Below are positions 1 through 64,000 of a stretch of 64,000 nt of DNA, one piece after another. Made by a program: the position numbers and the translations under genes. How positions within the stretch are numbered: the first letter of the stretch is position 1; each line of letters opens with the position of its first letter. The DNA comes from a phage, in sequence record OR896157.1; one strand, given 5' to 3'. The notes below the pieces were generated by a model. That model was not told the DNA's origin, searched no databases, and saw only the letters and a program-made list of their open reading frames with translations.

Positions 1-155
1 CTCTGATTCAGAGGACGACCTAAATCATTCTTAATTCCGATTTCATTCAAAAATGCAATAAAATGTTCACGTTTTTCAAGAATGTGTTCAGAACCAAATT
101 TAATCAATACAGAAGCCACAGTAACAATTTCGCGAACAATTTCAATTTTAGACAT
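1..155 (-). CDS. hypothetical protein, N-terminal part only (gene runs off window start)
   Basis: ATG at 155-153 preceded by AGGAAA RBS; frame open to window edge; translation MSKIEIVREIVTVASVLIKFGSEH... Confidence 0.45.
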   Translation of the reverse strand, partial: MSKIEIVREIVTVASVLIKFGSEHILEKREHFIAFLNEIGIKNDLGRPLNQ

Positions 156-190
156 ATCAAGTATTTCCTACGACTTAATGGATTGAGGAT

Positions 191-219
191 ATAGTAACAC
201 AGTCAACGGTGAATGTAAA
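191..219 (-). promoter_or_regulatory. early sigma70-type promoter (TTTACA-17-TACTAT, TGn extended -10)
   Basis: minus strand ccgTTTACA, 17-nt spacer, TACTAT; sits between ORF 223-480 and the gene starting at 155. Confidence 0.55.
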
Positions 220-222
220 CGG

Positions 223-480
223 TCAGTTCACCACTTCCCAGCGTTGAAGTACATGGCCAGGTAAAGTTACGTATTCGTCACCAGAGTCATAGCGAATGGC
301 GTAGCGACCATCAATCAACTCAGCTGATATATACCATTCGGCTCCTACTACACGAACCCTACGTTTCATCCAGTGACAAATCTCCATGGCCTCTTGATAG
401 CTGTAATCTACCATGTCACCAAGTGCAAGCTTGTTCATCATTCCTTCGAGATAGCGTTGAATCTCTACTGTCTGGTTCAT
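223..480 (-). CDS. hypothetical protein (85 aa)
   Basis: minus-strand ORF in operon context; no motif recognised. Confidence 0.45.
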   Translation of the reverse strand: MNQTVEIQRYLEGMMNKLALGDMVDYSYQEAMEICHWMKRRVRVVGAEWYISAELIDGRYAIRYDSGDEYVTLPGHVLQRWEVVN

Positions 481-830
481 TAAATTTTCTCGTAATTGAT
501 TTTCAATTCAAATTCGTCAGCAACACCTTTGAGAAATTGATAACCTTGCATGACATCAGCAATACTACGCTTAGAACTTACAGTGAAATAACAAAATGTT
601 TCTTCACTTGCTTTTATTTCGCAATGAGTGAGTAGAGATTCTGGATGATTAACAGCATTTACAAATTTTTGAAATGTTGTATCTTCAAAATATTTCCAGG
701 AGCAATCTTGCTCTTCTCGGCTCAAAGAGAACCATACCACAAGATTATACACAGGAGTTATTGCATCTACAACACTGGTGTGTTCATCCCATGCTTTACG
801 TTCTGCTTCGATATGAGAAATTTTATTCAT
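480..830 (-). CDS. hypothetical protein (116 aa)
   Basis: minus-strand ORF, start overlaps stop of upstream small ORF; no motif recognised. Confidence 0.5.
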   Translation of the reverse strand: MNKISHIEAERKAWDEHTSVVDAITPVYNLVVWFSLSREEQDCSWKYFEDTTFQKFVNAVNHPESLLTHCEIKASEETFCYFTVSSKRSIADVMQGYQFLKGVADEFELKINYEKI

Positions 831-913
831 AATCTTTTCCCTTATGTTTTTGCTTACGACGAGATTCTTTTTCCTGGCGCTTCATATCTTTATGAGCGCC
901 GCCTTTATTGAAA

Positions 914-1219
914 TCATGCTTTGCTACTGGATTGTTCATCTTGTTCCTCGAGTTTCTTAATTTGGCGTTCAAGTTCTTTAATCATTTCAAGGTTAAGCAT
1001 AACATAATATTGTGCAAACAATGGCTTAATGGTTCCATTCCACATCCATGGATCATTATTAATTGTCAGCTTCTTCACGACAGCTTCTGATAACCAAGAC
1101 CAACCTGATTCGTTTGTTAATGAAGTCCATTGTTCATGCATCATCTCATTTGCTTTTTTAAGAGCGTTGATTTGATTACGCATAGATTCAATTTGAAGCA
1201 ACTTAATATCCATTTTCAT
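914..1219 (-). CDS. hypothetical protein (101 aa), predicted coiled coil
   Basis: minus-strand ORF, 1-nt overlap with upstream gene. Confidence 0.5.
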   Translation of the reverse strand: MKMDIKLLQIESMRNQINALKKANEMMHEQWTSLTNESGWSWLSEAVVKKLTINNDPWMWNGTIKPLFAQYYVMLNLEMIKELERQIKKLEEQDEQSSSKA

Positions 1220-1647
1220 TAGTATAAATCCTCGGAGAATAATGTATCAGCAGGCCCACTTTTAACACGACGAGTATTAATTTGACCAGCATGAGTTGCA
1301 ATGATTAATGCTTCTTTTCGAGTAAAATAATTTCCCCATTGGTCCAAGAACCCTTGGTCATCACCATAAACCTGTTCAGAAACCACTTTATCACGCGTTT
1401 GGTCTAACACCAGAGCCATATCTTTTGAATAATGACGAGTCCCTGGAATAACTAACTCTCCGCCATCTTTCAATTTAAAACGATTAGCTGCACAGACGAT
1501 AACTCGTTGAAGTAAACGACCATCCCACCAATCGGCTTTAACGAAACAGATTTCAGGAATCCGTTCATTGACATTCTGAGTTTCGATTAAATCACCGTTT
1601 TGAGCTGCTTCTACAAATTTATTCATTTGTTCTGAAAATTTGCTCAT
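1219..1647 (-). CDS. hypothetical protein (142 aa)
   Basis: minus-strand ORF, coupled to neighbours. Confidence 0.5.
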   Translation of the reverse strand: MSKFSEQMNKFVEAAQNGDLIETQNVNERIPEICFVKADWWDGRLLQRVIVCAANRFKLKDGGELVIPGTRHYSKDMALVLDQTRDKVVSEQVYGDDQGFLDQWGNYFTRKEALIIATHAGQINTRRVKSGPADTLFSEDLY

Positions 1648-2048
1648 TTGAAGAATCCTTTAATTTTCTGCCAGATTGTTTTTGGTTCGCGGAGACCCCA
1701 AGTACGAAGTTCAGGTTCTTTAGTAACTTCTTTAATCCATTCTTCTGTTGCTTTAATTTCATCATAGGCGATAACCACCGCACATGAATCTATGAATTCT
1801 GCGAGTGCTTTCATGAAGTTAGAATGTTCACCGCAGTGACGACCATGAGAACTATAAACTGCGTAAACATTTTTAGCTTTAAGTTCAATACTGCCAAGAT
1901 GTGTTCCACGGAACCAGACTTCCCATGCATCGGTTGGCAAATAGTACTTATCAGTTACTCGTTCAATACAACGCTGCAGTTCATTCAAAGCTTCTGGACG
2001 ATTCATTAGCTTTTTAACACGAAGTACATGAGAGTTTAAGTTTTTCAT
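1644..2048 (-). CDS. hypothetical protein (134 aa)
   Basis: minus-strand ORF, 4-nt overlap with downstream gene. Confidence 0.5.
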   Translation of the reverse strand: MKNLNSHVLRVKKLMNRPEALNELQRCIERVTDKYYLPTDAWEVWFRGTHLGSIELKAKNVYAVYSSHGRHCGEHSNFMKALAEFIDSCAVVIAYDEIKATEEWIKEVTKEPELRTWGLREPKTIWQKIKGFFK

Positions 2049-2062
2049 CTTTAATTTCCTTA

Positions 2063-2707
2063 TTACAGAGTGTCAACAGCGTGGATGATGTTTTCAATGT
2101 TTTCCTGAGTACGTGGAATGTCCAGGTATACATTGCCATTTTTGGAATGTTTAGCAACCATTCCGAGGTCTTCGAAGTGTTTAACTTGTTCTTCAGTCAT
2201 TTTGTAACCGGAGATACGGAAGTTACCTTTGTTTGATACCTCGAAGCTGCGAATACCGAAAGTGCGTTTTTCGAGTACCGCGATGAAGTTGCTACGATAG
2301 ACGTCCAGTTTTTTGATTGTGAACAGATTATCTTTGGTTGCCAGCAGTTCCATCATCAGATTTTTGTCTGCTTCCATCTGGTCAGTAATCGGACGAGCTT
2401 TACGAGTGTTACGTTTTTCTAGAAGTTCTGGTGCATTTTCTTCTGCGTAGATAACTGCTGCCTGGTTGATGATTTCTTGACCTTCAGCAGATACAATCAG
2501 ACCATCACCTGATTTTTCAATCAGACCTTTCTTAATCAGAACACCGATGTTGCTGTTAACTGAAGCAGCTGAAAGTTTATCTGCGAGAATGTCACGAACT
2601 TCGGAAGAAGTGATGAAGTCTTTCTTAGCGACTACAATCAGAACGTTTGCAGCATTTTCAGAGATAGAGTTTTCAGAAGCTTTAACGATATAGATTACTT
2701 TAGACAT
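2063..2707 (-). CDS. motA: MotA, activator of middle transcription
   Basis: translation from ATG at 2707 (GGAGAAA RBS) begins MSKVIYIVKASE...VLIVVAKKDFITSSEV...NSNIGVLIKKGLIEKSGDGLI, matching remembered T4 MotA; lies beside gene 52 as in T4. Confidence 0.8.
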   Translation of the reverse strand: MSKVIYIVKASENSISENAANVLIVVAKKDFITSSEVRDILADKLSAASVNSNIGVLIKKGLIEKSGDGLIVSAEGQEIINQAAVIYAEENAPELLEKRNTRKARPITDQMEADKNLMMELLATKDNLFTIKKLDVYRSNFIAVLEKRTFGIRSFEVSNKGNFRISGYKMTEEQVKHFEDLGMVAKHSKNGNVYLDIPRTQENIENIIHAVDTL

Positions 2708-2745
2708 TTTGTTTCTCCAGGTTCCGTATTTGTTTTGATGAGATA

Positions 2746-2774
2746 ATAGTATCAAACTTTTAAGCCGATGTAAA
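2746..2774 (-). promoter_or_regulatory. early promoter (TTTACA-17-TACTAT)
   Basis: minus strand aaccgTTTACA, 17 nt, TACTAT; immediately upstream of motA. Confidence 0.55.
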
Positions 2775-2816
2775 CGGTTAGTTTAGCATCTTCCGAAAAA
2801 GATGCTATCAAACAGC

Positions 2817-3110
2817 TTAGCCTCGGAAGAAGTCCGCGAAGAGCTTCTTAGCTTCGTTTAGAGTTTCTGCCACATCTTCAACTTCTGCATCAAGCACTGC
2901 AGTCATGTCATAGTTGTTGACGTATACCCATACCAGCACGTAGTTTTCGCTTTCGCTGTTATACCAAATTGTCAGATAGCTATTGCTATCAGTGTTTGAT
3001 GAGTGCAGGCGTGCTGCATGCATTGCGTCGTCAAGGTCAACACCTGAGTTAGCCAGTAAAGCATTTAAGTTATTGATTAAAGTTTCCATAATTTCCTCAT
3101 TTTGCAACAT
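2817..3110 (-). CDS. hypothetical acidic protein (97 aa)
   Basis: minus-strand ORF. Confidence 0.45.
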   Translation of the reverse strand: MLQNEEIMETLINNLNALLANSGVDLDDAMHAARLHSSNTDSNSYLTIWYNSESENYVLVWVYVNNYDMTAVLDAEVEDVAETLNEAKKLFADFFRG

Positions 3111-3360
3111 AAGCTTCTAAGACTTCTTCAAATTCGCCTTCAAGTTCAGGGCATCCTGCGAAGTCCGCCTCTAAAGTTTCTAAATCAATCAGAACTTCAG
3201 TTAAAATGTATTGACTTTCATTATGGTCATAAACCATAGCCCAATAACGTGCTTGAGTATTCTTGTCAATTGACATTCTGTTAAATTTAACATAAGCGAA
3301 ATCAGAAGTTTCCGCGATAATACCAGCATTTGTTAAGGCAGCAACGATAATTGAAATCAT
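3097..3360 (-). CDS. hypothetical acidic protein (87 aa)
   Basis: minus-strand ORF downstream of an early promoter. Confidence 0.45.
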   Translation of the reverse strand: MISIIVAALTNAGIIAETSDFAYVKFNRMSIDKNTQARYWAMVYDHNESQYILTEVLIDLETLEADFAGCPELEGEFEEVLEAYVAK

Positions 3361-3391
3361 TTTGTTTACTCCGTTTGGTTTTGATAGAGCT

Positions 3392-3420
3392 ATAATACCA
3401 TAAGCAAACGATGATGTAAA
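3392..3420 (-). promoter_or_regulatory. early promoter (TTTACA-17-TATTAT)
   Basis: minus strand aaccgTTTACA, 17 nt ending TGG, TATTAT. Confidence 0.55.
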
Positions 3421-3490
3421 CGGTTGAGTTAAAGAATTTTTAAAGTTAACCAGAACGGTTGAGGGATTGTGCGTAGAAAGGATGATTAAT
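3421..3490 (-). repeat. promoter-upstream module, copy A (shared blocks gtaaacggttga / ccagaacggttgag / aaggatgatNaat)
   Basis: same three blocks in the same order recur at 54507-54575 upstream of another early promoter. Confidence 0.5.
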
Positions 3491-3496
3491 TATATG

Positions 3497-3522
3497 GACT
3501 CGGCTCTAGAATTAACTAGAGC
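3497..3522 (-). terminator. stem-loop downstream of gene 52 (GGCTCTAG-loop-CTAGAGCC)
   Basis: perfect 8-bp inverted repeat just after the gene 52 stop; no clear U-tract. Confidence 0.3.
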
Positions 3523-3545
3523 CGTTTAGAGTGATACAGAAGCTC

Positions 3546-4925
3546 TTAGAGAGCCTCTAGGTCCTTCATATACTCAATTTCTGGAGTAGTTTCTTGCCAG
3601 TACTTCAGCTCAGCTTTCAGGTCTTTAGCTTGTTGAGCAAGTTTCTTTGCTTCGTCACTTGTGATGTGATAGATGTTCATTGACACTAACTTGTCAACAA
3701 ATGGTGCATAAGTTGGACGAGATTCAAGTTCAGAAGTCAGTTGTTTACGAGTTTTGCCTTGAATGACAATACTACCTTCAATAACTTCTTTGATGAACAT
3801 CGCTTTAGCCAAAGCTAATTTGAATGCTTCATCGCATTCTTTGACTTTGTGTTCAATTCGTTTGACAATGTAAGTCTTACGAACTTCCACAAAGTGCTTG
3901 ATAAGTTCAGAAGAACTTTGGAACTTATCGTTTAACTTTCCGTTTTCATCAATGACCACGATGAATTGAGACATCTTCTCAACCAATTTGAAGTCACGCA
4001 TGATTTTCTCATGCCGCTGCTCATCGTCTTGGCCAAGCATATAATCTTTCTTGAACTTCACTTTAAAGCCAAAGCCGGTCTTTGAACAATCATCAACGTA
4101 AGAGATGAAGTTCTTATCTACCATTGGCTCAAGTACTTTTTCCACATAAGTTTCGCGGTCAAACTTAGCTGGAATTTCGCTGATGTACATTTGAGATGCT
4201 GAAGTGAACTTATAAAGACCACGGCATTCAATTGACCCATCTTCAAGACGAACTACTTCACCGCGGAATTGTGGAATTTGAACTTCTGGTTCTTTATCCA
4301 GTTTTCCTTGAAGAGCTAATTTAGTACATTCAACTACTGATTCAAAATTATGTGGAAGAATCTTAGTAGCATAACCAGTTGCAATTCCCTGTACACCGTT
4401 CAGAAGGACGGTTGGAATAATTGGAAGATAGAATGCAGGTGGAACGTGCTCTTTATCTTTATGCTCTGGAGCAATTTCAGTGTCTTTATAGACCTTACGG
4501 AAATTGTCAGAAATACGACAGAAGATATAACGAGATGCTGCCGCTTTTTGTACCAATCGTGAACCGAAGTTTCCTTGACCATCCAAAAGAGGATAGTTGT
4601 TGTTCCAAGTGTTAGCCATAAGCGCGCCAGCATCTTGTGCCGAGCCTTCGCCATGGTGATAACCGAGGTCAGCAACACCACCTGCCACAGAAGCCAATTT
4701 ATGGAATTTTTCTTTATTACCACGAGACAAATCTAGTGCACGAGCAATAACAAATCGTTGAACTGGCTTGAAGCCATCAATTAAGTTAGGAATTGCACGG
4801 TTTTCTACTGTGTAGATTGCAAATTCTTTGGCTTCATTGTCAATGATGCTTTGAAGGTTTCTTACATTAAGTTGACCAACAGAGTCATCGAGTTGTTTAG
4901 ACATCATGTCAAAAATAGTTGTCAT
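3546..4925 (-). CDS. 52: DNA topoisomerase II medium subunit gp52 (GyrA/ParC-like)
   Basis: 459 aa; contains IPNLIDGFKPVQRFVIARALDL and LDGQGNFGS topoisomerase motifs; matches remembered T4 gp52. Confidence 0.9.
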   Translation of the reverse strand: MTTIFDMMSKQLDDSVGQLNVRNLQSIIDNEAKEFAIYTVENRAIPNLIDGFKPVQRFVIARALDLSRGNKEKFHKLASVAGGVADLGYHHGEGSAQDAGALMANTWNNNYPLLDGQGNFGSRLVQKAAASRYIFCRISDNFRKVYKDTEIAPEHKDKEHVPPAFYLPIIPTVLLNGVQGIATGYATKILPHNFESVVECTKLALQGKLDKEPEVQIPQFRGEVVRLEDGSIECRGLYKFTSASQMYISEIPAKFDRETYVEKVLEPMVDKNFISYVDDCSKTGFGFKVKFKKDYMLGQDDEQRHEKIMRDFKLVEKMSQFIVVIDENGKLNDKFQSSSELIKHFVEVRKTYIVKRIEHKVKECDEAFKLALAKAMFIKEVIEGSIVIQGKTRKQLTSELESRPTYAPFVDKLVSMNIYHITSDEAKKLAQQAKDLKAELKYWQETTPEIEYMKDLEAL

Positions 4926-5246
4926 ATTACCCTACCAGATTAAATTACCGATGTTCATCATAACACGAGCAAGAAAAAGCACTATTTCGCCCATCACATA
5001 AACAGCTCCGGCTAAAGCGCCGGAGAGTAATATTGACACACCAATAACGCCTATTGAGAGTTTCATTTTATTAAGCCTGTGTAATAGAACAAACGTTCTA
5101 CAGCTAATGCAGCTACACCAAAGCACATGCTTCCAATGACTCTTGGCGGAGGGGTTAACCCCTCCCAAATAAACAGACCAGAAGCGATGAAAAGCGGAGC
5201 CATGAGCAAGAACACCAAAGCCCAAATCTGTTTGAACGGACTCATA

Positions 5247-5693
5247 TTAATATGCCTGAAGAATAAATTTGAAGTTATCATTCAACATGCGATTCATTTC
5301 TTCCAGGTTCTGATAAGAATCGTTATGTTTACGTGTGAATGCCAGCGCCAATTGACCTTTACCAAAACCAGTAGTCAAAGGCTTCATTTTATCAGCCGGA
5401 ACGAAGTACACATCGTAGATGACGTTATTTGAACGCATAGTACGACCAAGCTGAGAACGACCCTGACGAATCTGCGACAGAACATTCATAAAGCCAGATT
5501 TTGAACGTTGACGACCAACGTAGAATCGTGCTGCTACTGCACGCCAAGCTGAAGCGCCTTTAACCATGAAGTAGAAACCAGGTTCAGCCAGAATAGATGG
5601 GTCAACATACCCTACAGTTTCACCATTTTTAACAGTACACACAACAGTTGCACCAACAGCTTCAAGGTCACCACGAGTCATGTAATCACGCAT
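5247..5693 (-). CDS. ndd: Ndd nucleoid disruption protein
   Basis: from ATG at 5693 (GAGGAAAA RBS); C-terminal half ...[45 protein letters not shown] matches remembered T4 Ndd almost residue for residue. Confidence 0.8.
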
Positions 5694-5730
5694 ATCATTT
5701 TCCTCAATCAATTAAAAGTTTATCCTCAAT

Positions 5731-5744
5731 GGGCCCGAAGGCCC
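5731..5744 (-). terminator. GGGCC-CGAA-GGCCC hairpin between small ORF and ndd
   Basis: GC stem with CGAA loop; weak U-tract, so may act as RNA stability/processing element rather than terminator. Confidence 0.3.
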
Positions 5745-5748
5745 TGAA

Positions 5749-5958
5749 TTAAAGTTCTGAACTTTGCTGAGCCCCATTCCACAGAACTTCTACTACACTC
5801 TTGAGTCCATCAGCTTGTACTGCTTGGACAATTTCAATAGTAGCCCAGATGCTAAAACCAATTCCAGCAACAATTAGAACAACTACAACAGAAAAGAAAA
5901 TCCAGAAAATCTTTTCCATTTTATCCATACGAGAACCAAATGTAGTCTTGCGACGCAT
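5749..5958 (-). CDS. small membrane protein (69 aa)
   Basis: hydrophobic segment FWIFFSVVVVLIVAGIGFSIW; ATG with GGAAAA RBS. Confidence 0.45.
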   Translation of the reverse strand: MRRKTTFGSRMDKMEKIFWIFFSVVVVLIVAGIGFSIWATIEIVQAVQADGLKSVVEVLWNGAQQSSEL

Positions 5959-5968
5959 AATATTTTCC

Positions 5969-6088
5969 TCAAAAGTTAATCCATGCCATTACTACATCAT
6001 GTGCTAAGGCAAATGCGAAAGCTCCAAAGAGCATCATCAGAAGAGTTAAAGTCCAGATAGCTTTAAGAATCTTTTTGATGATGTTCAT
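5969..6088 (-). CDS. small hydrophobic peptide (39 aa), not in ORF track
   Basis: ATG at 6088 after GGAGAA RBS; MNIIKKILKAIWTLTLLMMLFGAFAFALAHDVVMAWINF; stop abuts start of next ORF. Confidence 0.35.
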   Translation of the reverse strand: MNIIKKILKAIWTLTLLMMLFGAFAFALAHDVVMAWINF

Positions 6089-6115
6089 TTTGTTCTCCGT
6101 TAGTTGATTTCTAGT

Positions 6116-6730
6116 CTATAGTATACCATTAAACGGAGAATGTAAACGGCAGAGATTAAAAAGATTTAGATACCAGCCCTGATAGTTGCTCTTACGAACC
6201 ACGGATTTGAGGTCTTCGTGGTCTCCAGCAAACTTTAGGGTAAACTGGTAAACACCAGACGAACTTTCTACTACATCTAATATGATAATACAGTCCGCTA
6301 CTCTGTGTGTCAAGAAGGGTCCTAGGTTTATCCCTGAGCCACCAGGATAGTCTCCTGAGTAACCAGTAGTGACTGAAATCCACTTTGAATCTGACTGATG
6401 AGTCTTGACCTCAATGCGAAGTCCGCAGAATCTTGGATGAGCAAGAACATCCCAGGCGTATGTGTAAGGGTCGTCATGATTTTCCTGACCACCTGCAACA
6501 TAACCATCCATCCAATCTGCTACAGTTCGTTCAGCAAGTTGAGCAATTTCACACCGCTTGTTTACAAAATCTTTATCTTGGTCTGGGTCTTGACGAAGAG
6601 AATAAGCGGCAGTACTTTTGATTTTGACTCTATCTTCTGGTGTTAAATCACTGAATGACCGGGTAAAAGTCTTCAGGGCTTTCAGTCTCATCAACCCTGG
6701 ATTCGATTTTTTCATATTCACCTTCTTCAT
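6116..6730 (-). CDS. hypothetical protein at the T4 denB (endonuclease IV) position; start uncertain
   Basis: ORF between ndd and rIIB as denB is in T4; several in-frame Met candidates (6745, 6730, 6715, 6691); T4 DenB sequence not recalled, so call is positional only. Confidence 0.4.
   Translation of the reverse strand: MKKVNMKKSNPGLMRLKALKTFTRSFSDLTPEDRVKIKSTAAYSLRQDPDQDKDFVNKRCEIAQLAERTVADWMDGYVAGGQENHDDPYTYAWDVLAHPRFCGLRIEVKTHQSDSKWISVTTGYSGDYPGGSGINLGPFLTHRVADCIIILDVVESSSGVYQFTLKFAGDHEDLKSVVRKSNYQGWYLNLFNLCRLHSPFNGIL
6118..6146 (-). promoter_or_regulatory. early promoter (TTTACA-17-TACTAT)
   Basis: minus strand tgccgTTTACA, 17 nt, TACTAT; overlaps 3-prime end of the denB-position ORF and drives the small membrane ORFs and ndd. 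Confidence 0.5.
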
Positions 6731-6977
6731 TTTTGAAAATAGCATCTGTCACGTGTAAAGTGCCATAATAGATTCTGTCATTATGATTGAGTTTGCTTAA
6801 ATCAAGCTCTTTCAACTCATCTTCTGGCATGATTACTACATCATCACAATACAGACAACCCGATGCTTTATTATCTCCTGCGAATAGGTCTTTACAATAA
6901 ACAACACCTACATAATGATTACCATGTAAGTAACTATTTTTAATGCTTTTATCGCCAATATTCATTGGATTAATCAT
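6648..6977 (-). CDS. hypothetical protein (109 aa), denB.1-position
   Basis: ATG at 6977 after GAGGAA RBS, directly downstream of the rIIB terminator hairpin. Confidence 0.5.
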   Translation of the reverse strand: MINPMNIGDKSIKNSYLHGNHYVGVVYCKDLFAGDNKASGCLYCDDVVIMPEDELKELDLSKLNHNDRIYYGTLHVTDAIFKNEEGEYEKIESRVDETESPEDFYPVIQ

Positions 6978-6984
6978 GGCAGAT

Positions 6985-7014
6985 TCCTCAAAAATAAAGG
7001 GCCCGAAGGCCCTT
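6985..7014 (-). terminator. intrinsic terminator-like hairpin after rIIB (AAGGGCC-TTCG-GGCCCTT then U-rich)
   Basis: minus strand reads hairpin followed by UAUUUUU. Confidence 0.5.
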
Positions 7015-7017
7015 ACA

Positions 7018-7998
7018 TTAGATGTATGAATCAGTTTCTTCGTTGTATTCCGCTTCACGGATTACTTTGTACTGACAAGTACGCATTTTAGCGTTGTTGT
7101 AATCTACCGGGATAGATACTACATCTCGTGGATGTACTTTAACAACTACCAGACGAGAATCACCATAACGGAAGTGCTTGATGTAACTACGAGCGCAAAC
7201 ATGCAGACCAGCTTCACAGGTGAGATTTTCATCTTCAACCACATGAGTACGAGGCATTTTAACTACTCGGCCAACAGAGTTATCAAACTTACCGGTATAG
7301 CAGTCAGTGTAATCGTTGCGAATAACTTTCCATGCCAGGAAATGACCATCTTCAGTGATTTCGATGTCGTTGGCTTGGAGGAAGTCAAACAGACGAGTCA
7401 CTGCAGTTTTGCTTGGGTTTTCCAGCAGATTTTCCAGGAACGGCAGATAGAATTCAAAATCTTCACCATTCTGCATATCATTGATGATGCGGTCAACCAG
7501 ACCAGATTTGATTTCAATGTCCTGGTAGAACAGCTGACCATTTTCAATGCGAATGTTACCGTCAACATAAGAAGTAATTGCCTTCTCAATGTTAATCAGA
7601 TTAATTGCTTCTTCAAATTCGCCATCAACACACAGCTGAAGAGCTTGTTTGAAGTTCGGATGGTCTTTATCTGCTGCATAGGTATCACGACCATAAGTGA
7701 TAGACAGGAACTTAGAAGAACCGGCCCATACAACATCTTCTGGTCTGAATGGATTAGTTGCAGCTTGACTGATTGCATTAGTTTCTGCAATTTTTGCAGC
7801 TTCAGTATGACCAACAACAGCTTCAATACCAACTGAACTAGCAGCTTTAATTTCTTTGATTACTCGACGCACTGTGTCAACAGAACAGCTGAAGAATTTT
7901 GCGACTTCTTCCTGAGTGTAACCACCCATATATGCATCATAGATTTCACGCTTTTGCGCTGCATCAAACATTTTAACAACAGAGACTTTCTTACTCAT
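7018..7998 (-). CDS. rIIB: RIIB protein
   Basis: ATG at 7998 (GGTGA RBS); central block SGLVDRIINDMQNGEDFEFYLPFLENLLENPS...EITEDG...KVVKMPRT...KVHPRDVVSIPVDYNNAKMRTCQY matches remembered T4 rIIB. Confidence 0.85.
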   Translation of the reverse strand: MSKKVSVVKMFDAAQKREIYDAYMGGYTQEEVAKFFSCSVDTVRRVIKEIKAASSVGIEAVVGHTEAAKIAETNAISQAATNPFRPEDVVWAGSSKFLSITYGRDTYAADKDHPNFKQALQLCVDGEFEEAINLINIEKAITSYVDGNIRIENGQLFYQDIEIKSGLVDRIINDMQNGEDFEFYLPFLENLLENPSKTAVTRLFDFLQANDIEITEDGHFLAWKVIRNDYTDCYTGKFDNSVGRVVKMPRTHVVEDENLTCEAGLHVCARSYIKHFRYGDSRLVVVKVHPRDVVSIPVDYNNAKMRTCQYKVIREAEYNEETDSYI

Positions 7999-10204
7999 CT
8001 TCACTTTCACCTTTTAAGGAAGGAGCGCTTTCCAGCGCTCTCATAATACGGGAAATATCTTCGGCATAATTAGCTACACGCCATTCGTTTAGCATATGCT
8101 CGATGACAGGATATTCTTTCTCAAACTTTTTGAATGCAGCATCTACTTCAGCTGAAGCAGCATCCGTGAGTTTATTATAAATCCGAACACATAAAGCTAA
8201 ATCTTCACGAATCTGTGAAGAACCATCAGGACTTGCCGTGATATAAGTGTTCTTCAGGTTGCGTCCGATTTCATTGATACGAGATACTCGCTCACCGTTA
8301 TCTTTGCCAGTAATGAACTTCAGCAGCCACTTTAACTCAGGAGTATTGATGATGTTACTTACAACACGACGGTTAAAGAATGTAGATGGCAGATATTCAT
8401 CAGCATCCAGGTCATCAATAATCTTGATGAATTCATCAACAATGAAACGGTCCAACGATTCAAGATTATCATTTAATTTAGCAACCTTGGCCGAGTTCGG
8501 ACGAATAACGTAAAACTCAGTTACGCCTAGTTCTTTCGCCATATTTCGAATAGTTTCAATATCTACGCCAGACCACCACAGTTCGTCAGGGAAAGTACGA
8601 ATCTCATCGCGTGAACGGAAAATTGCATAACCTTCAAGTTCCGCAATATCGTCCTTATTCATGAAGAGGTCTTCAGAAGTCCACCAACCACCTTTAGCAT
8701 CTAACTTATGCAATTGGCCGTTTGGAGATTTTGGACGCGGTCCACCATCACCTTTAGATGAGTTTGAGTAATGCTCTTTCTCAAACTTACGGTATTCTTC
8801 CATCTCAGAAGACTTCAGAATAATGATTTCGTCTTGGTCAAACAGTTTAACGATTTCATCTTTAATCTTCATATGCTTAGGTTCTTCTGGATTAAGCATA
8901 ATGAAGTTAGCATAACGATGAAAGTCTTTCAGATACATTCCGCGGAACATTGCTGCGCGACGTGAAGGCTTATCATCAATCATGATATGCACTTTATCAT
9001 TCTGAACATTCAGCAGACTTGTCACCGACATACGCTTTCTTGTGGACCACGAAGATGTTAAACGCCAGCGCTCAGAATCAATGTTTACACGGTAAGTATA
9101 AATCATTGCATCTTCGATTTTCTTTTGAATATTGTCAGTATTATAAACGTTACACCATTCAGCATAAGTCTTATCACCAAACATGATGTTCTGACGATTC
9201 AGAATAGCGCGCTGGTTTGAATCAAATTGAGACAGCTGACGAACTAACTCACGCTTATTCTCAATAGACTGAAGATGCGCAATATCAGCTTCAAGAGTAG
9301 CTTTTTCTAAGCTGTTAACACGTTTCTTGATGTTCTCAATTGTGACATCGTCCAGCGAAAGTTCTTCACGAGATGGAGTGATATCCAATTCGCCAAGAGG
9401 GAAATTGACGTAAACACATCCATAACGATTCAGAAGCCAAGAACATTCAAGACCTTGGAATTGGTCAATCGGATAAACAATCTTACCGTAAACCGCATAC
9501 AGACCACGACTATCTTTTCCAAATCCATTAGGAGAATGGAACCACTCTACATCTTGTGGGAAAGATTCAATGTTAATGCTTGCGCCAGTGATGATTGGCT
9601 TAACTGGCATAGGACGCATTACATAAGCAATTTCATACGCAAATTTTTCTACATCTTCAAGACGAACAGGAACCGTAATTTCAATACCAGTCTGCTCACC
9701 TTCTTTCATTGGTTCAACAAACAGAGGACGAATATCAGGTTCACCATTGTTCATCACAGCCATGTAACCGCGAGCTTCACCCTCGTGATAAGAAACGATA
9801 GTGAATGACTTTGTGTAGCTGAATGGAGATTTTGAACCAAGACCCAGAGCACCGATGAAATCGTTACTTTCAGCTTTTGTCGAAGCAAAGTAGCTATTGT
9901 ACAGACCAGGTTCTTCGTCATTACCACGAATCTGGAAATCACTCATACCTGGGCCAAAGTCACGAATAATGAATCGCGGGTCTAACTTATTCGGACACTT
10001 GATTTCACACGGAACATCTTGCTTTCCATTCAGAATGTGAGCATCAAGCCAGTTAGTTGTAAGCTCACGAACAACAGCACGGATTTTATTCTTATAGAGC
10101 TTATCAGACAAAATCATAAAGGCCTTTGGAGAGGCCTGAATGGTGAATTTAGTTTTCTTACCAGCAGAACCTAAAACTTCTTCATTATCAGCAATTAATT
10201 TCAT
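7991..10204 (-). CDS. rIIA: RIIA protein
   Basis: 737 aa; N-terminal block KIRAVVRELTTNWLDAH...DFGPGMSDF...LYNSYFASTKAESNDFIGALGLGSKSPFSYT matches remembered T4 rIIA. Confidence 0.9.
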   Translation of the reverse strand: MKLIADNEEVLGSAGKKTKFTIQASPKAFMILSDKLYKNKIRAVVRELTTNWLDAHILNGKQDVPCEIKCPNKLDPRFIIRDFGPGMSDFQIRGNDEEPGLYNSYFASTKAESNDFIGALGLGSKSPFSYTKSFTIVSYHEGEARGYMAVMNNGEPDIRPLFVEPMKEGEQTGIEITVPVRLEDVEKFAYEIAYVMRPMPVKPIITGASINIESFPQDVEWFHSPNGFGKDSRGLYAVYGKIVYPIDQFQGLECSWLLNRYGCVYVNFPLGELDITPSREELSLDDVTIENIKKRVNSLEKATLEADIAHLQSIENKRELVRQLSQFDSNQRAILNRQNIMFGDKTYAEWCNVYNTDNIQKKIEDAMIYTYRVNIDSERWRLTSSWSTRKRMSVTSLLNVQNDKVHIMIDDKPSRRAAMFRGMYLKDFHRYANFIMLNPEEPKHMKIKDEIVKLFDQDEIIILKSSEMEEYRKFEKEHYSNSSKGDGGPRPKSPNGQLHKLDAKGGWWTSEDLFMNKDDIAELEGYAIFRSRDEIRTFPDELWWSGVDIETIRNMAKELGVTEFYVIRPNSAKVAKLNDNLESLDRFIVDEFIKIIDDLDADEYLPSTFFNRRVVSNIINTPELKWLLKFITGKDNGERVSRINEIGRNLKNTYITASPDGSSQIREDLALCVRIYNKLTDAASAEVDAAFKKFEKEYPVIEHMLNEWRVANYAEDISRIMRALESAPSLKGESEDE

Positions 10205-10209
10205 ATTTC

Positions 10210-10416
10210 TCAGTCACAGTGTCGTTTTATTAGGTTAGCTACATCCAGAAGTTCTTCCGCAGTAGCCGTATCGGTGATAAAAATTTTATTACGAATTTCT
10301 TTAAAGCGCTCTTTGAATTCTTCAGCTTCTCCGATGTCAAAGAAGCGTTGAATGATACGATACTCTTTGTAGACAGCATCGTCGAACAGTTCAGCAGAAG
10401 GTTTTAAAGTTAACAT
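10210..10416 (-). CDS. hypothetical protein (68 aa)
   Basis: minus-strand ORF immediately downstream of rIIA-side neighbours. Confidence 0.45.
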   Translation of the reverse strand: MLTLKPSAELFDDAVYKEYRIIQRFFDIGEAEEFKERFKEIRNKIFITDTATAEELLDVANLIKRHCD

Positions 10417-10694
10417 TTGATAGTTCCTATTGAGTTAAGGATTTTCGCCATTTGTTTTATTGTATACTTTTCTCGGCGATTGTAAACCACCTTCAACGCG
10501 AACGTCCGAAGGTTCATAGGAATGGTCTGGCGAGTTTCAATACAGTTAACAATATAATCTATTGCCTGTTTGAATTTAATGTGATAGGGGTCATCTGGTG
10601 AACCTCCATGCTCAGTTAGATGTCGTTCTCCGTTCTGTTTGATACATTCTGCTACGTTTTCAAGATTTACCAAAGTTCCATCATCAAGAATCAT
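10410..10694 (-). CDS. hypothetical protein (94 aa)
   Basis: ATG at 10694 after GAGGTGA RBS. Confidence 0.5.
   Translation of the reverse strand: MILDDGTLVNLENVAECIKQNGERHLTEHGGSPDDPYHIKFKQAIDYIVNCIETRQTIPMNLRTFALKVVYNRREKYTIKQMAKILNSIGTIKC
10459..10486 (-). promoter_or_regulatory. possible early promoter (TTTACA-16-TACAAT)
   Basis: 16-nt rather than 17-nt spacer; lies inside 3-prime end of ORF 10410-10694. Confidence 0.3.
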
Positions 10695-10713
10695 CTGTTC
10701 ACCTCATAAAAAT

Positions 10714-10733
10714 GGGACTCCCGAAGGAGTCCC
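10714..10733 (-). terminator. intrinsic terminator (GGGACTCC-TTCG-GGAGTCCC then AUUUUUAU)
   Basis: 8-bp GC-rich stem, CGAA loop, U-tract on minus strand. Confidence 0.55.
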
Positions 10734-10739
10734 TAATCA

Positions 10740-10895
10740 TTACCACGAAGCACGAGAAACAATGCCTGTGACTTTAGTATAAGAGCCGTTGGTATGTCTT
10801 ACACGGATAGTGACAGTATCACCTGGGAGCGGCAGAGCATCTCCCCACATGTAGCCGTAACTTCCATCTACTAATGTTACCCAAATCTGTGACAT
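10740..10895 (-). CDS. small ORF (51 aa), not in ORF track
   Basis: ATG at 10895 after AAGGAG RBS; MSQIWVTLVDGSYGYMWGDALPLPGDTVTIRVRHTNGSYTKVTGIVSRASW. Confidence 0.35.
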   Translation of the reverse strand: MSQIWVTLVDGSYGYMWGDALPLPGDTVTIRVRHTNGSYTKVTGIVSRASW

Positions 10896-10934
10896 AATAG
10901 CTCCTTATTGTATCGGGCAAGACGCCCGATATAT

Positions 10935-12779
10935 TTATTCGCTCATCCAGACCTTGCGTGGAGCAGCATCAGAACCCATAACCATCTCGAAGAGTTCTTT
11001 CCAGTTTTCCGGAAGAGAAACTACATCATAATGAGGTTCTTGGATTACTCGTTCATATTCGTCTTCTTCCAAAGAACCGAGCCCTTTGATGTAACGAAGT
11101 TTCCAACCAGCAAGTTCATCTTTTTCAGCTTCATATTCAGCGGCAGTGTAATACCACTTCTGTTTGTCTCCTTTACTCATAATGATAACAGGAGTTTTGA
11201 CGAAGCGAATTCGACCTTCTTCAAACAGACGAGGCCAATTACTAAAGAATGCCAAAAGACTTGGATAGATTGAACCTGTTCCGTCAACATCCGCGTCAGT
11301 CATGATAGCGATGTTTTTGTAGTTCAGATTTTCATAATCTTCACCAATAGTCAGTCCAGTGATTGCACAGATATCGAAGACTTCTTTGTTCTTCATTGCT
11401 TCTGCTGCAGTCATTCCCCAAGTATTCAGGAACTTACCACGAAGTGGATAACCACCATGAAGTTTACGGTCACGAGTAGTCAGAAGATAACCAATCGCAG
11501 AATCACCTTCTGTTAAGAACAGAGTGGTTTCTTCTTTATCATTACCATAAAGTTCTGGCTTAATGTGTTTAGCAACCTTAGCTTTTGAAGCAGCTTTTGC
11601 AGCTTTAGTTTCAGCAGCTTTTTCTGCCGCCAATTTACGAGCCAACATAGCTTCAATAATTGGCATATGAATTGCTTCGGACTTCATAACTTGTTGAGCA
11701 AGTTTTTTGTAGTCCAAATTCAAATGAGCTTTAACTTCACCCCACGGAGATGTCAGACGTTCTTTAGTCTGAGAATCAAATCGCATGTTGCTCATATCAC
11801 GAACGAACATCACAAAAGTAAAACACTCTTTGATACGAGCTTTGTTTACTTCCAATTTGTACTTGCGTTTGAGCATTGGGATAAGTTCATTTGACAATTC
11901 GTCGACAACCAAATCAACGTGAGAACCACCCTTAGAAGTATGAATGTTATTCACGTAAGTCAGTTGGCGGAAACCATCATCAGAACGACCAATTGCAATT
12001 GAACAATTATCTTCATCAGCTACAATAGCTTCTTCATCAAATTGCTTAGCGAATTTCTTGAATCCGCCATTGACTTTTTTGCCTTGGAATTTGAATTCAA
12101 TATCCGGGAATACTACCGCCAGAGTTTGAAGACGGTCCAGAACAATTGATTCATCTACTTCTGTAAGTCCTGAACTTTCGAAGTGACTGAAGTCAGGAAT
12201 GAACGATACTCGAGTTCCGGTCTTGGTTTGAATGAACTCTTTTTCCTTTGCTGGCTTACTATCCCAAGAGATATTCTCAGCCCCATTAGAGCATCGAACG
12301 ATGATTTCGTTTTGTCCGTCACAAGTAGCTCCTGCAAAAGTTACAGAGAAAATATTAGTCAGTGCAGAACCGACACCATTCATACCACCAGTTTTGCGTT
12401 CAGCATCATCGCCAAAGTTACCACCGGCACGTGGACGAGTCCAAGCAGCTACTGGTCCAGGAATTTCATCACCTTCTGGAGTGACTACTGGAGCTTGTGG
12501 AAGACCACGACCATTATCTGTTACGATAACTTTATTGCCTTTGAGCTCAACTGAAATTTTATTTGCAAACTTGAAGTTGGTACGAATTGCTTCATCGACT
12601 GAGTTATCAATGATTTCGTCAATCAGCTTGATTACGCCCGGAACATAAGTTACACTTTGGAATTTACCAAACAGAAAACGTTCATGAGCTTCCATAGCTG
12701 AAGAGCCGATGTACATACCAGAGCGCTTAATGATATGCTCTCGGTCTGACAGAATTTTAATTTCGTTCTTAATCATCAT
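10935..12779 (-). CDS. 39: DNA topoisomerase II large subunit gp39 (GyrB-like ATPase), single ORF covering the T4 39 plus 60 regions
   Basis: ATGATG start at 12779 (GAGGA RBS); GHKL ATPase motifs ...DEIIDNSVDEA... and ...VIVTDNGRGLP...; no split or bypass segment. Confidence 0.9.
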   Translation of the reverse strand: MMIKNEIKILSDREHIIKRSGMYIGSSAMEAHERFLFGKFQSVTYVPGVIKLIDEIIDNSVDEAIRTNFKFANKISVELKGNKVIVTDNGRGLPQAPVVTPEGDEIPGPVAAWTRPRAGGNFGDDAERKTGGMNGVGSALTNIFSVTFAGATCDGQNEIIVRCSNGAENISWDSKPAKEKEFIQTKTGTRVSFIPDFSHFESSGLTEVDESIVLDRLQTLAVVFPDIEFKFQGKKVNGGFKKFAKQFDEEAIVADEDNCSIAIGRSDDGFRQLTYVNNIHTSKGGSHVDLVVDELSNELIPMLKRKYKLEVNKARIKECFTFVMFVRDMSNMRFDSQTKERLTSPWGEVKAHLNLDYKKLAQQVMKSEAIHMPIIEAMLARKLAAEKAAETKAAKAASKAKVAKHIKPELYGNDKEETTLFLTEGDSAIGYLLTTRDRKLHGGYPLRGKFLNTWGMTAAEAMKNKEVFDICAITGLTIGEDYENLNYKNIAIMTDADVDGTGSIYPSLLAFFSNWPRLFEEGRIRFVKTPVIIMSKGDKQKWYYTAAEYEAEKDELAGWKLRYIKGLGSLEEDEYERVIQEPHYDVVSLPENWKELFEMVMGSDAAPRKVWMSE

Positions 12780-12824
12780 TTGTCCTCGTTTAGGTGAACA
12801 TTCTAACATTCAAATCTTAAAGCG

Positions 12825-13211
12825 TTACATCCGAGAGATTTTTTCTTCAAGTTCTGCTTTGTATTGTAACAAATGAGTTTTAGCTTCTTCACCATAAATT
12901 GCATCATAGGTTGGGTTATACATGCTATACAGTCCCTTTTCACGACGCTTTTTATAGAACTTATGGCGCACTTCACGAAAATTCGTATATGCGTATATAT
13001 CAACACCATAATACGCTTCGCACTCATAGCTTCCGTCTTCGTTTTGATGAACATGCTCATGACGAATCTCATAATACTTTTCAAGCCAAATATAGCTTCC
13101 ATCGACTATACGGGTAGGCCATAAAGCAAACTTCCTGCGCCCAAGCGCATTGTTCACAATTTTGAGTTGCTTGAGCAAATTTTTATGCTCTACAGTTAAA
13201 CCGAATCTCAT
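12825..13211 (-). CDS. hypothetical protein (128 aa)
   Basis: minus-strand ORF downstream of promoter at 13235-13263. Confidence 0.5.
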   Translation of the reverse strand: MRFGLTVEHKNLLKQLKIVNNALGRRKFALWPTRIVDGSYIWLEKYYEIRHEHVHQNEDGSYECEAYYGVDIYAYTNFREVRHKFYKKRREKGLYSMYNPTYDAIYGEEAKTHLLQYKAELEEKISRM

Positions 13212-13234
13212 ACTGTTCTCCTCTTTGTAGAGCT

Positions 13235-13263
13235 ATTTTATCATACTTTGTAGAGAAAGTAAA
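13235..13263 (-). promoter_or_regulatory. early promoter (TTTACT-17-TAAAAT)
   Basis: weaker -10 than family consensus; immediately downstream of the terminator hairpin. Confidence 0.4.
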
Positions 13264-13267
13264 CAAC

Positions 13268-13287
13268 AAAGGGCCCGAAGGCCCTTT
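13268..13287 (-). terminator. intrinsic terminator after the SGNH hydrolase gene (AAAGGGCC-TTCG-GGCCCTTT then UUGUUGUUU)
   Basis: hairpin starts right at the stop codon. Confidence 0.5.
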
Positions 13288-13289
13288 CA

Positions 13290-14825
13290 TTATACTTTAC
13301 CTTGCAGAACGTTAGTGAACTGCGAACCACGCCAGAAGTAGCCTTGGTCATTCGGGTGAACGTTATCGCTTGAGGTATACAGATTTGCGTTCTCTGCAGT
13401 AACCCAACCTTTAACATCTACGAACTCTAAGTCTAACTCAGTAGTAAGTTCAATCAGTGCGTCACGAACCGCTGCGATTTGGTCAGTCATTCCAAGAGGA
13501 GTTGCTGGTCCAAATACGATAATTTTAGCTTGTGGCTGATATTGCTTAATCAGAGCAATAGACTCTCTGAAGTTAGTTTTAAGCAAATCAATTCTGCCAG
13601 CCGGAGCGTCATTATAGCCTAAAGCTAAAGTAATGATATCTGGAGTAAAACTCAGAGTTGCAAGCTTAGCCGTGATACGAGCTTGAGGCTGAGTTGAGTT
13701 TGTTGAAGTCCAACCAGAACCACCGATGCCATCAGCTAATCCAACTAAACCAAGCTTATCACAATAGAAACGGAAGTCGTTAAACGACGCCTGAGTTGCC
13801 ATTGTACCGAAGGTGTAAGAGTCACCAAGCTGCCAAATCATCTTAGCCGGACGAGTAATCGCAGTGATAGTTTTTCCAGTATCAACATAAATTCCACCAA
13901 AGGCAGTATTCACGCCAACCAGAGAATATTCACGCATTTGCTCAACACCGTTCCAATCGATGCTATAGATGTAAACTGCACCAGAAGAATCAGTAGTGAC
14001 TGAAGTTGCAGAAATACGTTGTCCATCCACATAAAGATCATACTTGGAGTTATTGCCAGCGAGTTTGAAATCAATTTTGCTTGAATCGGTTTTGAAATTA
14101 ACTCGGCATTGAGTTCCGTTGCCGGTACCATTTCCTCTGTATCCAGAAACAGCATCTTTGACATCAGAACCCCAATAAGTGATTTTAGCATCAGTACGAG
14201 CAATAGTTACACCAGCATAAATCGTTGAAGCTACGCCTGCATTAGTTGTTACAGTGAATTTAGCACCTGTGCCAGTTCCGCCTGTCGCTGAAATTTCACC
14301 GGTAGGAGCAGTTGCGTACACACCAGGTTTGCGAATTTGAGCTGTTGTAATTGCGCCATCAGCACCTACAGCAGTTACTCGAATCTGTCCAGGAACATCT
14401 CCTTCTGCTCCGGGGATATCAACAATATCTCCGAACACATATCCAGTACCACCAGAAATTATAGTAGCAGTTCCAGATAATCCAACGCCTTTAATCAATT
14501 TTTGAGTAGGCGGATTTGACATTACCGCAACCGGTTGAAGCATTGGTCCTAACGGCGGTTGAGGGTCTGGAACATCTACTGTATATTCGCTTAATGTGTA
14601 TTGATAACCATTTTTAGATTCAATGAAATTAACTTCACCATAATCTACATAAGCTTGTTTGAGAGTATCAATTTGAGGGGCATATTGAGGGTCAGCGTAT
14701 TCACGCCAATCTTTACCTTCTTCCTTGGCTTTAATAAGGATGTTATGAATCCACCAAGGAAGGTAAAGAAAACTTGTATTACGCCACGGAATAGGATGTA
14801 CCGTGGTCCAAATATCTATAGCCAT
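13290..14825 (-). CDS. SGNH/GDSL-family hydrolase with Gly/Thr-rich N-terminal domain (511 aa)
   Basis: C-terminal third has block I GDSYTFG, a GYND-type block (LALGYNDA) and a DNVHPND block (Asp...His catalytic pair); N-terminal region has repeated GGTG/ATGGTGTGAKFTVTT; ATG at 14825 after AAGGAGAA RBS. Confidence 0.6.
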   Translation of the reverse strand: MAIDIWTTVHPIPWRNTSFLYLPWWIHNILIKAKEEGKDWREYADPQYAPQIDTLKQAYVDYGEVNFIESKNGYQYTLSEYTVDVPDPQPPLGPMLQPVAVMSNPPTQKLIKGVGLSGTATIISGGTGYVFGDIVDIPGAEGDVPGQIRVTAVGADGAITTAQIRKPGVYATAPTGEISATGGTGTGAKFTVTTNAGVASTIYAGVTIARTDAKITYWGSDVKDAVSGYRGNGTGNGTQCRVNFKTDSSKIDFKLAGNNSKYDLYVDGQRISATSVTTDSSGAVYIYSIDWNGVEQMREYSLVGVNTAFGGIYVDTGKTITAITRPAKMIWQLGDSYTFGTMATQASFNDFRFYCDKLGLVGLADGIGGSGWTSTNSTQPQARITAKLATLSFTPDIITLALGYNDAPAGRIDLLKTNFRESIALIKQYQPQAKIIVFGPATPLGMTDQIAAVRDALIELTTELDLEFVDVKGWVTAENANLYTSSDNVHPNDQGYFWRGSQFTNVLQGKV

Positions 14826-14849
14826 AATGTTCTCCTTATAGTCTATAGA

Positions 14850-14857
14850 TATTTATT
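14850..14857 (-). promoter_or_regulatory. late-promoter-like motif AATAAATA, 27 nt upstream of the SGNH hydrolase ATG
   Basis: 7 of 8 match to T4 late consensus TATAAATA; same variant and spacing as upstream of soc. Confidence 0.3.
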
Positions 14858-15069
14858 TAAGCTTTACTAAAGAAAGGATGCTCATGGATAAAATTATGAG
14901 GCCAAGCGGCCAAAGAACGAGCATTGCGCTTTAATTGACGTAATTGTCGGCGAGTTAATGGAGTTGAAGTATAGCTTGAAATTGTACGCTTATTAATTTT
15001 GACTGAAGTCATAAAAGTCAAATCTTTGCGGTACGGATGTTTGCCAAAACTCTTTTTAATTTCCATCAT
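14857..15069 (-). CDS. hypothetical basic protein (70 aa)
   Basis: minus-strand ORF, 4-nt overlap with lipoprotein gene. Confidence 0.4.
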   Translation of the reverse strand: MMEIKKSFGKHPYRKDLTFMTSVKINKRTISSYTSTPLTRRQLRQLKRNARSLAAWPHNFIHEHPFFSKA

Positions 15070-15326
15070 TCAAACCTAATTGTAGAGTTCTTAAAGAACA
15101 TACCAGAGCAAACAGCACCCTTGACAGGAATACCCGTAGGACCTTTAGCAGTGAAACCTGTAGAGAAAGCATCTTTATCACAACTCAACCATGCGTAACC
15201 TGTGAATTCAATTTCGCTAAATCCATTAGCTTTAAGAATACGCTCTGCGCCTGTTTCATCTGTGCAACTAGACAGAATACCAATAGATAGAATAGCTGCA
15301 ATCAAACCCATTACAAACACTTTCAT
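15066..15326 (-). CDS. predicted lipoprotein (86 aa)
   Basis: signal peptide MKVFVMGLIAAILSIGILSSC with lipobox LSSC. Confidence 0.55.
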   Translation of the reverse strand: MKVFVMGLIAAILSIGILSSCTDETGAERILKANGFSEIEFTGYAWLSCDKDAFSTGFTAKGPTGIPVKGAVCSGMFFKNSTIRFE

Positions 15327-15418
15327 TTCTTGGTTACCTTAATAATTTTGCCGCTATGAAGTTTAATAACCCGGCTTTCGCCGGATTTCATGAATTTAAT
15401 ACGTGGACGCGTACCCAT
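15323..15418 (-). CDS. very small basic ORF (31 aa), coupled on both sides
   Basis: TAATG overlap with upstream stop and ATGA overlap with lipoprotein start; MGTRPRIKFMKSGESRVIKLHSGKIIKVTKK. Confidence 0.25.
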   Translation of the reverse strand: MGTRPRIKFMKSGESRVIKLHSGKIIKVTKK

Positions 15419-15594
15419 TAATAGTCACCACTTTTAAGTCCGTCATAATGAACTGCCGGAGCAGAAACTACTCGTTTCATTTCGCCTTCGCAATTCAAGA
15501 ATTTGCATGGCTGCGGATTATCGCGCTCAGAAATTTTAACATTCTTTTCTGATTTTTCACCACAAGCTTCGCATTGATAATCATACAATGGCAT
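15418..15594 (-). CDS. FmdB-type zinc-ribbon protein (58 aa), not in ORF track
   Basis: MPLYDYQCEACGEKSE...PCKFLNCEGEMKRVVSAP: two CxxC pairs in zinc-ribbon arrangement. Confidence 0.4.
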   Translation of the reverse strand: MPLYDYQCEACGEKSEKNVKISERDNPQPCKFLNCEGEMKRVVSAPAVHYDGLKSGDY

Positions 15595-15928
15595 TGACAG
15601 CCTCCGACCACTTTTTAGTTTTAAGATGAAGTTGACGATTCAACTCTTCGGTAACTGCAAGAGCAACTTCTTCATGAGAAGCTCCGTCCATTTTATCACG
15701 CATATGCAACCAAAGAGCATCAATTACACAATTAATTACATCTGCACATTCGCCAGCAAAGATTTCCTTCTGGCGATGAGGACGATTAATCCAATCACAC
15801 ATTTCACCAGTTTCAGAAGAAAGCTGTAACATTACGGATGTGATGTTACGCCATGGTTTACGTTCGGTATAATTAGCCGAAACACGAAGTACTGGAGTGA
15901 TATCTAATACTTGCATTATTTCTTCCAT
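15581..15928 (-). CDS. hypothetical protein (115 aa), possibly MazG-like all-alpha NTP pyrophosphatase
   Basis: acidic clusters ETGEM...AGECADVINCVIDALW resemble MazG metal-binding helices; weak. Confidence 0.4.
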   Translation of the reverse strand: MEEIMQVLDITPVLRVSANYTERKPWRNITSVMLQLSSETGEMCDWINRPHRQKEIFAGECADVINCVIDALWLHMRDKMDGASHEEVALAVTEELNRQLHLKTKKWSEAVNAIV

Positions 15929-16569
15929 TTCATAGTTTTGAGAATTTCAATAGCTTTCTTGCGTTCAGATTCGCTTTCGATTTTTAACACCATCACGCCT
16001 TCAACTTCTGCGTTCCACTCTTCAGCTTCAAGAGTCATTTCTTCATCTTCGAAAAAGTGTTCGTTAATAAACCCTGGATGAACCACGTCAAAATATTTAA
16101 GTTCAGATTTAACTAAAGCGAAATTAAGCACTTGAAGAGTTCCAGTTACGTCACGGAACGAAATTCTTTTAGTGCGAGAATAACCACAAGTATAGTCAAC
16201 AACTTCTACAGTAAATGGCTTTGTTCCTACACTTAAAGCCCAACGCTTATTGATTGGACTAAGAGCAACAAAAGAATGCAAATCTTTGCAACGATATACT
16301 GTTCCTGGAACCCATTCTGATGATTTTTCGACAACATCAAAATAATTAGATTCTTTATCATAAAGATAAAAGAACTCTGGCGAACGAGTTCCATCTGCCA
16401 TTACAGCCTCAGAAACGTCCTTTCCATCCATGGCCGCAACAGTAAATGAGCCTCCATGAATTTCAATAAAGCGGCTAATATCTTCGTTATACGGCTCTAA
16501 TTTAACAAATGAATCTTCTAATTCTGGGTCAAGACGGTAAGTTAATCCAAGCTTATATTCTGCGGCCAT
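15916..16569 (-). CDS. hypothetical protein (217 aa)
   Basis: minus-strand ORF, coupled. Confidence 0.5.
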   Translation of the reverse strand: MAAEYKLGLTYRLDPELEDSFVKLEPYNEDISRFIEIHGGSFTVAAMDGKDVSEAVMADGTRSPEFFYLYDKESNYFDVVEKSSEWVPGTVYRCKDLHSFVALSPINKRWALSVGTKPFTVEVVDYTCGYSRTKRISFRDVTGTLQVLNFALVKSELKYFDVVHPGFINEHFFEDEEMTLEAEEWNAEVEGVMVLKIESESERKKAIEILKTMKWKK

Positions 16570-16787
16570 TAGTAAGTTTCCTTCCAGTATTCTGTGCCAT
16601 CATTAGAGATTTGACGGAACATACCATAGATTGGTAGAGCGTCACCAGCGTTTTCATAAACATAAGCAATTTGGGTGTGCTCAAGGTGACCCGTAACATC
16701 TTTCTGAACTACCACTAAGTCTGGGTTGTACAGAGTATCTTCAAATTCGTCACGAGTGATGCCGGTAATGATAGGTTCGTTTTTCAT
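16569..16787 (-). CDS. hypothetical protein (72 aa)
   Basis: minus-strand ORF downstream of promoter 16818-16846. Confidence 0.45.
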   Translation of the reverse strand: MKNEPIITGITRDEFEDTLYNPDLVVVQKDVTGHLEHTQIAYVYENAGDALPIYGMFRQISNDGTEYWKETY

Positions 16788-16817
16788 AATTTTTTCCTCA
16801 TTGGTTTTGATAGGGCT

Positions 16818-16846
16818 ATAGTATCATAGCCCTCAAGGAAAGTAAA
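16818..16846 (-). promoter_or_regulatory. early promoter (TTTACT-17-TACTAT)
   Basis: TGn extended -10 present. Confidence 0.5.
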
Positions 16847-16850
16847 CGGT

Positions 16851-17287
16851 TTATGCACGTCCCGGACGGGCGGTGCCGAACATTACATATCTGATGTTAT
16901 CGGTAGGAACTACAGCATACTCACCCATGAACACAACGTTGGCTACGATTTGATCAGTATCTTCATCACGATAAACCAGAGATACCCAAGCACCCATGCC
17001 GTTGATAGTCTTTCCGCTTGTGTTTTCCAATGCACCATGCAAATCTACAGAAACTGGTTTGCCTTCGAACTTAGACTTTGCTTTAACAAGCGCAGTATCA
17101 ATTGGCTCATTGACTTCAACGAAGCGATACTTAGCAGAAATCTTAAAACCGCTTGAACCAAGAGTAGGACCTGCAACATTAATGATGTACTGACCGCGGG
17201 CTACGTTGTCAGAGACAATCCAACCGACCAGACCTTTGTTCTGACCACCAATAACTTTAACACTTTTACCAATCATTTTACTAGCCA
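16851..17287 (-). CDS. hypothetical protein with KOW-like N-terminal motif (145 aa)
   Basis: ATG at 17287 after AAAGGTGA RBS; MIGKSVKVIGGQNKGLVGWIV resembles a KOW motif. Confidence 0.45.
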
Positions 17288-17342
17288 TCTTATCACCTTT
17301 CATTTAAGAGAATTCAATTCTAACACATTAAGTTAAAGCAGA

Positions 17343-18032
17343 TTAACCGCGACCTTTTGGTAAAGACAGAGGGTCAATTTCATCACCTTCTGGAGCATCT
17401 TCTAAACCAAGAGCATAGCGTTGAGCGTATTTTAACATCAAAATATCTTTAGCGCAATCGTGAATAGAGTCATGCGCAATGAAACCGTCCAAGACACCTT
17501 TACGAAGAGGAGTTGTCGTCAAGTCACGGGTTAAAAGCAGAGATTCAATCGCTGTACGAATATCTCGCTGATTCCAGAACTTGCAAGGCTCTAAGCCGAA
17601 AGTATCGATATCTTTTTCAGCAATACCTTTACGAGCTTCGCCTTCACGGAGAATATCCACAAGAATTGGGAAGTCGAAAGATTGACCACGACACCAACCG
17701 AAAGATTTCCATGGGTCAACACCATTGTCTTTCAGGAATTGAAGCAGCTTGTACAGACCTTCAACATGGTCAATATCTTCATCAGATGGAAGCAGGTTTT
17801 TACGAGCTTCTTCAGATTGAGATTTCCACCACTTCATAGTAGAAGCACCGAACAGACGAACACCTTGTTGTGCTTTAAGGTTGAACTTCAGTTTCATACC
17901 GCGCTGAACGAGTTCATCAAACGTTTCAACTACTTCTGGGTTAGGGTCAAATACAACGGCGGCCACATCAATAACAGCAGAACGAGAGACGTTACCAAAC
18001 GTCTCCCAGTCAATAATAAAATCTTTAATCAT
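17343..18032 (-). CDS. dexA: exonuclease A (DexA, DnaQ-like 3-prime to 5-prime exonuclease)
   Basis: 229 aa; FIIDWETFG...LEPCKFWNQRDIRT...DGFIAHDSIHDCAKDI...DPLSLP matches remembered T4 DexA. Confidence 0.85.
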   Translation of the reverse strand: MIKDFIIDWETFGNVSRSAVIDVAAVVFDPNPEVVETFDELVQRGMKLKFNLKAQQGVRLFGASTMKWWKSQSEEARKNLLPSDEDIDHVEGLYKLLQFLKDNGVDPWKSFGWCRGQSFDFPILVDILREGEARKGIAEKDIDTFGLEPCKFWNQRDIRTAIESLLLTRDLTTTPLRKGVLDGFIAHDSIHDCAKDILMLKYAQRYALGLEDAPEGDEIDPLSLPKGRG

Positions 18033-18280
18033 GTCATTTCCTTAAATTCGCGGATATTACCTGCTACAAATTCAGACAGAGTAATTTTTGGATAATATCC
18101 AGTATACCACGAAATAGCTTTAGCATCTCGGATAATGTCGTTTAATTCCAACACAATCTGGCTACCTTTCATATTGATTCCGCGCTCAGTTGTAGTAGAT
18201 GGATTTGACACCATGTTATCTTTGACACCGGCTACAATAGCCTCTGCGTCTTCAACAGTAATTGTGTACATAAGCCTCAC
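18029..18280 (-). CDS. hypothetical protein (83 aa), dexA.1-position
   Basis: coupled ORF between dda and dexA. Confidence 0.45.
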   Translation of the reverse strand: MRLMYTITVEDAEAIVAGVKDNMVSNPSTTTERGINMKGSQIVLELNDIIRDAKAISWYTGYYPKITLSEFVAGNIREFKEMT

Positions 18281-19608
18281 ACATAATAAACATTTTTACG
18301 AGCACGAGTTGTGCCAACATAAAGCAGCTGTTGAGCTAATTCAGCATCAGCCATATGAATACATGGAGTGTAAACATAGCAGTTATCAACTGAAACGCCC
18401 TGTGCTTTGTGGAAGGTTGAGCATGGAAGTGCTTTCACCTTATGATAACGGCGCTTAGCAGCCCAGAAATCTTTCCAAGGTGCTTTACCACCTTTGTTCC
18501 AATTTTTGTAAGTATCAGCTGCTTTAGCCAAGAAGAACTGAAACTTGTTCTGTTCCTGTTCATCGGCAATTACTCGGATAGTTTCTCTGTAGTAATCGTC
18601 TTCTTCGCCGTAAGTTTCAAGTTCTAAATCCCAGTGACGAACCATGTACTCGCCTGGAACTCCTTTCGCCCCAATGAAATCTGAGGACTCTTTACATGAA
18701 AGAATACGAACATATTGACCATTGTTGAAGATGACCTCAGAGAACTTCTTACCGTCATATTCCAACTCTTTGATGAGTGGTTCCTGCATCACTACAACTT
18801 CACCAACGATAAATGGCTCTTCCGTCTGAAAAATTCGTCGACGAATAATAGAGTTCAATTTATCAACGGATTTGTTGGTGAATGCTAACATTCGGTTCTC
18901 AAACATGTCTTCCATGGTTTTGACATTTTCAAAGTATGTCATCATGAAATCGCGTAAAGCAGTTTGAGAAGTGAAACCATGGACACCTTCGCCATCTACG
19001 AGATGCTCATAAATCCACTCACCGTTACGAATGTCTGTCGCTACTTTTATGATTGGAGCATTACTTCGCATTACCTCAGTGAGATAGAGTTGCTCAAAAT
19101 CTTTATGAGTAAAGAACGGAGATAGAGCCGGAACAGTGCTTCCAGGTTCTACTGGACGAATCTGAGACTTGTCACCAATGGCAATAATCAGACACCAGCT
19201 TGGAATTGTTGCCATGATAATTTGGAAAAGCTTACGGTCATACATTGAAGCTTCGTCACAAATTAGAACTCGGCATTTAGCCATGTCCGGAACTTCTTTT
19301 TGCTCGAAGAGCATGTTCTCTTCATAAGTGGTCGGGTTAATCTTTAGAATGCTATGGATAGTGTTAGCAGCCATACCCGCAAGCTTACTAAGTACTCGTT
19401 TAGCTCCATGAGTAGGAGCAGCCAGCATTACACCCGATACTCCAGTTGAAATCAAATAATTGATGATGAACTTTGTCATCGTGGTCTTACCTGTGCCGGC
19501 AGGACCATTAATAGTGATGTGACCACCACGACCAGCTTTAATACGTTCAACTACACGATTGAACGTAGCCTTCTGGCCTTCGTTGAGCATATCAAATGTA
19601 ATATTCAA
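18277..19608 (-). CDS. dda: Dda DNA helicase (SF1)
   Basis: 443 aa; Walker A INGPAGTGKTT, Walker B RVLICDEASM, near-identical blocks to remembered T4 Dda; start codon is TTG after GGAGA RBS. Confidence 0.9.
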   Translation of the reverse strand: MNITFDMLNEGQKATFNRVVERIKAGRGGHITINGPAGTGKTTMTKFIINYLISTGVSGVMLAAPTHGAKRVLSKLAGMAANTIHSILKINPTTYEENMLFEQKEVPDMAKCRVLICDEASMYDRKLFQIIMATIPSWCLIIAIGDKSQIRPVEPGSTVPALSPFFTHKDFEQLYLTEVMRSNAPIIKVATDIRNGEWIYEHLVDGEGVHGFTSQTALRDFMMTYFENVKTMEDMFENRMLAFTNKSVDKLNSIIRRRIFQTEEPFIVGEVVVMQEPLIKELEYDGKKFSEVIFNNGQYVRILSCKESSDFIGAKGVPGEYMVRHWDLELETYGEEDDYYRETIRVIADEQEQNKFQFFLAKAADTYKNWNKGGKAPWKDFWAAKRRYHKVKALPCSTFHKAQGVSVDNCYVYTPCIHMADAELAQQLLYVGTTRARKNVYYV

Positions 19609-19616
19609 AACTTCTC

Positions 19617-19934
19617 CTACGCGACTTTAACCTTTTTAACTTGCAATGTGTTAATCATTTGTTGAACATTTCGGCGCTCTTGTTCAGTGAGCGGGATATG
19701 TTCAATAATATCACGTTTGAAGAAAAGCCATTTGGTTTCTTGGTATTCAACTTTACGACCATACTTCATCAGATATTGAAGTTTTCCAAGTTGAGTTCCA
19801 CAATAACGCTCAGCTGCATATTTACCTGTGAAGATAATACACATTCCAAGTGGGTCTTTATCCCAAGACTCATAGAACGGAATCTCAAATCCGTCTTTAT
19901 CTTTTGTAATCAATGCATAACCGTAGTGCATCAC
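19617..19934 (-). CDS. hypothetical protein (105 aa), dda.1-position
   Basis: minus-strand ORF. Confidence 0.45.
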   Translation of the reverse strand: MMHYGYALITKDKDGFEIPFYESWDKDPLGMCIIFTGKYAAERYCGTQLGKLQYLMKYGRKVEYQETKWLFFKRDIIEHIPLTEQERRNVQQMINTLQVKKVKVA

Positions 19935-20683
19935 ATTTTACCTCGAATAAGTTGAAACATTGAAGCAGACAATGGGAGACCTTTATTCAGCTTAGCTTTA
20001 TCAATAAAAGATAAGTTCTGGAAGCGAGTTAATCCCTTAATTACTATATCATAATTGTGGACAGAATTTTCTGCTTTTGTAGCCTTTTTAGTTGTAGTTG
20101 CAGCTTTTGAAGCCAACTTATCAGTGTTCCCAGAGACTTTACGAAGACGCTTAAGTTCAGCTTTGCCGCCAGTGATACGAGCCTGTAAAGACTTTTTCAC
20201 TTCCTCTGTGACACCCTTCTGCTTCATATGTTGTTCACGCTTAGCGATGTTGTTAAGAATAGCCAAGTACTGTTTGTGATACTTTTTGGCAATGCCGGCT
20301 AATGGGTCTTCTGATTCAGGTTCTTGTTGGTCTACGATGACGTGGCCGCCAGCATCTGCAGCGCGAACAATACGAGAAGCTAACTCATCTCGTTTCTCAA
20401 TCAGCTCCTCTAAGGAGAAGTTTCCACGGGCAGAATTGTACTTCTTCTTAACTGGGATGACATTACCCGGCACATAACCTTTGTCGTTGTCAAAACGCTC
20501 AAGTGTCATCATGTCATCGTTAACACCTTCACTAAATGGCTCACCTGAGTAAGCACATACTTTCTGTTGAGCGATGTTAGCAAGATACGCCATAGTTAAT
20601 CCAAAATCTTTTTGGCGTTTCGTAGCTGAAGCATAAGTGTTAACTAAACGAGTTGCAATGACAATTTCTAATGGCTTAGCCAT
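19931..20683 (-). CDS. hypothetical protein at the T4 srd position, with degenerate HNH-like motif
   Basis: CAYSGEPF...MTLERFDNDKGYVPGNV...N resembles an HNH motif with the Cys and His positions substituted; basic Lys/Ala-rich C-terminal half. Confidence 0.4.
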   Translation of the reverse strand: MAKPLEIVIATRLVNTYASATKRQKDFGLTMAYLANIAQQKVCAYSGEPFSEGVNDDMMTLERFDNDKGYVPGNVIPVKKKYNSARGNFSLEELIEKRDELASRIVRAADAGGHVIVDQQEPESEDPLAGIAKKYHKQYLAILNNIAKREQHMKQKGVTEEVKKSLQARITGGKAELKRLRKVSGNTDKLASKAATTTKKATKAENSVHNYDIVIKGLTRFQNLSFIDKAKLNKGLPLSASMFQLIRGKM

Positions 20684-20736
20684 ATGATATCCTTATATGC
20701 TTTTGCGAAAGTAGCGGTATAATGGTTTCAAGGAGT

Positions 20737-20765
20737 ATTCTATATCATCTGGTTCTGGTTGTAAA
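20737..20765 (-). promoter_or_regulatory. early promoter (TTTACA-17-TAGAAT)
   Basis: minus strand gaccgTTTACA, 17 nt, TAGAAT. Confidence 0.5.
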
Positions 20766-20768
20766 CGG

Positions 20769-21446
20769 TCAGAATGAAATAAGTTCTACATGATAAACTG
20801 TATGCATTCCACCTGGATTGAAATCAACGTCCTCAATGCTAGTTACTCGGAACTTCGTTCCGATTGGCATCATCCATTCTTGTTCATCCTGGACCATATT
20901 GACTTTATTTTTACGGTCAATTTTTGCTTGTGGGTCATAAGGTGCTGCACTGAACTCGCAGTTAGGAGCTGCTAAAAGCAGCTTAAGCATATCTTCCTGA
21001 TAGTTGTAAGCCATCGTAGGGTTAGACCAGCTAATGATAGTCTTAGTTCCATAACATCCGAAACTAGCAAAGCTTCTTGCTGTGTTAAAGTCAGTTGAAA
21101 AGCTTACAACTTTTTCAGCAGTAAAAATTTCTCCAACTTCGATGTTACAAAGAACATTAAGCATTCGTCTGTTGACACCACGATAAAGCACTTCAGGAGT
21201 AGCAGTTGTCATACGACGACGAATGATTTTATCCAACCCAGCATTTACCCAATCTTCAACCTTATCGTTTAAACACTTCCATAGAACAGCTTGCTCTTTA
21301 TCTGTGAAGAGTTTGTTAACTTCAGATTCAAGCTGTCTGCGTTTTAGCTCTTCTGGGTCTTCCCAGTACTCGTACGTTCCACCGGATGGAACTGGAATTG
21401 ATGGTGTGATTTCTACTTCAATGACAGGACTTTGATAGAATGCCAT
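20769..21446 (-). CDS. ADP-ribosyltransferase, ModA/ModB-like
   Basis: ATG at 21446 after GGAGG RBS; R-S-E triad candidates LYRG, FSTD and QDEQEW in the right order. Confidence 0.6.
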   Translation of the reverse strand: MAFYQSPVIEVEITPSIPVPSGGTYEYWEDPEELKRRQLESEVNKLFTDKEQAVLWKCLNDKVEDWVNAGLDKIIRRRMTTATPEVLYRGVNRRMLNVLCNIEVGEIFTAEKVVSFSTDFNTARSFASFGCYGTKTIISWSNPTMAYNYQEDMLKLLLAAPNCEFSAAPYDPQAKIDRKNKVNMVQDEQEWMMPIGTKFRVTSIEDVDFNPGGMHTVYHVELISF

Positions 21447-21473
21447 GATAACCTCCGTTTGTTTACGGAAGCT

Positions 21474-21502
21474 ATCATAACACAGAAGAGAAGGGATGTA
21501 AA
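21474..21502 (-). promoter_or_regulatory. early promoter (TTTACA-17-TATGAT)
   Basis: upstream of the mod-like gene. Confidence 0.5.
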
Positions 21503-21505
21503 CAG

Positions 21506-21715
21506 CTATTTTGCCCAGGGAGTCCAAGGCGGAGGGTCTGCCCATAACGAGGACAGTTCTTCACATAAAGCTTTTGTGTAATCTACACCATGCTTTTTGA
21601 AGATTAGTTCTAACTCAGTAGCGATACTCTGGTCCACCTTCGGACCAGATTTCATATCAGCCTCAACATATCCTTCAGGAATGTCTTCTTCAAACATATC
21701 GAAAATGTTACTCAA
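21506..21715 (-). CDS. hypothetical acidic protein (69 aa)
   Basis: minus-strand ORF. Confidence 0.45.
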   Translation of the reverse strand: MSNIFDMFEEDIPEGYVEADMKSGPKVDQSIATELELIFKKHGVDYTKALCEELSSLWADPPPWTPWAK

Positions 21716-22269
21716 CGCGGAAGTGCCTCCGTTTTAGGAACACCTAAAAGATGCCAAATACCTCTACGAAAAAGAATCATATCAAATTGGTCTGTGATTA
21801 ACCAATTATTCACATGTGTAATTCCGTATCCATCAGTATCCATCATGTTTGGAATTTTCACAGTATCGACGCTTTTATCACCAAACTTGGGCTCTGGAAT
21901 AATGTTAATCAGATTAGTTTGTGGAATTTTCCAGCCACCAAGCAAGAAACTTTCTTGAACATCAAATGGAGAATTTTTAGTTTTCACATAAGTGTTGTAT
22001 TCTTTGATGATAACATCAACACCTTCAGGCCAACCATTTTTCAATTCACTTGGGTCAACATTATCACGACAACCAGTTCCATATTCTAAAAATGGATTAT
22101 AGCAGATAGCTACCATGATTTCCCTTTTATGAAGAGGATGCCTTTTATCGGTGAACGATGGAAAATCGCGAGAAACAAATTCCAACCCGAATGTAGTAAT
22201 TTTGTATTGTTTATCAGTCACAGGTGAAGCCTCCGCCAGTGTCACAGGATGTATTTGAGGGACTATCAA
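21712..22269 (-). CDS. hypothetical protein (up to 185 aa; start uncertain)
   Basis: minus-strand ORF overlapping upstream ORF; probably starts at an internal Met. Confidence 0.45.
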   Translation of the reverse strand: MIVPQIHPVTLAEASPVTDKQYKITTFGLEFVSRDFPSFTDKRHPLHKREIMVAICYNPFLEYGTGCRDNVDPSELKNGWPEGVDVIIKEYNTYVKTKNSPFDVQESFLLGGWKIPQTNLINIIPEPKFGDKSVDTVKIPNMMDTDGYGITHVNNWLITDQFDMILFRRGIWHLLGVPKTEALPR

Positions 22270-22618
22270 TATATGATGTTGTATGTATCATTGGACTATC
22301 AGAATAAGATGCTCTGGATGAACTAGAGTGATTCTGGCGATTAACTGGAGTATGAGTTACGCGTCCAGTATAAGTCTGTCCATTTCGTTGAACTTTCTCT
22401 TTCTTCGTTATCACTTCTTCCATCATTCCGTCGCCCATGTAAATCCATTCACGTTGTTCATTTGCGCCTTCCTCATATGCAACGGCCATATCATTGGCTC
22501 CATACATATGTTGATTGATGCTTTCATCAAGTCGAGCTTCTTCAGCTTTGATTTGGGTATCTGACCGAGGATTACCGAATAACCCTCTTACAAAATTCAT
22601 AATCATCAATAACTCCAA
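22214..22618 (-). CDS. hypothetical protein (start uncertain), Ser-rich C-terminus
   Basis: minus-strand ORF. Confidence 0.4.
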   Translation of the reverse strand: MELLMIMNFVRGLFGNPRSDTQIKAEEARLDESINQHMYGANDMAVAYEEGANEQREWIYMGDGMMEEVITKKEKVQRNGQTYTGRVTHTPVNRQNHSSSSRASYSDSPMIHTTSYIDSPSNTSCDTGGGFTCD

Positions 22619-22857
22619 TTCAAAAATTGAATGTTGAATACATTTCTTTTGTAAACGCCATCAACTTTAACTAAATCATAATACAGAACTTCAATAGCAC
22701 ATTCAAGAGATGTTCCAACTTCTCTGTAAGCATGTAACTTGACATCAACAAAGAAATCGGTATTAGTTTCTCTTTCTATATACTTTAAGCGAACTAAATC
22801 GCTGATTCCACCACAATCACCTACAGGTTTACGCCATGGAGTTGTTTTAACATTCAT
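22606..22857 (-). CDS. hypothetical protein (83 aa)
   Basis: ATG at 22857 after GAGGAAAA RBS (second in-frame ATG); first ATG overlaps the -10 element. Confidence 0.45.
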   Translation of the reverse strand: MNVKTTPWRKPVGDCGGISDLVRLKYIERETNTDFFVDVKLHAYREVGTSLECAIEVLYYDLVKVDGVYKRNVFNIQFLNWSY

Positions 22858-22882
22858 AGTATTTTCCTCATTTAGTGAAGTC

Positions 22883-22908
22883 ATTATACACTACTCTATA
22901 AAAGCAAA
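22883..22908 (-). promoter_or_regulatory. candidate MotA-dependent middle promoter (TTTGCTTTTA ... TATAAT)
   Basis: MotA-box-like TGCTT about 13 nt upstream of TATAAT, directly after the soc terminator. Confidence 0.35.
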
Positions 22909-22911
22909 AAA

Positions 22912-22931
22912 GGGACTCCCGAAGGAGTCCC
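22912..22931 (-). terminator. intrinsic terminator after soc (GGGACTCC-TTCG-GGAGTCCC then UUUUUU)
   Basis: strongest hairpin plus U-tract in the window. Confidence 0.6.
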
Positions 22932-22939
22932 TAAACTTA

Positions 22940-23176
22940 TTATTCAGAAGGCGTAACGTCAAACAGAGTTTCGTTAGCAGCAATCCACTCGGCACGCTGA
23001 TTTCGTTCAAACACCGTAGAATACGCTGGTTTTTCAGATGGGAAAACCTGGTAGTGAGCATTAGCGATACGATGAACGTCAGAATACAGTTCAAATGCTA
23101 CAGAAATTTCTTTACCTTTTACTTCACCAGCAGAAGTCTGATGATCGAAAGTTTTTACGTTTACATAACCGGCCAT
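22940..23176 (-). CDS. soc: Soc small outer capsid protein
   Basis: 78 aa; GYVNVKTF...GKEISVAFELYSDVHRIANAHYQVFPSEKPAYSTVFERNQRAEWIAANE matches remembered T4 Soc. Confidence 0.85.
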   Translation of the reverse strand: MAGYVNVKTFDHQTSAGEVKGKEISVAFELYSDVHRIANAHYQVFPSEKPAYSTVFERNQRAEWIAANETLFDVTPSE

Positions 23177-23204
23177 TGTAATCTCCTTTAATTAGTTACA
23201 AGTC

Positions 23205-23212
23205 TATTTATT
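23205..23212 (-). promoter_or_regulatory. late-promoter-like motif AATAAATA, 28 nt upstream of soc ATG
   Basis: soc is a late gene in T4; 7 of 8 match to TATAAATA. Confidence 0.35.
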
Positions 23213-23573
23213 CAATAATACTGGCAACCTGTAACTCAAAGTTTTTAGTTCTGATAGTTTCAATAGCCGAATTCATTTCTTCTGTGTTTCCGCTAACAAC
23301 AATATCAGAAAAACTTTCATGAAGATTAACGAGTTCTTCGCTTCTTTCCATGAACTCTTGTTGAGTTATTTCAAGTTTAAAGAACTCTTTAGGAACTTCA
23401 AAGGTGTATTGACCCTTGGCTGCGATAACCCATTTTCCAAAACTGGATTTTATAGCTACATAGTCTTCAGGAGTGTTAAACTTCCAATGAGCTCTGTCAG
23501 CGTAAGCCGTGCTATGCTCAGCCGGAGAAGCTGGTCTCCCAGCTTTCTGCCACGCGTAATAATCAAATTTCAT
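23208..23573 (-). CDS. hypothetical protein (121 aa)
   Basis: minus-strand ORF, 1-nt overlap with gene 56. Confidence 0.5.
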   Translation of the reverse strand: MKFDYYAWQKAGRPASPAEHSTAYADRAHWKFNTPEDYVAIKSSFGKWVIAAKGQYTFEVPKEFFKLEITQQEFMERSEELVNLHESFSDIVVSGNTEEMNSAIETIRTKNFELQVASIIE

Positions 23574-24091
23574 TAATAACCTCGGTCTTGTCGAGCAAAG
23601 TTCTCTGCGTTTTTCAGATAATAGAGTTTGAACACTTCTTCAGCTGTCATACCAAGAGCCATAATTTTATTCAGGAAGAAGTGTAACTGGTCAATCAACT
23701 CAAATTTAATTTCAAGCTGGTCTTCTGGTGATAAGTCTTTAATTTTCTTAGACTGCATTTCTACATGTTGAGCTTTCCAAGGTTTCCACACAGCAGATGC
23801 TGCTTTTTCACCATTGCTCATACCGCCAAGTGCAGTATACAATTCGCGAGTTTCGTCTGCGATATAATCATCTTGAGCTCGCAACCAAGCTAGTACTTCA
23901 CCTGCGGTTTCCAGAGAATCTGGATGACGATTACTGAATGGTTTATCTTCAGCAAGACGAACTTGAAGAGATTTCTGCATATCGAGCATTACTTGCAGAG
24001 GATCTTGATGATTATCAATTACTGCATTATACGCACCGTTTGCTTGGTCCGCGCCTTCAATTAGATGTGAGCATTCATTAAAATGAGCCAT
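23573..24091 (-). CDS. 56: dCTP pyrophosphatase gp56
   Basis: 172 aa; MAHFNEC.HLIEG...DPLQVMLDMQ...EIKFEL.D..HF.LN...LGM.AEE.FKLYYLKN.ENFARQDRGY matches remembered T4 gp56. Confidence 0.9.
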   Translation of the reverse strand: MAHFNECSHLIEGADQANGAYNAVIDNHQDPLQVMLDMQKSLQVRLAEDKPFSNRHPDSLETAGEVLAWLRAQDDYIADETRELYTALGGMSNGEKAASAVWKPWKAQHVEMQSKKIKDLSPEDQLEIKFELIDQLHFFLNKIMALGMTAEEVFKLYYLKNAENFARQDRGY

Positions 24092-24136
24092 TGTGTTTTC
24101 CTTTTGTCAAATCAGAAATAAATTATATCATTAACT

Positions 24137-24421
24137 TTATTTAGCAACGAATCCAAGGTTTTCAGACATTTTGCGGAATTTTTCCATCTTTTCAAATTTC
24201 TTCCAAACTTCTTCTCTGTCTTCTACGAAATCGAAATCAGTATGCACTCGCAAATTCAGAAGACAGCCCATGATGTCGTTTAATTCAGCTATTAATCTTT
24301 CACGATTAGTTTTGCCTTCATATTCTGAGTCAATTCCGAATTGAATAATCTTAGAGCAAAGCATTGCGACTTCAGTACATTCTTCGCCTAACTTAAGAAA
24401 GGCATGTTGTTCTTTATTCAT
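24137..24421 (-). CDS. hypothetical protein (94 aa)
   Basis: coupled ORF downstream of primase. Confidence 0.45.
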   Translation of the reverse strand: MNKEQHAFLKLGEECTEVAMLCSKIIQFGIDSEYEGKTNRERLIAELNDIMGCLLNLRVHTDFDFVEDREEVWKKFEKMEKFRKMSENLGFVAK

Positions 24422-25443
24422 ATTTTAGCATACCGAGTAAATCTCATCTTAGCCATTAAGCCTGATTCGATATTGTTGTTGATGTAATCCATGATTTGTT
24501 CAGGTGTAGCACCTTCTTTCATAATCATGTCGTTCACGTCTTTTGAAGACCAAGGTGACTTGTCCCAAAAGACGACTTTTTCTCCAGCATCAATAAGCTT
24601 CTTCATACGCTTTATTGTATCTGGATGACGAGGTTCATGGTCCATAATCCAAGCACGATTACCTTCATACGGAACCATGCTCAACTCAATAGAACCACCA
24701 GTAATTGCGATAGCATTGTTGATGAACAAACTATCTAATGGTCCTTCCATAACAAACACGAGCTTATTAGGGTCAACGGTATCTTGACCATAAATTTTCG
24801 TAGCAAGCTCATGAGCTTTAATTGTCATGTATTTTTGGGGAGCGTCTTTTGAGAGGGCTCGCCCTTGGAAGGATTCAATTTTGCCTTTTTCATTAAAGAT
24901 TGGAATAACCAAGCGCGGTTCATTTTTCTCATGTGAGTATGTACCTTCGTTTACTGAGTTAACGAGAGCCGGCCATTGAGTAGTAAACCACAGTCGGTTC
25001 CATTTATCTTTAGGAATTTTACGTCCTGCAACGTATTTACATATCGGATGAGCTGGTGAAAGCCTATCTAATCGCTCACAATAATCAAGCTTTTGAATGA
25101 ATTTCTTTTCAACCGGAGGAAGTTTAACTTCTTTCTTAGGAGCTGAACGAGCTTGACCTTGTTCTTTACGAACTTCAAGAATGTACTCTCGATATAAGTC
25201 AGGTTCATTTTCTCGCAGATATTTAGCTAATCCTAAGTGTGCATCACAGTTATAGCAATGGACTACAATTCCGCCAGTTGGTTGTTCATATGCCCATCCA
25301 CGAGCTTTGAATTGGTCTTTTTGTGAGTCACCACAAATTGGACAGCGGAAATTCAGTTTAAAACGATGACCGTTTGTTACTTGTTTGAATCTTGGAAGGT
25401 GTGAAAATGCGCGGTATGCAAATTCATTGTCGACCCATGACAT
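24418..25443 (-). CDS. 61: DNA primase gp61 (zinc ribbon plus TOPRIM)
   Basis: ATG at 25443; WVDNEFAYRA...FRCP.CGDS...CYNC zinc ribbon and C-terminal ...DKSPW.SKDVNDMI.KEGATPEQIM.Y..NNI..GLMAKMR...YAKI match remembered T4 gp61. Confidence 0.9.
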   Translation of the reverse strand: MSWVDNEFAYRAFSHLPRFKQVTNGHRFKLNFRCPICGDSQKDQFKARGWAYEQPTGGIVVHCYNCDAHLGLAKYLRENEPDLYREYILEVRKEQGQARSAPKKEVKLPPVEKKFIQKLDYCERLDRLSPAHPICKYVAGRKIPKDKWNRLWFTTQWPALVNSVNEGTYSHEKNEPRLVIPIFNEKGKIESFQGRALSKDAPQKYMTIKAHELATKIYGQDTVDPNKLVFVMEGPLDSLFINNAIAITGGSIELSMVPYEGNRAWIMDHEPRHPDTIKRMKKLIDAGEKVVFWDKSPWSSKDVNDMIMKEGATPEQIMDYINNNIESGLMAKMRFTRYAKI

Positions 25444-25486
25444 ATTATTCTCCAAAAGAATTGGCCTTATTTCTAAGGCCATTATA

Positions 25487-25951
25487 TCACAGTTTATTGA
25501 GATTTACTTTGATGCGCTTACGTTTCTTTGGTAGGGTCTCAGGACCTTTATTGGTGATTGCTCCGGTTGTGGTACCAGAGGCGATATTCTGGACACTTCC
25601 ACCGGAATCTCCGGCTACCATGTCCTCGAACAAGGGAAGAGCCTCAAATATCTCTTTTTGTTCGGATTCAGTGATATTGTAACGTGAAGCTACTGCAGAC
25701 CATGCACTCATCATGGATGCTACTCCATTGAGTCCTGGAACAGTTGTTAACATTCTTTTGATTGAACGAACCGATGCGTGGAAAGCTGTATAAGCCGCTT
25801 TCTCTTCTGGAGTAGTAGGTCGCTTCAGAACCGTACCCTTTTCATCGATTATCTTGGCTTCATATGCTTTCCATTCAGTGAATGGTTTTTGCATTAGCCG
25901 GATAAACTTATACGCATAGACGGCGTCAATACCGCTTTTAATAGTTGACAT
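25487..25951 (-). CDS. hypothetical protein (154 aa)
   Basis: minus-strand ORF with GGAGA RBS; ATAAATA motif 13 nt upstream. Confidence 0.5.
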   Translation of the reverse strand: MSTIKSGIDAVYAYKFIRLMQKPFTEWKAYEAKIIDEKGTVLKRPTTPEEKAAYTAFHASVRSIKRMLTTVPGLNGVASMMSAWSAVASRYNITESEQKEIFEALPLFEDMVAGDSGGSVQNIASGTTTGAITNKGPETLPKKRKRIKVNLNKL

Positions 25952-25966
25952 AGTCTCCTCTTCTAT

Positions 25967-26155
25967 TTATCGTTTAACACAAACGAATTTAGCAGAGGTT
26001 GAAAAATCACGAGCAGAAGTGCGCCACTCTTCACCAGCTTGGTTACACAGTTCTTCGGCAGTTGGGCCGGTTTGTGTTGGCTTGAATTCAATTTGGTTCA
26101 TAGCGACTCCGCCGTGTTCACTAATGAGAGTCATGATTAAAATGAATGTGTGCAT
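25967..26155 (-). CDS. hypothetical protein (62 aa)
   Basis: minus-strand ORF. Confidence 0.4.
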   Translation of the reverse strand: MHTFILIMTLISEHGGVAMNQIEFKPTQTGPTAEELCNQAGEEWRTSARDFSTSAKFVCVKR

Positions 26156-26346
26156 CGTCTTTCCTGCTCTGTTTTAATTGCAACCAATATTAAACCTTTA
26201 CGATAAGATTCACGAGGGTCCGCCGGAAATCCCCAACGAGTAAGTCCAGTTTCAATTTCACGTTCAAACCGTAAACGAAGCTGAGCCAATTCAGCGTCAT
26301 GATAATCTACAAGGTCTCTACCTTCAAAAATCATAAGCCAATCCAC
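26137..26346 (-). CDS. hypothetical protein (69 aa)
   Basis: minus-strand ORF. Confidence 0.4.
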   Translation of the reverse strand: MDWLMIFEGRDLVDYHDAELAQLRLRFEREIETGLTRWGFPADPRESYRKGLILVAIKTEQERRCTHSF

Positions 26347-26612
26347 TCTAAAACTTCTGGAACAGAAGCATTTTCACAATACAGATTTGTGCCAGCTACT
26401 ACCAGGTCACTTTCGCCCAGGTCTTCGATTAGCATCTTTTGGTTCTTATCTGCACCAGCTTCAAGGTCATGAATCAGCTTAGGCTTAACTTTGTCCCAGT
26501 CACCTTCAACAAACTTGATACATGGAATTGAAGTGTAATCTGCTTTAGCCATAGCTGGAACAGCAGAGCAGGATGATACAGCAAAGATTAATGCAAGTAC
26601 AAGTTTTTTCAT
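26331..26612 (-). CDS. predicted lipoprotein (93 aa)
   Basis: ATG at 26612 after GAGGAAAA RBS; MKKLVLALIFAVSSC with lipobox VSSC. Confidence 0.5.
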   Translation of the reverse strand: MKKLVLALIFAVSSCSAVPAMAKADYTSIPCIKFVEGDWDKVKPKLIHDLEAGADKNQKMLIEDLGESDLVVAGTNLYCENASVPEVLEWIGL

Positions 26613-26641
26613 TTTATTTTCCTCAAATAGAGCCACATGCC

Positions 26642-26917
26642 TTATGCGCATACAAAATTGCTAGCGCGAACCAGACGAAAATCACCTGCTGCGTAGATAC
26701 CCATCGTTACATGGTCGCTAGTATCTAAGTAAGGGGGTACAATAACTTTAACCAATCCACCGTTGTCTAGAATTTCACGAATTACACCATCACAACGCAA
26801 ATTTGCGTCTTCAGCCTTGCGAACTATAGAACCAACTTTAAACGGTGTTGTCAGGATATTTGCTTTGTGAGTGCGAGCGGTTTCATCGATAAGTTTTTCA
26901 ATTGTCCAGATTGCCAT
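26642..26917 (-). CDS. hypothetical protein (91 aa)
   Basis: ATG at 26917 after AGAGGAAAA RBS. Confidence 0.45.
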   Translation of the reverse strand: MAIWTIEKLIDETARTHKANILTTPFKVGSIVRKAEDANLRCDGVIREILDNGGLVKVIVPPYLDTSDHVTMGIYAAGDFRLVRASNFVCA

Positions 26918-26946
26918 GATGTTTTCCTCTTGTTTGGTATGAGGTA

Positions 26947-26975
26947 ATAGTAACACACTTCCATGTGCGTGTAAA
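26947..26975 (-). promoter_or_regulatory. early promoter (TTTACA-17-TACTAT)
   Basis: just below gene 41 stop; its -10 side shares a 22-bp tract with the promoter at 58306-58334. Confidence 0.5.
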
Positions 26976-26978
26976 CGG

Positions 26979-28421
26979 TTAGAATTTGAGGTCTTCAGCC
27001 AATGCATCGAGTTTAGCTCTTGCACTAGCGTTTTGTTCAACACGAGTCATTCGGTTACCTTCTGCAACTCGTTGCTGAGCGCCAGAAGTCTCTTTGACTG
27101 AAGTTGGTTGTTCACCATGTTCTTGAGCTATTTCTACCCAACGCTGATTGCCTTTACTTACACCAATCAAGAACTTATTGTTGATGTTCTTATCACCATA
27201 ACGAGACTTAATCTGCTTGATGAGCTGTTGACCTTGTTGAGCAAGTTCTTCAGTTTCAATTACCGCTAGCATAAAGTCTGCTGTTGCTGGTAGACCCGCG
27301 GATTCTGCAACATCACTCATTGAAACGTCAGAAGCATCCCAACCTGAACGAGTCGTCTGAGCTGCTGTCCACAAAACAGTTTCAGATTCAACAGCCAATG
27401 CACGAAGTTCTTCTGCAATAGCTTTAACTAATGTGTAGCTGTTTTCGGTATAAACTTTAATACGACAAGAAGCACAGATACCCAGATAGTCAATAATGAT
27501 GACATCAGGAACGAAATTCTTCTTCAGTTTAAGTTCATTCAATAACGCACGGAACGTATTTGCATGAGCTCCACCTGTTGGATATTGCTTGATAATCAGA
27601 CGACCAAGAGTATTCTTTGAGCGCCATTTTTCCATCTTACCTTTGTATTCAGCATATGAAATATGACCATCATCAATATCGTCCAACGATACATCAAGTA
27701 AGTTAGCATCAATACGTTTTGCGCAAACTTCTTCTGCCATTTCCATGGAGATATACAGAACGTTCTTACCCATCTGAAGATAGTCAGCAGCAAGAGAACA
27801 CAGACCTAATGACTTACCAACGTTTACACCGGCGAGTAATACGTTCAAAGTACCAGTCTCTGCACCGCCTTTTGTGATTCGGTTCAGAATATTGAGTTTG
27901 AATGCAACCTTACGAGCTTTATTCTGATAAGCTAACCAACGAGCTTCATGGTCTTCCATCCAATCATGACCAATGTAACTATCAAATGAAATTGACAGAG
28001 CAGCTCGCATGATGTCTGGAATTGCACCTACATCAGGAAGTTTTTTGTTTCGTTTTTCTGGTGGAAGTTGGGCGTTAGTCTGAATTTCAATAATCTTTGA
28101 TGTTGCATTGTACATCGCAGATTCTTGAACAAAACGTTCAGTTTCGGCTACGAGCCAGTTTAAATCTTCTGGAGTATCTTGAAGCTTATTAATTAACTCA
28201 CTTGCGCCCTGTACTTCAGTTTCAACTAACTGACTATTATCCAAAGCTACCGCTAATGCAGTTTTACTTGGAACAGCTTGATATTTAAGAACGTGCTGAT
28301 GAATCAGTTTGAAAACATTTTTGGCTGGGCCATGTTCAAAATACTCATCTCCCATATAAGGCCAAACCTTCGCGAAGAAGGCCTGATTATACAGCAAATG
28401 AGATAAGATTGTTTCTACCAC
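26979..28421 (-). CDS. 41: replicative DNA helicase gp41 (DnaB-like)
   Basis: 480 aa; long near-identical blocks to remembered T4 gp41 (e.g. ILSHL...KVWPYM, GVNVGKSLGLCSLAADYLQ); start codon GTG after GAGGT RBS. Confidence 0.9.
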   Translation of the reverse strand: MVETILSHLLYNQAFFAKVWPYMGDEYFEHGPAKNVFKLIHQHVLKYQAVPSKTALAVALDNSQLVETEVQGASELINKLQDTPEDLNWLVAETERFVQESAMYNATSKIIEIQTNAQLPPEKRNKKLPDVGAIPDIMRAALSISFDSYIGHDWMEDHEARWLAYQNKARKVAFKLNILNRITKGGAETGTLNVLLAGVNVGKSLGLCSLAADYLQMGKNVLYISMEMAEEVCAKRIDANLLDVSLDDIDDGHISYAEYKGKMEKWRSKNTLGRLIIKQYPTGGAHANTFRALLNELKLKKNFVPDVIIIDYLGICASCRIKVYTENSYTLVKAIAEELRALAVESETVLWTAAQTTRSGWDASDVSMSDVAESAGLPATADFMLAVIETEELAQQGQQLIKQIKSRYGDKNINNKFLIGVSKGNQRWVEIAQEHGEQPTSVKETSGAQQRVAEGNRMTRVEQNASARAKLDALAEDLKF

Positions 28422-28431
28422 GATAACCTCA

Positions 28432-28818
28432 TTAAAATAGTTTGAAACGTTTTTTCTTTCTCATAATTTCGGCGTGAGCCTGTTGAATTTGTATTTTAAT
28501 ACATTTTTCAACATGTGGTGCAAGGTCGGCTTTTCGTGATTCGTCCAACGTAGAGAACTCTAGTGACACCTGGCCGCTTTCGTCCAAGTGTAATGAGGTA
28601 ACATATACGATATGTTCCTCGCCATCCTCTAGGGTTATCAGGATTTCCTGAACGACATTCTCCATAGCCTTTTGGACTATTTCTAGACTCTTTTTAAACA
28701 TCCGCTCAGTTCTTTCAAATTCCCCCTCCTGAGAGGGGGTTTCGTCCTGAACTTCAACTTCAGTCAAATCGAGGTCTAAGTCCTCGAAATTATTCTTCAT
28801 CGTAATTTTCCAGTTCAT
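28432..28818 (-). CDS. hypothetical acidic protein at the T4 gene 40 position
   Basis: sits between 41 and uvsX; sequence identity to T4 gp40 not recognised. Confidence 0.4.
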   Translation of the reverse strand: MNWKITMKNNFEDLDLDLTEVEVQDETPSQEGEFERTERMFKKSLEIVQKAMENVVQEILITLEDGEEHIVYVTSLHLDESGQVSLEFSTLDESRKADLAPHVEKCIKIQIQQAHAEIMRKKKRFKLF

Positions 28819-29953
28819 CTTCGATTGAAGCTGGAGTTGCTCTTACTTCGCCTTCCGGAGCATGGAACTCTTCGGTCTTCGAATTAATCAGAGCATCAAC
28901 TTCTTCATCTACTACTGCATTGGTTTCAATAGCACCCAGCTGATAGCGATTTTTAATAGCATCGCGGAATGGCTGATGTTTAAACAGAGGGCCCCAGAAT
29001 GCGGTGCTTGAAGTATCTTTTGCACGCCATGATTTCTCTTCGCGAACCATTTCACCGGTATCTACGTCCAGATATTCACGAGCATACCAACCGTTTTTAG
29101 GTTTAACTACAAAACCAAGTTCCAGCGCCATATCCAACAGACCAGAGTATGGGTCAATACCGCCATCGAATTTAACATCAATGAAGAACTTACTCTTCTC
29201 TTTAACGGTACGAGATTTCTCAGCATTCAGAACAAACTGATAACCTTGAAGGTCTGTACCATCTTTAATCTGACGCTTACCGATGATGAACACAGTATCT
29301 GCTGAGTACATTGGACCTGTACCACCAGTCATCACAGTCTTACTGAACATCTCAATTGTTTCGATCGTGTGGTTAACCGCAACGCATGGAATGTTTTTAA
29401 TAGAGAAGTAAGGTGTAACAATACGGAACAGAGACTTCAGTGATTTCGCACGAGTCATATCTGCAACTGATTTTTCGTTCAGAGCATCTTCTGTTTCTTT
29501 CTTAGAAGCAAGGTTACCGATGGAGTCGATGAATACGATAACTTTCTCACCGCGTTCAATTTCTTCCAGCTGGTTGACCATGTCAATCTTAAGCTGCTCA
29601 ACAGATTGCACAGGAGTGTGTACTACACGGTCCGGGTCAACACCCATTGCACGAAGATATGCTGGAGTGATACCGAATTCTGAGTCGTAGAACAGACAAA
29701 TAGCATCCGGATATTTTGTCATATAAGCGGAAACCATAGTCAGACTCATATTTGACTTGAAGTGCTTTGACGGGCCCGCAAAGATTGTTAAACCTGATTG
29801 CATGCCACCATCTAATGCACCTGAAATCGCGATATTAAGCATCGGAATCTTAGTACGAACTACATCCTTTTCATTGAAGAATTTGGATTTATCCAGAGAT
29901 GCGGTCATTTTAGAAGTGGATGCTTTAATCAGACGAGATTTTAAATCAGACAT
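28790..29953 (-). CDS. uvsX: UvsX recombinase (RecA-like)
   Basis: 387 aa; RecA-fold with Walker A-like GPSKHFKS, matches remembered T4 UvsX. Confidence 0.9.
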   Translation of the reverse strand: MSDLKSRLIKASTSKMTASLDKSKFFNEKDVVRTKIPMLNIAISGALDGGMQSGLTIFAGPSKHFKSNMSLTMVSAYMTKYPDAICLFYDSEFGITPAYLRAMGVDPDRVVHTPVQSVEQLKIDMVNQLEEIERGEKVIVFIDSIGNLASKKETEDALNEKSVADMTRAKSLKSLFRIVTPYFSIKNIPCVAVNHTIETIEMFSKTVMTGGTGPMYSADTVFIIGKRQIKDGTDLQGYQFVLNAEKSRTVKEKSKFFIDVKFDGGIDPYSGLLDMALELGFVVKPKNGWYAREYLDVDTGEMVREEKSWRAKDTSSTAFWGPLFKHQPFRDAIKNRYQLGAIETNAVVDEEVDALINSKTEEFHAPEGEVRATPASIEDELENYDEE

Positions 29954-30008
29954 TAATTATTTTCCATAAGTCTCCATAATATTTTTCTCACAGGTTTAAG
30001 ATAGAGTA

Positions 30009-30035
30009 ATTATATCAACTACGGTTTAAAGCGGA
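30009..30035 (-). promoter_or_regulatory. candidate MotA-dependent middle promoter upstream of uvsX (GCTTTA - 12 nt - TATAAT)
   Basis: MotA-box-like GCTTTA at about -30 and extended -10 TGaTATAAT on minus strand. Confidence 0.4.
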
Positions 30036-30090
30036 TTGCAATGCGGTGAATCATTTTGACAAGGTGTGTAACAACAAGCATTACAATGAC

Positions 30091-30107
30091 CACCGACAGA
30101 GTCGGTG
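30091..30107 (-). terminator. stem-loop after beta-glucosyltransferase (CACCGAC-AGA-GTCGGTG)
   Basis: 7-bp stem; weak U-tract. Confidence 0.3.
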
Positions 30108-30116
30108 GTGTATTCT

Positions 30117-31193
30117 TTAGATTTCAATTGCTTTCTTGAATTCAGCTTGCCAAATTGGTTTTTCATCAAGATATTTTTGAAGAATTTTATGCTGATATTC
30201 GAGAGTTTCAATTCTAAAGTCCTCGTCGTTTTTGATTTTATTAATTTTTTCAACAAGCTCTTGACGATTGCTCACATAGAAGAACTCATTACCTTCCATG
30301 ATATTCATGTCAGGGTCAAATGTGCTATCGAAGAATGCCACTGCAGTAGATGCCAGAGCTTCCCATACACGAGGAGTGATTTGGTTATTATCGTAAGTCT
30401 TATCACCGAGTACGATAGTAGCATACGCGGTTGAGTTACGTTGAACCATTTCACGAGAATCTACCTTCCCAGGAAATACTGGAGGAGTAGTCCAAGGGAA
30501 TTCTGGATTCTTGAATTGGTCTGCCTTTACTGAACCAAAGAACTCAACATCCAGGCCAGTGTCAAACAGATATTCAACCATCTTAGCTTCACGATTACCT
30601 GAACGGAATGTTCCACCATAAATCAGGTCACGCATTTTGATGCCATCAGCAGCAATCTTGAAGACGCTGTGATACATCTTATGACGGTCCAGTGCGAAGT
30701 GTACAAATTCCATTCGGTCTTTAGAGACACCGACTAAACGGTCAGAGTGAATTCGTTTAGCTTGTTCAAGGTCACGGCCCTGAGAAATTACGCGAATTGG
30801 AGAGCGAACAATGAACTGCTCTTCAGTGTATTTGCTGGACCATTTTTTCTTCGACATTCGGCGCCACGCTTGTTCCCACGGAAGACGAATATCAGTGAAC
30901 AGATAATAAATCTTTGACTTATATTTGTTCAAGAACATATAAGCCGCTTTATTCATCTTGTTCTCTTCACCACCGTAGAAGTTCAGAGAAGCATTAACTA
31001 CCAGAACTCGGTCATATACATTCGGGTCTGGGACATCATCAAATGCGATGCCATATTGAGTATTTTTCATTGAAATGAGGTCAACATCAAGCCCCATATC
31101 TTTTAAGCATTCGGACAGATAAATTGTCTCAGAAGCAGGGGTTGTTTTAAACCCCTGGATGTTGTTACCTAAGTTCAGGATAGCAATTTTCAT
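30117..31193 (-). CDS. bgt: DNA beta-glucosyltransferase
   Basis: 358 aa; MKIAI.N.GNN...KSKIYYLFTDIRLP...IYGG.FRSG.RE.KMVE.LFDTGL..EFFG...QFKNP..PWT..PVF.GK matches remembered T4 beta-gt; same locus. Confidence 0.8.
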   Translation of the reverse strand: MKIAILNLGNNIQGFKTTPASETIYLSECLKDMGLDVDLISMKNTQYGIAFDDVPDPNVYDRVLVVNASLNFYGGEENKMNKAAYMFLNKYKSKIYYLFTDIRLPWEQAWRRMSKKKWSSKYTEEQFIVRSPIRVISQGRDLEQAKRIHSDRLVGVSKDRMEFVHFALDRHKMYHSVFKIAADGIKMRDLIYGGTFRSGNREAKMVEYLFDTGLDVEFFGSVKADQFKNPEFPWTTPPVFPGKVDSREMVQRNSTAYATIVLGDKTYDNNQITPRVWEALASTAVAFFDSTFDPDMNIMEGNEFFYVSNRQELVEKINKIKNDEDFRIETLEYQHKILQKYLDEKPIWQAEFKKAIEI

Positions 31194-32026
31194 AAAGTAG
31201 GCTCAATCTCACTGAATTTTTTGAAAGCATCTGACTTTTGTTTCTTGGCTACGCACATACGAAGTACTTTCAGAGGCTCGTCAGTGCCAAACATAGTTTT
31301 GGTTGGGTCACCTTCTGATTTCCAACGAGCTTGAGTTGGGAAGTCAGCATGAATTTTTTCTAATGCGCGGTTTTGTTTAGCCGCATTACGCATAGATGAT
31401 ACGCCGCCTGGAGCTTGTCCTTTGCCAGATTTGACGAGATATTTGAAAATCGCCAGATGAGGATAACCCATATTAATGAGTTTAAGGAATGCGTATGTAT
31501 CTTCGGACAGGTCTACTATACCATATCCAATGTCATCAGCAGAAAGTTTGCTTAAATCGTAGAAAGTGTTAGTGAATCCATAAGAGTTCTCACGGAAATG
31601 ACCCCACTTAGAATCAATCTTGAAAATAGGCAAACGAGCATGGCCGTGATAGAATCCACAGTCCATAGCTGCTTCAACATACTGTGTGAGTTTATTGAAT
31701 TCGTCCCATGTCATTCCAACATCATGAAGAATACGACGGTCGTCTTTAGCACGAATCTCAGTGGTATGAATTGTAGTGTCATCGTCTAGCATCCAGATTC
31801 GTTGGCCTTGATACATTTCAGTAATCAAACGACGAGTACCAGCAATGCCATTTACATCATCTGGAATAGTTACGATTTTAGCTAACGCGCTGTAATGCAT
31901 CTCATATTCTTCTTTCTGAGACTCACGAACTACTAAATGAGGTACATAACCAGTAGGGAACATATCCAGGGCAGTAACTGCCCCGACACGATTGTAACTC
32001 GGAATTACAAATTGAATCATTTCCAT
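31190..32026 (-). CDS. second glycosyltransferase, GT-A-like (278 aa)
   Basis: N-terminal IPSYNR and a DDD (DxD) motif; translationally coupled to bgt. Confidence 0.5.
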   Translation of the reverse strand: MEMIQFVIPSYNRVGAVTALDMFPTGYVPHLVVRESQKEEYEMHYSALAKIVTIPDDVNGIAGTRRLITEMYQGQRIWMLDDDTTIHTTEIRAKDDRRILHDVGMTWDEFNKLTQYVEAAMDCGFYHGHARLPIFKIDSKWGHFRENSYGFTNTFYDLSKLSADDIGYGIVDLSEDTYAFLKLINMGYPHLAIFKYLVKSGKGQAPGGVSSMRNAAKQNRALEKIHADFPTQARWKSEGDPTKTMFGTDEPLKVLRMCVAKKQKSDAFKKFSEIEPTL

Positions 32027-32754
32027 TTGCCTTTGTAGTCAGATTTCTTAACATCAATCCGGCCGGTTTGACGATAATGGTCAACCAGATAGAAATGACG
32101 TTCATACACATGCAGAGACCCAGCGTTCCAAATAATGTCGCCTGGAACATATTTTTCACCAGAGCCTGCATTAACTGTTTCTACTAATGATTCTAACACA
32201 TATTTCTGCCAAGCATAATCATTGCGGAAACCAAATACAACATCATTGCTTCGCATATTAACGACAGCGTTTACACGACCATCACGAATAAGATATTGAA
32301 CTGTGTTAGTGCACATGAAATCACTCATACCATCACGTTCAAAATCAACTTGCATACTTGGACGAGTGTAAATCATAATTGCGCGGCGAGAGTCTGGTTT
32401 TTCAATCAGCTCAGTTGCACAGAATGAGAATTGATTATAGTTTTCAGCAGACCAGATTGCCCAGCCATAGTTTGAGTTAATTTCACCCTTTGAAGATGAA
32501 ACTTGTTCCCAAATTGCCGGAGTACCACCCGGAATATCTTTCACGAACAGAGACTTGGATTTGTACCACGCAAGTTCACGTTCAACATATTCTTGGTTAA
32601 CTGTTCCGAAAATTGAATCTTCGGTTACTACAAAAGATGGACCAATTAACTCAATGGTCTTTGCGCCAGTTTTGTCAATTACAAACATCTCGTTGAACAG
32701 AGCATGGCACAGTTCATCACGAATATCTTCGTTAGTCAGTGGAGTTACAATCAT
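32017..32754 (-). CDS. 42: dCMP hydroxymethylase gp42
   Basis: ATG at 32754 after GAAGAGG RBS; ELAWYKSKSLFVKDIPG...WEQV.SSKGEINSNYGWAIWS...MCTNTVQYLIRD...NAVVNMRSNDVVFGFRNDYAWQKYVL matches remembered T4 gp42. Confidence 0.9.
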   Translation of the reverse strand: MIVTPLTNEDIRDELCHALFNEMFVIDKTGAKTIELIGPSFVVTEDSIFGTVNQEYVERELAWYKSKSLFVKDIPGGTPAIWEQVSSSKGEINSNYGWAIWSAENYNQFSFCATELIEKPDSRRAIMIYTRPSMQVDFERDGMSDFMCTNTVQYLIRDGRVNAVVNMRSNDVVFGFRNDYAWQKYVLESLVETVNAGSGEKYVPGDIIWNAGSLHVYERHFYLVDHYRQTGRIDVKKSDYKGKWK

Positions 32755-33191
32755 TTTGCCTCTTCGTAGTTTTTCTTCATACAACGTTTAAATGCTTCAT
32801 ATTGGCCAGAAGACCTGAAGTTTTCAAATGCGTTGATATTTTTGCGGGTAGGATTATTATACATTGTTTGATATAAAGCAGCACCATGGAATTCAACGAT
32901 AGCTTGGCACTTACGAGCAGCTACTCGCTTTTCATAAGTAGCGTCAAGTTCTCGCTGCTTTTTCATAACGCGTGCTTGGTCACGAGCGATAGGGTCATTA
33001 GCCTGCTGCTGAGCAAGATATTCTTCGCCTTCACGAATAGAAGACTGCTTGACCTGCGGAGTTGAACGAGCATACACCAGACCAGTGCCGCCTACATACT
33101 TAACTTGCCCTACAGTACTAGCATGAACAGTGTCTCCTTGATAAGCACAACCTGCCAGTAACATAGCAGCAGCTACTGCTAAAAATTTCAT
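32751..33191 (-). CDS. predicted lipoprotein (146 aa) at the T4 imm locus
   Basis: MKFLAVAAAMLLAGC signal peptide with classic lipobox LAGC; ATGA-coupled to gene 42. Confidence 0.55.
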   Translation of the reverse strand: MKFLAVAAAMLLAGCAYQGDTVHASTVGQVKYVGGTGLVYARSTPQVKQSSIREGEEYLAQQQANDPIARDQARVMKKQRELDATYEKRVAARKCQAIVEFHGAALYQTMYNNPTRKNINAFENFRSSGQYEAFKRCMKKNYEEAK

Positions 33192-33201
33192 TTCAATATC
33201 C

Positions 33202-33426
33202 TCATCTGTGAGTTACAAGTTTATAAGTCCAATCACTTTCATCTTCACGATAGATGTTAACGATAGAAGTCTCTTTGAGTTTAGCTCGTAGATTCTTTTC
33301 AGTGATTTCAATACCATCATCAAAGAAAATCTTATCAGCACCGCCAGCACTCAGGAAGTAAAAAGTGCTTTTGAGATTGAACTTCAGTACTGGAATGTAG
33401 CTATCGTCGGTGATTGAGTAAATCAT
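33202..33426 (-). CDS. hypothetical protein (74 aa)
   Basis: minus-strand ORF. Confidence 0.45.
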   Translation of the reverse strand: MIYSITDDSYIPVLKFNLKSTFYFLSAGGADKIFFDDGIEITEKNLRAKLKETSIVNIYREDESDWTYKLVTHR

Positions 33427-33486
33427 TTTATTCTCCTTTTGTGTATAGAAGAATTATACCACATCCGTGTGGTAATGTACAATGCT

Positions 33487-36195
33487 TTAGAAATCAAACA
33501 TATTGTCTAAAGACGCTTTTTCTTCATAGTCTAATCCAGAAGCTTCTGACATACCAGCAAGTGGCTTAACGAAAGACTTTTGGAACAGAGTCGTATAGTC
33601 CAACCAAGCCAGAACATCTTGACGAATTTCCTGCGGAAGTTCAGTACCTGATGGCCAGGCGATACACTTGTCACCGAATGGGTTACCCTGACGAAGTGGA
33701 AGAACCATCACCTTGTTACCCTCGAGAATCGGAGTGACAGAGAATCCTGCCGTTGCACGATTATAAGTCAGTGCACCACGAACGTGATATGGACATTTCA
33801 GACCAGGGAAACCATTATCGTCATATTTACCAATGTCATTACAAGTTTTAACTTCTGCAATAACTTTGTAGTCCAGCTGACGATATTCCTTCTCAAACTG
33901 TTTGTAGTATTCTTGCAGTGATTCTTCGCCTTCTTGAACCATACGACGAATACTTTCTTCCAGTGCTTTCTGAACTGCTTTTGGCGTAGAAGACTGCTGA
34001 GTTTCCATGCCCATAATCTTCAAGTGTGGTTCAGCATAACGCTTATCTTCCATGTCGTAAACGTTCAGTGCATAACGTTTCTTAGCTTTCCAGAATCCAC
34101 CACAACCTTTTGAACCAAGCGGCGGACATGAAATAGCTTCTCGGTCCATGTGCATAAGATGTTCACGGTTATTGAAATATTCGCACAGTTCACGATAAGC
34201 AGTATCAATCATCGGTTCCATTTTCTTCTTACCGAATTGGTTCATAAATTCAACCACTTCGTCAGTCGTTTTGAAACGTTCAAGACCTACTTTTTCAATA
34301 ACTTTGTCAACAGAAACGTAGATTGAGTCAGTATCACCTGCTGCGATGAAATCAAATCCTTCAGTTCCACACACTTTATTCAGATACTCGTTAACTTTAC
34401 GAGCAATCCAACGAATACCTACTTGACCAAACAGTGTAATAGCAGATGCGTTACGAAGGTCATAATAACGGAAGTAGATGTTACCCAAAGCACCATAAAG
34501 ACTGTTGATAAGAATCTTACGGTTCAACTGGTTTGTGTTTGCTAGAATAGCAGCAGCTTCACATCGAGCCAGCATAGTTTCCAACACCAACTTCGTGTAC
34601 TTATTCAGTGATGCTTTCTGTTCGTCAGTGTACTGAGTGTAACGAGTTTCATCTGGAGTATCAATGTCACCGAATACGCCAGCTGCCAGAACTTTCTTAA
34701 TTTCTTCTGCGTTACGTTCTTCTGCGAACATCTTTTTCTTCCAATCTTTACGCTGGAAGAATACCTTAGCGATTTCTACTGGGATGACACCTTCAATATC
34801 TTTACGATACATCCAACCGTTCGGTGAGCAAGAATACTCGTCACTTGGACGTGGTGCAGTCTTATTGATATAAGCTTCAATATCATAAAGTTTGAATTGA
34901 CCAACAATAGTTTCCGGAGAAATATTCACCTGACGAATGATACTCGGATACAGAGATGTTAAGTCAAAACTCATGATGTACTTACGAGCGCATGCTAATG
35001 GTTCAAATACATATGCACCTGGATAACTTTGCTTGATATGACGCTTACCTTGAGGAACAACTTTGTTCTGTTCTTTCAGGGAGTTAAAGATAATTGCGTC
35101 CCAAGTTTTAATCGGAGACATTACACCACCAAACGGCATCTTGGCATAATAAGACATACTAAGTGCCAGGTCAATGAATCCACGAACTCGGTCAATACCA
35201 CCTACGGACTCAACGTCCATAATGTTATAGCTAATGTATCGTTGGTGATTTGTTTCACGAAGTTTGTTAATTGGACCATCGTATGGCAACTTACCACGTT
35301 TAGTCTCGTATAGAGCGATGTAGTCCAAGTTATAAGTTGGTTGGTTCGTGAATGAATACTTCTTGTACAAATCCATGTAATCCAGAATTGTTACACCATC
35401 AATACTGAATACTTCTTTTTCACCGTACATGTTCTGAATGAGTTTTGAATTCACTCGATTGATTGGAGAGAATCGTTTCATTGAACGTTCACCCAATACA
35501 TGCTTAACACGGTTCATGATGTATGGAATATCGAAGCCTTCAATGTTCCAACCCGTGAAGATTGCTGGACGCTTTTGTTCCCAGAGATTGATATATTCCA
35601 GAAGAAGTTCTTTCTCTGAATGGAAAGGCATGTACACTACACGGTCGAGAATATGTTGTGGAACTTCGTCTCCACCTTCTTTATCACTTCGTGCAGCTAA
35701 CTTCGCGTCCCATTCTGAAACTGAGCCATACAGAGAATCTAACAAATCGAAAACGTAGAACTTATCATCGATTGAATCATAATGAGTGATTGCATCGATT
35801 TCGTACATAGCTTTCATTGGGTCTGGGAATTTATCACCTGTAACTTCGATGTCACAGTTCGCAACACGAATGAATTTCTTGTCATAAACAATTTCAGAAC
35901 CATAAGTGTCGGAGATATAAGCGAGTTTGAAGTCATCCATACCCATGGCTTCAAGACCGATATCTTCCATACGACGAATCCAATCACGAGCATCTTTCAT
36001 GGTTGGGAATGTGTTTTTGATACATGGTTTCCCATAGATATCAAAGAACTTTGTCTTCACACCTTGTTGAGCATGAGAAAACATAGTTGGAGAATATTCA
36101 ACTCGTCGTTGACGTTCTACACCATTGGAGTCAATATAACGTTCAATGATGTCATTACCTGCGGTTTCAATAGAGATATAAAATTCTTGTGCCAT
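33487..36195 (-). CDS. 43: DNA polymerase gp43 (family B)
   Basis: 902 aa; exonuclease and polymerase motifs of family B (e.g. ...DIEV...DTDS...); matches remembered T4 gp43. Confidence 0.95.
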   Translation of the reverse strand: MAQEFYISIETAGNDIIERYIDSNGVERQRRVEYSPTMFSHAQQGVKTKFFDIYGKPCIKNTFPTMKDARDWIRRMEDIGLEAMGMDDFKLAYISDTYGSEIVYDKKFIRVANCDIEVTGDKFPDPMKAMYEIDAITHYDSIDDKFYVFDLLDSLYGSVSEWDAKLAARSDKEGGDEVPQHILDRVVYMPFHSEKELLLEYINLWEQKRPAIFTGWNIEGFDIPYIMNRVKHVLGERSMKRFSPINRVNSKLIQNMYGEKEVFSIDGVTILDYMDLYKKYSFTNQPTYNLDYIALYETKRGKLPYDGPINKLRETNHQRYISYNIMDVESVGGIDRVRGFIDLALSMSYYAKMPFGGVMSPIKTWDAIIFNSLKEQNKVVPQGKRHIKQSYPGAYVFEPLACARKYIMSFDLTSLYPSIIRQVNISPETIVGQFKLYDIEAYINKTAPRPSDEYSCSPNGWMYRKDIEGVIPVEIAKVFFQRKDWKKKMFAEERNAEEIKKVLAAGVFGDIDTPDETRYTQYTDEQKASLNKYTKLVLETMLARCEAAAILANTNQLNRKILINSLYGALGNIYFRYYDLRNASAITLFGQVGIRWIARKVNEYLNKVCGTEGFDFIAAGDTDSIYVSVDKVIEKVGLERFKTTDEVVEFMNQFGKKKMEPMIDTAYRELCEYFNNREHLMHMDREAISCPPLGSKGCGGFWKAKKRYALNVYDMEDKRYAEPHLKIMGMETQQSSTPKAVQKALEESIRRMVQEGEESLQEYYKQFEKEYRQLDYKVIAEVKTCNDIGKYDDNGFPGLKCPYHVRGALTYNRATAGFSVTPILEGNKVMVLPLRQGNPFGDKCIAWPSGTELPQEIRQDVLAWLDYTTLFQKSFVKPLAGMSEASGLDYEEKASLDNMFDF

Positions 36196-36235
36196 GAGTT
36201 TCCTTAGTTTTTCCTATAGACCGAGTGATTGGTCT
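36196..36235 (-). promoter_or_regulatory. gene 43 translational operator (5-bp stem, 8-nt loop AAUCACUC, then SD AAGGAAA)
   Basis: minus strand AGACC-aatcactc-GGTCT then ...ctaaggaaactcATG; loop is one substitution from the remembered T4 operator loop AAUAACUC. Confidence 0.55.
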
Positions 36236-36272
36236 TTGGTATGTCTATTATACTCCGCTCTGCTGATAGCAG

Positions 36273-36292
36273 AAAGGGCCCGAAGGCCCTTT
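36273..36292 (-). terminator. hairpin AAAGGGCC-TTCG-GGCCCTTT between regA side and gene 43
   Basis: GC stem, CGAA loop, followed by UUUCUGCU. Confidence 0.45.
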
Positions 36293-36294
36293 AA

Positions 36295-36492
36295 TTAAAG
36301 CGTAATTTCTTCATACTGAATTACATCATTTTCGTCTTTGTATGGCAGAGTAATCACTGTTCCTTCTGGATAAAGAGGAGTGCCATCTGACGAGAACTGA
36401 CTTTTAAGTGAAGCAATTTGACGAGCTAGTTGTTCTTGTGGAGTACCTTCAAACATTATGCACCTATCGTGTATTTTGATTTGAGAGTCCAT
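36295..36492 (-). CDS. hypothetical protein (65 aa)
   Basis: minus-strand ORF overlapping regA 3-prime end. Confidence 0.35.
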   Translation of the reverse strand: MDSQIKIHDRCIMFEGTPQEQLARQIASLKSQFSSDGTPLYPEGTVITLPYKDENDVIQYEEITL

Positions 36493-36821
36493 TCAGATTT
36501 CTGCTGGAATGTGATAACACGGAAGTTATTCTGCATTTCAGCAAGATGAACATCCGGAGTCACGATATCAAGTAAGCCCCATCCTTGTAACAGTTGGGCA
36601 ATTGAATCTCGACGGATGTAGTCTTCAGAATCAATAGTAACAGGACGACCATCAAGCTTCAACATTTCTTTGAAGTGAACGATGTAGTACTTGCCCTGTT
36701 TCTGAAGAATGTGGCAACTTTGATATAGTACCTTATCTTTGTTATTAGCAATACCCATACGAGTTAGGGTTTCTTTCACTTTCAGAAAATCTTCAGGTTG
36801 TTTCAGAGTAATTTCAATCAT
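36456..36821 (-). CDS. regA: RegA translational repressor
   Basis: 121 aa; MIEITLKQPEDFLKVKETLTRMGIANNKDKVLYQSCHILQK.G.YYIVHFKEML nearly identical to remembered T4 RegA. Confidence 0.9.
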   Translation of the reverse strand: MIEITLKQPEDFLKVKETLTRMGIANNKDKVLYQSCHILQKQGKYYIVHFKEMLKLDGRPVTIDSEDYIRRDSIAQLLQGWGLLDIVTPDVHLAEMQNNFRVITFQQKSEWTLKSKYTIGA

Positions 36822-36822
36822 T

Positions 36823-37386
36823 TTACCATTCCAATGCTAATTTTTTAAGTTGCTTTTGTTCTTTCACGTTTTTAGTAATGCTTTTGACCAGCTCATCAGT
36901 CACTGTACCTTTAAGACGTTTTAATGTCTCAGACAGTTTATTTTTGTTGGCTAGAGTCACTCTATAACGCTCAGCGTCATTGATATTGATTGTATAATGA
37001 TTCATCAATACTTTCAGAATGAGTGTCTCCTGGGCGCTCTCGTTTAACTTAGCCCACTTACCAAAACGGCGTCCTCGAGGAACAGCCGCTTTCAGATAAT
37101 TGAAATGAGCTTCATCTGACAATCCAGAACCAACTAAATTCATCACATAAACTGATGGCATGCATTCTGGAAATTGAGATAGAGCATTTTCTACCATGAA
37201 CTTCGAATAATCACGAGTTCCGATTGATATATCTTTCTTCTCGTTAATTGCACCGATTATTGCGAAGAATTCATTTTCTGCTGTTTCTTTGAAAGTATCA
37301 GAGAGACGTTTAATCTCCGCCTCATCTTTACTATACCAAGCAATCTGGTGTTCGTTCAGCTGAACGTCATCTTCGAATAAACTCAT
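36823..37386 (-). CDS. 62: clamp loader small subunit gp62
   Basis: 187 aa, same length and position as T4 gp62; coupled to gene 44. Confidence 0.85.
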
Positions 37387-38342
37387 TTGAATTGCATCTC
37401 TACAACAAGTTGCATGAACATATAAGTTATGTGCAGTTCTGTCGAAGCTGCTACACCATGATATTGATTGTTCTCACCGACAATCTCATACATCCTGATG
37501 ATACTTGCTTTATCAACTTTCGTGTAAAGCTCGTTAGCAAGTTTCTCGATAAACCAAGAATAATTAGTCGCATACTTAGGAGCTAATGCACGAAGTTGTT
37601 TAACATCTTTTGATTTCAGTGCATCAATAACATCACTGATATCACCAGAAGTTTTCGTCACCAAATCCAAAATTCCAGAGTCAATAACGCCTTTGGAAGA
37701 ATAATGGTCCAAATCACCAATCGTCTTACGAAAATCTGGGAAGTTCTTGTTAACCAAAGCCGCGATGACTTTAAGGTCTTCAATTTTGATATTCTCGTTT
37801 TTACAGATTTCTACGCAACGGCGAATCATTTCTTTCATCATGCTGCGTTTATCGTCATCAGTCGCTTGACCGAATTTGATAACACGACAACGAGATTGAA
37901 GTGGTTCAATGATACCGTCAATGTTGTTAGCAGTGATGATGATTGTACAGTTGCTTGAATAAGCTTCCATGAAAGAACGTAAGTGACGTTGAGATTCAGC
38001 AAGACCTGAACGGTCAAATTCGTCAATCACAATAACTTTCTGCTTACCGGATAATGAGGCAGCTGTTGCAAAGTTTGTCAGTGGCCCACGTACGAAATCA
38101 ATCTTACAATCTGAACCGTTAACGAACATCATTTCAACACCGACGTCGTTACAAAGTGCTTTTGCTAAAGTAGTTTTGCCTGTACCCGGAGATGCAGATA
38201 CCAGAATCATATGAGGGATGGTGCCTTTCTTGATGATAGCATCGAATACTTGGCGGTCAAATTCCGGAAGAATACATTCCGAAATTGATTGTGGACGATA
38301 TTTCTGTTCGAAGATGTGTTCTTTTTCGTTAATGCTTAACAT
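37383..38342 (-). CDS. 44: clamp loader large subunit gp44 (AAA+)
   Basis: 319 aa; Walker [11 protein letters not shown], Walker B VIVIDEFD, sensor SRC motif. Confidence 0.9.
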
Positions 38343-38374
38343 AATTTCCTCATATTGAATTAATCAAATCAGTG

Positions 38375-38394
38375 GATGGTCCGAAGACCATCCT
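38375..38394 (-). terminator. hairpin GGATGGTC-CGAA-GACCATCC between genes 45 and 44
   Basis: 8-bp stem with CGAA loop; no clear U-tract. Confidence 0.3.
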
Positions 38395-38401
38395 ATCACA
38401 A

Positions 38402-39088
38402 TTAGAAATCGTGAGTACTATCTGCTTCCATTGCTACTACATAACTTGCATGTTCACCTTCGAACTTAGCAGCAGTTTTCTTACCTTGTGCCCAGAGCAG
38501 CAGTTTATAATCGGCAGGCTGCATCTTCATGTTACCCATGTTGATAACGAAGTTGAAGTTATTCGTGCCATCATAATCACCGAGAGTCAGAGAATATTTG
38601 GTACGAACAAGTGCAGAATCTTCTACCTTATTGAAGCCGTTCAGAACAATCTTACCATCTTTATTAGTGATGGTGATTGTGTCAATCTGCAGACCGCGAG
38701 ATACTCGCATCAGCTGTTGCAAGTCTTCAGATTTGAAGTCAACGATAACAGAAGCAACCGGGAATGGAATTGGCTTGCTTGGGAATACGATAGTGCTTGG
38801 GTCAGCTGCTGGCCAGAAAATGGTTGAACGAGCATCAGCAATTTTGATGTTACCGTCATCAGCCAGAGAAATTTCTGCATCTTCATTGACCAGAGACAGA
38901 ATACCAAGGAAGCCGTTCAGTTCATAAATCGCAACTTCAAAATCAATTTCATCTGCAATTTTAGCTTCAGCATAAGTTGTACCATTAACTGCTCGAGTCA
39001 TGATGAACTTACCAGGTTTCAGCATAATACCAGAGTTGATGGTAGAGAAGTTTTTCAGAATATTCAGAGTTTCTTTAGACAGTTTCAT
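38402..39088 (-). CDS. 45: sliding clamp gp45
   Basis: 228 aa; MKLSK...NF.TINSGIMLK.G.FIMTRAVNGTTYAEA...C-terminal EADSTHDF matches remembered T4 gp45. Confidence 0.9.
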   Translation of the reverse strand: MKLSKETLNILKNFSTINSGIMLKPGKFIMTRAVNGTTYAEAKIADEIDFEVAIYELNGFLGILSLVNEDAEISLADDGNIKIADARSTIFWPAADPSTIVFPSKPIPFPVASVIVDFKSEDLQQLMRVSRGLQIDTITITNKDGKIVLNGFNKVEDSALVRTKYSLTLGDYDGTNNFNFVINMGNMKMQPADYKLLLWAQGKKTAAKFEGEHASYVVAMEADSTHDF

Positions 39089-39096
39089 GTTTTTCC

Positions 39097-39522
39097 TTAG
39101 TTCAATTCAATTTCAGTTTCAGATGATTCAGATTTTACAACAAATGGAGCGAAGCTATCATAAACTTCTTGAGCAACGATTTCAGCAGCTACCAACAGCT
39201 GTTCATCAGCGTTAGTACAGAATTCGTCTTCCAGACGTTCACCACCGACCTTATCGAGAATAACTTTAGCGCCGGCTTTAATTGAACGGTCATAGTGCTT
39301 ACGCATTACTTCAATCCACTTTTCAGAGACTGAATTATCAACAGAAGAGTAATAAGCGAAACGAACTTCTGCATCAGGCAGTTTACGTTTGATAGCTTCT
39401 TTAATTTCTTCAGGCAGCATCAGAACCCATGCTCGACGGATTTTATTCTGATTGTTAGGGTTGGAGTCAGTACGTACGTTTTTAGGTTGGATTTCTTTAA
39501 CATCAGTAACGATATTCAGCAT
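39097..39522 (-). CDS. hypothetical protein at the T4 rpbA position (RNA polymerase binding protein A candidate)
   Basis: positional call only. Confidence 0.4.
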   Translation of the reverse strand: MLNIVTDVKEIQPKNVRTDSNPNNQNKIRRAWVLMLPEEIKEAIKRKLPDAEVRFAYYSSVDNSVSEKWIEVMRKHYDRSIKAGAKVILDKVGGERLEDEFCTNADEQLLVAAEIVAQEVYDSFAPFVVKSESSETEIELN

Positions 39523-39531
39523 ATTATTTTC

Positions 39532-39723
39532 TCATTCAAAAAATTCAGAAACTGTCCAAGCAGGATGCCTGTTGGAAGATATTTTATCATAGTCTTTACC
39601 GAAAGCATCTTTTAAATGCTGGTCGGTAACTACGTGTTCTTCACCAGAAAAATTATTGATGAGAACGTACTTCTTTATTTCAGGGAACGTTAGTAACTCG
39701 TTCCCGGTTGCGTATTGTTTCAT
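39532..39723 (-). CDS. hypothetical protein (63 aa)
   Basis: coupled ORF. Confidence 0.4.
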   Translation of the reverse strand: MKQYATGNELLTFPEIKKYVLINNFSGEEHVVTDQHLKDAFGKDYDKISSNRHPAWTVSEFFE

Positions 39724-41408
39724 TCCAGTACCGTAAAGCGTCCAACTTTCTTCATTTGAAGATGTTGTCCGTATGCTTGAGGGTCATGGTCTCGGTGAGA
39801 AATTATAAAAATATTTGAATTTGGCATTTTACTAAGAATGTTATTAATTGCTTTAACACCCTCAGCATCGGTGGCGGAGTCAAAAATTTCATCTAAGAAC
39901 AGACAACTTATTTTAACACCAGATACCAATTCAGCAATATCACGCCAAGTAAATAACAGCGCAATATCAATACGAGCTTTCTCGCCTTGACTGAAAGAGT
40001 TATAACTAAACTCTTCGCGTCCTCGGGATTTAATCGTTTCGTTGAACTCTTCATTCAACGTAAAGACGTAATCCGCATCCATTATCTTCAAGTATGTATT
40101 AATCTGCTTATTGAACAGAGGAATGTACTTCTTAATGATTGCGCCTTTAATACCAGAATCCTTGAACATTTCTGTAAGAATACCACGTTGATATTTTTCC
40201 ATAACAATGTTGGATTTGGTATCAACTATTTTATTCAATTCTTCTGTAAGCGTTTTGATTTCATCTGAATAATCAATGAACTCTTCAGCTGCTTTATCAA
40301 TAGCTGCTTTAATCTTACGAATACGCTCTATAGCTGCTTTTAACTCTTCGGTTTTGGCTGCGACTTGTCCTCGGATGTCTCTGGCTCGGCGTTTAACCGC
40401 TTCATATTCAATTTGGGAAGCCTGAAGATTCTCTAGATGCGTTTTTAACTCAGCATGTTTGATATTACATTCATCAACTTTCGAGTTAATCTGGCCGATT
40501 AGAGCATCACTAGAGTGCAAATCCTGCAAACATGTTGGACAATGACCGCCTTTATCATACAACGACAGAACTTTTGTGTATGACTCGATGCGGTTCAGAA
40601 TAGTCATCCCAGCCATCTGAGTTTTCTGAATTCCTTCAGACACATCATCTTCTTCGCCAATTACGATGTTAGCCAAGTTCTTGTTCAGCTCGTCGATAGT
40701 TGAACGAATGTTACGAGCATCAGCCATAGACTCTTCGTACATACTCTGCCAACGAGCAACGTTTTCGCCAGAAAGTTTCTTTTGCTTCTCTATGTTTTCT
40801 TCATAGATTTTGATTTGTTGCTGAATTCCGTCTTTCTTTGCATCAAGAACTTGAACTTGAGAATTCAGTTCTCGAACCAAAGACTTATTCAGTTTATCCA
40901 TTTCAGCAATGATTGAAACTTCAAGCAGGTCTTCTACTAACTTTCTCCGAGCGGGTGTACTAAGACCCATAAACGGAGTGTAGCCTGCTGTTCCGAGTAC
41001 CACGACCTGCTTGAAACTCGTGTATGACATTCCAATGAGTTCTTCGAAATAACTTTGGAAGTCTTTAACTGAAGCTGCTTCATCAAGTTTAGCACCGTCG
41101 CGTTCAATTTCAAAGACATTTGGTTTCTGTCCACGTTTGATGTAATACGAATGACCGTCATATTCCATCCACAATTCGCAGAGCAATCCTTTCTTATTGG
41201 TGGAATTAATTAATTGGCCTTTCTTGAAATCACGGAATGGCTTACCAAACAATGCGAACGTAATCGCTTCAAGCATTGTACTTTTACCGGCACCATTCTT
41301 ACCAGTGATTAATGTTTTGTGAACCTTATCAAGTTGAATATCAATGGGCTGTCCGCCCACTGACATAATATTTTGATACTTGACTCGGTTCAATTTGAAA
41401 ATCTTCAT
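39720..41408 (-). CDS. 46: recombination endonuclease subunit gp46 (SbcC/Rad50-like ATPase)
   Basis: 562 aa; Walker A GKNGAGKST near N-terminus, long coiled-coil middle, C-terminal Walker B/D-loop region. Confidence 0.9.
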   Translation of the reverse strand: MKIFKLNRVKYQNIMSVGGQPIDIQLDKVHKTLITGKNGAGKSTMLEAITFALFGKPFRDFKKGQLINSTNKKGLLCELWMEYDGHSYYIKRGQKPNVFEIERDGAKLDEAASVKDFQSYFEELIGMSYTSFKQVVVLGTAGYTPFMGLSTPARRKLVEDLLEVSIIAEMDKLNKSLVRELNSQVQVLDAKKDGIQQQIKIYEENIEKQKKLSGENVARWQSMYEESMADARNIRSTIDELNKNLANIVIGEEDDVSEGIQKTQMAGMTILNRIESYTKVLSLYDKGGHCPTCLQDLHSSDALIGQINSKVDECNIKHAELKTHLENLQASQIEYEAVKRRARDIRGQVAAKTEELKAAIERIRKIKAAIDKAAEEFIDYSDEIKTLTEELNKIVDTKSNIVMEKYQRGILTEMFKDSGIKGAIIKKYIPLFNKQINTYLKIMDADYVFTLNEEFNETIKSRGREEFSYNSFSQGEKARIDIALLFTWRDIAELVSGVKISCLFLDEIFDSATDAEGVKAINNILSKMPNSNIFIISHRDHDPQAYGQHLQMKKVGRFTVLE

Positions 41409-42427
41409 TGATTCTGAGCCTCAACATAAAGAGCTTGTGCAAATTTTTTCAATGCAGCATTATCAGTTGGAGATAAGTCTTCCAATGCATCAATATATTC
41501 TGACATCAAATCTAATAAGCTTTTAACTTCGATATCTTCTTCGTCATCAGATTCAACTGAGTTGTCAATCTTAGAAACCATACGAAGCTCGTGAACTACT
41601 TTTTCGAGTTCAGTTTCAAACTTCGTGATGTCTTTATCAACATCAGTGACAATTACTCGGACTGAAAGATTTTTGTAGTCGTTGTAATCAATCTTACCTG
41701 TAAATGGATATTGAAGTCTTACATGCCAAGTGGTTTCGTTTGGCACAAAATCCATACTTTCCGTTGCGGTATCGAAAATCCAGAATCCGCGAGGGTCGTT
41801 CTCGTCACCTGCTGTAAGGGTCCAGGGAGTGCCGATATACTTAACATTGGCAGCAGAGGATATAGTATGGAAATGCCCTGACCACACTTGCTTATATGAC
41901 TTAAGGAAATCTGGCTCGAGACCATGAGATTTTAAACCCTTGTAGTAATAGAAGCCATTAAGCTCCCAGTGTCCAATACAATACTCTGCAGATGATTCTT
42001 TAACATGCTTCATAATAGAAGCTACGTTTTCATCACAAAGCCATGGAATTAGGTCGATTAAGCATCCATCAAAATCAACAGTAGTAGGCACATCATAAAT
42101 TTTGATGTGGTCATGTTTGCCCAATACTTCTGTGATAGCGTTAGGATGAATTTTATTCTTATAATGCATATCGTGGTTTCCGATGATTGTATGCATCGTA
42201 ATCCCAGCTTCTGCTAGCATATCAACTATTTCACGAGCGAATTCCATCGTCTTGTGAGTAATAGCTTTACGTACGTCAAAAATATCTCCATACTGAATCC
42301 ACACGGTAATTCCATGCTTCTTCGAGTACTCAATTTTTTGACGAATACCATCACGTTGAATTTCTTGAAGCCAAGGGTCATCACCCTTTACGCCCAGATG
42401 CCAGTCACCTGTGTGAAGAATTTTCAT
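41405..42427 (-). CDS. 47: recombination endonuclease subunit gp47 (SbcD/Mre11-like phosphoesterase)
   Basis: 340 aa; MKILHTGDWHLG and GNHD calcineurin-like phosphoesterase motifs. Confidence 0.9.
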   Translation of the reverse strand: MKILHTGDWHLGVKGDDPWLQEIQRDGIRQKIEYSKKHGITVWIQYGDIFDVRKAITHKTMEFAREIVDMLAEAGITMHTIIGNHDMHYKNKIHPNAITEVLGKHDHIKIYDVPTTVDFDGCLIDLIPWLCDENVASIMKHVKESSAEYCIGHWELNGFYYYKGLKSHGLEPDFLKSYKQVWSGHFHTISSAANVKYIGTPWTLTAGDENDPRGFWIFDTATESMDFVPNETTWHVRLQYPFTGKIDYNDYKNLSVRVIVTDVDKDITKFETELEKVVHELRMVSKIDNSVESDDEEDIEVKSLLDLMSEYIDALEDLSPTDNAALKKFAQALYVEAQNQ

Positions 42428-42567
42428 TTCTTTTTCCTCAATTTAAGACGGCGATGTGGAAGTTTTATTTTAATCGCAGATGTATGTTCTCTTTTACCTG
42501 ATATTTGAATCCAGTTAATTTTCATATTTCACCTCAAAGAGATTATATTCTATACTCCAGAAAGCAG

Positions 42568-42587
42568 AAAGGGCCCGAAGGCCCTTT
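42568..42587 (-). terminator. hairpin AAAGGGCC-TTCG-GGCCCTTT upstream of gene 47
   Basis: GC stem, CGAA loop, followed by UUUCUGCUUUCU. Confidence 0.45.
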
Positions 42588-42774
42588 AAATTTTACTGTA
42601 TGTGATAGTTACTTCGGCTTTTGCTTTATCATATGACATCTTGAACCGCCTCATCATTTCAGTCTTGCCGTTATGAATCTTTGCATAATCAATAGCTCTT
42701 TCTAAAGCTTCAGCCGAATAAACAGTTCCGTTGCGGGATACTACAGCAGCTTTTAATATTACAGCTTCCACCAT
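42586..42774 (-). CDS. hypothetical protein (62 aa)
   Basis: minus-strand ORF. Confidence 0.4.
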   Translation of the reverse strand: MVEAVILKAAVVSRNGTVYSAEALERAIDYAKIHNGKTEMMRRFKMSYDKAKAEVTITYSKI

Positions 42775-42968
42775 GGCTTCACCATAATTGTATCAGCCCA
42801 GACTAATTCCTTTTTAGTAGCTTTAACTACTGGATTGATAGGACCGGTTTCACCCAAGACTTTGTAATGGGTTTCAGATACTTTAATAGCCATTACACCA
42901 TCAGCAACAGACAAAGTGAAACCTGCGTTTACTTTCAGACGTTTGAATTTAACCTGCTTTATAGCCAT
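42759..42968 (-). CDS. hypothetical protein (69 aa)
   Basis: minus-strand ORF. Confidence 0.4.
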   Translation of the reverse strand: MAIKQVKFKRLKVNAGFTLSVADGVMAIKVSETHYKVLGETGPINPVVKATKKELVWADTIMVKPWWKL

Positions 42969-43317
42969 TTAAAATTTCCCAGATCTGACGACGAGTGGTT
43001 TCCCATTGGACTTTGATAAGCTCGTCATTGAATGGTTGACGTAAGATTTTACGAGATTTTTCAATCGCATACTTATACGCCGCGAAGTTGTTATCGAGAA
43101 CTGATTGCTGAGCATGTTTGTTCAAACGTTCAAGTTCGCGACTATTTTTCTTGATAATTTTATCAGCTTTAGATTTAGCATTTGCTGCAATTCGAGCTTG
43201 TGCTTCTTCAATAGCTGCAAGACGATCTTCTTCCATTAATTTCTGATGGTCTGGATCTTCAATCAACTGGTCTTGATATTCAAGTTCTGCTTTGAATGCT
43301 TCGCCTGGTTGTAGCAT
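42949..43317 (-). CDS. hypothetical protein (122 aa)
   Basis: minus-strand ORF. Confidence 0.45.
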   Translation of the reverse strand: MLQPGEAFKAELEYQDQLIEDPDHQKLMEEDRLAAIEEAQARIAANAKSKADKIIKKNSRELERLNKHAQQSVLDNNFAAYKYAIEKSRKILRQPFNDELIKVQWETTRRQIWEILNGYKAG

Positions 43318-43323
43318 AATTCC

Positions 43324-43551
43324 TCATTCTGGAAAGTATTCTAATGTGATATAAAAATCATCATCAGATATATGGTAATTGTAGTTCAAGTCTTTGCCAT
43401 CGCACTTGAACTCTGTATCATGTGGGTTCTTGGGGTCGATGTGAATGTCCAAATCCAATACCTCCCTCATATACATTTTAAGCAAATAAGGGATAGCATC
43501 GTAATCGGGCACTTCTTCTAAAAATCCTGCGAGGTTAATCGTCAGCCTCAT
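43324..43551 (-). CDS. hypothetical protein (start uncertain)
   Basis: minus-strand ORF overlapping 3-prime end of gene 55. Confidence 0.4.
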
Positions 43552-44068
43552 ATAAAAAATCCAAACTTGGACCTTCATCTACAACATCGCTCTTTTTGTC
43601 AGACCCTGGCTGTTTGTAGGTGGAGGTTTCGTAATGCGTCATTTTATCATAGATGTCTTGAATAAAAGTTTCATCTACTAACGCAACCATATCATCGTCA
43701 CGAGCATCATAGACGTTGTGAACGAAATAGCTATACTTCTTAGCAACTTCCTTACGCTCTTTCTTGATACGTTGGACGAATGCGTTAAAGCAAGCACGGG
43801 TTATATACGCATGCGGGTTGTCATACTTTGTTTCATCGAAGTTGTGTAGACCTTTAATCGAAGCTTCTACACCGTCTGAAATCATTTCATCTTTCCAAGA
43901 GCGGGTGTACCCTGAAAAGTTAAAACGCTTACTCAGACCCTCAGATATCAACATAATTGCTCTGCCGATAGTATCATTCTGACGAACGGGTTTACCAGCT
44001 TCGCGGCATTGCTGTTTCCACTCAGTGATGGCTTTCAGCAACTCCTTATTATTTACATAGTTAGCCAT
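43535..44068 (-). CDS. 55: late sigma factor gp55
   Basis: 177 aa; [111 protein letters not shown] nearly identical to remembered T4 gp55. Confidence 0.9.
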
Positions 44069-44134
44069 ATTACCTCTTCCGCTTCATTTAATAAGAATAT
44101 TATAACACGTTTGGAGGAAGAGTATTTTAAGCAT

Positions 44135-44431
44135 CTATTTAAGGAGTTCGTAAAGCGAAAAGCACTTAATCATGAGTTTGCGGAAAGTAACAAAATCGAG
44201 TTCAGGCTCAAAAGCATTTTCATTACAGAATCTGAGCCATGATTTCCATAATTCGATGTAGCCATTTTCATTCAGCTTAGATACATGGCCTCGCCAGACA
44301 TATTCAAGACTAGGACCAGGTTCATTTGAGTCTGAGAATGTAATTCCCATCCACTTATCAACGAAAAATTCACCCAGCCCAGTAACACGGAATGAGGCGA
44401 TTTCAATATTATCTAAAGTAATTCGGCTCAT
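44135..44431 (-). CDS. hypothetical protein (98 aa)
   Basis: minus-strand ORF. Confidence 0.45.
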   Translation of the reverse strand: MSRITLDNIEIASFRVTGLGEFFVDKWMGITFSDSNEPGPSLEYVWRGHVSKLNENGYIELWKSWLRFCNENAFEPELDFVTFRKLMIKCFSLYELLK

Positions 44432-44679
44432 AAGTCAAATACCTTAAAAGTATCTTCGATTAAAGTCTTAAACGTATTGTAGTGCATAGGTTCAAGGTCT
44501 TCGCAAGTTTCTTCACAGAATTCGCGATAAAGAATATCTGGAGTGTAATCGCGGAAAATAGCAATATCAGATTCCCAGTAAGCACCAGTCTCTTCATCAG
44601 AGAAATAAACGGTACCATCACGACGAATAACCCAATCGCCATAATTCAATACGGTGATAGTGAATTGATTGTATTTCAT
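44428..44679 (-). CDS. hypothetical protein (83 aa)
   Basis: coupled ORF. Confidence 0.45.
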   Translation of the reverse strand: MKYNQFTITVLNYGDWVIRRDGTVYFSDEETGAYWESDIAIFRDYTPDILYREFCEETCEDLEPMHYNTFKTLIEDTFKVFDL

Positions 44680-44903
44680 AGAATAAGCTCCTTAGCGCAT
44701 TCAATAGCTTCATCCATACTTCCGAATGCATCTACTGAGTGATAATCTTTCCCAGTGTATTCATAAACCCACCAGGCGTCAAAATCTTCTTCAATAACAA
44801 AATCAACATCGTTCTTTGAAGTACCTTCAATCATCAAGCGACCGTCTTCAGTTCGCTTTGTTTGAAATCCGGCTAGATGCAGATCATTTTCAATTTCATT
44901 CAT
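44676..44903 (-). CDS. hypothetical protein (75 aa)
   Basis: coupled ORF. Confidence 0.45.
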   Translation of the reverse strand: MNEIENDLHLAGFQTKRTEDGRLMIEGTSKNDVDFVIEEDFDAWWVYEYTGKDYHSVDAFGSMDEAIECAKELIL

Positions 44904-45238
44904 TTGGCAGCCTTAACAATTTTGAGGTCGACGAAGCCTTTCTTGCGCTGGTTCTTCATCTTACGGATAGTGCTGTCAGAGATTTCTTTGCGCTTGGTAG
45001 TTGGAATACCGAAAGCATCAAGGCTAAATTCGGACAGAATGTAAGCAACGACCAGTTCACGGATACGAGCTTTACCAATTTTCTGGTCGTTCTCTTTCAT
45101 CGTACCATGCAACTCAACTTCCCACTTATCCAGCAACTTAGGAGTCACGATAACGTCTTTGAACTCACCATCAACTTTCATTGCTTCTACCTTCGGGAAT
45201 ACGAAAGCGTTCAGTACGTTTTTGATAGCCTGTGACAT
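44900..45238 (-). CDS. hypothetical protein (112 aa)
   Basis: coupled ORF. Confidence 0.45.
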   Translation of the reverse strand: MSQAIKNVLNAFVFPKVEAMKVDGEFKDVIVTPKLLDKWEVELHGTMKENDQKIGKARIRELVVAYILSEFSLDAFGIPTTKRKEISDSTIRKMKNQRKKGFVDLKIVKAAK

Positions 45239-45303
45239 ATTGATTTCCTCATTTTAACTAAGTTTGACATAAGAGATTCTATTCTGAATCCCTTATAGCA
45301 AAA

Positions 45304-45570
45304 TTAGCAGTTTTTAATATGCTCGTAGATAGCACGAGTCAGTTCAGATGCTTCTTCTTTGTTGATGTCTGAAATCAAAGCGTAGATAGCATTAGTGATT
45401 GAACTTGGGCGATGGCGCGCAGTGCTGATTGCAACTTCTGTCATACAAGAACGTCCGCGGAAGATGATTTCAACATTGTTGATTTCAATATTCATGCGTT
45501 CTTGGTCACGGGATTCAGAACGTACCAGAACTTCCAGTTCAACAGAAACTTTCTTTTTCAGTAAAATCAT
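45304..45570 (-). CDS. hypothetical protein (88 aa)
   Basis: ATG at 45570 after AAGGAGAG RBS; longer track ORF would swallow the promoter. Confidence 0.45.
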   Translation of the reverse strand: MILLKKKVSVELEVLVRSESRDQERMNIEINNVEIIFRGRSCMTEVAISTARHRPSSITNAIYALISDINKEEASELTRAIYEHIKNC

Positions 45571-45597
45571 GTTACTCTCCTTGGTTGATATAAGAGT

Positions 45598-45626
45598 ATA
45601 GTAACACCTTCTGCAACAGATGTAAA
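45598..45626 (-). promoter_or_regulatory. early promoter (TTTACA-17-TACTAT)
   Basis: minus strand gaccgTTTACA, 17 nt, TACTAT. Confidence 0.5.
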
Positions 45627-45646
45627 CGGTCATAGAAATAAAAATG

Positions 45647-45665
45647 GGGACCACCAGGGTCCCCG
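45647..45665 (-). terminator. intrinsic terminator (GGGGACC-loop-GGTCCCC then AUUUUUAUUU)
   Basis: downstream of the nrdH region. Confidence 0.5.
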
Positions 45666-45715
45666 AAGATGTGAGCCATATGTTTATATGGACTTCAAAA
45701 GAAAGTGTCTTAGAG

Positions 45716-46025
45716 TTAATCCAGTGAATCGAGGTCGTAACCTAGTTCACCAAGTCTCTCTTTTATTGTTCTTAGATTTGGGTAATATACACCACCGAGG
45801 ATGACGACCGGGTAATTGACTCGCTTGCTTGGGAAAACTCCTGAGGCTTTAGCGGCTTCTTCAATCGCTTTGTAGTTGTATTGGACCGGCCATGTAGATA
45901 ACGTCGATGAACTCATACGGAATTTTGAATTCGTCAAAAATTTCTTTGACCGTTGCGCAACCAGCGCAGCGGTAGACGTCTTCCGGAATTCCATAAATTT
46001 TAGCTCTTAGTTGTGAGTTTTCCAT
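45716..46025 (-). pseudogene. nrdH: NrdH-like glutaredoxin interrupted by a +1 frame change
   Basis: N-terminal half (KIYG...CAGC...FKIPYEFIDV) is in one frame (ORF 45861-46049) and C-terminal half (YPVVILGG...LRTIKERLGELG) in the +1 frame (ORF 45716-45994); junction near 45880-45925. Confidence 0.5.
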
Positions 46026-46275
46026 TGACTGTAACCTCAAGCTTATCATCTAAACCAATATCCTTAAGCGCATCAGTCATTCGACGAATACGAGCAGTAA
46101 CTTCTTCGGGAGAAAGTTTAGGTTTATCATCGGTCTTAGGAGCGATAATCACTGCCAGTCCGAATACCAAAAGTGCAGGTACAGCAACAATGATTCCGTA
46201 AGCAATAACAAGATAAGCCAGAAGCTTAGATAAAGCAGTACGAGTCCCGTTGAAGAAAGATTTGATGTATTTCAT
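46000..46275 (-). CDS. small membrane protein (91 aa)
   Basis: hydrophobic segment LLAYLVIAYGIIVAVPALLVFGLAVIIA. Confidence 0.45.
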   Translation of the reverse strand: MKYIKSFFNGTRTALSKLLAYLVIAYGIIVAVPALLVFGLAVIIAPKTDDKPKLSPEEVTARIRRMTDALKDIGLDDKLEVTVNGKLTTKS

Positions 46276-46374
46276 GTTTTTCCTTAGGAGAAAGTTACGA
46301 TACCAGCGAAAACGTACAGAGCAGGGAATTCTTCGCCCCAGCTTTGAATGATGAAGTTTGCGTTTAGTGCGAGT

Positions 46375-46860
46375 TTATTCAGGATGTTCATTGTGTTCCT
46401 CATTCCAAGTTCCGCTGTTAATCCACAGCCTTTGATTGTCACTGCCTCTCCAAAGCTTTTTAGTTGGTAGAGACTGTTCATATTTACCATCGATAATAAC
46501 ATCAACATAATTTAGCAGTTCCAAGTCCTTGATATCTTCGAACTTGTAGCCCGTCCACATCCAAACATCTTTATGAGGATGACTAGTGTGTAAGCACTTA
46601 AGTAGTGCTTCTATAGTTTCTCTGTTGTCTGGATAAAGAGGGTCTCCACCTGTAAGAGTGATTCCTTGAATGTAATCTTTGCTTAAAAGCTCTCTGATTT
46701 CTCCAATGGTTTCACCGGTGAATTCTGTTCCATTACGCGGATTCCATGTAGATTTATTGTAACATCCTTCACATTTATGCAAACACCCGGTGACAAAAAG
46801 AACGACCCTGCAACCAGGGCCATTCACAAAATCACAAGGATAGATTCTGTCATACTTCAC
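46375..46860 (-). CDS. nrdG: anaerobic ribonucleotide reductase activating protein NrdG (radical SAM)
   Basis: 161 aa; YDRIYPCDFVNGPGCRVVLFVTGCLHKCEGCYN...SLPTKKLWRGSDNQRLW matches remembered T4 NrdG; GTG start. Confidence 0.9.
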   Translation of the reverse strand: MKYDRIYPCDFVNGPGCRVVLFVTGCLHKCEGCYNKSTWNPRNGTEFTGETIGEIRELLSKDYIQGITLTGGDPLYPDNRETIEALLKCLHTSHPHKDVWMWTGYKFEDIKDLELLNYVDVIIDGKYEQSLPTKKLWRGSDNQRLWINSGTWNEEHNEHPE

Positions 46861-48679
46861 AGTGCTTTGTCCTATGCATTATTTCTTTGTTTTTACCAAG
46901 ATTAAATCCACGTTCAGATGGATTGCCAAGATATCCACAAGTGCGTCGTATTGTGTTCATCTTTTTAGGGTCTGATTCACCACATTCATGACAGACAAAT
47001 CCATCTTCCGTTGGAGTCATTTCATGAGTTGAACCGCATGTAAAGCACTTATCAACTGGCATGTTTACACCGAAGTAATCAAGATGCTCAACAGCATAAT
47101 CCCACACTGCTTCAAGACCTTTAAGGTTGTTCTTCATATCAGGAAGTTCTACATAACTGATATGACCACCCTTAGCGATGAAGTGGAAAATAGCTTCACG
47201 GTCAATTTTACCAAATGGAGAAATCTTTTCTTCTACTGAAACATGGAAACTGTTGGTGTACCACCCTTTATCGGTGACGCCTTTGATATCACCATGGACT
47301 TCAGCGTCAATCTTACAGAAGCGATAGCACAAATTCTCTGCTGGAGTTGAATAAAGACTAAAAGCAAAGCCAGTCTCTTTAGTCCATTCAGCAAGATAAT
47401 CATTCAGGCATTTCAGAAGAAGCTTACCGATATCAGCACCCAATAGAGTTTGAACTTCATGGATTCCGATGTACCCTAACGAAATTGAAGAACGACCATT
47501 TCGGAAGATGTCGAGAATCTCATCGTTTGGCTTAAGACGAACACCAAAAGCACCTTCTTGATAAAGAATAGGAGCTACAGAAGCTGTTACACCACGAAGT
47601 GATTCAATACGAGCTAAAAGAGCTTCTTTACAAATCTTCAAACGGTCATCAAGAATGTGGAAGAACTTGGTCAAGTCTGGACGGCCATCAACCATACAAT
47701 CGAGTGCTACTCGTGGTAGGTTAATTGTCACTACACCAAGATTATTACGACCATCGAGAATTTCTTCGCCGTCTTTGTTCTTCCATACGCCCAGGAATGA
47801 GCGACATCCCATTGGAGAAACTGGAACAGAAGAGCCAGTGATTAGACGGTTATTCTTTGAACTAATGATGTCAGGATACATTCGCTTACTTGCACATTCC
47901 AATGCAAGTTGTTTGATGTCATAGTTCACATCAGTAGGATGAAGGTTAATTCCTTCTTCAACAAACATAACGAGCTTAGGAAAAATCGGAGTGATTCCGT
48001 CTCGTCCAAGACCTTTGATTCTATTTTTGAGAATAGCTTTTTGAATCATTCGTTCATAATCGCTTGTACCAGTACCAAAGGTAATTGTCACGAATGGAGT
48101 TTGTCCATTTGAACTGAACAAAGTATTGACTTCATATTCATAAGCTTGGAATGCGTCGTATACGTCTTTTTCTGTTTTCTCAATCGCGTATACATAGTCA
48201 TTGACATGCTCAATGCCGTATCTTTCTGCATCGTGTAAATGCTTAAAGAAAGTCTTCTCTACAAAAGGAGCAAGTACAACATCAACATTAGCAAATGTCG
48301 TTCCACCATATTGATGTGAAGCTACTTGAGCAGTGATTTGAGCCATAATAGCAGTTGCTACACCAATTGACTTTGGAGTCTCAATTTGAGCATTACCAAG
48401 TTTAAATCCATTGCTGAGCATACCCTTCAAATCGACTAAGCAACAGTTAGTGAATGGAAGAGCTGGAGAATAGTCTAAGTCATGAAAATGAATAAGACCT
48501 TTATCATGAGCATTTAGAACAGTAGGAGAGATAACCTGACGAGCAATGTGTTTTGAAACAATTCCTGCCATCAGGTCTCGTTGAGTTGGAAAAACACGAG
48601 AATCTTTATTAGCATTCTCGTTTAGTAAGTCTTTGTTGGTGCGGTTGATTAAACCCTGGATTTCTGATTCAATTGTCAT
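46850..48679 (-). CDS. nrdD: anaerobic ribonucleoside-triphosphate reductase NrdD, uninterrupted
   Basis: 609 aa continuous ORF; glycyl-radical C-terminus ...RRTCGYLGNP... and C-x2-C...C-x2-C zinc site; no intron. Confidence 0.9.
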   Translation of the reverse strand: MTIESEIQGLINRTNKDLLNENANKDSRVFPTQRDLMAGIVSKHIARQVISPTVLNAHDKGLIHFHDLDYSPALPFTNCCLVDLKGMLSNGFKLGNAQIETPKSIGVATAIMAQITAQVASHQYGGTTFANVDVVLAPFVEKTFFKHLHDAERYGIEHVNDYVYAIEKTEKDVYDAFQAYEYEVNTLFSSNGQTPFVTITFGTGTSDYERMIQKAILKNRIKGLGRDGITPIFPKLVMFVEEGINLHPTDVNYDIKQLALECASKRMYPDIISSKNNRLITGSSVPVSPMGCRSFLGVWKNKDGEEILDGRNNLGVVTINLPRVALDCMVDGRPDLTKFFHILDDRLKICKEALLARIESLRGVTASVAPILYQEGAFGVRLKPNDEILDIFRNGRSSISLGYIGIHEVQTLLGADIGKLLLKCLNDYLAEWTKETGFAFSLYSTPAENLCYRFCKIDAEVHGDIKGVTDKGWYTNSFHVSVEEKISPFGKIDREAIFHFIAKGGHISYVELPDMKNNLKGLEAVWDYAVEHLDYFGVNMPVDKCFTCGSTHEMTPTEDGFVCHECGESDPKKMNTIRRTCGYLGNPSERGFNLGKNKEIMHRTKHCEV

Positions 48680-49149
48680 TTTAAACTCTTACGAAGTTGC
48701 TTTTTGAATGAAGCAACAAGCTTTGGTTTGGAATCATCTTCAGAATAGGTAAACCCGTAAGCATTCATTTCAGCTATCATCTCGGGTTTACCAAGTCGAC
48801 TGAATTCTTTTGACTTATCGCCAATGAAATTAGGATGAATGTTGTTTTTAGTATAGTCATTCTTCAGATAGGTCAGCAAACTCTCAAGCCACTCGAGGTA
48901 GTCGACTTCACGACCTTTCAAACCAGAGCGGTTGAACTTATGCTTCATTTGACCTTCTGCTGCGTTACACAAATTACACAGTAAACCACGAACTTTACCG
49001 GCTTTTGGTCCGTTCAATTCATGGTCGTGGTCAAGGTGGTTACTTTGAACATCGCTGTCTAATTCACGTTTACAAATCGGACAGATACCATGCTGTGCAT
49101 CAAATAGTCTTTGTTTTTCTTCTTTGTAGAGTTTGCTGGTCAATAACAT
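48676..49149 (-). CDS. 49: endonuclease VII gp49 (Holliday junction resolvase)
   Basis: 157 aa; nearly identical to remembered T4 gp49 (MLLT.KLYKEEKQ...HLDHDHELNGPKAGKVRGLLCNLCNAAEGQMKHKFNRSGLKG). Confidence 0.9.
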   Translation of the reverse strand: MLLTSKLYKEEKQRLFDAQHGICPICKRELDSDVQSNHLDHDHELNGPKAGKVRGLLCNLCNAAEGQMKHKFNRSGLKGREVDYLEWLESLLTYLKNDYTKNNIHPNFIGDKSKEFSRLGKPEMIAEMNAYGFTYSEDDSKPKLVASFKKQLRKSLK

Positions 49150-49173
49150 AGTTCACCTCAATATTAGATGAAC

Positions 49174-49181
49174 TATTTATA
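49174..49181 (-). promoter_or_regulatory. late promoter TATAAATA upstream of gene 49
   Basis: perfect 8-mer on minus strand 24 nt upstream of the gene 49 ATG; T4 gene 49 is known to have a late promoter. Confidence 0.55.
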
Positions 49182-49183
49182 GT

Positions 49184-49648
49184 TTAGAACTTCCTGGAGT
49201 TAAACTCCAATTGAGATTCAAGCCAACGAATATAATCTGCAGCAGCTTGCATCAAATCGTATTCTTCGGAATCACAATTTTCTTGACCAGCCATTTTATA
49301 GAGCTGCGCAGTAATATCTTTTCCGTTAAAAAGATTACGAGGGATATCTTCAGAAGAGCCGTATTGGTCAGAAGAAAGTTCTTCAAGTTCTTCTAAATGA
49401 TCAATCTCATCAGAGTAGAAGCACCAGAACCATGAATCTTGACCACTAATTTCTGGATGAGTAGCAGTTTTAACATGAACATAAGGGCCGTTCTTAAATT
49501 GAACAGAAGTCATGCCAGTTGATTCGCCTACTTTACTGATGCTCAGAACTTTAAATTCTGCACCCTTTACAAATTCAGGGAATTGAGAAAGCAGCTCTTC
49601 ATCTTCTTCAATAACACGAAAAACTTTATTCAGGAAACTCATATCCAA
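49184..49648 (-). CDS. hypothetical acidic protein (154 aa) at the T4 pin position
   Basis: positional only. Confidence 0.4.
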   Translation of the reverse strand: MDMSFLNKVFRVIEEDEELLSQFPEFVKGAEFKVLSISKVGESTGMTSVQFKNGPYVHVKTATHPEISGQDSWFWCFYSDEIDHLEELEELSSDQYGSSEDIPRNLFNGKDITAQLYKMAGQENCDSEEYDLMQAAADYIRWLESQLEFNSRKF

Positions 49649-49756
49649 ACTCCATATCGATTAATTCATTGTTGGTAGGTTCATTATAATCATCTTCAGG
49701 AAAGCGTTCTTCTTCCTCTGGCTCGAGAGTTTCCCATCGAGCCGCATACCAAGGTT

Positions 49757-50068
49757 TTAGAGCGTAACCCATTCTGTGATAGTCTTAGTTACTTTACGCT
49801 CGCGTTTCTCAACTAACGAGACATCAGGCTCCATATAGTACCAATCAGTATGATACGAACCAGAACGAGTTTCATTTACAGCGACGTGAACGTCATGTTT
49901 CTTGCTGTAGTAAACTACTTGACGATATTGATACTTGTGGTTCTGAGTCCATTCATCATGGTCTACTTCTTCAAGATAATCAGAGTCTTCAAAGTCGTAA
50001 TACTCTGAATGTCCATCATGGTCTTCCATGATTTCTTTCAGAATTTTTTCTTTCATTTCAGAAATCAT
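49757..50068 (-). CDS. hypothetical protein (103 aa)
   Basis: minus-strand ORF. Confidence 0.45.
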   Translation of the reverse strand: MISEMKEKILKEIMEDHDGHSEYYDFEDSDYLEEVDHDEWTQNHKYQYRQVVYYSKKHDVHVAVNETRSGSYHTDWYYMEPDVSLVEKRERKVTKTITEWVTL

Positions 50069-50237
50069 TATTCACCTCGTAAAGTTTCAAGAACTTCATC
50101 ATCAACCCAAGATTCTAAACCACTTGGAAGAGAACGTTCGACTTCCCAAAGTAAAGCTTCGCATTCGCGAAGACGAGCAAGCTCAGCAGAGCAAATTACT
50201 TCTTCTGTCTTTGGGTCAATCAATACAGAGTTCAGAC

Positions 50238-50519
50238 TCATTTCAAATATTCCTTCAATTCAGTAAATCCACCGATAGGCGAACCTTTTTCATCAAAAAT
50301 CTGGGGCATTGTCAAACCAACACGAGATGGTCTATTCAGACGCGTCAGAAGCTCAGAGATAACTTCTTCATTAAAGATTGGTGTACCATCTTCATTATTA
50401 CCTGAAGTCACAGAGATGAACTCGTAATCTTTACGTTTAGCATCTAACAGACGCTTAGAGTTAATGCATGGAACACATTTAAAATGCTTGCTGTCGTAAC
50501 CGAAAACCTTGAATGTCAC
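50238..50519 (-). CDS. nrdC: thioredoxin/glutaredoxin NrdC
   Basis: FKVFGYDS..HFKCVPC...GLTMPQIFDEKGSPIGGF.EL.EYLK matches remembered T4 NrdC; likely GTG start at 50519 after GAGGA RBS (track ORF begins at a TTG). Confidence 0.8.
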   Translation of the reverse strand: MTFKVFGYDSKHFKCVPCINSKRLLDAKRKDYEFISVTSGNNEDGTPIFNEEVISELLTRLNRPSRVGLTMPQIFDEKGSPIGGFTELKEYLK

Positions 50520-50772
50520 TAGAGATGTCCTCAATAACTGATGAGACTACTTTATCGTAGTCGGGATGATTTTGCGTGCGATGGTCCCATTTAACACCAA
50601 GACGTTTTGCAACTTCACGGTTAATTGAGCCAAACGCAAATGAATGAGCACGGGTTAAAGCACTCTTCAAAACTGAATAAGAATCCGGCATTTTACCGTG
50701 GTCTTTATGATAAGCTACCATCATTCGGAGGAGGCTGTCTTCAGCCTCAATCATATATTCTTTACGGCTCAT
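50479..50772 (-). CDS. hypothetical protein (97 aa)
   Basis: minus-strand ORF. Confidence 0.4.
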   Translation of the reverse strand: MSRKEYMIEAEDSLLRMMVAYHKDHGKMPDSYSVLKSALTRAHSFAFGSINREVAKRLGVKWDHRTQNHPDYDKVVSSVIEDISSDIQGFRLRQQAF

Positions 50773-51062
50773 AATTCTGTAACTCGTTTATAAGCTTCAT
50801 GAGCTGCGATTGCAATCTTCTCATTAATATCAAGAGAAGTTTCAGGTTGATTATTTAACTGATGGCAAGCGTATGTTTTAAACATTATAACATCGAAATC
50901 AACCATTGCACTAATGCTTCGGTGAACGTGGTCCATATTCAGTTCTACACCTTTTTCTTCAGCGTACTGAAGACAGATTCTAGCGTTAATTTCACGAAGC
51001 TCCTTGAATAAGGATTTCAATTCAGGAGAATCAGCAATTGCTTCACCTTTAAATGGATTCAT
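50769..51062 (-). CDS. hypothetical protein (97 aa)
   Basis: coupled ORF. Confidence 0.45.
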   Translation of the reverse strand: MNPFKGEAIADSPELKSLFKELREINARICLQYAEEKGVELNMDHVHRSISAMVDFDVIMFKTYACHQLNNQPETSLDINEKIAIAAHEAYKRVTEL

Positions 51063-51394
51063 TTGACCGCCTTAACGCCAGAAATGTTACGGATAGCTTC
51101 GTGTACTTCATCGAAGTCTTCTTTATTGACTGTAACTACCAGAGTTCGAGTAGTTTGTTTCTTTTTCCAGCGTTTGAAGAAAGTTTCTAAACGAAGGTCA
51201 TGAGCAGCAAAACTATCTTCGTCATTTTTGTAAACATAACCAGATTCGATTTCAACTACTGTGTATGGAGATGGGTTTTCATATTCTTCTACTTCTACAC
51301 CATCAAATAAGATTAGTGTATCATCGTGGTAATAACCTTCCCAGAAGGCTTCATCGTTATAGAATTCTTTCCAAAGTGCACCAGTAGTTTTCAT
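51059..51394 (-). CDS. hypothetical protein (111 aa)
   Basis: coupled ORF. Confidence 0.45.
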   Translation of the reverse strand: MKTTGALWKEFYNDEAFWEGYYHDDTLILFDGVEVEEYENPSPYTVVEIESGYVYKNDEDSFAAHDLRLETFFKRWKKKQTTRTLVVTVNKEDFDEVHEAIRNISGVKAVK

Positions 51395-51906
51395 TTCTTC
51401 ACCTCAGGAAATGCAGCTTCAATACGTTTAGCAATTGCTTTATCAAGACATTCACCGAAATTAGCATTTAAACGAGCAACTACTAGTTCTTCCCAGCGGT
51501 GTTCAGTCATTCGCATAGTGTCTTCAATGCGGTTTTCTAACTTTTTGACTGCTTCATCAATAATTTTAACAATTCGGTCTTGAATTGCATTAGCAGCTAC
51601 TCGTTCAGCTTCTTTATGCATGCGAGAATCAAGTTCCATCGTTGATTCAACATCGTTCCAACCTTTCTTTGTAAAGAAATCCTGGAGTTGATTCTTAATA
51701 GCCGCGTTTACATTAGGAATTCGAGCTCCAAGTAATTCAATTTCCTGCGAAACTGCTTTACGAATTTTGTTATCAGAGTCTTTAAGCACCATCTCTTTGA
51801 CGATGTTCTGAATAACTGACTGTTGCAAGGCGGCACGAATTTCAGTGCCTTCTGGGAACAGTTGACGAATTGTGTTGGTATCTAATTTTAAATCAATGAG
51901 TGACAT
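51391..51906 (-). CDS. hypothetical protein (171 aa)
   Basis: coupled ORF. Confidence 0.5.
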   Translation of the reverse strand: MSLIDLKLDTNTIRQLFPEGTEIRAALQQSVIQNIVKEMVLKDSDNKIRKAVSQEIELLGARIPNVNAAIKNQLQDFFTKKGWNDVESTMELDSRMHKEAERVAANAIQDRIVKIIDEAVKKLENRIEDTMRMTEHRWEELVVARLNANFGECLDKAIAKRIEAAFPEVKK

Positions 51907-51918
51907 AACAATTTCCTC

Positions 51919-52344
51919 TTAAATATCTGAATTCATCCAATCAATTGCTGATTGAGGTAAACATACTATCACAGAAAAGAATAAAGCAAGTACATAAGTG
52001 ATAACATAAAGGAATGCTGAACCAAATGACCAAGCAGCATTCCAGCCTTGACGATACTCTGAATAGATTAACTCAGGTCGTATTTCCAAATCGTACATTG
52101 AACCAACTTGTGCCATGCTATAAAATGCAGGTGAAATTTCTCTGTCAAATCTTCGACCATTTTGGTCTTCATAAACAGCAATGAATTCCAGATGAGAATA
52201 TTTTCCAGTTGAAGTTCCGGAATAAAGTTGAACTAATTCTGCTTTAACGAGCTGTTCCTTTGAAAAGTCAGGACGCACATCAGTAAAAATAGAGAAACAC
52301 CAAAAGCAAATTGCCGCTACAAGAAATTTCATGCGAGTTGTCAT
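51919..52344 (-). CDS. membrane protein (141 aa), N- and C-terminal hydrophobic segments
   Basis: MKFLVAAICFWCFSIF... and ...FLYVITYVLALFFSVIVCL. Confidence 0.5.
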   Translation of the reverse strand: MTTRMKFLVAAICFWCFSIFTDVRPDFSKEQLVKAELVQLYSGTSTGKYSHLEFIAVYEDQNGRRFDREISPAFYSMAQVGSMYDLEIRPELIYSEYRQGWNAAWSFGSAFLYVITYVLALFFSVIVCLPQSAIDWMNSDI

Positions 52345-52598
52345 TTTAATTCCTTCACAAATTTATGGAAACAGATTCGGCATTTCATCTGAAGTTGAGG
52401 AGTTTGCCAGTTAACTAATTGTACTTGAATACTATCACATTTTGGGCAAGGCGTAACTTGTTTAGCTGCTGCTTCACGTCGTTCAACCATTTCAATCATA
52501 GCATTCCAACGGGTAGCGGCCATAAGCCGCTCCATTCCTTCAGGGTCGTCTAAAATTTCTTGACTTAAGTCAATATCTTCTGCTAATTGCTTTTTCAT
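52341..52598 (-). CDS. zinc-ribbon protein (85 aa)
   Basis: CPKC...CRIC cysteine pairs. Confidence 0.45.
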   Translation of the reverse strand: MKKQLAEDIDLSQEILDDPEGMERLMAATRWNAMIEMVERREAAAKQVTPCPKCDSIQVQLVNWQTPQLQMKCRICFHKFVKELK

Positions 52599-53593
52599 AC
52601 ACCAGCCTTAGGTTCAGAGATAACTTCTAACGAAATTCGCAATGTTTCCATCTGCCGTTTTAACTGAATGGTACGTGAACTGATTCGCGAAACTTCGTCG
52701 TTAAGATTACGCTTTTTCATTTCAAGTTCATTGAACTCTTCTTCAAGCTCGTTGATTTTTGCTTTAATAACTTTGCTTGCGTCTGCAGGAGTTTCAACAA
52801 TTTCTTTAACCGTGTTAGGAGTCATAATCGGCTCTTCTGGAGCAACGAAATCTTCCTTTTTCTTAATATTCAAGTTAACCATAATTTGATGCTGACGTGG
52901 CGTTTCAACAACAAGATTATAGAAACGGACAATATTCATTCGTTTAAGAGCTGAAATAATCTGCTTAGAGATTCGTTCCATATCACCATTTTCACGGCCA
53001 GCACGAATGGTGATAGTCATTACATCATCACTTTCTTCAATAAATGAAATTGTCGGAATGGTCCATTTACTAGTTGAAAGCATGAAGTTAGTTTTAGCTT
53101 TGTCGTTTTCAGTCAGAAAAGCTGCACCCAAACGTAACAGACGAGGAAACTCAAAAGAAAACTGATTAATGATGAAATTAACAGCGCTTTGATTATGCAT
53201 TTTATTTGTGTGCACATTAGTTTTATCACCATCAGCGTTATAATAAAGAGCATTGTATTCGTCAGGAGCTTGCATTAAGTAATGACGAAGACGGTTATTT
53301 GCTTTAACACGACGGAGAATTCCACTGGTGCGCAGTACATCAATCCAGGCGTCGGGTTTGTTCGCATCTCCAGCAGCTATTCGCGTAGAGTTGATGCGAG
53401 CGTCAATTCCCATTTTACCAAATTCAGTGTTTAAAATGGTTGAAATCCACTGACGAATACATCCAAGTTTTTCAATTCGGTCAGCTCGTAATCCTTCGCC
53501 TGGGACGAAGTTGAAAGATGCTTCAGCATTAGCAATAAGTTCTTTGATGTAAGTATTGAAATTGTTGTTGGTCAACACATTTACTAATTTCAT
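52595..53593 (-). CDS. hypothetical protein (332 aa) with C-terminal coiled coil
   Basis: long minus-strand ORF. Confidence 0.55.
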   Translation of the reverse strand: MKLVNVLTNNNFNTYIKELIANAEASFNFVPGEGLRADRIEKLGCIRQWISTILNTEFGKMGIDARINSTRIAAGDANKPDAWIDVLRTSGILRRVKANNRLRHYLMQAPDEYNALYYNADGDKTNVHTNKMHNQSAVNFIINQFSFEFPRLLRLGAAFLTENDKAKTNFMLSTSKWTIPTISFIEESDDVMTITIRAGRENGDMERISKQIISALKRMNIVRFYNLVVETPRQHQIMVNLNIKKKEDFVAPEEPIMTPNTVKEIVETPADASKVIKAKINELEEEFNELEMKKRNLNDEVSRISSRTIQLKRQMETLRISLEVISEPKAGV

Positions 53594-53672
53594 TTCTATT
53601 CCTTCATTGTCAGGCGTAAATTTGATTGAGAATCCGTGAAACCATTATACATCACGGATTCCTAAAGCATTT

Positions 53673-54446
53673 TTAAATTTTTACTTTTGTTGGACGCTTA
53701 AAGAACGAATGAGTGCTATCGTCTTTAGCATGCTCAAAAGTTGCAGAGAATTCAATAATTCCACGATAATCCATCGGAACTGCTTTTGGTAATGAGCCAT
53801 AAACAGTAGCACCGTTTTCAAGACGGACAGTCATTTTGACTTGCATTCCATAATAGTCTTCCCAGCACTTAACTGAAACGACTTTACCTTTCACTGTTTG
53901 CTTACCAGTGGGTGCTTCACCTTTATTCTTTTTGAATGATTCATATAGTTCATCAAAGAATTTCTTAGAAGCTTCTTGAATAGCCATAAGAATGTTCTTA
54001 TGAGCTCTGACTTCAACCATCATAACAGTGGTGAAATCTTCAAGTTCCCAGCGTTTGTAAGGCTCACGGACCTCGATAGGGCAACCGTAAAGCTTAAGTT
54101 CAACATACATTGCTGCAGTTAAACGAAGTTTCCACCATCCATGGTCTCTTGTGTACTCTGGTTTGTCAAAGTAATCAAGTTCCGTAACGTATGGAAGATA
54201 ACTACCAGCGTGATATGCTTCCACTTCGCCATGTTCATTTTCCCAGAGATAACCATCGAACGGAGCATGTGGACGATCATCAATTCCCCAGGTTGGAGCA
54301 ACCACCTTATCAAATCCTTCACGACCGTAGTGGGTCTTCGCCCATCCAGCATTCAATTCCAAAGCGCGTTCTTCAACTTTCGCCCGGCGTGCAGCATGTG
54401 CTTTACGATTTTCATCTAAGATTGAGTCGATGATTTCAGTTAGCAT
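53673..54446 (-). CDS. hypothetical protein (257 aa)
   Basis: ATG at 54446 after GGAGAAA RBS. Confidence 0.5.
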   Translation of the reverse strand: MLTEIIDSILDENRKAHAARRAKVEERALELNAGWAKTHYGREGFDKVVAPTWGIDDRPHAPFDGYLWENEHGEVEAYHAGSYLPYVTELDYFDKPEYTRDHGWWKLRLTAAMYVELKLYGCPIEVREPYKRWELEDFTTVMMVEVRAHKNILMAIQEASKKFFDELYESFKKNKGEAPTGKQTVKGKVVSVKCWEDYYGMQVKMTVRLENGATVYGSLPKAVPMDYRGIIEFSATFEHAKDDSTHSFFKRPTKVKI

Positions 54447-54476
54447 TTTGTTTCTCCGTTGGTTGATTACGAGACT

Positions 54477-54505
54477 ATCATATACTAACTTTTTGTTGTT
54501 GTAAA
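54477..54505 (-). promoter_or_regulatory. early promoter (TTTACA-17-TATGAT)
   Basis: minus strand aaccgTTTACA, 17 nt, TATGAT. Confidence 0.5.
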
Positions 54506-54506
54506 C

Positions 54507-54575
54507 GGTTGAATGCGGATTCACCAGAACGGTTGAGAGGAACTTTCTTAGGAAGGATGATAAATCATATTACGA
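54507..54575 (-). repeat. promoter-upstream module, copy B
   Basis: shares gtaaacggttga / ccagaacggttgag / aaggatgatNaat blocks with 3421-3490. Confidence 0.5.
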
Positions 54576-54587
54576 GGATACAAAAAT

Positions 54588-54606
54588 GCCCCAGCGAAGC
54601 CGGGGC
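54588..54606 (-). terminator. intrinsic terminator (GCCCCGGC-loop-GCTGGGGC then AUUUUUGU)
   Basis: downstream of ORF 54612-55040. Confidence 0.5.
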
Positions 54607-54611
54607 GAACT

Positions 54612-55040
54612 TTAGTGATAAGCTGGAGTATTAGGGTCGCCAGAGAACCACACAGACTTTTCTATAACAGCTGTTTGCATTTGATTGTTATAAAGAGTCT
54701 CATTGATAATTTTTTCCATCTCAAATAAATGCGCAGCTTGCAGTTGCTCACGGTCCATTGCGATTAAAGCTTTACATTTTTCTTTCATATAAGTTCGTTT
54801 GCCAATCTGTCTTCCTACCAATGGCACTTCACTTCCCAATTTAAGCCAGTTATTAAAAGCAGCATCCGTAGAGTTTTTGTATTCTGCTATAGAATCAGTC
54901 ATACGATTATAAAAGTCTAATTTTGCTTCTTTGTTGTTCTTTCGAAGCATTTCTAAGGCTGTAGATTTCAAACTCACCGCTTCCACTCCTCTGTTCGACC
55001 TATTCGGTCCGGGTGACAATTCCAGAAATAGTCCTTGCAC
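54612..55040 (-). CDS. hypothetical protein (142 aa)
   Basis: minus-strand ORF. Confidence 0.45.
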   Translation of the reverse strand: MQGLFLELSPGPNRSNRGVEAVSLKSTALEMLRKNNKEAKLDFYNRMTDSIAEYKNSTDAAFNNWLKLGSEVPLVGRQIGKRTYMKEKCKALIAMDREQLQAAHLFEMEKIINETLYNNQMQTAVIEKSVWFSGDPNTPAYH

Positions 55041-55408
55041 TTATTTCCATTAGTGCGACAAAACTTTTGCTGGTATGATTTCTTTTTAAATGGCTCACCG
55101 CAACTTGGACATACTAATGTAGTGCCAACTTTCATTAATGCATTATTTCGGTAGATGGGTTCCATGATATCATACCTGGTTGTTGTGGCCTTCTTTTGAG
55201 GACTTTGACTATTATGCTCTTTGACTTCTGTAAGCTTTCTTTCTCGAGTTGTGCTAGTCCTTTGACTACTGTTGAGAAGTCTGAGGACTTCAATTCGGTC
55301 ACCATGCAAGTTGATGGGCCGAGGCTCGTGACCATATTCTTCATTTTCATAGTCTTCGTCTTCATAATCATCATACCAATCGTTTAGTTCATCTAATCCG
55401 TAGCCCAT
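54974..55408 (-). CDS. hypothetical protein with Cys-rich C-terminus (start uncertain)
   Basis: CPSCGEPF...CRTNGNKCKDYFWNCH. Confidence 0.4.
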   Translation of the reverse strand: MGYGLDELNDWYDDYEDEDYENEEYGHEPRPINLHGDRIEVLRLLNSSQRTSTTRERKLTEVKEHNSQSPQKKATTTRYDIMEPIYRNNALMKVGTTLVCPSCGEPFKKKSYQQKFCRTNGNKCKDYFWNCHPDRIGRTEEWKR

Positions 55409-55624
55409 TCATTTACCTACAATTAAAACACCAACCATGAAAATAATCCAGAATGGATAGAATAAAATCATAGACCATTCTGCTAACCATTTAACTACTT
55501 TTTGTTTAGTAGTGTGACAGCTTGATGCCGGCATTCCAAGACACCAAGCGAAAGTTTTAAGAAAAGCAACTCCACCTAGTAAATAAACCACTATTGCTAA
55601 AGCAATAAGAACTGGAATTACCAC
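55409..55624 (-). CDS. small membrane protein (71 aa)
   Basis: two hydrophobic segments. Confidence 0.4.
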   Translation of the reverse strand: MVIPVLIALAIVVYLLGGVAFLKTFAWCLGMPASSCHTTKQKVVKWLAEWSMILFYPFWIIFMVGVLIVGK

Positions 55625-55800
55625 GGGCTTGAATCCTTAGGAATATCAGAAGCCCACACCGCTGCCGTGGCTATTTCTTCACCTTCTAATGTTAACGTTA
55701 CGCGCATAGTTGAGTCTTTGTAAGATGGAGCATAGACATCAAATTGCGCATTCTCTTTTAAATAAGTTTTGATGAACTCTTTGAGTTGTTCACTTGTCAT
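55618..55800 (-). CDS. hypothetical protein (60 aa)
   Basis: coupled ORF. Confidence 0.35.
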   Translation of the reverse strand: MTSEQLKEFIKTYLKENAQFDVYAPSYKDSTMRVTLTLEGEEIATAAVWASDIPKDSSPW

Positions 55801-56257
55801 GAGTTTTCACCATTTCGTCATACACTTCAATGCATTTAATCCACAATTGAGGAGTTACTGTATCATACATTGCTGAATTGATTTCTTTTGCTTTAAGCTT
55901 CCATTCGTTGTAATAAGCATTTACTGCTTGATGTCCTTTATAAACTTCATCCATTTTACGGACAGCTTCTTTGGCCCAGTACAAGAACTCGCCAATTACC
56001 TTAGCCCAATAAGAATCTAGAACAAAGATATTTTCTGAATCACTTTCGGCCATTTTCATTGTAACTTCGAGTTCTCGCCAGGATGCTCTAAGTTCACCTA
56101 AGACATTTGGCTGGTTACCATGATTAAACCTATATAACTCTTCACAAAGTTTAATAGCGAGCTTCTCTTGTTTACCTTGAACCATTCCTTGGTAAATATG
56201 CGCCGGAGGGTAAACAGAAGTTTGTGCAACCCAGTCTTTTACTTTTTGAATGCTCAC
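55790..56257 (-). CDS. hypothetical protein (155 aa)
   Basis: minus-strand ORF. Confidence 0.5.
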   Translation of the reverse strand: MSIQKVKDWVAQTSVYPPAHIYQGMVQGKQEKLAIKLCEELYRFNHGNQPNVLGELRASWRELEVTMKMAESDSENIFVLDSYWAKVIGEFLYWAKEAVRKMDEVYKGHQAVNAYYNEWKLKAKEINSAMYDTVTPQLWIKCIEVYDEMVKTHDK

Positions 56258-56757
56258 AGTTTCACCTCAACTCGTTCTTTACTTTTAACGCCCTTCCCAT
56301 TATCAGAATATTTGCGTTCCATAACAAAATCATATGGGTCATCAATATCCATACACATCCAGAAAACACCGAGCTGAATATTTTTAGGGTTACAATTTTC
56401 TGAACCTGTGCAACGCCCTTGGTCACGACGAGTATAACGATGACAACCATTTTCGTCCATAATAGTTTCGTAACCTGTACGACGGTCTGGGCCAAGGTCT
56501 TTGAATTTCGTCATCAAGACTTTATCACCAGATAGAGTTTCGTAAGTCCAACCTTCTTCGAAATAAGATGGATTTCCGTCTTTTGATTGAACCATAACAA
56601 TAACGTCTTCAATGTTCTGGTCATCATTATAAGTGCCAAGATGCCATACAGCTTGATATTGATTCTCGGCTTTTACAGTTGCTACACGGAACTTTTCGTC
56701 CCAAATACCGTTGACAAAACGCTTAAATTTAATTTCATAAGTGATTAATTTACTCAT
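56254..56757 (-). CDS. hypothetical protein (167 aa)
   Basis: coupled ORF. Confidence 0.5.
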   Translation of the reverse strand: MSKLITYEIKFKRFVNGIWDEKFRVATVKAENQYQAVWHLGTYNDDQNIEDVIVMVQSKDGNPSYFEEGWTYETLSGDKVLMTKFKDLGPDRRTGYETIMDENGCHRYTRRDQGRCTGSENCNPKNIQLGVFWMCMDIDDPYDFVMERKYSDNGKGVKSKERVEVKL

Positions 56758-56767
56758 TATAATTTCC

Positions 56768-57109
56768 TCAGATTAAGCCTAATGCACGTTTTTCTTCAGG
56801 GTTCAATTTAGATAAAGCATATTGTTTTACTTTTTCTAAACGAGCAACTCGTTCTGCTTCTGTTTCAGTGCGAATTTCAAAACCATCTTTCTTTAAGAAA
56901 GAAAGTTTGCTTCCGTCTTCAAAGGTAAGTGTCAAAGCTTTGACAGGATGCCGGTCAACTGTACCGTTTGAACCATACCAGGATTTACCAGCGACACTCT
57001 CTTCAGCTTTAAAATAAGAGTCATAGTAACCATAAACTTCTGAGCGGCGGTCGTCTGGTGAAACTCTGGCGACATAGACGTCTGATTCTTTTACACTGAT
57101 TACTTTCAT
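56768..57109 (-). CDS. hypothetical protein (113 aa)
   Basis: likely ATG at 57109 in ATGA overlap with an upstream 48-aa ORF (57106-57252). Confidence 0.45.
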   Translation of the reverse strand: MKVISVKESDVYVARVSPDDRRSEVYGYYDSYFKAEESVAGKSWYGSNGTVDRHPVKALTLTFEDGSKLSFLKKDGFEIRTETEAERVARLEKVKQYALSKLNPEEKRALGLI

Positions 57110-57267
57110 TGTACCCATTCTCCATTTTCGTCGATATAATTAATCCAGTTTGAAATAGTCCAAGAAGAAGTATTTCCTTTAGGAACATCAACAATATACA
57201 TTCCGCTTTTAAATAAAATTCGCTTTACATCATTGGAAATTAAAGAAGCCATAATATTTTCCTCAAT

Positions 57268-57282
57268 TGGGGCTTTCGCCCC
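57268..57282 (-). terminator. hairpin GGGGC-GAAA-GCCCC after the ATPase gene
   Basis: 5-bp GC stem; followed by RBS rather than U-tract. Confidence 0.3.
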
Positions 57283-57290
57283 GTGGTTGA

Positions 57291-58268
57291 TTATTTCAGC
57301 ATAGTTACTTCAGCAATTTCAGTCCAGTTTTTCTCGTCAGTAGCGACGAAATCTGCCAGGTAAAGAGCTGTGCGGAGAGATACATTACGAAGACGATTAA
57401 CGTTGTTTTGCATAAATGCCAGAACGTCAAGTACTTGGTAGTGTTTTAATCCGCGATTTTGCAACATGTCGGTTGTCATAATAACATCTTCAACGCGAGA
57501 CATGATTTCTTCGTTTGTGTGAACTCCGAGGTCCAAATAAACAGAACGAGATACTAAAGCAGAAAGATGTGGAGCTAATTTGCTGCCGCGTTCTAATTCT
57601 TTATCAATATCAACGTTAGTGATGAATACGACAGTACCTTCAAATTCAAATTCGTTTGGAATATCTTTTTCTTCCAGGAAAGCAGAAGCAGTTGACCAGC
57701 AAACTTTACGTTTTTCGCCAGAATCAAGAGCAGCTTTCAGAAGGTTCAGAATGTCCATATCAGAAAATACATCCACATCGTCAATAAGCAGAACAGAATT
57801 TGAATGACGAGATTCCCAGAGACGGCAGTAAAGACCGATACCAGAAATTTTACCGTTAACCATTTTGTATTCAATATCACCGCGAGCATCTGCTTTAGTT
57901 AATGCTTTATCTAAGGAGAAAGTTTTACCGATACCAGCAGCACCTGAGATAATCAGTGAACGAATGTTCCCGTTAACCAGACCAGCAGTCATTAACCCCA
58001 TAACGTTGAAGCGTTTAGCGATACGTGCTTTCATTTCTTCAACAGATTCGGTCAAAACTTCTTTGACTTCTTGACCTTCAATTTTGTAATCACCGTGGAA
58101 AACCCATACTCCGCGTTTCTTACCATCGATGTTTACGAATACTTTACCATCACCCTGAGCAGCATCAGATTCTGATAAATCTTTTGGGAACCACTCGCCC
58201 AGAAGTTCGAAGGTACCAGAGATTTCTTTACCGAAGTTAGTACCTTTAGCGATAGTGATGGTTTTCAT
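57291..58268 (-). CDS. P-loop NTPase (Walker A/B), AAA+ or DnaC/IstB-like (325 aa)
   Basis: Walker A GAAGIGKT, Walker B LLIDDVDVF; about 100-aa N-terminal domain of unknown type. Confidence 0.55.
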   Translation of the reverse strand: MKTITIAKGTNFGKEISGTFELLGEWFPKDLSESDAAQGDGKVFVNIDGKKRGVWVFHGDYKIEGQEVKEVLTESVEEMKARIAKRFNVMGLMTAGLVNGNIRSLIISGAAGIGKTFSLDKALTKADARGDIEYKMVNGKISGIGLYCRLWESRHSNSVLLIDDVDVFSDMDILNLLKAALDSGEKRKVCWSTASAFLEEKDIPNEFEFEGTVVFITNVDIDKELERGSKLAPHLSALVSRSVYLDLGVHTNEEIMSRVEDVIMTTDMLQNRGLKHYQVLDVLAFMQNNVNRLRNVSLRTALYLADFVATDEKNWTEIAEVTMLK

Positions 58269-58305
58269 TTTATTCTCCGAGTTTCTATTTGTTTGGTATG
58301 AGGTA

Positions 58306-58334
58306 ATAGTATCATCATCTCATACCGTTGTAAA
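58306..58334 (-). promoter_or_regulatory. early promoter (TTTACA-17-TACTAT)
   Basis: directly upstream of the ATPase gene; shares 22-bp tract with promoter at 26947-26975. Confidence 0.5.
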
Positions 58335-58342
58335 CAATATTT

Positions 58343-58561
58343 TTAAACTAATTCTAAAATTTCGTTGATGTAGTAAGGACGAACTTTAGAGTCCAAGAAG
58401 AACTCATCAACGAAGTCAATCAGTTCGTCAGTAGTACCAAAGATGTTTGCTAATTTAGAAAAAACTTCCCCGACCATCAAAGCTTCAAATTTAACATTGT
58501 ACTGACGAGCTACTTCTTCGGCTTTTGCAACGTTGTTTACTACGATTTGTAAAGTTTTCAT
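58343..58561 (-). CDS. hypothetical protein (72 aa)
   Basis: ATG at 58561 after AAAGGAGAA RBS; longer track ORF would include the promoter. Confidence 0.45.
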   Translation of the reverse strand: MKTLQIVVNNVAKAEEVARQYNVKFEALMVGEVFSKLANIFGTTDELIDFVDEFFLDSKVRPYYINEILELV

Positions 58562-58589
58562 TTTGTTCTCCTTTGGTTTTGATAGTGCT

Positions 58590-58618
58590 ATAATACCATA
58601 TGCTATAGCACTTGTAAA
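58590..58618 (-). promoter_or_regulatory. early promoter (TTTACA-17-TATTAT)
   Basis: TGG extended -10. Confidence 0.5.
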
Positions 58619-58626
58619 CAATATTT

Positions 58627-58911
58627 TTAAGCAATGTATGGAGTTGCTGAACCGTCTGAATAACGCGCCCATACTTCGTTGCCGACGTTGAAAAGTTTTG
58701 CTTTACGACCGTTAGGCATCTGAACCATTTTGCTTTTAACCGGAGTTACAGCTTCAATCAAAGTTCCAGCAGCTTTTGCATTTTCTTTAGTTTTAAGAAT
58801 TTTTTCCATGTATTCAACGTATTCGATGATAGCAGGTGCCATATGCTGTTTGTGGCCCATACCGCCAAAATCGAATTCAGTTACTGCGTAGAAAGTTTTT
58901 GAAGTAGCCAT
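58627..58911 (-). CDS. hypothetical protein (94 aa)
   Basis: minus-strand ORF. Confidence 0.45.
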   Translation of the reverse strand: MATSKTFYAVTEFDFGGMGHKQHMAPAIIEYVEYMEKILKTKENAKAAGTLIEAVTPVKSKMVQMPNGRKAKLFNVGNEVWARYSDGSATPYIA

Positions 58912-58953
58912 TTTATTATCCTTGATTTTTGTTACCGTTTAGTTGATAGAGAT

Positions 58954-58982
58954 ATAGTATCAAAACTTAAAGCATCTGTAAA
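58954..58982 (-). promoter_or_regulatory. early promoter (TTTACA-17-TACTAT)
   Basis: minus strand TTTACA, 17 nt, TACTAT. Confidence 0.5.
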
Positions 58983-59014
58983 CACTTTTTGAAAACTTTC
59001 TTCAAAAACAACAA

Positions 59015-59032
59015 AACCTCCCGAAGGAGGTT
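59015..59032 (-). terminator. intrinsic terminator (AACCTCC-TTCG-GGAGGTT then UUUGUUGUUUUU)
   Basis: hairpin begins at the stop codon of ORF 59031-59291. Confidence 0.55.
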
Positions 59033-59291
59033 ATTTTGAGTGTTTTTCTAGCTGACGTTCAGCAAACAGCTTTGGCTGCATTAACAACCAACTTAAGATA
59101 CGCCAGATGACTTGTATGACACCGACAGGTAGCCATAATATAATACTAAACAAGTAATTAAAAGGTGTCTCTATGAACCCTCGTTTAACGAGAGCGTTTG
59201 TGATGAGCCACCCGACGGCTAGATAAACCAATACAATAAAGACGGGCATAATCCACCATAGTTGAGCCAAAAGTAAAGTAACCATAATCAC
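59031..59291 (-). CDS. membrane protein (86 aa)
   Basis: hydrophobic throughout, coupled to the NTase gene. Confidence 0.45.
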   Translation of the reverse strand: MIMVTLLLAQLWWIMPVFIVLVYLAVGWLITNALVKRGFIETPFNYLFSIILWLPVGVIQVIWRILSWLLMQPKLFAERQLEKHSK

Positions 59292-60298
59292 CTGTAGTAA
59301 GAGTTGTGGTTCGCCAGATAAACTTCTTCAAGGAACTTGTCCCAGAATGTCATGTCAACTTTATCAGGCATACCGTTTTTAGAAGCGATGATGCTTTGAC
59401 GTTCAACTTCATCTACACAGTTTTCTAACCACTCTTGAACTTCTTTGAATGGAATAGTGCCGGCTTTAACTTTCTTGATGAACTCAGCATCTTTAAGCGG
59501 ATAAACCAAATCACCGGTTGTGTAGATTTCCTGGAGCTGAAGACCACCACGAAGAGCATGAGACAGAGCTTTCCAGTCTACACCTTCGTTAGCTTCTGCT
59601 TTACGAGCACGTTCACCGTATTCGTTCCAGAGCTTAGTAAGACTGTATTTCATTTCGGCAACAGTGATTGTTGTCTGGAATTTACGACCAAGCACGTTGT
59701 AGAACTTCTGAACGCCAGATTTGTGGTCAACAAAATCAGTCCACTCAAGGAACTCTGAAGTTGGAAGCAGATGAGCAATATCAGCAACTTTCCAACGAAC
59801 ATTGTGAGCTTTATCTTTTGGACGGTCTTCGTATTTCCATTCTGGATAAGGCTCTAATACTTCAAGAACTTTACGAAGTTCAGCTAAACGAGAACCTTTG
59901 ACACCATACTTAGCTGCTTGCTTACGAACATAACCAAGATAAGCTTTCATATCGGTGGTGTAGAAACGCCAGCGGTTGTCTTGGATAAATTTCCAGACAT
60001 CAGGCAGGTCAGATTTAACAATCAGATTAGCAGGAGTATGAAGCATATCAAGAGCAACAGTTTCTCCTGACTGAGCGAGTTCCAACCAATACTTGAGAGA
60101 ATAGAGTTCATGGTCAACGTCATCGTGAGAATTCTTTGTTGAAGTGTTGTTAGTATTCATATTAGTATGGTTCATTGCACGACCCATAAGAATATCTTTT
60201 GGGTGTGGAACGAAGATTTCTTTGAAGTCCGTGTCACTTTCTGGTGTTGACGTACCGTAAAGATGGCTACCGAAGTAGCCTTTCATAACTGTTTTCAT
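59288..60298 (-). CDS. Pol-beta-superfamily nucleotidyltransferase (336 aa)
   Basis: N-terminal GS-x10-DxD signature (GYFGSHLYGTSTPESDTDF) with a candidate third acidic residue in VALDMLH; long alpha-helical C-terminal region. Confidence 0.5.
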   Translation of the reverse strand: MKTVMKGYFGSHLYGTSTPESDTDFKEIFVPHPKDILMGRAMNHTNMNTNNTSTKNSHDDVDHELYSLKYWLELAQSGETVALDMLHTPANLIVKSDLPDVWKFIQDNRWRFYTTDMKAYLGYVRKQAAKYGVKGSRLAELRKVLEVLEPYPEWKYEDRPKDKAHNVRWKVADIAHLLPTSEFLEWTDFVDHKSGVQKFYNVLGRKFQTTITVAEMKYSLTKLWNEYGERARKAEANEGVDWKALSHALRGGLQLQEIYTTGDLVYPLKDAEFIKKVKAGTIPFKEVQEWLENCVDEVERQSIIASKNGMPDKVDMTFWDKFLEEVYLANHNSYYR

Positions 60299-60849
60299 TT
60301 AGTCGGTTGACCCCATGTGAATTGACCACCGAAAGCCGCAATCAATGAAGTGTCATTCAGATTAACTGGCAGACCGTCGCCGCTTTCGGATTCGAGGAAC
60401 ATTGTACCACCATTTTTAGTGATAGCAATTACAGTGAATTCTTTAGAACCCTTTTGGAAGACATCACCAACAACTACCGGAATATTTTTAAAACCAGAAG
60501 CTTCCGCTTCATATGTTTCTGTATATCGGCCGTCTTTTGGTCTGAAATTAGTGAAATCAACCAGGTACTTATTACGAATTGAAGTTACATACACATTAGT
60601 AACACCATATGATGTAATTTTATCTTCATCATAAATGAAGAGTTCAATCATTACACGAGTTGAATATACTTTTAAAACAGCTCGTTGATTTTTATTGATT
60701 TTAAGGAAAATATGAGTTGCTCCTTGGCAACGGCTAATAAAATCAATTTCACCATCAAATTCTGTTGTTCCGGATTGAACAGTAATTGAGCGTCCAACTT
60801 CAAGTTCTTTCTTTACAATGCCTTTAGCTTTCACTTGACGAATAAACAT
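60295..60849 (-). CDS. hypothetical protein (184 aa), coupled upstream partner of the NTase
   Basis: ATGA overlap with NTase start. Confidence 0.5.
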   Translation of the reverse strand: MFIRQVKAKGIVKKELEVGRSITVQSGTTEFDGEIDFISRCQGATHIFLKINKNQRAVLKVYSTRVMIELFIYDEDKITSYGVTNVYVTSIRNKYLVDFTNFRPKDGRYTETYEAEASGFKNIPVVVGDVFQKGSKEFTVIAITKNGGTMFLESESGDGLPVNLNDTSLIAAFGGQFTWGQPTK

Positions 60850-60858
60850 AATATTTTC

Positions 60859-61080
60859 CTATAAGAAGCGCCATGAGCCATTACGATATGCAACTGAACG
60901 GTCCATCATTTCGGAAGAGGTAGAACTTCCGCTGAGTTTGTCATGAACTACTGTAATTTTGCGTCCGTCAGCAAAAATAAATTCGGCTACTGGACGCAGG
61001 CCAGTAAAGCCTTTGTCCACAGTTGCATTAAATTTAGCAGATTCACCGTTGATAATATAGTTCTGGTCTTGTTTAAGCAT
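60859..61080 (-). CDS. hypothetical protein (73 aa)
   Basis: minus-strand ORF. Confidence 0.4.
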   Translation of the reverse strand: MLKQDQNYIINGESAKFNATVDKGFTGLRPVAEFIFADGRKITVVHDKLSGSSTSSEMMDRSVAYRNGSWRFL

Positions 61081-61532
61081 TATTTAAATTCCAAAGTTGG
61101 GCAGAACTTCTCTTTGCGAGCTTTAATGAAAGCAATAATGATATTAGGTTGTGGTTCAACGTAAGTACCATTTCTGATAGCTTCCCATTTTTTATCTTCT
61201 TTCTTTTCTTTTCGTCTTTGAACGACTCGATAAATTCCGTAACCAATACAGAAAATTGTACCAAAAATAGCCGCCAACAAAATCCAACCAATAATCATTC
61301 CAGGGACAAATGCTACAGCAGACGAAAGAATCACACCACATTGAGCGAATAACCAAGTAGCTAAATCTACACCACTAGCCCATCCAACAAAAACTACAGC
61401 ACAAACAGCGAATAGCAGGAGGAAAGCATGCCAAACACCTTTCCAAAAATATGGACACAGAGAACGTGGAGCGCTTTCAGCGCCATTCATAGTAACGAGT
61501 TTGTAGTGCCAAGAGTTAGTATTGATTTGCAT
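61080..61532 (-). CDS. multi-pass membrane protein (150 aa)
   Basis: at least three hydrophobic segments. Confidence 0.5.
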   Translation of the reverse strand: MQINTNSWHYKLVTMNGAESAPRSLCPYFWKGVWHAFLLLFAVCAVVFVGWASGVDLATWLFAQCGVILSSAVAFVPGMIIGWILLAAIFGTIFCIGYGIYRVVQRRKEKKEDKKWEAIRNGTYVEPQPNIIIAFIKARKEKFCPTLEFK

Positions 61533-61553
61533 TATAATTTCCTTTCAATTCAG

Positions 61554-61799
61554 TTATTTAAAGTTTTTAGAAGTGGTCATATGAGGTATTGTAACCTGCA
61601 ACCATGAAAGCAATTTCTCAGCTTCTTCTTTAAGAAGCTCAACTTCTTCGCCTTGGGAAATAATTGTGAGAATATCTTTATCGGCATTAACGAAGAGCAT
61701 TGTTTTAATATCAGCATGACCACCATAAACTGATTCAGCTTTATAGTTGATAGTAGCATCTAACCCTGGGACGTTCCAATCTAAAGTGCACTTAGTCAT
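61554..61799 (-). CDS. hypothetical protein (81 aa)
   Basis: minus-strand ORF. Confidence 0.45.
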   Translation of the reverse strand: MTKCTLDWNVPGLDATINYKAESVYGGHADIKTMLFVNADKDILTIISQGEEVELLKEEAEKLLSWLQVTIPHMTTSKNFK

Positions 61800-62085
61800 T
61801 TACTTGTTCCTTACGAGCTCGTTCTTTAAGTTGCTCTTGAATTTTGAGCATTGTTTCTGTATATTCTTCTGAATTAGCTCTTACTATACTAGAAGAATAT
61901 GGAAGCGATTCATGATATTTCAAAAATCTCTCAAGATGCGGTTTGTATTGAGTAGAGAAATTGTACATCAAAAATCCCGTAGCACTTACGTGAGTACAAA
62001 TTTCATACTGAAATGTTCCGTCATATTGACGAGTAACAATAATATCTTTTAACTCAAGACTTAGGCTCATTGACTTCTCCTGCAT
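61792..62085 (-). CDS. hypothetical protein (97 aa)
   Basis: minus-strand ORF. Confidence 0.45.
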   Translation of the reverse strand: MQEKSMSLSLELKDIIVTRQYDGTFQYEICTHVSATGFLMYNFSTQYKPHLERFLKYHESLPYSSSIVRANSEEYTETMLKIQEQLKERARKEQVND

Positions 62086-62260
62086 AAAGTTTAAGAATGA
62101 AAAACGCTACCTTTAAAGCCTCTTCTTTACTTAAATGAAGAGGAGAGCCGGCATAACATGCTCCTTCAGGGACAGCATGCTCCAAAACAATTTCATCTTC
62201 TTTAGTGCGAATGTCTAAACTTCCTAGATGAAATTGTTCATATCCCCAAGGGTCTTTCAT
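62054..62260 (-). CDS. hypothetical protein (68 aa)
   Basis: minus-strand ORF. Confidence 0.4.
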   Translation of the reverse strand: MKDPWGYEQFHLGSLDIRTKEDEIVLEHAVPEGACYAGSPLHLSKEEALKVAFFILKLYAGEVNEPKS

Positions 62261-62550
62261 TGCATCTCCTGAATAGCTTTTAAGAAGTTATCAAGATTCT
62301 CTTTACTGCAAAAAGATACGCATCCGTAGCTTCCATCTTTTGCTTCAAAAGTAAATGAATCATCACCATAATCAGTGTAATCAATATTAGGGCATTGATT
62401 GCATTCAATCAGATGTGCTTTGTCCAGACGAAAATGGATTTTGAACAAATCTTCATCGCCTTCATGACCAAGTTTGCAAAAGTTTCCACGTACTTCAAGA
62501 ACCAGAGGACCATGTACTGAACCGCTTTCAAATGTATATTTCATAATCAC
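62257..62550 (-). CDS. hypothetical protein (97 aa)
   Basis: coupled ORF. Confidence 0.45.
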   Translation of the reverse strand: MIMKYTFESGSVHGPLVLEVRGNFCKLGHEGDEDLFKIHFRLDKAHLIECNQCPNIDYTDYGDDSFTFEAKDGSYGCVSFCSKENLDNFLKAIQEMQ

Positions 62551-62816
62551 CTCAATTGCGAATCTTTTGAACCGCGTCTGTTATAAGACGCTTTAATGAT
62601 AGTATCATGTGAGCTTTGGCAAGCTACACAACGAGTGCATCCTTTTTGAGCTTTGCGTCTAGCTTCCGGAATTTCTCCGTCACAATCTTCACAGTATTTT
62701 TCACTCTCACGATTTTGAGATTTGATGAGCTCTAAACGAGCCCATTCAATTCCATCACTTACTGTAGCCTCAATAGCTGCAAATCCGTCGTCACTTGGAC
62801 CCCATCCACTTGCCAT
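62547..62816 (-). CDS. DksA/TraR-type C4 zinc-finger protein (89 aa)
   Basis: CEDCDGEIPEARRKA...CTRCVACQ: C-x2-C ... C-x2-C with typical spacing. Confidence 0.5.
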   Translation of the reverse strand: MASGWGPSDDGFAAIEATVSDGIEWARLELIKSQNRESEKYCEDCDGEIPEARRKAQKGCTRCVACQSSHDTIIKASYNRRGSKDSQLR

Positions 62817-62840
62817 TACAAACTCCTTTGAACGAGGTCT

Positions 62841-62869
62841 ATTATACCATTAACTAAGTTGTATGTAAA
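62841..62869 (-). promoter_or_regulatory. early promoter (TTTACA-17-TATAAT)
   Basis: consensus -10; upstream of the zinc-finger gene. Confidence 0.55.
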
Positions 62870-62922
62870 CAACGGATTGTGGTATTGAACAAACAGATAA
62901 AGCAGTACAAATACTGTTCTCA

Positions 62923-63381
62923 TTACCAGCCTGCCGTGTCAAATTCACCATCATCGTAGATGTCCCAAGCCATTCTTTCTTCAAGAACTCGGACTGGTGT
63001 CCAATAGTCCGCATATTCCTGGTCTTCTGGAGAAGAGAATTTATTTGCTTTAAGTTCAGCCATAAATTCCAAAGCGGATTCAACATCACCGAACAGACGG
63101 TTCAAGTTGTGAGGTTTACGTTCAGGGTCTTCAAATACTGCGTTATCACCAGGGCAAATTTGAGTACGATAAGAACGCTTTGTTTCGCCGTTGATGTCAG
63201 TATACTCGCAGATGATATCAACCATCAAGATATCTGATGTTGGGCTACGATATGGTTTACTGAGGATAATGTACTTGCTAACTTCATCCAGCGACACAGT
63301 AGTTTCAGTACGAGATACACCGTACACATGATACATGATGCGGCCTGGAACGAAATCAGATAATTTAGTAATGCGATTCAT
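62923..63381 (-). CDS. hypothetical protein (152 aa)
   Basis: ATG at 63381 after GAGGAGAA RBS. Confidence 0.5.
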   Translation of the reverse strand: MNRITKLSDFVPGRIMYHVYGVSRTETTVSLDEVSKYIILSKPYRSPTSDILMVDIICEYTDINGETKRSYRTQICPGDNAVFEDPERKPHNLNRLFGDVESALEFMAELKANKFSSPEDQEYADYWTPVRVLEERMAWDIYDDGEFDTAGW

Positions 63382-63409
63382 GATGTTCTCCTCTTGTTTG
63401 TGTAAGGTC

Positions 63410-63438
63410 ATAGTATCACCTTTTGAAGAGGATGTAAA
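63410..63438 (-). promoter_or_regulatory. early promoter (TTTACA-17-TACTAT)
   Basis: minus strand aaccgTTTACA, 17 nt, TACTAT. Confidence 0.5.
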
Positions 63439-63460
63439 CGGTTCCTTTAAAAACAACAAA

Positions 63461-63484
63461 AGCCCTGACCAAAAAAGTCAGGGC
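63461..63484 (-). terminator. intrinsic terminator (AGCCCTGAC-loop-GTCAGGGCT then UUUUGUUGUUUUU)
   Basis: 9-bp stem and U-tract downstream of ORF 63490-63882. Confidence 0.55.
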
Positions 63485-63489
63485 TCAAA

Positions 63490-63882
63490 TTATTCCAAAG
63501 ACAGCAAGTATTTGGTTTGAAACACTATACCATTGATTTCGTCAATTGTGTTTCTGATTGCTCCAGGCATCTTGTCGTAGATGCTTTCAGCTTTTGCTGT
63601 GATGCTATCGAGCATCTCAATCGTGTCAGTAGGCAAATCCTGTTGCGATGGTATAGATGGGGTGTACTTTTTACCGGACCATCCAAGCCATTGCTCTCCG
63701 AACTTGTCGGTTAACTCAGGGATTGCATCAAAGAAGAAATTGTATGCTTTGTGACGAGCATAGCTTTTAGTTTCAAAATGAGCTGAGTGGAAGTATGATG
63801 CAGAAGCCATCAAAAGACCAATGAACTCATCCTCTGGAAGTTTCTTTCCGGTTGTTATGAAATCTTCAAATTTCGTTTTCAA
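63490..63882 (-). CDS. hypothetical protein (130 aa)
   Basis: TTG start after GAAGGT RBS. Confidence 0.45.
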   Translation of the reverse strand: MKTKFEDFITTGKKLPEDEFIGLLMASASYFHSAHFETKSYARHKAYNFFFDAIPELTDKFGEQWLGWSGKKYTPSIPSQQDLPTDTIEMLDSITAKAESIYDKMPGAIRNTIDEINGIVFQTKYLLSLE

Positions 63883-64000
63883 GTTTAACCTTCGTTAGAG
63901 AAACATATTGCTTACCAGCATGAACTCCTTCTTCAGTGCACTGGGTAGTACAACTTGAAGCTGCCCATTTCTGCTTAATGAAAGAAAAGAAACGTTCAGA
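63865..64000 (-). CDS. hypothetical protein, C-terminal fragment (gene enters from beyond window end)
   Basis: open frame from window edge to a stop at 63865, overlapping the next start. Confidence 0.3.

Follow-up and report, generated by a model that had tools for sequence, protein, structure and literature searches.

The sugars carried on hydroxymethylcytosine (hmC) determine which host defences a T-even-type phage evades (McrBC, GmrSD/BrxU, CRISPR-Cas and the glycosylases Brig1 and Brig3, the last of these with BapA). T4 DNA carries alpha- and beta-monoglucosyl-hmC, while T2 and T6 DNA carries alpha-monoglucosyl-hmC, alpha-gentiobiosyl-hmC and 25% naked hmC; the pattern that would be expected for the phage analysed here differs from both. 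The second sugar in T2 and T6 is attached by the product of ba-gt (also called g-gt or TAGT), which we take to be the glucosyl-DNA beta-glucosyltransferase EC 2.4.1.28 and which puts a beta-1,6-linked glucose onto glucosyl-hmC. T6 without ba-gt loses this second glucose (PMC11078745).

Phages CC31 and PG7 of the genus Karamvirus were tabulated by Thomas et al. 2018 (PMC6024577, Table 1) with a-gt absent, b-gt present and ba-gt present, and Salmonella phages S16/STML-198, Citrobacter phages Moon/Merlin and Serratia phage PS2 likewise carry the pair of b-gt and TAGT. A 2026 survey in NAR (PMC13216743) described b-GT plus TAGT as a common combination and called the function of TAGT in such phages undefined. 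Our literature search found no published DNA chemistry for any b-gt + TAGT phage (Karamvirus, Moonvirus, Gelderlandvirus and S16 included), and the gene pair raises the question of whether beta-glucosyl-hmC is accepted by the second transferase.

The gene 42, TAGT and b-gt locus

The window (the whole 64,000-nt stretch of phage DNA that was analysed) was assigned by nucleotide identity to Karamvirus, as a CC31/PG7-type T4-like Enterobacter phage. Its nucleotide identity was 99.5% with Enterobacter phages SonariX and vB_Ecl_id4496 (95–99% in the comparison with the complete genome of the latter), and PG7 and CC31 were 96–98% identical to its locus. The CC31/PG7 type has the same genes in the same order (42, TAGT, b-gt and uvsX), the same ATGA overlaps and the same absence of a-gt with no substantive difference; the window represents a further isolate of this genus. 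The b-gt and TAGT gene content is already carried by the PG7 RefSeq annotation and, given the 2018 table and the 2026 survey, the combination of b-gt and TAGT without a-gt is already known in this genus. The tandem is common to about 60 sequenced Enterobacter, Salmonella, Citrobacter and Cronobacter phages at a nucleotide identity of at least 80%, several of which are candidates for therapy or biocontrol with an inferred DNA chemistry. The features of the locus were as follows.

23573..24091, minus strand: gene 56 homologue (dCTPase/dUTPase); phrog_173 at 7e-44
30089..30109, minus strand: GC-rich hairpin of 9 bp directly 3' of the b-gt stop; -14.8 kcal/mol, z = -2.8
30117..31193, minus strand: DNA beta-glucosyltransferase (b-gt), 358 aa; Pfam, PHROG and T4 alignment
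31190..31193, minus strand: ATGA overlap of the TAGT stop and the b-gt start; read from the sequence
31190..32026, minus strand: GT-A glycosyltransferase of the TAGT family, relative of T2/T6 beta-alpha-gt; phrog_842, T2 identity and structure model
32017..32020, minus strand: ATGA overlap of the gene 42 stop and the second TAGT ATG; read from the sequence
32017..32784, minus strand: gene 42, dCMP hydroxymethylase; 69% identity to T4 gp42 and Pfam Thymidylat_synt

The open reading frame at 31190-32026 encodes 278 aa if read from its first ATG and 276 aa if read from that at 32020, and the latter, which is the start annotated in PG7 and T2, is likely to be the TAGT start. Gene 42 was listed as an open reading frame from a TTG, and its real start is likely the ATG at 32754. 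The gp42 proteins of T4 and the window have the stretches DFMCTNT and MRSNDVVFGFRNDY in common, and the gene 56 product shows 100% identity to the dCTP pyrophosphatase (gp56) of the PG7 annotation; both pathway genes had been recognized in the first-pass annotation, which was made from the letters and their open reading frames.

The 4-nt overlap between TAGT and b-gt was also present in PG7, S16 and a further contig (P0003), and that between gene 42 and TAGT was identical in the PG7 annotation. Given these ATGA overlaps, translation of gene 42, TAGT and b-gt is probably coupled from one gene to the next, and the hairpin at 30089..30109 is likely to act as a terminator or stabiliser of their common transcript. 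The order of the three genes was kept even in Serratia PS2-type and Acinetobacter phages, whose proteins share only 43–49% identity.

In T2 and T6, ba-gt likewise follows gene 42 directly and overlaps it by ATGA, and it has the GT-A fold and motifs of the window TAGT, but its partner is alpha-gt, its acceptor is alpha-glucosyl-hmC and no b-gt follows it. In both T4 and the window, b-gt closely precedes uvsX in the order of transcription, although in T4 segA, which the window does not have at this site, stands between the two. The T4 gene is partnered with alpha-gt and has no TAGT neighbour, the opposite of the window on both counts.

The two glycosyltransferases

The b-gt product matched Pfam PF09198 at 4e-60 with 202.7 bits (cutoff 27), covering all 167 profile positions, and phrog_7922 at 1e-221 over its full length, along which it was also 49% identical to T4 b-gt. 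In the pairwise alignment it keeps E22, D100, R191, R195, R269 and E272 of the T4 enzyme, which we take to be catalytic or UDP-Glc-binding residues, while S189 is replaced by T. D100 of T4 BGT is catalytic (bioRxiv 10.1101/2023.12.21.572611), and the structure of the T4 enzyme is PDB 1JG7 (cited in PMC13216743). The dN/dS of b-gt was 0.05–0.07 against S16 and Merlin. By family membership (PF09198, CAZy GT63), the product is assigned as a T4-type DNA beta-glucosyltransferase, a GT-B enzyme, in agreement with the homologue that the first-pass annotation had placed at 30117-31193.

The same annotation had described the neighbouring frame as encoding a coupled 278-aa protein with GT-A motifs, and the open reading frame, the motifs (IPSYNR and DDD) and the ATGA overlap were all found in place. 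The protein matched phrog_842 ('beta-glucosyl-HMC-alpha-glucosyltransferase') at 2e-82 and proved to be a full-length relative of T2/T6 ba-gt, with 65% identity over 276 aa (E = 2e-124). Against Pfam TAGT (PF20691.3) it scored 25.0 bits, 2.5 below the cutoff of 27.5, and a representative (P0001) that is 96% identical to it has a precomputed match to PF20691.4. A PDB profile search by sequence returned no relative, and an NCBIfam search returned no match for b-gt or TAGT.

The structure search pointed to a GT-A fold. With the AF2 model of TAGT (pLDDT 86, pTM 0.86) as query, the top Foldseek matches were GT-A/GT2-like enzymes (E = 4e-7) and TAGTs of phages (E as low as 3e-47). The nearest solved folds included TarS and TarP, which are inverting wall-teichoic-acid enzymes, and other GT-A enzymes, and others have reported a similarity to base-J glucosyltransferase. 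Among viral models, the ba-gt of a Klebsiella phage (TM 0.97) and proteins with a TAGT domain were the nearest. An inverting mechanism is consistent with a beta linkage made from UDP-alpha-glucose. In the family alignment, R65, D81-D83 and E175-D176 of the R...DDD...EDxY active-site motifs were invariant and Y178 was nearly so. Homology and the predicted fold together place the product of 31190-32026 as a GT-A fold enzyme of the T2/T6 beta-alpha-gt clade. Its gene, with a dN/dS of 0.03–0.06 at a dS of 0.8–0.9, is under strong purifying selection and in use.

[quoted passage not shown] The window protein is, however, 65% identical to the T2/T6 enzyme and only 11–19% identical to these generic TAGT proteins, and b-gt alone is already able to saturate hmC. 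The DNA of T2 and T6 alpha-gt mutants is unglucosylated, which also counts against a primary role. The T2/T6 enzyme has moreover been described as using already glucosylated hmC (PMC13216743; PMC11078745; bioRxiv 10.64898/2026.02.25.707755), and we consider it unlikely that the window TAGT is a primary transferase.

Absence of alpha-gt and the proposed DNA modification

Between genes 47 and 55, where T4 encodes alpha-gt, the first-pass annotation had noted four small open reading frames and no alpha-gt. The corresponding features were as follows.

41405..42427, minus strand: gene 47 (SbcD-like nuclease subunit), flanking marker; phrog_100 at 6e-135
42428..42585, minus strand: 158-nt gap without coding sequence at the vacant position of alpha-gt, flanked by gene 47 and the a-gt.2 homologue; synteny
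42586..43578, minus strand: four small open reading frames, homologues of T4 a-gt.2, a-gt.3, a-gt.4 and a-gt.5; blastp
43535..44068, minus strand: gene 55 (late sigma factor), flanking marker; phrog_234 at 2e-67

The interval was indeed made up of the four small frames (42586-42774, 42759-42968, 42949-43317 and 43324-43578) and the gap, in the place of which T4 has 47.1, a-gt and mobB. The small frames matched T4 and PG7 proteins by blastp at E of 3e-14 to 1e-40 and belong to PHROG families without known function. A tblastn search with T4 alpha-gt found no match in the window (best E = 1.0) or in the complete 172,413-bp vB_Ecl_id4496 genome (best E = 1.3), and an alpha-gt elsewhere combined with a non-glycosyltransferase frame beside b-gt was thus not encountered. 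Among 50,697 phage records, 'Enterobacter' was not one of the ten most frequent names in the alpha-gt (PF11440) matches, and TAGT and b-gt each matched 27 Enterobacter phage records. As neither the window nor vB_Ecl_id4496 encodes an alpha-gt that could supply alpha-glucosyl-hmC as the acceptor, beta-glucosyl-hmC is the sole possible glucosylated acceptor in this phage.

We propose that gp42 and gp56 would give hydroxymethylcytosine DNA, onto which b-gt, judging from its homology and kept catalytic residues, would move glucose from UDP-glucose in a beta linkage. Since there is no competing alpha-gt and b-gt alone glucosylates about 100% of hmC in T4 delta-a-gt (bioRxiv 10.64898/2026.02.25.707755), essentially all hmC would become beta-glucosyl-hmC. 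The GT-A enzyme, from its 65% identity to the T2/T6 enzyme, would then attach a second glucose to the first, most likely through a beta-1,6 bond, and the product would be gentiobiosyl-hmC with an inner linkage that is beta, not alpha as in T6. The best explanation of the locus, which we regard as probable on this homology, is beta-glucosyl-hmC that is partly extended to beta,beta-linked gentiobiosyl-hmC. The extended fraction is unpredictable, because the near-identical enzymes of T2 and T6 extend 5% and 72%, respectively; the DNA would be expected to contain no alpha-glucosyl-hmC and little naked hmC.

The first-pass annotation had offered two chemical options, of which homology supports the disaccharide, whereas no evidence backed the non-glucose sugar. 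TAGT might nevertheless extend beta-glucosyl-hmC with a sugar or bond other than that of T6 (such as a hexose that is not glucose, or a 1,2, 1,3 or 1,4 linkage), given that related phage GT-As install diverse glycans (bioRxiv 10.1101/2023.12.21.572611), that 35% of the TAGT residues differ from the T2/T6 enzyme and that genes of the phosphomannomutase-like and cupin/GPI-like kinds lie close to this tandem in an Acinetobacter phage. On the other hand, the family motifs are all shared with the UDP-glucose enzyme, as is most of the core, no further GT copy was found in the vB_Ecl_id4496 genome, and no sugar-nucleotide synthesis gene is listed in the examined part of the PG7 annotation; we rate a departure from the T6 sugar or bond as unlikely.

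We put it at about an even chance that Karamvirus-type DNA carries a chemically undescribed Glc-beta-1,6-Glc-beta-hmC (the beta,beta stereoisomer of T6 gentiobiosyl-hmC), in which nearly every hmC is beta-glucosylated first and the second transferase is indifferent to the anomer. If this is true, the DNA would be predicted to evade Brig1, which is specific for alpha-glucosyl-hmC, Brig3, which requires naked hmC, and the deglucosylase BapA, by which gentiobiose is not removable.

Primary partners across the TAGT family

The only characterised relatives of TAGT work on alpha-glucosyl-hmC, and acceptance of the beta anomer in this phage is a prediction from sequence comparison. For 11 cluster representatives of TAGT, a neighbour-joining tree was built with 200 bootstraps and residues were compared between the alpha- and beta-partnered proteins. 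The alpha-partnered TAGTs (Klebsiella Jiaodavirus and Tequatrovirus) were monophyletic in 0 of the 200 bootstraps, the Klebsiella TAGT clustered with the beta-partnered Karamvirus-type TAGTs in all 200, and the beta-partnered state was the more widespread one and basal in the tree. No alignment column strictly separated alpha- from beta-partnered TAGTs among the 11 representatives, the one class-level difference being K224 -> Q, which lies outside the motifs. What is new here is that the TAGTs paired with alpha-gt are not monophyletic and are without any partner-specific residue. Together these two observations favour a TAGT to which the anomeric state of the first glucose makes no difference. 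This would explain how one lineage of the enzyme occurs alongside either of the primary transferases, and the interleaved tree and the lack of a partner-specific residue would provide a prior for beta-glucosyl-hmC acceptance.

Were TAGT instead specific for the alpha anomer, it would have been kept without a usable acceptor and the DNA would contain beta-monoglucosyl-hmC only, a reading to which the characterised enzymes lend some support, as both their name and the tests made on them concern alpha-glucosyl-hmC only. The low dN/dS (0.03–0.06), the intact motifs and the coupled order at 43–49% identity argue for a selected activity, and the wide and basal occurrence of the beta-partnered state also speaks against it; we regard an enzyme without an acceptor as very improbable.

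Anomer indifference, our preferred reading, is itself to be seen against the history of the locus. In the gp42 and UvsX trees, Klebsiella grouped weakly with Tequatrovirus (105/200 and 90/200, respectively), unlike in the TAGT tree. From this conflict between TAGT and its flanking genes the locus is read as mosaic, and recombination, not promiscuity, could therefore account for part of the pattern; the partner-swap argument is to be weighed accordingly.

In Klebsiella Jiaodavirus, an 83-aa open reading frame 3' of TAGT is annotated as a 'putative glucosyl-transferase'. A b-gt remnant at this site would have pointed to differential loss from an ancestral tandem, but this origin was rejected as the frame had no similarity to beta-gt (E = 0.40); it encodes a Cys-rich protein of phrog_11273.

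Organization of the transferase locus

The first-pass annotation had described a beta-glucosyltransferase (beta-gt) coupled to a second glycosyltransferase (TAGT) in the presence of genes 42 and 56, and each of these parts was confirmed. T4 gene order is kept in the minus-strand block around the transferases as follows.

Features of the window around the transferases and the alpha-gt site
23573-24091, gene 56 homologue
26979-28421, minus, gp41
between gp41 and uvsX, minus, gp40
28790-29953, minus, uvsX
30117-31193, minus, 358-aa beta-gt (Pfam, PHROG and T4 identity)
31190-32026, minus, 278-aa TAGT (phrog_842 and T2 identity)
32017-32784, minus, gene 42
between gene 42 and gp43, minus, two small ORFs
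33487-36195, minus, gp43
41405-42427, gene 47, which ends the block
43535-44068, gene 55

The 358-aa protein matched the Pfam family 'T4-Gluco-transf' at 4e-60 (202.7 bits against a cutoff of 27), was covered over its full length by phrog_7922 and was 49% identical end to end to T4 beta-gt, whose residues E22, D100, R191, R195, R269 and E272 were all retained. The gene 42 product was 69% identical to T4 gp42. Since the gene 42 stop overlaps the second ATG of TAGT in an ATGA and the TAGT stop overlaps the beta-gt start in another, the three genes are chained; a 9-bp GC-rich hairpin lies 3' of the beta-gt stop.

The 278-aa protein matched phrog_842 'beta-glucosyl-HMC-alpha-glucosyltransferase' at 2e-82 and the T2 enzyme of that name with 65% identity over 276 residues, while narrowly missing the Pfam TAGT cutoff (25.0 against 27.5 bits). 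No solved relative was found by sequence. An AlphaFold2 model computed from 11 homologues (pLDDT 86, pTM 0.86) had as its best solved-structure matches the GT-A enzymes WrtF fucosyltransferase, AvpGT, the teichoic-acid GlcNAc transferases TarS/TarP and chondroitin polymerase (E 4e-7 to 1e-5, TM about 0.5). Its best match among viral models was the ba-gt of Klebsiella phage PKO111 (TM 0.97), followed by many 'TET-associated glycosyltransferase' proteins (TM 0.6-0.8). In the homologue alignment R65, D81-D83 and E175-D176 were invariant and Y178 nearly so, corresponding to the R...DDD...EDY/F active-site signature of phage GT-A DNA glycosyltransferases (bioRxiv 10.1101/2023.12.21.572611).

Between gene 42 and gp43, roughly at the T4 imm/imm.1 position, a 146-aa ORF (32751-33191, minus) begins with MKFLAVAAAMLLAGCAY, a stretch resembling a lipobox-containing lipoprotein signal peptide. 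The ORF product matched phrog_1754 (unknown function) and, below threshold, a lipoprotein family, and could be a superinfection-exclusion lipoprotein.

The alpha-gt site

The earlier claim that only four small ORFs and no alpha-gt lie between genes 47 and 55 held. These ORFs are homologues of T4 a-gt.2, a-gt.3, a-gt.4 and a-gt.5, and the space between 47 and a-gt.2, occupied in T4 by 47.1, a-gt and mobB, is a 158-nt gap in the window (42428-42585). A tblastn search with T4 alpha-gt found no homologue in the window (best E = 1.0). Because the window covers only 64 kb, the complete genome of Enterobacter phage vB_Ecl_id4496, to which it aligns at positions 19005-83787 with 95-99% identity, was assembled, and the same query found no alpha-gt there either (best E = 1.3). 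Among 50,697 phage records, 657 carried alpha-gt, 'Enterobacter' not being among their ten most frequent name groups; TAGT had hits in 27 records of Enterobacter phages, and so did beta-gt.

Although the window and vB_Ecl_id4496 are 95-99% identical elsewhere, three window segments (42586-43418, 26613-26970 and 58620-58943) lacked a strong match in that genome at the nucleotide level. The first spans the a-gt.2 to a-gt.4 homologues, which share just 52-72% identity with their PG7 counterparts; the surroundings of the former alpha-gt site are a hot spot of mosaicism.

Predicted modification and the anomer of the first glucose

With T4 beta-gt as the sole transferase, about 100% of hydroxymethylcytosine (hmC) becomes glucosylated, and alpha-gt leaves about 25% bare (bioRxiv 10.64898/2026.02.25.707755). 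The T2/T6 enzyme adds a beta-linked glucose to already glucosylated hmC, giving gentiobiosyl-hmC (bioRxiv 10.64898/2026.02.25.707755; PMC11078745). The second addition is proven genetically for T6 ba-gt, as T6 delta-ba-gt has alpha-glucosyl-hmC only (PMC11078745). In the window's phage, beta-gt would convert essentially all hmC to beta-glucosyl-hmC, of which the GT-A enzyme would extend some fraction to Glc-beta-1,6-Glc-beta-hmC. The gene content supports the first-pass interpretation, the modification itself being predicted from sequence. The extended fraction is not predictable because T2 reaches 5% and T6 72% with very similar enzymes.

Acceptance of the beta anomer by TAGT is the weak step of this pathway. 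We compared TAGTs by partner class, the primary transferase that accompanies each, using 11 aligned representatives of the 13 clusters (90% identity) in the close TAGT family. Adjacency to beta-gt was verified for the PG7-type enzyme, the representatives P0003 and P0007, Serratia phage PS2 and an Acinetobacter contig, and the Klebsiella Jiaodavirus and Tequatrovirus genomes were confirmed to encode both TAGT and alpha-gt. No column of this alignment separated the two classes, and the single class-level difference, K224 to Q, lay outside the motifs. In none of 200 bootstraps were the alpha-partnered TAGTs monophyletic, the Klebsiella enzyme clustered with the beta-partnered Karamvirus-type enzymes in all 200, and the basal branches were beta-partnered. 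The gp42 and UvsX trees disagreed, weakly, with the TAGT tree, so the locus is mosaic. For this small sample from a mosaic locus, the pattern argues for an anomer-indifferent TAGT and against two kinds of TAGT.

In Klebsiella phage ValerieMcCarty05 (L012), an 83-aa Cys-rich ORF (3340-3591) coupled to TAGT by ATGA is annotated 'putative glucosyl-transferase'. It had no similarity to beta-gt, and the annotation looks wrong.

Conservation and known relatives

In comparisons with phages Merlin (Citrobacter) and S16 (Salmonella), dN/dS was 0.03-0.06 for TAGT (dS 0.8-0.9) and 0.05-0.07 for beta-gt. The order 42, TAGT, beta-gt recurs in Serratia phage PS2, a related metagenomic contig and an Acinetobacter T4-like contig, where both transferases share just 43-49% identity with the window's; it is also present in a fourth lineage, where TAGT identity is 85%. 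A decaying or idle TAGT gene would not look like this.

The locus is 96-98% identical to those of PG7 and CC31, and in the PG7 RefSeq record the counterparts are already named beta-glucosyltransferase and beta-glucosyl-HMC-alpha-glucosyltransferase. In Table 1 of Thomas et al. 2018, CC31 and PG7 appear with no a-gt, a b-gt 49% identical to T4 and a ba-gt 65% identical to T2; the authors note that such phages may differ in their linkages (PMC6024577). A 2026 NAR paper reports alpha-GT or beta-GT alongside TAGT in most phages with such enzymes (PMC13216743). At the level of genes the finding is thus not new, and the tandem without alpha-gt is ordinary for the genus Karamvirus. Our literature search found no measured DNA chemistry for phages with beta-gt and TAGT. 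DNA with the predicted modification would escape the glycosylase defences, reported in 2024-2026, that are specific for alpha-glucosylated or for naked hmC.

The nearest relative, Enterobacter phage SonariX (PQ898399.1, hit H1; 99.5% identical), is recorded at 248,734 bp against about 172 kb in other Karamviruses, a length that may reflect concatenation or mis-assembly. In L015, the metagenomic contig carrying P0003, TAGT shares 85% identity with that of the window, but the adjoining gp42 just 58%, below the 69% of T4 gp42; the two have sharply different histories despite adjacency. PS2-type phages, seen in Serratia phage PS2 (L008, 9025-9951) and in L014 (3014-3955), carry between gene 42 and TAGT an extra ORF of 308-313 aa that matched phrog_3891 (unknown function) and no Pfam family, and might encode a third modification enzyme. 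Just beyond gp41, near the tandem of the Acinetobacter contig (L013, 7825-8813), cupin/glucose-6-phosphate-isomerase-like and phosphomannomutase-like genes hint at a phage-encoded sugar supply and possibly at another sugar on the DNA. In Merlin (L010, 294-1370), the annotated beta-gt CDS (294-1274) is 96 nt shorter than that from the ATGA-overlapping start, which yields the conserved N-terminus MKIAIINMGNN; the annotated start is probably mis-called.

What the first reader, a model, noticed from the sequence alone, without database searches (positions are those of the whole stretch)
32751..33191. Lipoprotein occupying the imm locus, plus two further phage lipoproteins
Between gene 42 and gene 43, where T4 encodes the Imm superinfection immunity membrane protein, this phage encodes a 146-aa protein with a classic lipobox (MKFLAVAAAMLLAGC). 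Two more predicted lipoproteins lie at 15066-15326 (LSSC) and 26331-26612 (VSSC). Phage lipoproteins commonly mediate superinfection exclusion or receptor masking, so three may indicate layered exclusion functions.
Basis: partly seen in the sequence, partly recalled or inferred. Interest (0 to 1): 0.5.

Follow-up and report, generated by a model that had tools for sequence, protein, structure and literature searches.

The report
Imm.1-like phage lipoprotein, Imm absent
The lipoprotein gene between the DNA polymerase and dCMP hydroxymethylase genes of this T4-like Enterobacter phage has not replaced the T4 immunity gene imm: it is the counterpart of imm's uncharacterised neighbour imm.1, kept in a phage that has lost imm, and relatives of it have been captured by bacterial mobile islands, which points to a role in the cell envelope, probably against other phages.

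Summary

The interpretation needs correcting. The window is a Karamvirus (PG7/CC31-like). T4 has two genes between 43 and 42: imm.1 and imm. T4 Imm.1 is itself a LAGC lipoprotein. It and the window protein both match PHROG 1754 over their full length (6e-43 and 2.4e-41). In four related genera the homologue sits beside an intact imm. So the lipoprotein is the Imm.1 counterpart. Imm is missing here, and also from a complete Karamvirus genome.

The "VSSC" protein is Spackle, a known exclusion factor. In T4 it is a soluble periplasmic protein cleaved after residue 22. The "LSSC" protein is a gp39.1-family lipoprotein of unknown function.

New points:
- The Imm.1-like gene evolves faster than its neighbours (dN/dS 0.08-0.33 against 0-0.03).
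- It moves together with imm to a site beside sp in Mosigvirus.
- A 598-bp phage fragment (this gene plus a stub of gene 42) lies in an Enterobacter kobei integrative island, near a type II methyltransferase gene.

No function is demonstrated. An early, outer-membrane-anchored envelope or exclusion factor is the best inference.

The parts
32751..33191 (-). Imm.1-family lipoprotein gene (146 aa; PHROG 1754)
   Evidence: ORF. PHROG 1754 at 2.4e-41 over residues 1-142. T4 Imm.1 hits the same PHROG at 6e-43. 58 phage records carry it. dN/dS 0.08-0.33.
33147..33191 (-). Signal peptide, codons 1-15 (MKFLAVAAAMLLAGC). Lipobox LAGC is at 33147-33158 and the lipid-attachment Cys15 at 33147-33149. Residue +2 is Ala.
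   Evidence: PROSITE-like rule met. L12, G14 and C15 are invariant in 18 diverse homologues including T4 Imm.1. No family member has Asp at +2.
33051..33146 (-). Conserved N-terminal tether and motif of the mature protein (aa 16-47: AYQGDTVHASTVGQVKYVGGTGLVYARSTPQV)
   Evidence: This is the best-conserved segment of the family. It is disordered in the first AF2 model and forms a small beta-hairpin (31-33/37-39, pLDDT about 65) in the second. It is the only part that aligns directly with T4 Imm.1.
32763..33047 (-). C-terminal helical domain (helices 49-64, 67-112, 116-143) with invariant Cys95 (32907-32909) and Cys137 (32781-32783)
   Evidence: AF2 pLDDT 84-96 over residues 71-140. C95 and C137 are invariant across the family including T4 Imm.1. 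That they form a disulfide across the hairpin is inferred, not measured.
33199..33203 (-). Shine-Dalgarno GAGGA, 7 nt before the ATG; overlaps the stop codon of the upstream 74-aa ORF
   Evidence: Read directly from the sequence.
33202..33426 (-). 74-aa ORF between gene 43 and the lipoprotein gene; function unknown
   Evidence: ORF. No hit in Pfam, PHROG or PADLOC and only a sub-threshold NCBIfam match (CedD, E 0.073). 100% identical in PG7. Absent from this slot in the other lineages examined (Merlin has an unrelated 79-aa ORF).
33453..33481 (-). Sigma-70-like promoter candidate (TGTACA-17-TATAAT with TG) in the gap between gene 43 and the 74-aa ORF; overlaps a hairpin at 33457-33474
   Evidence: Consensus scan and sequence. 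A consensus match only.
32856..32880 (-). MotA-box-like middle promoter candidate (TGCTTTA-N12-TATAAT) inside the lipoprotein gene, about 100 nt upstream of gene 42
   Evidence: Pattern search: 14 matches in the window against 5.25 expected. A consensus match only.
32017..32754 (-). Gene 42 (dCMP hydroxymethylase); its start overlaps the lipoprotein stop (ATGA), leaving no room for imm
33487..36195 (-). Gene 43 (DNA polymerase), the upstream anchor of the locus
26331..26612 (-). Spackle (Sp, T4 gp61.3) homologue, 93 aa. The predicted 22-aa signal ends AMA|K. VSSC lies inside the signal peptide.
   Evidence: Pfam T4_Spackle 3.5e-30; PHROG 1586 4e-33. T4 Sp is MKKFIFATIFALASCAAQPAMA|G. N-terminal sequencing of T4 Sp.
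15066..15326 (-). gp39.1-family small lipoprotein (86 aa, LSSC, Cys21)
   Evidence: PHROG 902 3.5e-28. 1063 phage records; SP18 annotates it gp39.1. Nearly all of 48 homologues listed keep a hydrophobic N-terminus and the Cys; 34 pass a strict lipobox pattern. T4 gp39.1 lacks the signal peptide.

Best explanation
SHOWN. The 146-aa ORF is a genuine, conserved gene of the Imm.1 family (PHROG 1754). The same family sits immediately downstream of DNA polymerase gene 43 in T4 and most Tevenvirinae, usually beside imm. This Karamvirus keeps the gene but has no imm anywhere.

INFERRED FROM SEQUENCE RULES. [quoted passage not shown] It would project into the periplasm a short conserved N-terminal segment (QGDxVxAxxVGQVKYxGGTGLVY), followed by a helical hairpin probably stapled by a Cys95-Cys137 disulfide.

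INFERRED FUNCTION. It is made in the first minutes of infection and acts in the envelope of the infected cell as a stand-alone protective or exclusion factor. It would interfere with the periplasmic stage of infection by secondary T4-like phages. It would cooperate with Imm (inner membrane) and Spackle (periplasm) where these are present, but would not depend on Imm.

The conserved N-terminal motif is proposed to dock onto a conserved envelope or phage component. The fast-evolving helical domain is proposed to give specificity. The confidence figure refers to the functional part. Family identity and the positional correction are about 0.9.
For: Identity: PHROG 1754 full-length hits for the window protein (2.4e-41), T4 Imm.1 (6e-43), Mosigvirus Imm.1, SP18 gp45 and S16 gp27. 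L12, G14, C15, G28, C95 and C137 are invariant in an 18-sequence alignment that includes T4 Imm.1.

Synteny:
- 43-imm.1-imm-42 in T4
- 43-lipo-imm-42 in S16, Merlin and Jiaodavirus
- 43-imm-(47 aa)-lipo in SP18, VR25 and a metagenomic contig
- in Mosigvirus the imm.1-imm pair lies elsewhere, directly beside sp

Independence from Imm: no Imm in the window. No Imm in the complete Karamvirus genome EcL8g with a 6-sequence Imm HMM (best E 0.045; positive controls 1e-41). Several other phage lineages are 43-lipo-42 or 43-lipo-SIS without imm in the fetched locus.

Timing: T4 Imm.1 is classed early-RNA/early-protein, the same class as Sp (PMC9697503, supplementary files 4 and 6). Here it is translationally coupled to gene 42 and preceded by a promoter-like site.

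Fast evolution: 92.5% amino-acid identity to PG7 against 99.4-100% for gp42, gp43, b-gt and orf74; 24% to T4 against 69-78% for gp42 and gp43. dN/dS is 0.31-0.33 against 0-0.03 for gp42/gp43/orf74 in the comparisons with PG7 and UFV01, and 0.08 against EcL8g.

Capture by bacteria: P0005 (74% identical) lies in an Enterobacter kobei chromosome, on an island of about 9 kb. The island carries a large serine recombinase, an HTH_3 regulator, a resolvase, a type II methyltransferase (PADLOC 6e-140), an unknown 299-aa ORF and an IS. The inserted 598 bp are 87.8% identical to a phage contig and include 111 nt of gene 42, so the direction of transfer was phage to bacterium. A second island with the same backbone carries a very different allele (P0020) in the same slot.
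Against: There is no experimental evidence for any Imm.1-family protein, and I found no paper on imm.1 or DUF5481 function.

From memory of Lu & Henning 1989 (not re-read here): plasmid-borne imm alone causes exclusion of T4, and disrupting imm in the phage abolishes immunity. So Imm.1 is not needed for, and does not replace, Imm-type immunity in T4.

The window protein has no match in PADLOC, in Pfam DUF5481 or in solved or predicted structures.

Direct profile-profile similarity to T4 Imm.1 is significant only over the signal peptide plus 16 residues (96.7% probability). It is not significant on the mature parts alone (P 0.01, probability 4%).

Bacterial occurrences are rare: three contigs. 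There are none in 185,579 species-representative genomes, in plasmids or in complete E. coli genomes.

dN/dS is below 1, so relaxed constraint rather than an arms race could explain the fast divergence.

The link to a defence function through an island with a methyltransferase gene is guilt by association.
Confidence: 0.4

Rival explanations
1. Receptor masking from the periplasmic side, as T5 Llp does with FhuA or Cor does in T1/phi80-like phages. The outer-membrane lipoprotein would bind the phage's own outer-membrane receptor. That would block adsorption of further phages and protect progeny from inactivation by cell debris.
For: Predicted outer-membrane lipoprotein with no Asp at +2. Early expression of T4 Imm.1. 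Fast divergence between genera. Presence on bacterial islands. T5 Llp is an early lipoprotein of this kind (abstract of bioRxiv 10.64898/2026.03.26.714494 and PMC9586334, listed).
Against: Imm.1 is at least 95% identical in 502 Tequatrovirus records. From general knowledge, that genus includes phages using different receptors (OmpC/LPS, Tsx, FadL, OmpA), so the protein does not track receptor choice. Classical T-even exclusion acts after adsorption. Hits to the Cor PHROG in relatives cover only the signal peptide (E 0.02-0.12). There is no similarity to Llp or Cor in sequence or fold.
Confidence: 0.15
2. An envelope function unrelated to excluding other phages. Examples: inhibiting a periplasmic peptidoglycan hydrolase or protease; stabilising the outer membrane or peptidoglycan during infection (resistance to lysis from without, or lysis timing); or countering a host envelope stress or defence response.
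For: Periplasmic, disulfide-containing small proteins of T4 include the lysozyme inhibitor Spackle. In the E. kobei island the neighbouring gene encodes a secreted protein with a weak LprI (lysozyme inhibitor) match (E 0.012, below the cut-off). The gene is retained without Imm.
Against: No similarity to known lysozyme inhibitor families. The LprI hint is sub-threshold and concerns a neighbouring gene. It does not explain why bacterial islands would keep the gene unless it protects cells, which merges with the best explanation. Spanin or lysis roles are not supported: only signal-peptide-level PHROG hits in relatives (E 0.17-0.29), and no adjacent i-spanin.
Confidence: 0.25
3. Obligate helper of Imm: Imm.1 only targets or assembles the inner-membrane protein Imm at injection sites. 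In phages without Imm it would be a decaying remnant.
For: Adjacency to imm in six genera, and joint relocation of imm.1-imm in Mosigvirus.
Against: The gene is intact, has a strong Shine-Dalgarno and is under purifying selection in Karamvirus, which has no Imm. It is conserved in 33 Karamvirus-like records at 80-97% identity. Several other lineages without adjacent imm keep it. The bacterial islands carry it with no imm among their called genes.
Confidence: 0.07
4. One reading: an unrelated lipoprotein gene displaced imm and took over its locus and role.
For: Imm is absent and a lipoprotein gene lies between 43 and 42.
Against: The lipoprotein family coexists with imm at the same locus in related genera, and T4's own imm.1 belongs to it. 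So the lipoprotein is the ancestral resident and imm was lost (or never gained), not replaced.
Confidence: 0.03

Closest known systems
T4 Imm.1 (gene imm.1, NP_049661, UniProt P18057; Pfam DUF5481; PHROG 1754)
   Same: Same PHROG with full-length hits. Same slot immediately downstream of gene 43, on the same strand. The same L-A-G-C lipobox with Cys15. A shared post-Cys motif (QGxxVxxSxVGxV) and an invariant C-terminal Cys pair. Similar size. T4 Imm.1 is an early protein.
   Different: Only 24% identical. No hit to the narrow Pfam model DUF5481. Direct profile-profile similarity is limited to the first 31 columns. T4 Imm.1 lacks the GGTGLVY segment and has an extra Cys pair. In T4 the gene is followed by imm; here it is not. 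No function is reported for either in the papers I could search.
T4 Imm (Pfam PF14373, Imm_superinfect)
   Same: Same genomic neighbourhood in T4. Envelope location. Early expression.
   Different: Imm is an 83-aa, very hydrophobic inner-membrane protein with no lipobox. The window protein has no such segments and no PF14373 match. No Imm homologue exists in the window or in a complete Karamvirus genome.
T4 Spackle (gp61.3, PF25676)
   Same: Small, early, exported, helical, disulfide-containing periplasmic protein. In Mosigvirus it is encoded directly next to imm.1-imm. A true homologue is present in this window at 26331-26612.
   Different: No sequence or fold similarity to the 146-aa protein. 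Spackle is released as a soluble protein after cleavage at residue 22. Its target (gp5 lysozyme) is known.
T5 Llp and Cor (T1/phi80-type) superinfection-exclusion lipoproteins
   Same: Phage-encoded outer-membrane lipoproteins, made early or from prophages, that protect the infected cell at the envelope. This is an analogy in way of working only.
   Different: No homology. Llp is about 60 aa and binds FhuA. The Imm.1 family does not follow receptor specificity within Tequatrovirus.
T4 gp39.1 family (PHROG 902), for the ORF at 15066-15326
   Same: 55-69% identity over the mature domain to gp39.1 homologues of many T4-like phages. Same position after gene 39, followed by the 39.2-like zinc ribbon.
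   Different: T4's own gp39.1 (65 aa) has no signal peptide. Here and in most homologues the domain is preceded by a lipoprotein signal.

Membership tests
Bacterial lipoprotein (SPase II / Lgt substrate) | Positively charged n-region, hydrophobic h-region, and lipobox [LVI][ASTVI][GAS]C with Cys at positions 15-35 | tested here: met
MKFLAVAAAMLLAGC: K2, 9 hydrophobic residues, L-A-G-C, Cys15.
Bacterial lipoprotein (SPase II / Lgt substrate) | Lipobox Cys conserved in homologues | tested here: met
   L12, G14 and C15 are invariant in 18 sequences down to 19% identity.
Bacterial lipoprotein (SPase II / Lgt substrate) | Score from a dedicated predictor (SignalP/LipoP); lipidation shown by globomycin sensitivity or palmitate labelling | not testable with these tools
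   No such predictor or experiment was available.
Imm.1 family (PHROG 1754) | Significant full-length match to the family profile that contains T4 Imm.1 | tested here: met
   Window protein 2.4e-41, residues 1-142 on profile positions 2-147 of 148. T4 Imm.1 6.1e-43.
Imm.1 family (PHROG 1754) | Position just downstream of gene 43 on the same strand, normally next to imm | tested here: met
   The position after gene 43 is met. The imm neighbour is absent in this phage.
Imm.1 family (PHROG 1754) | Direct similarity of the mature domain to T4 Imm.1, independent of the PHROG model | tested here: inconclusive
   hhalign gives 96.7% probability, but only for columns 1-31. On mature parts alone, P 0.01 and probability 4%. 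The BFVD fold search returned only a close family member, not T4 Imm.1. The invariant Cys pair and the G28 motif are shared.
Pfam DUF5481 (PF17578; T4 Imm.1 in the narrow sense) | Match to the Pfam model above the gathering score | tested here: not met
   No hit at E up to 1 for the window protein. T4 Imm.1 scores 5e-72 and Mosigvirus Imm.1 8e-10.
Imm (PF14373, Imm_superinfect) | Match to the Imm model; small hydrophobic inner-membrane protein | tested here: not met
   No PF14373 hit. tblastn and an Imm HMM find nothing in the window or in the EcL8g genome, while the controls give 1e-41.
Spackle (PF25676), ORF 26331-26612 | Match to the T4_Spackle model; synteny between genes 61 and 41; 22-residue signal ending AxA; two Cys in the mature part | tested here: met
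   3.5e-30 over residues 1-91. It lies next to gp41. The signal is MKKLVLALIFAVSSCSAVPAMA|K, with Cys31 and Cys80. Cleavage after residue 22 was shown only for T4 Sp.
Cor / Llp-type exclusion lipoproteins | Sequence or fold similarity to Cor (PHROG 1119) or Llp | tested here: not met
   No hit for the window protein. Relatives hit Cor only over residues 1-19, the signal peptide, at E 0.02-0.12.
o-spanin (Rz1-like) | Lipoprotein gene embedded in or adjacent to an i-spanin gene within a lysis cassette | tested here: not met
   The neighbours are genes 43 and 42. Relatives show only signal-peptide-level PHROG hits (E 0.17-0.29).
Known anti-phage defence proteins (PADLOC) | Match to any PADLOC model | tested here: not met
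   No hit for the window lipoprotein or for the gp39.1-like protein.

The most novel reading that the evidence does not exclude
The Imm.1 family would be an unrecognised third component of T-even superinfection exclusion: an outer-membrane lipoprotein acting alongside Imm (inner membrane) and Spackle (periplasm). It would be potent enough on its own that Karamvirus phages rely on it without Imm. Bacterial integrative islands would have repeatedly taken it from T4-like phages as a stand-alone defence gene against those phages.
Probability: 0.3. Interest if true: 0.7.

Novelty: new member of a known kind. Interest (0 to 1): 0.5.

Why it matters
T4 superinfection exclusion has long been described as a two-gene system (imm and sp). 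imm.1, next to imm, is expressed early but has no function in any paper I could find.

This locus shows four things about the imm.1 family:
- it is a conserved lipoprotein family;
- it moves together with imm;
- it survives where imm is lost;
- bacteria have captured it together with a stub of a phage gene.

This gives a concrete hypothesis that is cheap to test, by plasmid expression and deletion mutants in T4 itself. If it holds, it adds an outer-membrane layer to a textbook system and a new phage-derived defence gene on bacterial islands. If it fails, the gene remains an ordinary conserved hypothetical lipoprotein.

Tried and rejected
1. Direct homology to T4 Imm.1. BLASTP and hhalign support only the first ~30 residues. 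Mature-only hhalign is not significant. The family link therefore rests on PHROG 1754, synteny and the invariant residues.
3. Pfam, NCBIfam and PADLOC gave no informative hit for the 146-aa protein.
4. Searching for more bacterial copies. There were none in GTDB representative genomes with two different queries, none in plasmids, and none in complete E. coli genomes for the second island. Two alignments were too diverse for the search for related loci.
5. Imm elsewhere in the genome: rejected.
6. A coupling of Imm with a neighbouring lipoprotein outside the T4-like phages. Sa179lw and PhAPEC5 have Imm but no lipobox neighbour.
7. Literature on imm.1 or DUF5481: nothing on function. The 1989 and 1993 Lu & Henning papers are not held.
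8. Spanin, Cor or Llp identity: rejected; only signal-peptide matches.
9. The idea that Spackle is a lipoprotein, because LASC/VSSC is conserved. I did not adopt it, because T4 Sp purified from the periplasm starts at residue 23.
10. A resemblance of the GD(T/I/V)VxA motif to TonB boxes is recalled from memory and was not tested.
Full report
**Origin of the window.** The segment 32000-34000 is 97-98% identical to Enterobacter phages of the genus Karamvirus (fGh-Ecl04, PG7, CC31 relatives; Straboviridae, Tevenvirinae). On the minus strand the gene order is: gene 43 (33487-36195), a 74-aa ORF (33202-33426), the 146-aa ORF (32751-33191), gene 42 (32017-32754), a beta-glucosyl-HMC-alpha-glucosyltransferase-like gene (31190-32026), and b-gt (30117-31193).

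**Observation check.**
- It has a GAGGA Shine-Dalgarno 7 nt upstream, and its TGA overlaps the ATG of gene 42 (ATGA).
- I applied a PROSITE-style lipoprotein rule to every ORF of at least 40 aa in six frames.
- The gene is present in 58 phage records and is under purifying selection, so it is real.

**What the main ORF is.** T4 has two genes between 43 and 42: imm.1 (125 aa) and imm (83 aa).
- Translating T4 imm.1 gives MKIAILVIALGLAGCVAQGPVVNQSDVGKIV..., so it is itself a LAGC lipobox protein.
- The window protein and T4 Imm.1 both match PHROG 1754 over their full length (2.4e-41 and 6.1e-43). So do Mosigvirus Imm.1, SP18 gp45 and S16 gp27. The Jiaodavirus protein matches the sister family phrog_18344 and also PHROG 1754 (1.9e-15).
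- In an 18-sequence alignment reaching down to 19% identity, the invariant positions are L12, G14, C15 (the lipobox), G28, C95 and C137.
- Caveats: the narrow Pfam model of T4 Imm.1 (DUF5481) does not detect the window protein. Direct profile-profile alignment is significant only for the signal peptide plus 16 residues. A BFVD fold search recovers only a close relative.
- I therefore call it a member of the Imm.1 family in the PHROG and positional sense, not of DUF5481.

**Synteny settles the interpretation.**
- S16 (Gelderlandvirus), Merlin (Moonvirus) and a Jiaodavirus have 43-lipoprotein-imm-42.
- SP18, VR25 (Gaprivervirus) and a metagenomic contig have 43-imm-(47-aa Y02C)-lipoprotein.
- In Mosigvirus PhAPEC2 the imm.1-imm pair lies elsewhere, directly upstream of sp (dmd-imm.1-imm-sp).
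- So the lipoprotein is an old resident that normally accompanies imm. It is not a replacement for imm.
- What is special here is that imm is missing. tblastn with three Imm proteins finds nothing in the window. An HMM of six Imm proteins finds nothing in the window or in the complete 172,768-bp genome of Karamvirus EcL8g (best E 0.045 and 0.0046 on non-coding frames; controls 2e-41 and 6e-43).
- The 4-nt overlap with gene 42 leaves no remnant of imm.
- Other uncultured lineages also have 43-lipoprotein-42, or 43-lipoprotein-SIS-NTP transferase, with no imm in the fetched locus.

**Anatomy.**
- There is no Asp at +2 in any family member. By the Lol sorting rule of Enterobacteriaceae this predicts outer-membrane anchoring; this is an inference.
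- The two invariant cysteines lie on the two long helices at roughly matching distances from the turn. A disulfide staple is inferred, not measured.
- No solved or predicted structure resembles it specifically.

**Expression.**
- A sigma-70-like site with an extended -10 lies in the gap between gene 43 and the 74-aa ORF. A MotA-box-like site lies inside the gene, upstream of gene 42. Both are consensus matches only.
- In T4, Imm.1 is classed early-RNA/early-protein, like Sp (PMC9697503, supplementary files 4 and 6).

**Evolutionary behaviour.**
- The lipoprotein is 92.5% identical to PG7's, while gp42, gp43, b-gt and the 74-aa ORF are 99.4-100% identical.
- Against Merlin, S16 and T4 it is 40%, 37% and 24% identical. 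gp42 and gp43 are 69-82% identical in the same comparisons.
- dN/dS is 0.31-0.33 against PG7 and UFV01, where gp42, gp43 and orf74 give 0-0.03 (b-gt against UFV01 is 0.14). Against EcL8g it is 0.08.
- The family is narrow: 14 clusters at 50% identity among 1.84 billion representative proteins.

**Capture by bacteria.**
- P0005 (74% identical) is encoded in a 346-kb Enterobacter kobei contig. It lies between chromosomal T2SS/amidase genes and ABC-transporter genes, on an island of about 9 kb.
- The island carries a large serine recombinase, an HTH_3 regulator, a secreted 213-aa protein, the lipoprotein, a resolvase, a type II methyltransferase (PADLOC 6e-140), an unknown 299-aa ORF and an IS.
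- Directly after the lipoprotein gene comes a truncated gene 42 (MIVTPLVNEDIRDEL...KTIELI, then divergence).
- At DNA level, 477 bp match the window at 78%. A 598-bp stretch matches a phage contig at 87.8%, running from 34 nt upstream of the start codon to 111 nt into gene 42. The direction of transfer was therefore phage to bacterium.
- Two further contigs have the same island backbone (HTH_3 82% and the downstream region 79% identical). They carry a very different family allele (P0020; nearest phage relatives 39%) in the same slot.
- Such copies are rare.

**The other two ORFs.**
- 26331-26612 is Spackle (PF25676 3.5e-30; PHROG 1586), in the expected place next to gene 41.
- T4 Sp has the same lipobox-like Cys15 (LASC), but N-terminal sequencing of periplasmic T4 Sp shows removal of 22 residues (PMC7650644; also PMC7677548). 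So it is a real exclusion factor but, on current evidence, not a lipoprotein.
- 15066-15326 belongs to the gp39.1 family (PHROG 902; 1063 phage records).
- Among the 48 homologues listed, nearly all show a hydrophobic N-terminus followed by the conserved Cys (visual reading), and 34 pass a strict lipobox pattern. T4's own gp39.1 lacks the signal peptide. Its function is unknown.

**Mechanism.** My best inference (about 0.4) is an early, outer-membrane-anchored periplasmic factor. It would protect the infected cell, or on islands the host cell, against incoming T4-like phages, and would act independently of Imm.
- Supporting it: linkage with imm and sp, early timing, fast evolution and bacterial capture.
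- Receptor masking of the Llp type is less likely, because Imm.1 is at least 95% identical across 502 Tequatrovirus records.
- An obligate Imm-helper role is contradicted by the gene's retention without Imm.
- A non-exclusion envelope role remains open.
- Nothing here is experimental.

**Verdict.** The protein is a new member of a known but uncharacterised family. Interest is moderate, because the comparative data turn imm.1 into a testable candidate for an additional exclusion or defence function.

Noticed in passing
L015 3967-4561 (= L019 about 9967-10561), Enterobacter kobei GCA_032579055.1 contig ABNQQD010000001.1: A 598-bp fragment of T4-like phage DNA (the Imm.1-like lipoprotein gene plus the first 111 nt of gene 42) lies inside a serine-recombinase/HTH_3/resolvase island that also carries a type II methyltransferase. 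A sister island (L017/L018) carries a different allele of the same family in the same slot.
   Followed up: yes
window 26331-26612; T4 sp (L013 2259-2552); PhAPEC2 sp (L007 1741-2034): The signal peptides of three distant Spackle proteins all keep a lipobox-like Cys at position 15 (LASC, AVSC, VSSC), followed by an AxA site at residue 22. T4 Sp released by osmotic shock starts at residue 23, but that preparation would not recover a lipid-anchored fraction. Why the Cys is conserved is unexplained.
   Followed up: partly
L014 1799-1996 (T4 gene 39.1) compared with window 15066-15326: T4 gp39.1 (65 aa) has no signal peptide and has stop codons upstream in frame. Nearly all other homologues are lipobox proteins. 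The family also occurs in Acinetobacter chromosomes (P0069, P0072-P0074).
   Followed up: partly
window 13290-14825 (-): A 511-aa ORF next to the gp39.1-like gene has a C-terminal GDSL/SGNH hydrolase domain (PF13472, 3.9e-18). A related record annotates it as 'capsid and scaffold'. T4 has no gene in this position.
   Followed up: no
window 32856-32880 (-): A perfect MotA-box plus -10 (TGCTTTA-N12-TATAAT) lies inside the lipoprotein coding sequence, about 100 nt upstream of gene 42. This suggests a middle promoter for gene 42 embedded in the gene.
   Followed up: no
L002 4637-5014 (T4 imm.1, NC_000866): RefSeq names T4 Imm.1, and the RB18 copy, 'iduronate sulfatase'. Nothing in the sequence or in Pfam (DUF5481) supports that name, so it looks like an annotation error.
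   Followed up: partly
L007 999-2034 (Mosigvirus PhAPEC2): imm.1, imm and sp are contiguous (dmd-imm.1-imm-sp-61.2). This phage therefore has the known exclusion genes and imm.1 in a single cluster.
   Followed up: partly
L015 4717-4985 and L017 4053-4309: Repeated segments of about 120-130 bp, conserved between the two islands, lie next to the small resolvase/invertase gene. They may be recombination or inversion sites.
   Followed up: no
L019 9251-9892: The secreted 213-aa protein encoded just upstream of the island's lipoprotein gene has a sub-threshold match to the lysozyme inhibitor LprI (PF07007, E 0.012).
   Followed up: no
L016, L021, L022: In several uncultured T4-like phages the Imm.1-like gene is followed by SIS-domain and NTP-transferase genes instead of gene 42. 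These may be a sugar-nucleotide pathway for DNA modification.
   Followed up: no

Follow-up and report, generated by a model that had tools for sequence, protein, structure and literature searches.

The hairpin ahead of gene 43 in a CC31-type phage as a probable counterpart of the T4 and RB69 DNA polymerase operator

Introduction

The gp43 operator has been known as a kind of element since the late 1980s, and the DNA analyzed here, a phage-derived stretch of 64,000 nucleotides (sequence record OR896157.1; hereafter the window), raises the question of whether the hairpin preceding its DNA polymerase gene is such an operator. The polymerase gp43 is an autogenous translational repressor, which binds a hairpin upstream of the start codon together with a sequence overlapping the ribosome-binding site (Uzan and Miller, PMC3014915). 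This hairpin comprises 18 bases in T4 and 16 in RB69, the 3' AC of the loop -UAAC- is especially relevant for binding, and some T4-related gp43 proteins do not autoregulate (PMC3014915). The gp43 of RB69 is described in the literature as an autoregulator. For the CC31 group, neither a description of the operator nor a report of gp43-RNA binding was found in the literature searched, and none of 33 CC31-group genomes carries an annotation of it. A preliminary description of the window had proposed that a stem-loop and a Shine-Dalgarno (SD) sequence in front of the polymerase start codon form a conserved operator, through which autoregulation is retained.

Identity of the phage and organization of the gene 43 region

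By its sequence, the window can be assigned to a CC31-like (Karamvirus) T4-type phage: in this region, identity amounts to 99.3% with Enterobacter phages SonariX and vB_Ecl_id4496 and to 92% with CC31. Gene 43 (33487..36195, minus strand), recognized as an open reading frame and by the annotation of relatives, encodes a family B DNA polymerase of 902 aa, which is both the regulated product and the presumed repressor. This protein is 78% identical to T4 gp43 over 898 aa; over the first 200 residues, T4-type gp43 is 76% and RB69 gp43 62-63% identical to it.

The gene order, 62-regA-(43.1)-43, is that of T4. The regA gene (36456..36821, minus strand), distinguished by the open reading frame list, the annotation of relatives and the T4 order, encodes a translational repressor of 121 aa. 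Between regA and gene 43 lies ORF 43.1 (36295..36492, minus strand), which encodes a hypothetical protein of 65 aa and is annotated as 43.1 in CC31; its start is located 37 nt inside the 3' end of regA. Two types of ORF 43.1 C-terminal ends occur in the CC31 group, ...DENDVIQYEEITL (the window, L003 and L005) and ...DEEGVVQYEAAQI (L001, L002 and L004), and some relatives, which gave two-piece matches, have about 200 extra bases in the ORF 43.1 interval.

Structure of the gene 43 leader

In the mRNA sense (minus strand), the leader reads ...ACCAA-AGACC-AAUCACUC-GGUCU-AUAGGAAAAACU-AAGGA-AACUC-AUG, and every element of the preliminary description, i.e., the stem, the loop and the SD sequence before the polymerase start, was found in its place. 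The hairpin (36218..36235) consists of a 5-bp stem, AGACC (36235..36231) paired with GGUCU (36222..36218), and an 8-nt loop, AAUCACUC (36223..36230), which is presumed from the comparison with T4 and RB69 to be the sequence-specific contact of gp43. The hairpin is distinguished by its sequence and by folding, covariation, RNAalifold and covariance model analyses. It is followed by a 12-nt spacer, AUAGGAAAAACU (36206..36217), delimited in the leader alignment, the SD sequence AAGGA (36201..36205), located 5 nt 5' of the AUG, the pentanucleotide AACUC (36200..36196) and the gene 43 ATG (36195..36193). Relative to the AUG, the hairpin thus spans positions -40..-23 and the SD sequence positions -10..-6.

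The SD sequence is part of a ribosome-binding block, CUAAGGAA, which the alignment shows to be kept among T4-type leaders. The spacer differs from the AUAAACU of T4 and Citrobacter phage Moon by a 5-nt GGAAA insertion, which creates a second AGGAAA directly 3' of the stem, where RB69 has its SD sequence. The same 12-nt form of the spacer is present in L186 and L187.

Promoter block and neighboring hairpins

Four elements follow one another 5' to 3' on the mRNA strand between ORF 43.1 and gene 43: (i) a UUCG hairpin, (ii) CUGCUAUCAGCAG, (iii) the GGAGTATAAT block and, about 11 nt further on, (iv) the hairpin described above. The G+C-rich UUCG hairpin, AAGGGCC-UUCG-GGCCCUU (36274..36291, minus strand), lies just past the ORF 43.1 stop codon; it was recognized by folding and by its T4 counterpart, has the character of a terminator or an RNA stabilizer and is kept upstream of gene 43 in T4-type phages. 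The GGAGTATAAT block includes a TATAAT -10 hexamer (36247..36252, minus strand), which is conserved in T4, RB69, JS98 and others. The consensus of the MotA box of T4 middle promoters is TGCTT, centered near -30, and a MotA-box-like TGCTAT (36266..36271, minus strand) can be read from the sequence at about -31..-26 from the putative transcription start. From this arrangement we infer a middle-type (MotA-type) promoter, which would start the transcript near 36240, leaving about 5 nt ahead of the stem. A sigma-70 promoter scan of the leader gave no -35 partner for the TATAAT hexamer and an intrinsic-terminator scan of the leader gave nothing, the UUCG hairpin being missed because it has no U-run; both results are consistent with a -35-less promoter and a U-run-less hairpin, and are positive evidence for neither.

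Two further features of this interval were noted. The first is a GGAG tetranucleotide (36253-36256, minus strand) within GGAGTATAAT (36247-36256), directly 5' of TATAAT, which is conserved in the leaders of T4, RB69, JS98, CC31-type and other phages. GGAG is the core motif of the RegB endoribonuclease; the context in the window, GGAGUAUAAUA, fits the strong-site consensus GGAGRAYARAA only partly. Since RegB processing stimulates gp43 synthesis (PMC3014915), a RegB cut at this GGAG on read-through transcripts is conceivable. The second is a small hairpin, CUGCU-AUC-AGCAG (36260-36272, minus strand), which overlaps the MotA-box-like TGCTAT and belongs to a segment of about 15 nt that is present in the CC31 group, missing in T4 and located between the UUCG hairpin and GGAGTATAAT; the CGGCAG and CGGTAG variants of relatives keep its pairing only partly.

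Stability and uniqueness of the hairpin

Structure prediction, by which the preliminary description had proposed to check the element, gave the hairpin as the minimum-energy structure in all four contexts folded (28, 45, 80 and 135 nt), with a free energy of the hairpin itself of -6.5 kcal/mol. The first of the outcomes named in that description as refuting the operator, a different minimum-energy fold, thus did not arise. Compared with shuffled sequences, the z-scores of the folds were modest (-1.3 to -2.9), and each strand of the 64-kb window holds about 118 perfect hairpins of 5 bp with an 8-nt loop, so the thermodynamic fold alone was rejected as evidence. The same figures are what would favor a chance hairpin, or an inverted repeat acting at the DNA level and bound by a dimeric DNA-binding protein near the promoter; we regard this explanation as extremely unlikely, for reasons that come from the comparison of leaders given below.

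The combination of loop and stem is far more restricted. Octamers of the form AAU[A/C/U]ACUC occur 17 times in the window, and only the one in the gene 43 leader is flanked by a stem (5 bp, with 0-2 bp at the others). A covariance model (R1), built from an alignment (A2) of 19 distinct loop-anchored hairpins, detected a single site in the 64-kb window, 36215..36238, with a score of 32.8 bits, which is partly circular because the window sequence belongs to the training alignment; the next best score was 12.3 bits, and the absence of further sites, which is free of this circularity, is the informative part of the scan. A permissive Rfam scan of positions 35900..36700 returned only sub-threshold chance matches to snoRNA and PreQ1 models; no gp43-operator model was matched, and the scan is uninformative on the hairpin itself.

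A pseudoknot between ACUC of the loop and the upstream GAGU of GGAGUAUAAU was also considered and dropped: both segments are invariant for other reasons, so that covariation is no test of it, and GGAGU would be missing from any transcript that begins at the neighboring promoter. The review of Uzan and Miller likewise states that there is no evidence for a pseudoknot in the gp43 operator (PMC3014915).

Comparative analysis of gene 43 leaders

Two sets of leaders were compared. The first, of 66 leaders (53 of them unique), combined loci located through the gp43 N-terminus only, and thus blind to the RNA, with loci taken from the annotated records of T4, RB69 and twelve genera at a greater distance. 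The second was collected with a pattern that fixed only GGAGTATAAT and the loop frame AAUNACUC and left the stem free. All 24 pattern matches located ahead of a gp43 gene had 4-5 consecutive flanking pairs, whereas 65 of the 95 matches found elsewhere had no flanking pair at all; among these 95, only three unrelated families reached at least 4 pairs, in weak stems rich in A/U and G.U pairs.

Across the 19 distinct hairpins from T4-type phages, 91.6% of the stem cells are paired, as against 23-45% after a shift of the 3' arm by 1-3 columns, and pairing fails only at the fifth pair, in those lineages whose stem is 4 bp long. Changes on both sides were observed in four of the five stem pairs; the covariation score was 0.923, compared with 0.278 in shuffles, none of which (0/500) reached the observed value. 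The natural stems include AGACC/GGUCU (the window phage), AGCCU/GGGCU (T4), AGACU/GGUCU, GGUCU/GGACC, AUUCU/GGAAU, AGUCC/GGACU, AGAC/GUCU, AGUC/GACU and AGGC/GUCU. RNAalifold, applied to 14 whole leaders with no structure supplied, predicted this hairpin alone. In the same 19 hairpins, the loop is invariant at positions 1, 5 and 6, and it is conserved in 18 hairpins at positions 2, 3 and 7 and in 16 at position 8. The leader alignment across T4-like phages proposed in the preliminary description thus yields a near-invariant loop on a covarying stem, a pattern indicating that the stem is under selection for pairing and the loop for sequence.

These results bear on two of the alternatives. Because the arms covary rather than keep their sequence, they point to RNA pairing and not to a DNA palindrome read by a protein; in addition, the conserved loop is asymmetric, and in every case the element is found on the sense strand directly ahead of gene 43. 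Together with the controls, the covariation pattern effectively refutes the chance or DNA-palindrome explanation. According to the second alternative, the hairpin is mainly a 5'-terminal stabilizer, which shields gene 43 mRNA from 5'-end-dependent decay (RNase E), with no gp43 site here. The putative transcription start about 5 nt upstream of the stem, the same geometry in T4 and the retention of stem pairing whatever its sequence would all suit such a role. A stabilizer needs a stem only, however, and the loop is invariant at 5-7 of its 8 positions across polymerases whose identity falls to 54-60% in the compared stretches; its identity with the studied gp43 contact of T4 and RB69 is left unexplained. 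We therefore hold a stabilizer in place of a gp43 site to be improbable, although the two roles are compatible and do not exclude each other.

RegA was rejected as the ligand of the hairpin, RegA sites being described as unstructured and A/U-rich (PMC3014915).

R1 searches of Acinetobacter, RB49-like, Slopekvirus, Pseudotevenvirus, Aeromonas, KVP40-like and Pseudomonas relatives revealed no convincing operator, and the element is therefore confined to Tevenvirinae-like genera. Several unusual leaders were encountered. In L190 (361-377), the variant GUCC-UAAUAACUC-GGAC has a 4-bp stem and a 9-nt loop, with an unpaired U where T4 has the closing U.G pair, and is still scored at 20.8 bits by R1. 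In L189 (371-400), a T4-type hairpin, AUUCU-AAUAACUC-GGAAU, lies only 9 nt from the AUG, with no recognizable SD sequence between them (UAAAACUAAAUG). In the KVP40-like Vibrio phage V09 (L042:366-381), a weak 3-bp hairpin, ACG-UAACAACUU-GUG / CACGU-AACAACUU-GUG, abuts the SD sequence of gene 43 and holds -CAAC-; it was missed by R1 and is too weak to call.

Comparison with characterized operators

The likeness to T4 asserted in the preliminary description was borne out by the T4 genome, in which the corresponding region consists of AAGGGGC-UUCG-GCCCCUU, GGAGTATAAT and AGCCU-AAUAACUC-GGGCU-AUAAACUAAGGAAUAUCUAUG. In both phages the hairpin occupies the same place, between the terminator-like hairpin on the regA side with the GGAGTATAAT block and the SD sequence of gene 43, and they share the 5-bp stem, the 8-nt loop, the AUA after the stem and the CUAAGGAA block. 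The preliminary description had given the T4 loop correctly, as AAUAACUC; the loop of the window, AAUCACUC, agrees with it at 7 of 8 positions, A5 and C6 among them. T4 differs in having (i) A instead of C at loop position 4, (ii) U.G and C-G as stem pairs 1 and 3, where the window has C-G and A-U, (iii) an SD spacer of 7 nt, compared with 12 nt including the GGAAA insertion, and (iv) no counterpart of the extra 15-nt segment, CUGCUAUCAGCAGAG, that lies between the UUCG hairpin and GGAGTATAAT. Of the two hairpins, that of T4 is the one for which binding has been demonstrated.

The leader of RB69, AGAC-AAUAACUC-GUCU-AAAGGAAAUUAAAUG, has in common with the window the outer stem bases AGAC/GUCU, the loop frame AAUNACUC and an AGGAAA 2 nt after the stem. 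It differs in its 4-bp stem (16-base hairpin), in the A at loop position 4 and in the SD sequence abutting the hairpin. The distance from hairpin to SD sequence is accordingly 12 nt in the window, 7 nt in T4 and about 2 nt in RB69, and that from hairpin to AUG is 22, 18 and about 12 nt, respectively, both values for the window being among the longest in the set; the 3' flank AUA...CUAAGGAA is kept among the leaders, though the spacer of the window runs to 12 nt.

The JS98-type, PM2-type and other AAUCACUC operators, known from sequence, have a loop identical to that of the window at the same site upstream of gene 43; they differ in their spacers and in their stems (AGAC/GUCU, AUUCU/GGAAU, AGUCC/GGACU, GGUCU/GGACC and AGUC/GACU). 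The T4 gene 32 operator is similar in that a replication protein represses its own mRNA when free of DNA. It acts through a pseudoknot and an unstructured A/U-rich tract, with cooperative single-strand binding of another protein at another locus, and the hairpin of the window lies outside that class.

Taken as a whole, the comparison supports homology of the hairpin, in position and in sequence, with the gp43 operators of T4 and RB69. The conserved-operator reading of the preliminary description is upheld by the position, the loop sequence and the compensatory stem changes across T4-type genera.

Variation of the operator loop

The single loop substitution relative to T4 that had been pointed out for the window is C for A at position 4. 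This is the only freely variable position of the loop, with A in 8, C in 7 and U in 4 of the 19 distinct hairpins, and never G. As these counts indicate, AAUCACUC is a major natural allele, which rivals the T4 loop in frequency among natural operators and is present in the JS98 group, the PM2 group and several others. Citrobacter phages Moon and CF1 have A and U, respectively, at position 4, although their gp43 proteins are 98.6% identical over 695 aa, so the state of this position does not follow polymerase divergence; the two leaders also differ in one compensated stem pair (A-U vs. C-G) and in the 5-nt GGAAA spacer indel. The occurrence of such a difference next to near-identical polymerases argues that the change at position 4 is tolerated and is not a change of function. 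As a caveat, both winners of the original SELEX experiment with T4 gp43 reportedly kept A at position 4, so T4 gp43 itself might prefer A there.

The GGAAA indel (AUAGGAAAAACU vs. AUAAACU) is common to the CC31 group, CF1 and L186 (L187:376-387 and L186:376-387) and absent from Moon (compare L176). Its distribution suggests that leader segments are exchanged, or evolve, independently of gene 43.

Another possibility is that the C at position 4 and the long spacer with its second AGGAAA define a distinct specificity class, in which a co-evolved CC31-type gp43 discriminates against the A-type operators of T4 and RB69. The polymerases of T4 and RB69 are reported to differ in RNA specificity in a similar way. 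We consider such a class unlikely; if it were real, the A/C/U variation would reflect several polymerases, each matched to its own RNA, and position 4 would not be neutral.

It might also be supposed that the C at position 4 and the longer spacer have uncoupled the hairpin of the CC31 lineage from gp43 autoregulation, leaving a conserved relic or the site of another factor. Some T4-related polymerases indeed do not autoregulate (PMC3014915), the SD spacer is 5 nt longer than that of T4, and the operator has been lost outright in L185 while being kept in its close relative L186. Against this, the hairpin is identical in all 10 CC31-group loci examined individually, even though intergenic bases close to it vary, and in 33 of 33 CC31-group genomes identity over the 73-nt leader is at least 95%; moreover, C at position 4 is combined with different, compensated stems in several independent lineages (L186, L192, L195, L202 and L208). 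Since the lineages with C have compensated stems and the CC31-group leader is conserved, continued selection is indicated rather than decay, and uncoupling seems quite unlikely.

The pair L185 and L186 (positions 250-400 of each) deserves a separate description. Their gp43 N-termini are almost identical (MKFYVSVESVGNDIVERYIEDGVEKT...) and their upstream regions completely different: L186 combines a terminator-like hairpin with the promoter block and the operator GGUCU-AAUCACUC-GGACC, and in L185 (a contig of 158,099 bp) these are replaced by an A/T-rich sequence devoid of a hairpin, an arrangement that looks like a natural operator-less gene 43.

A further loop variant was found in Serratia phage PS2 (NC_024121), whose gene 43 leader hairpin is GUCC-AGCAACCU-GGAC (L201:360-375 = L023:1460-1475). 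The loop contains -CAAC- and is unlike T4 AAUAACUC at exactly four positions. The PS2 loop fits the "major variant" obtained in the first SELEX with T4 gp43, which contains -CAAC- (PMC3014915), has four changes among the eight loop nucleotides and reportedly reads exactly AGCAACCU; whether any natural phage carries the SELEX-variant loop was a question of the 2010 review (PMC3014915). No report of a SELEX-variant-like loop in PS2 was found in the literature searched, and full-text searches with AAUAACUC and AGCAACCU yielded nothing but unrelated papers on siRNA and miRNA. A relative of PS2 (L200:360-376 = L022:1460-1476) has a 9-nt version of the loop, GAGCAACCU. The gene 43 frame of PS2 (L023:1492 onward) ends after 308 codons and is named "putative split hinge connector of DNA polymerase" in the GenBank record, so that the polymerase gene may be split in the very phage whose loop resembles the SELEX variant.

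Discussion

The hairpin ahead of gene 43 in the window is, in our judgment, likely to be the CC31-group (Karamvirus) orthologue of the translational operator of T4 and RB69 gene 43, repressing gp43 synthesis in the following way. The leader of gene 43 mRNA would fold into the hairpin with a 5-bp stem and an 8-nt loop at -40..-23. Accumulated gp43 that is not engaged on primer-template DNA would bind the loop (AAUNACUC) and the 3' flank toward the SD sequence, and the bound protein would block access of the 30S subunit to the SD sequence and so cap polymerase synthesis. The synthesis of the polymerase would in this manner be tied to the amount of gp43 off DNA, as described for T4 and RB69. By analogy with these phages, gp43 autoregulation is probably retained in the window phage, as the preliminary description had suggested, and its cognate polymerase presumably tolerates C at loop position 4. 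The main uncertainty of the operator reading is the geometry: with 12 nt between hairpin and SD sequence and 22 nt to the AUG, occlusion of the SD sequence depends on a footprint reaching 3' of the hairpin.

The direct value of this finding is small, as it adds the CC31/Karamvirus group to the range of a classic autoregulatory element. The set of leaders compared is worth more than the single instance, since it constitutes a natural mutational map of the gp43 operator: a loop AAUHACUC, a stem of free sequence and of 4-5 bp, and a spacer of 9-23 nt to the AUG. Such a map has some value because, according to the review, no gp43-RNA complex has been structurally resolved (PMC3014915). The operator could be annotated automatically with a small model of the R1 type. 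Position 4 as the single free position of the loop and the loop of PS2 are more interesting than the instance of the window itself.
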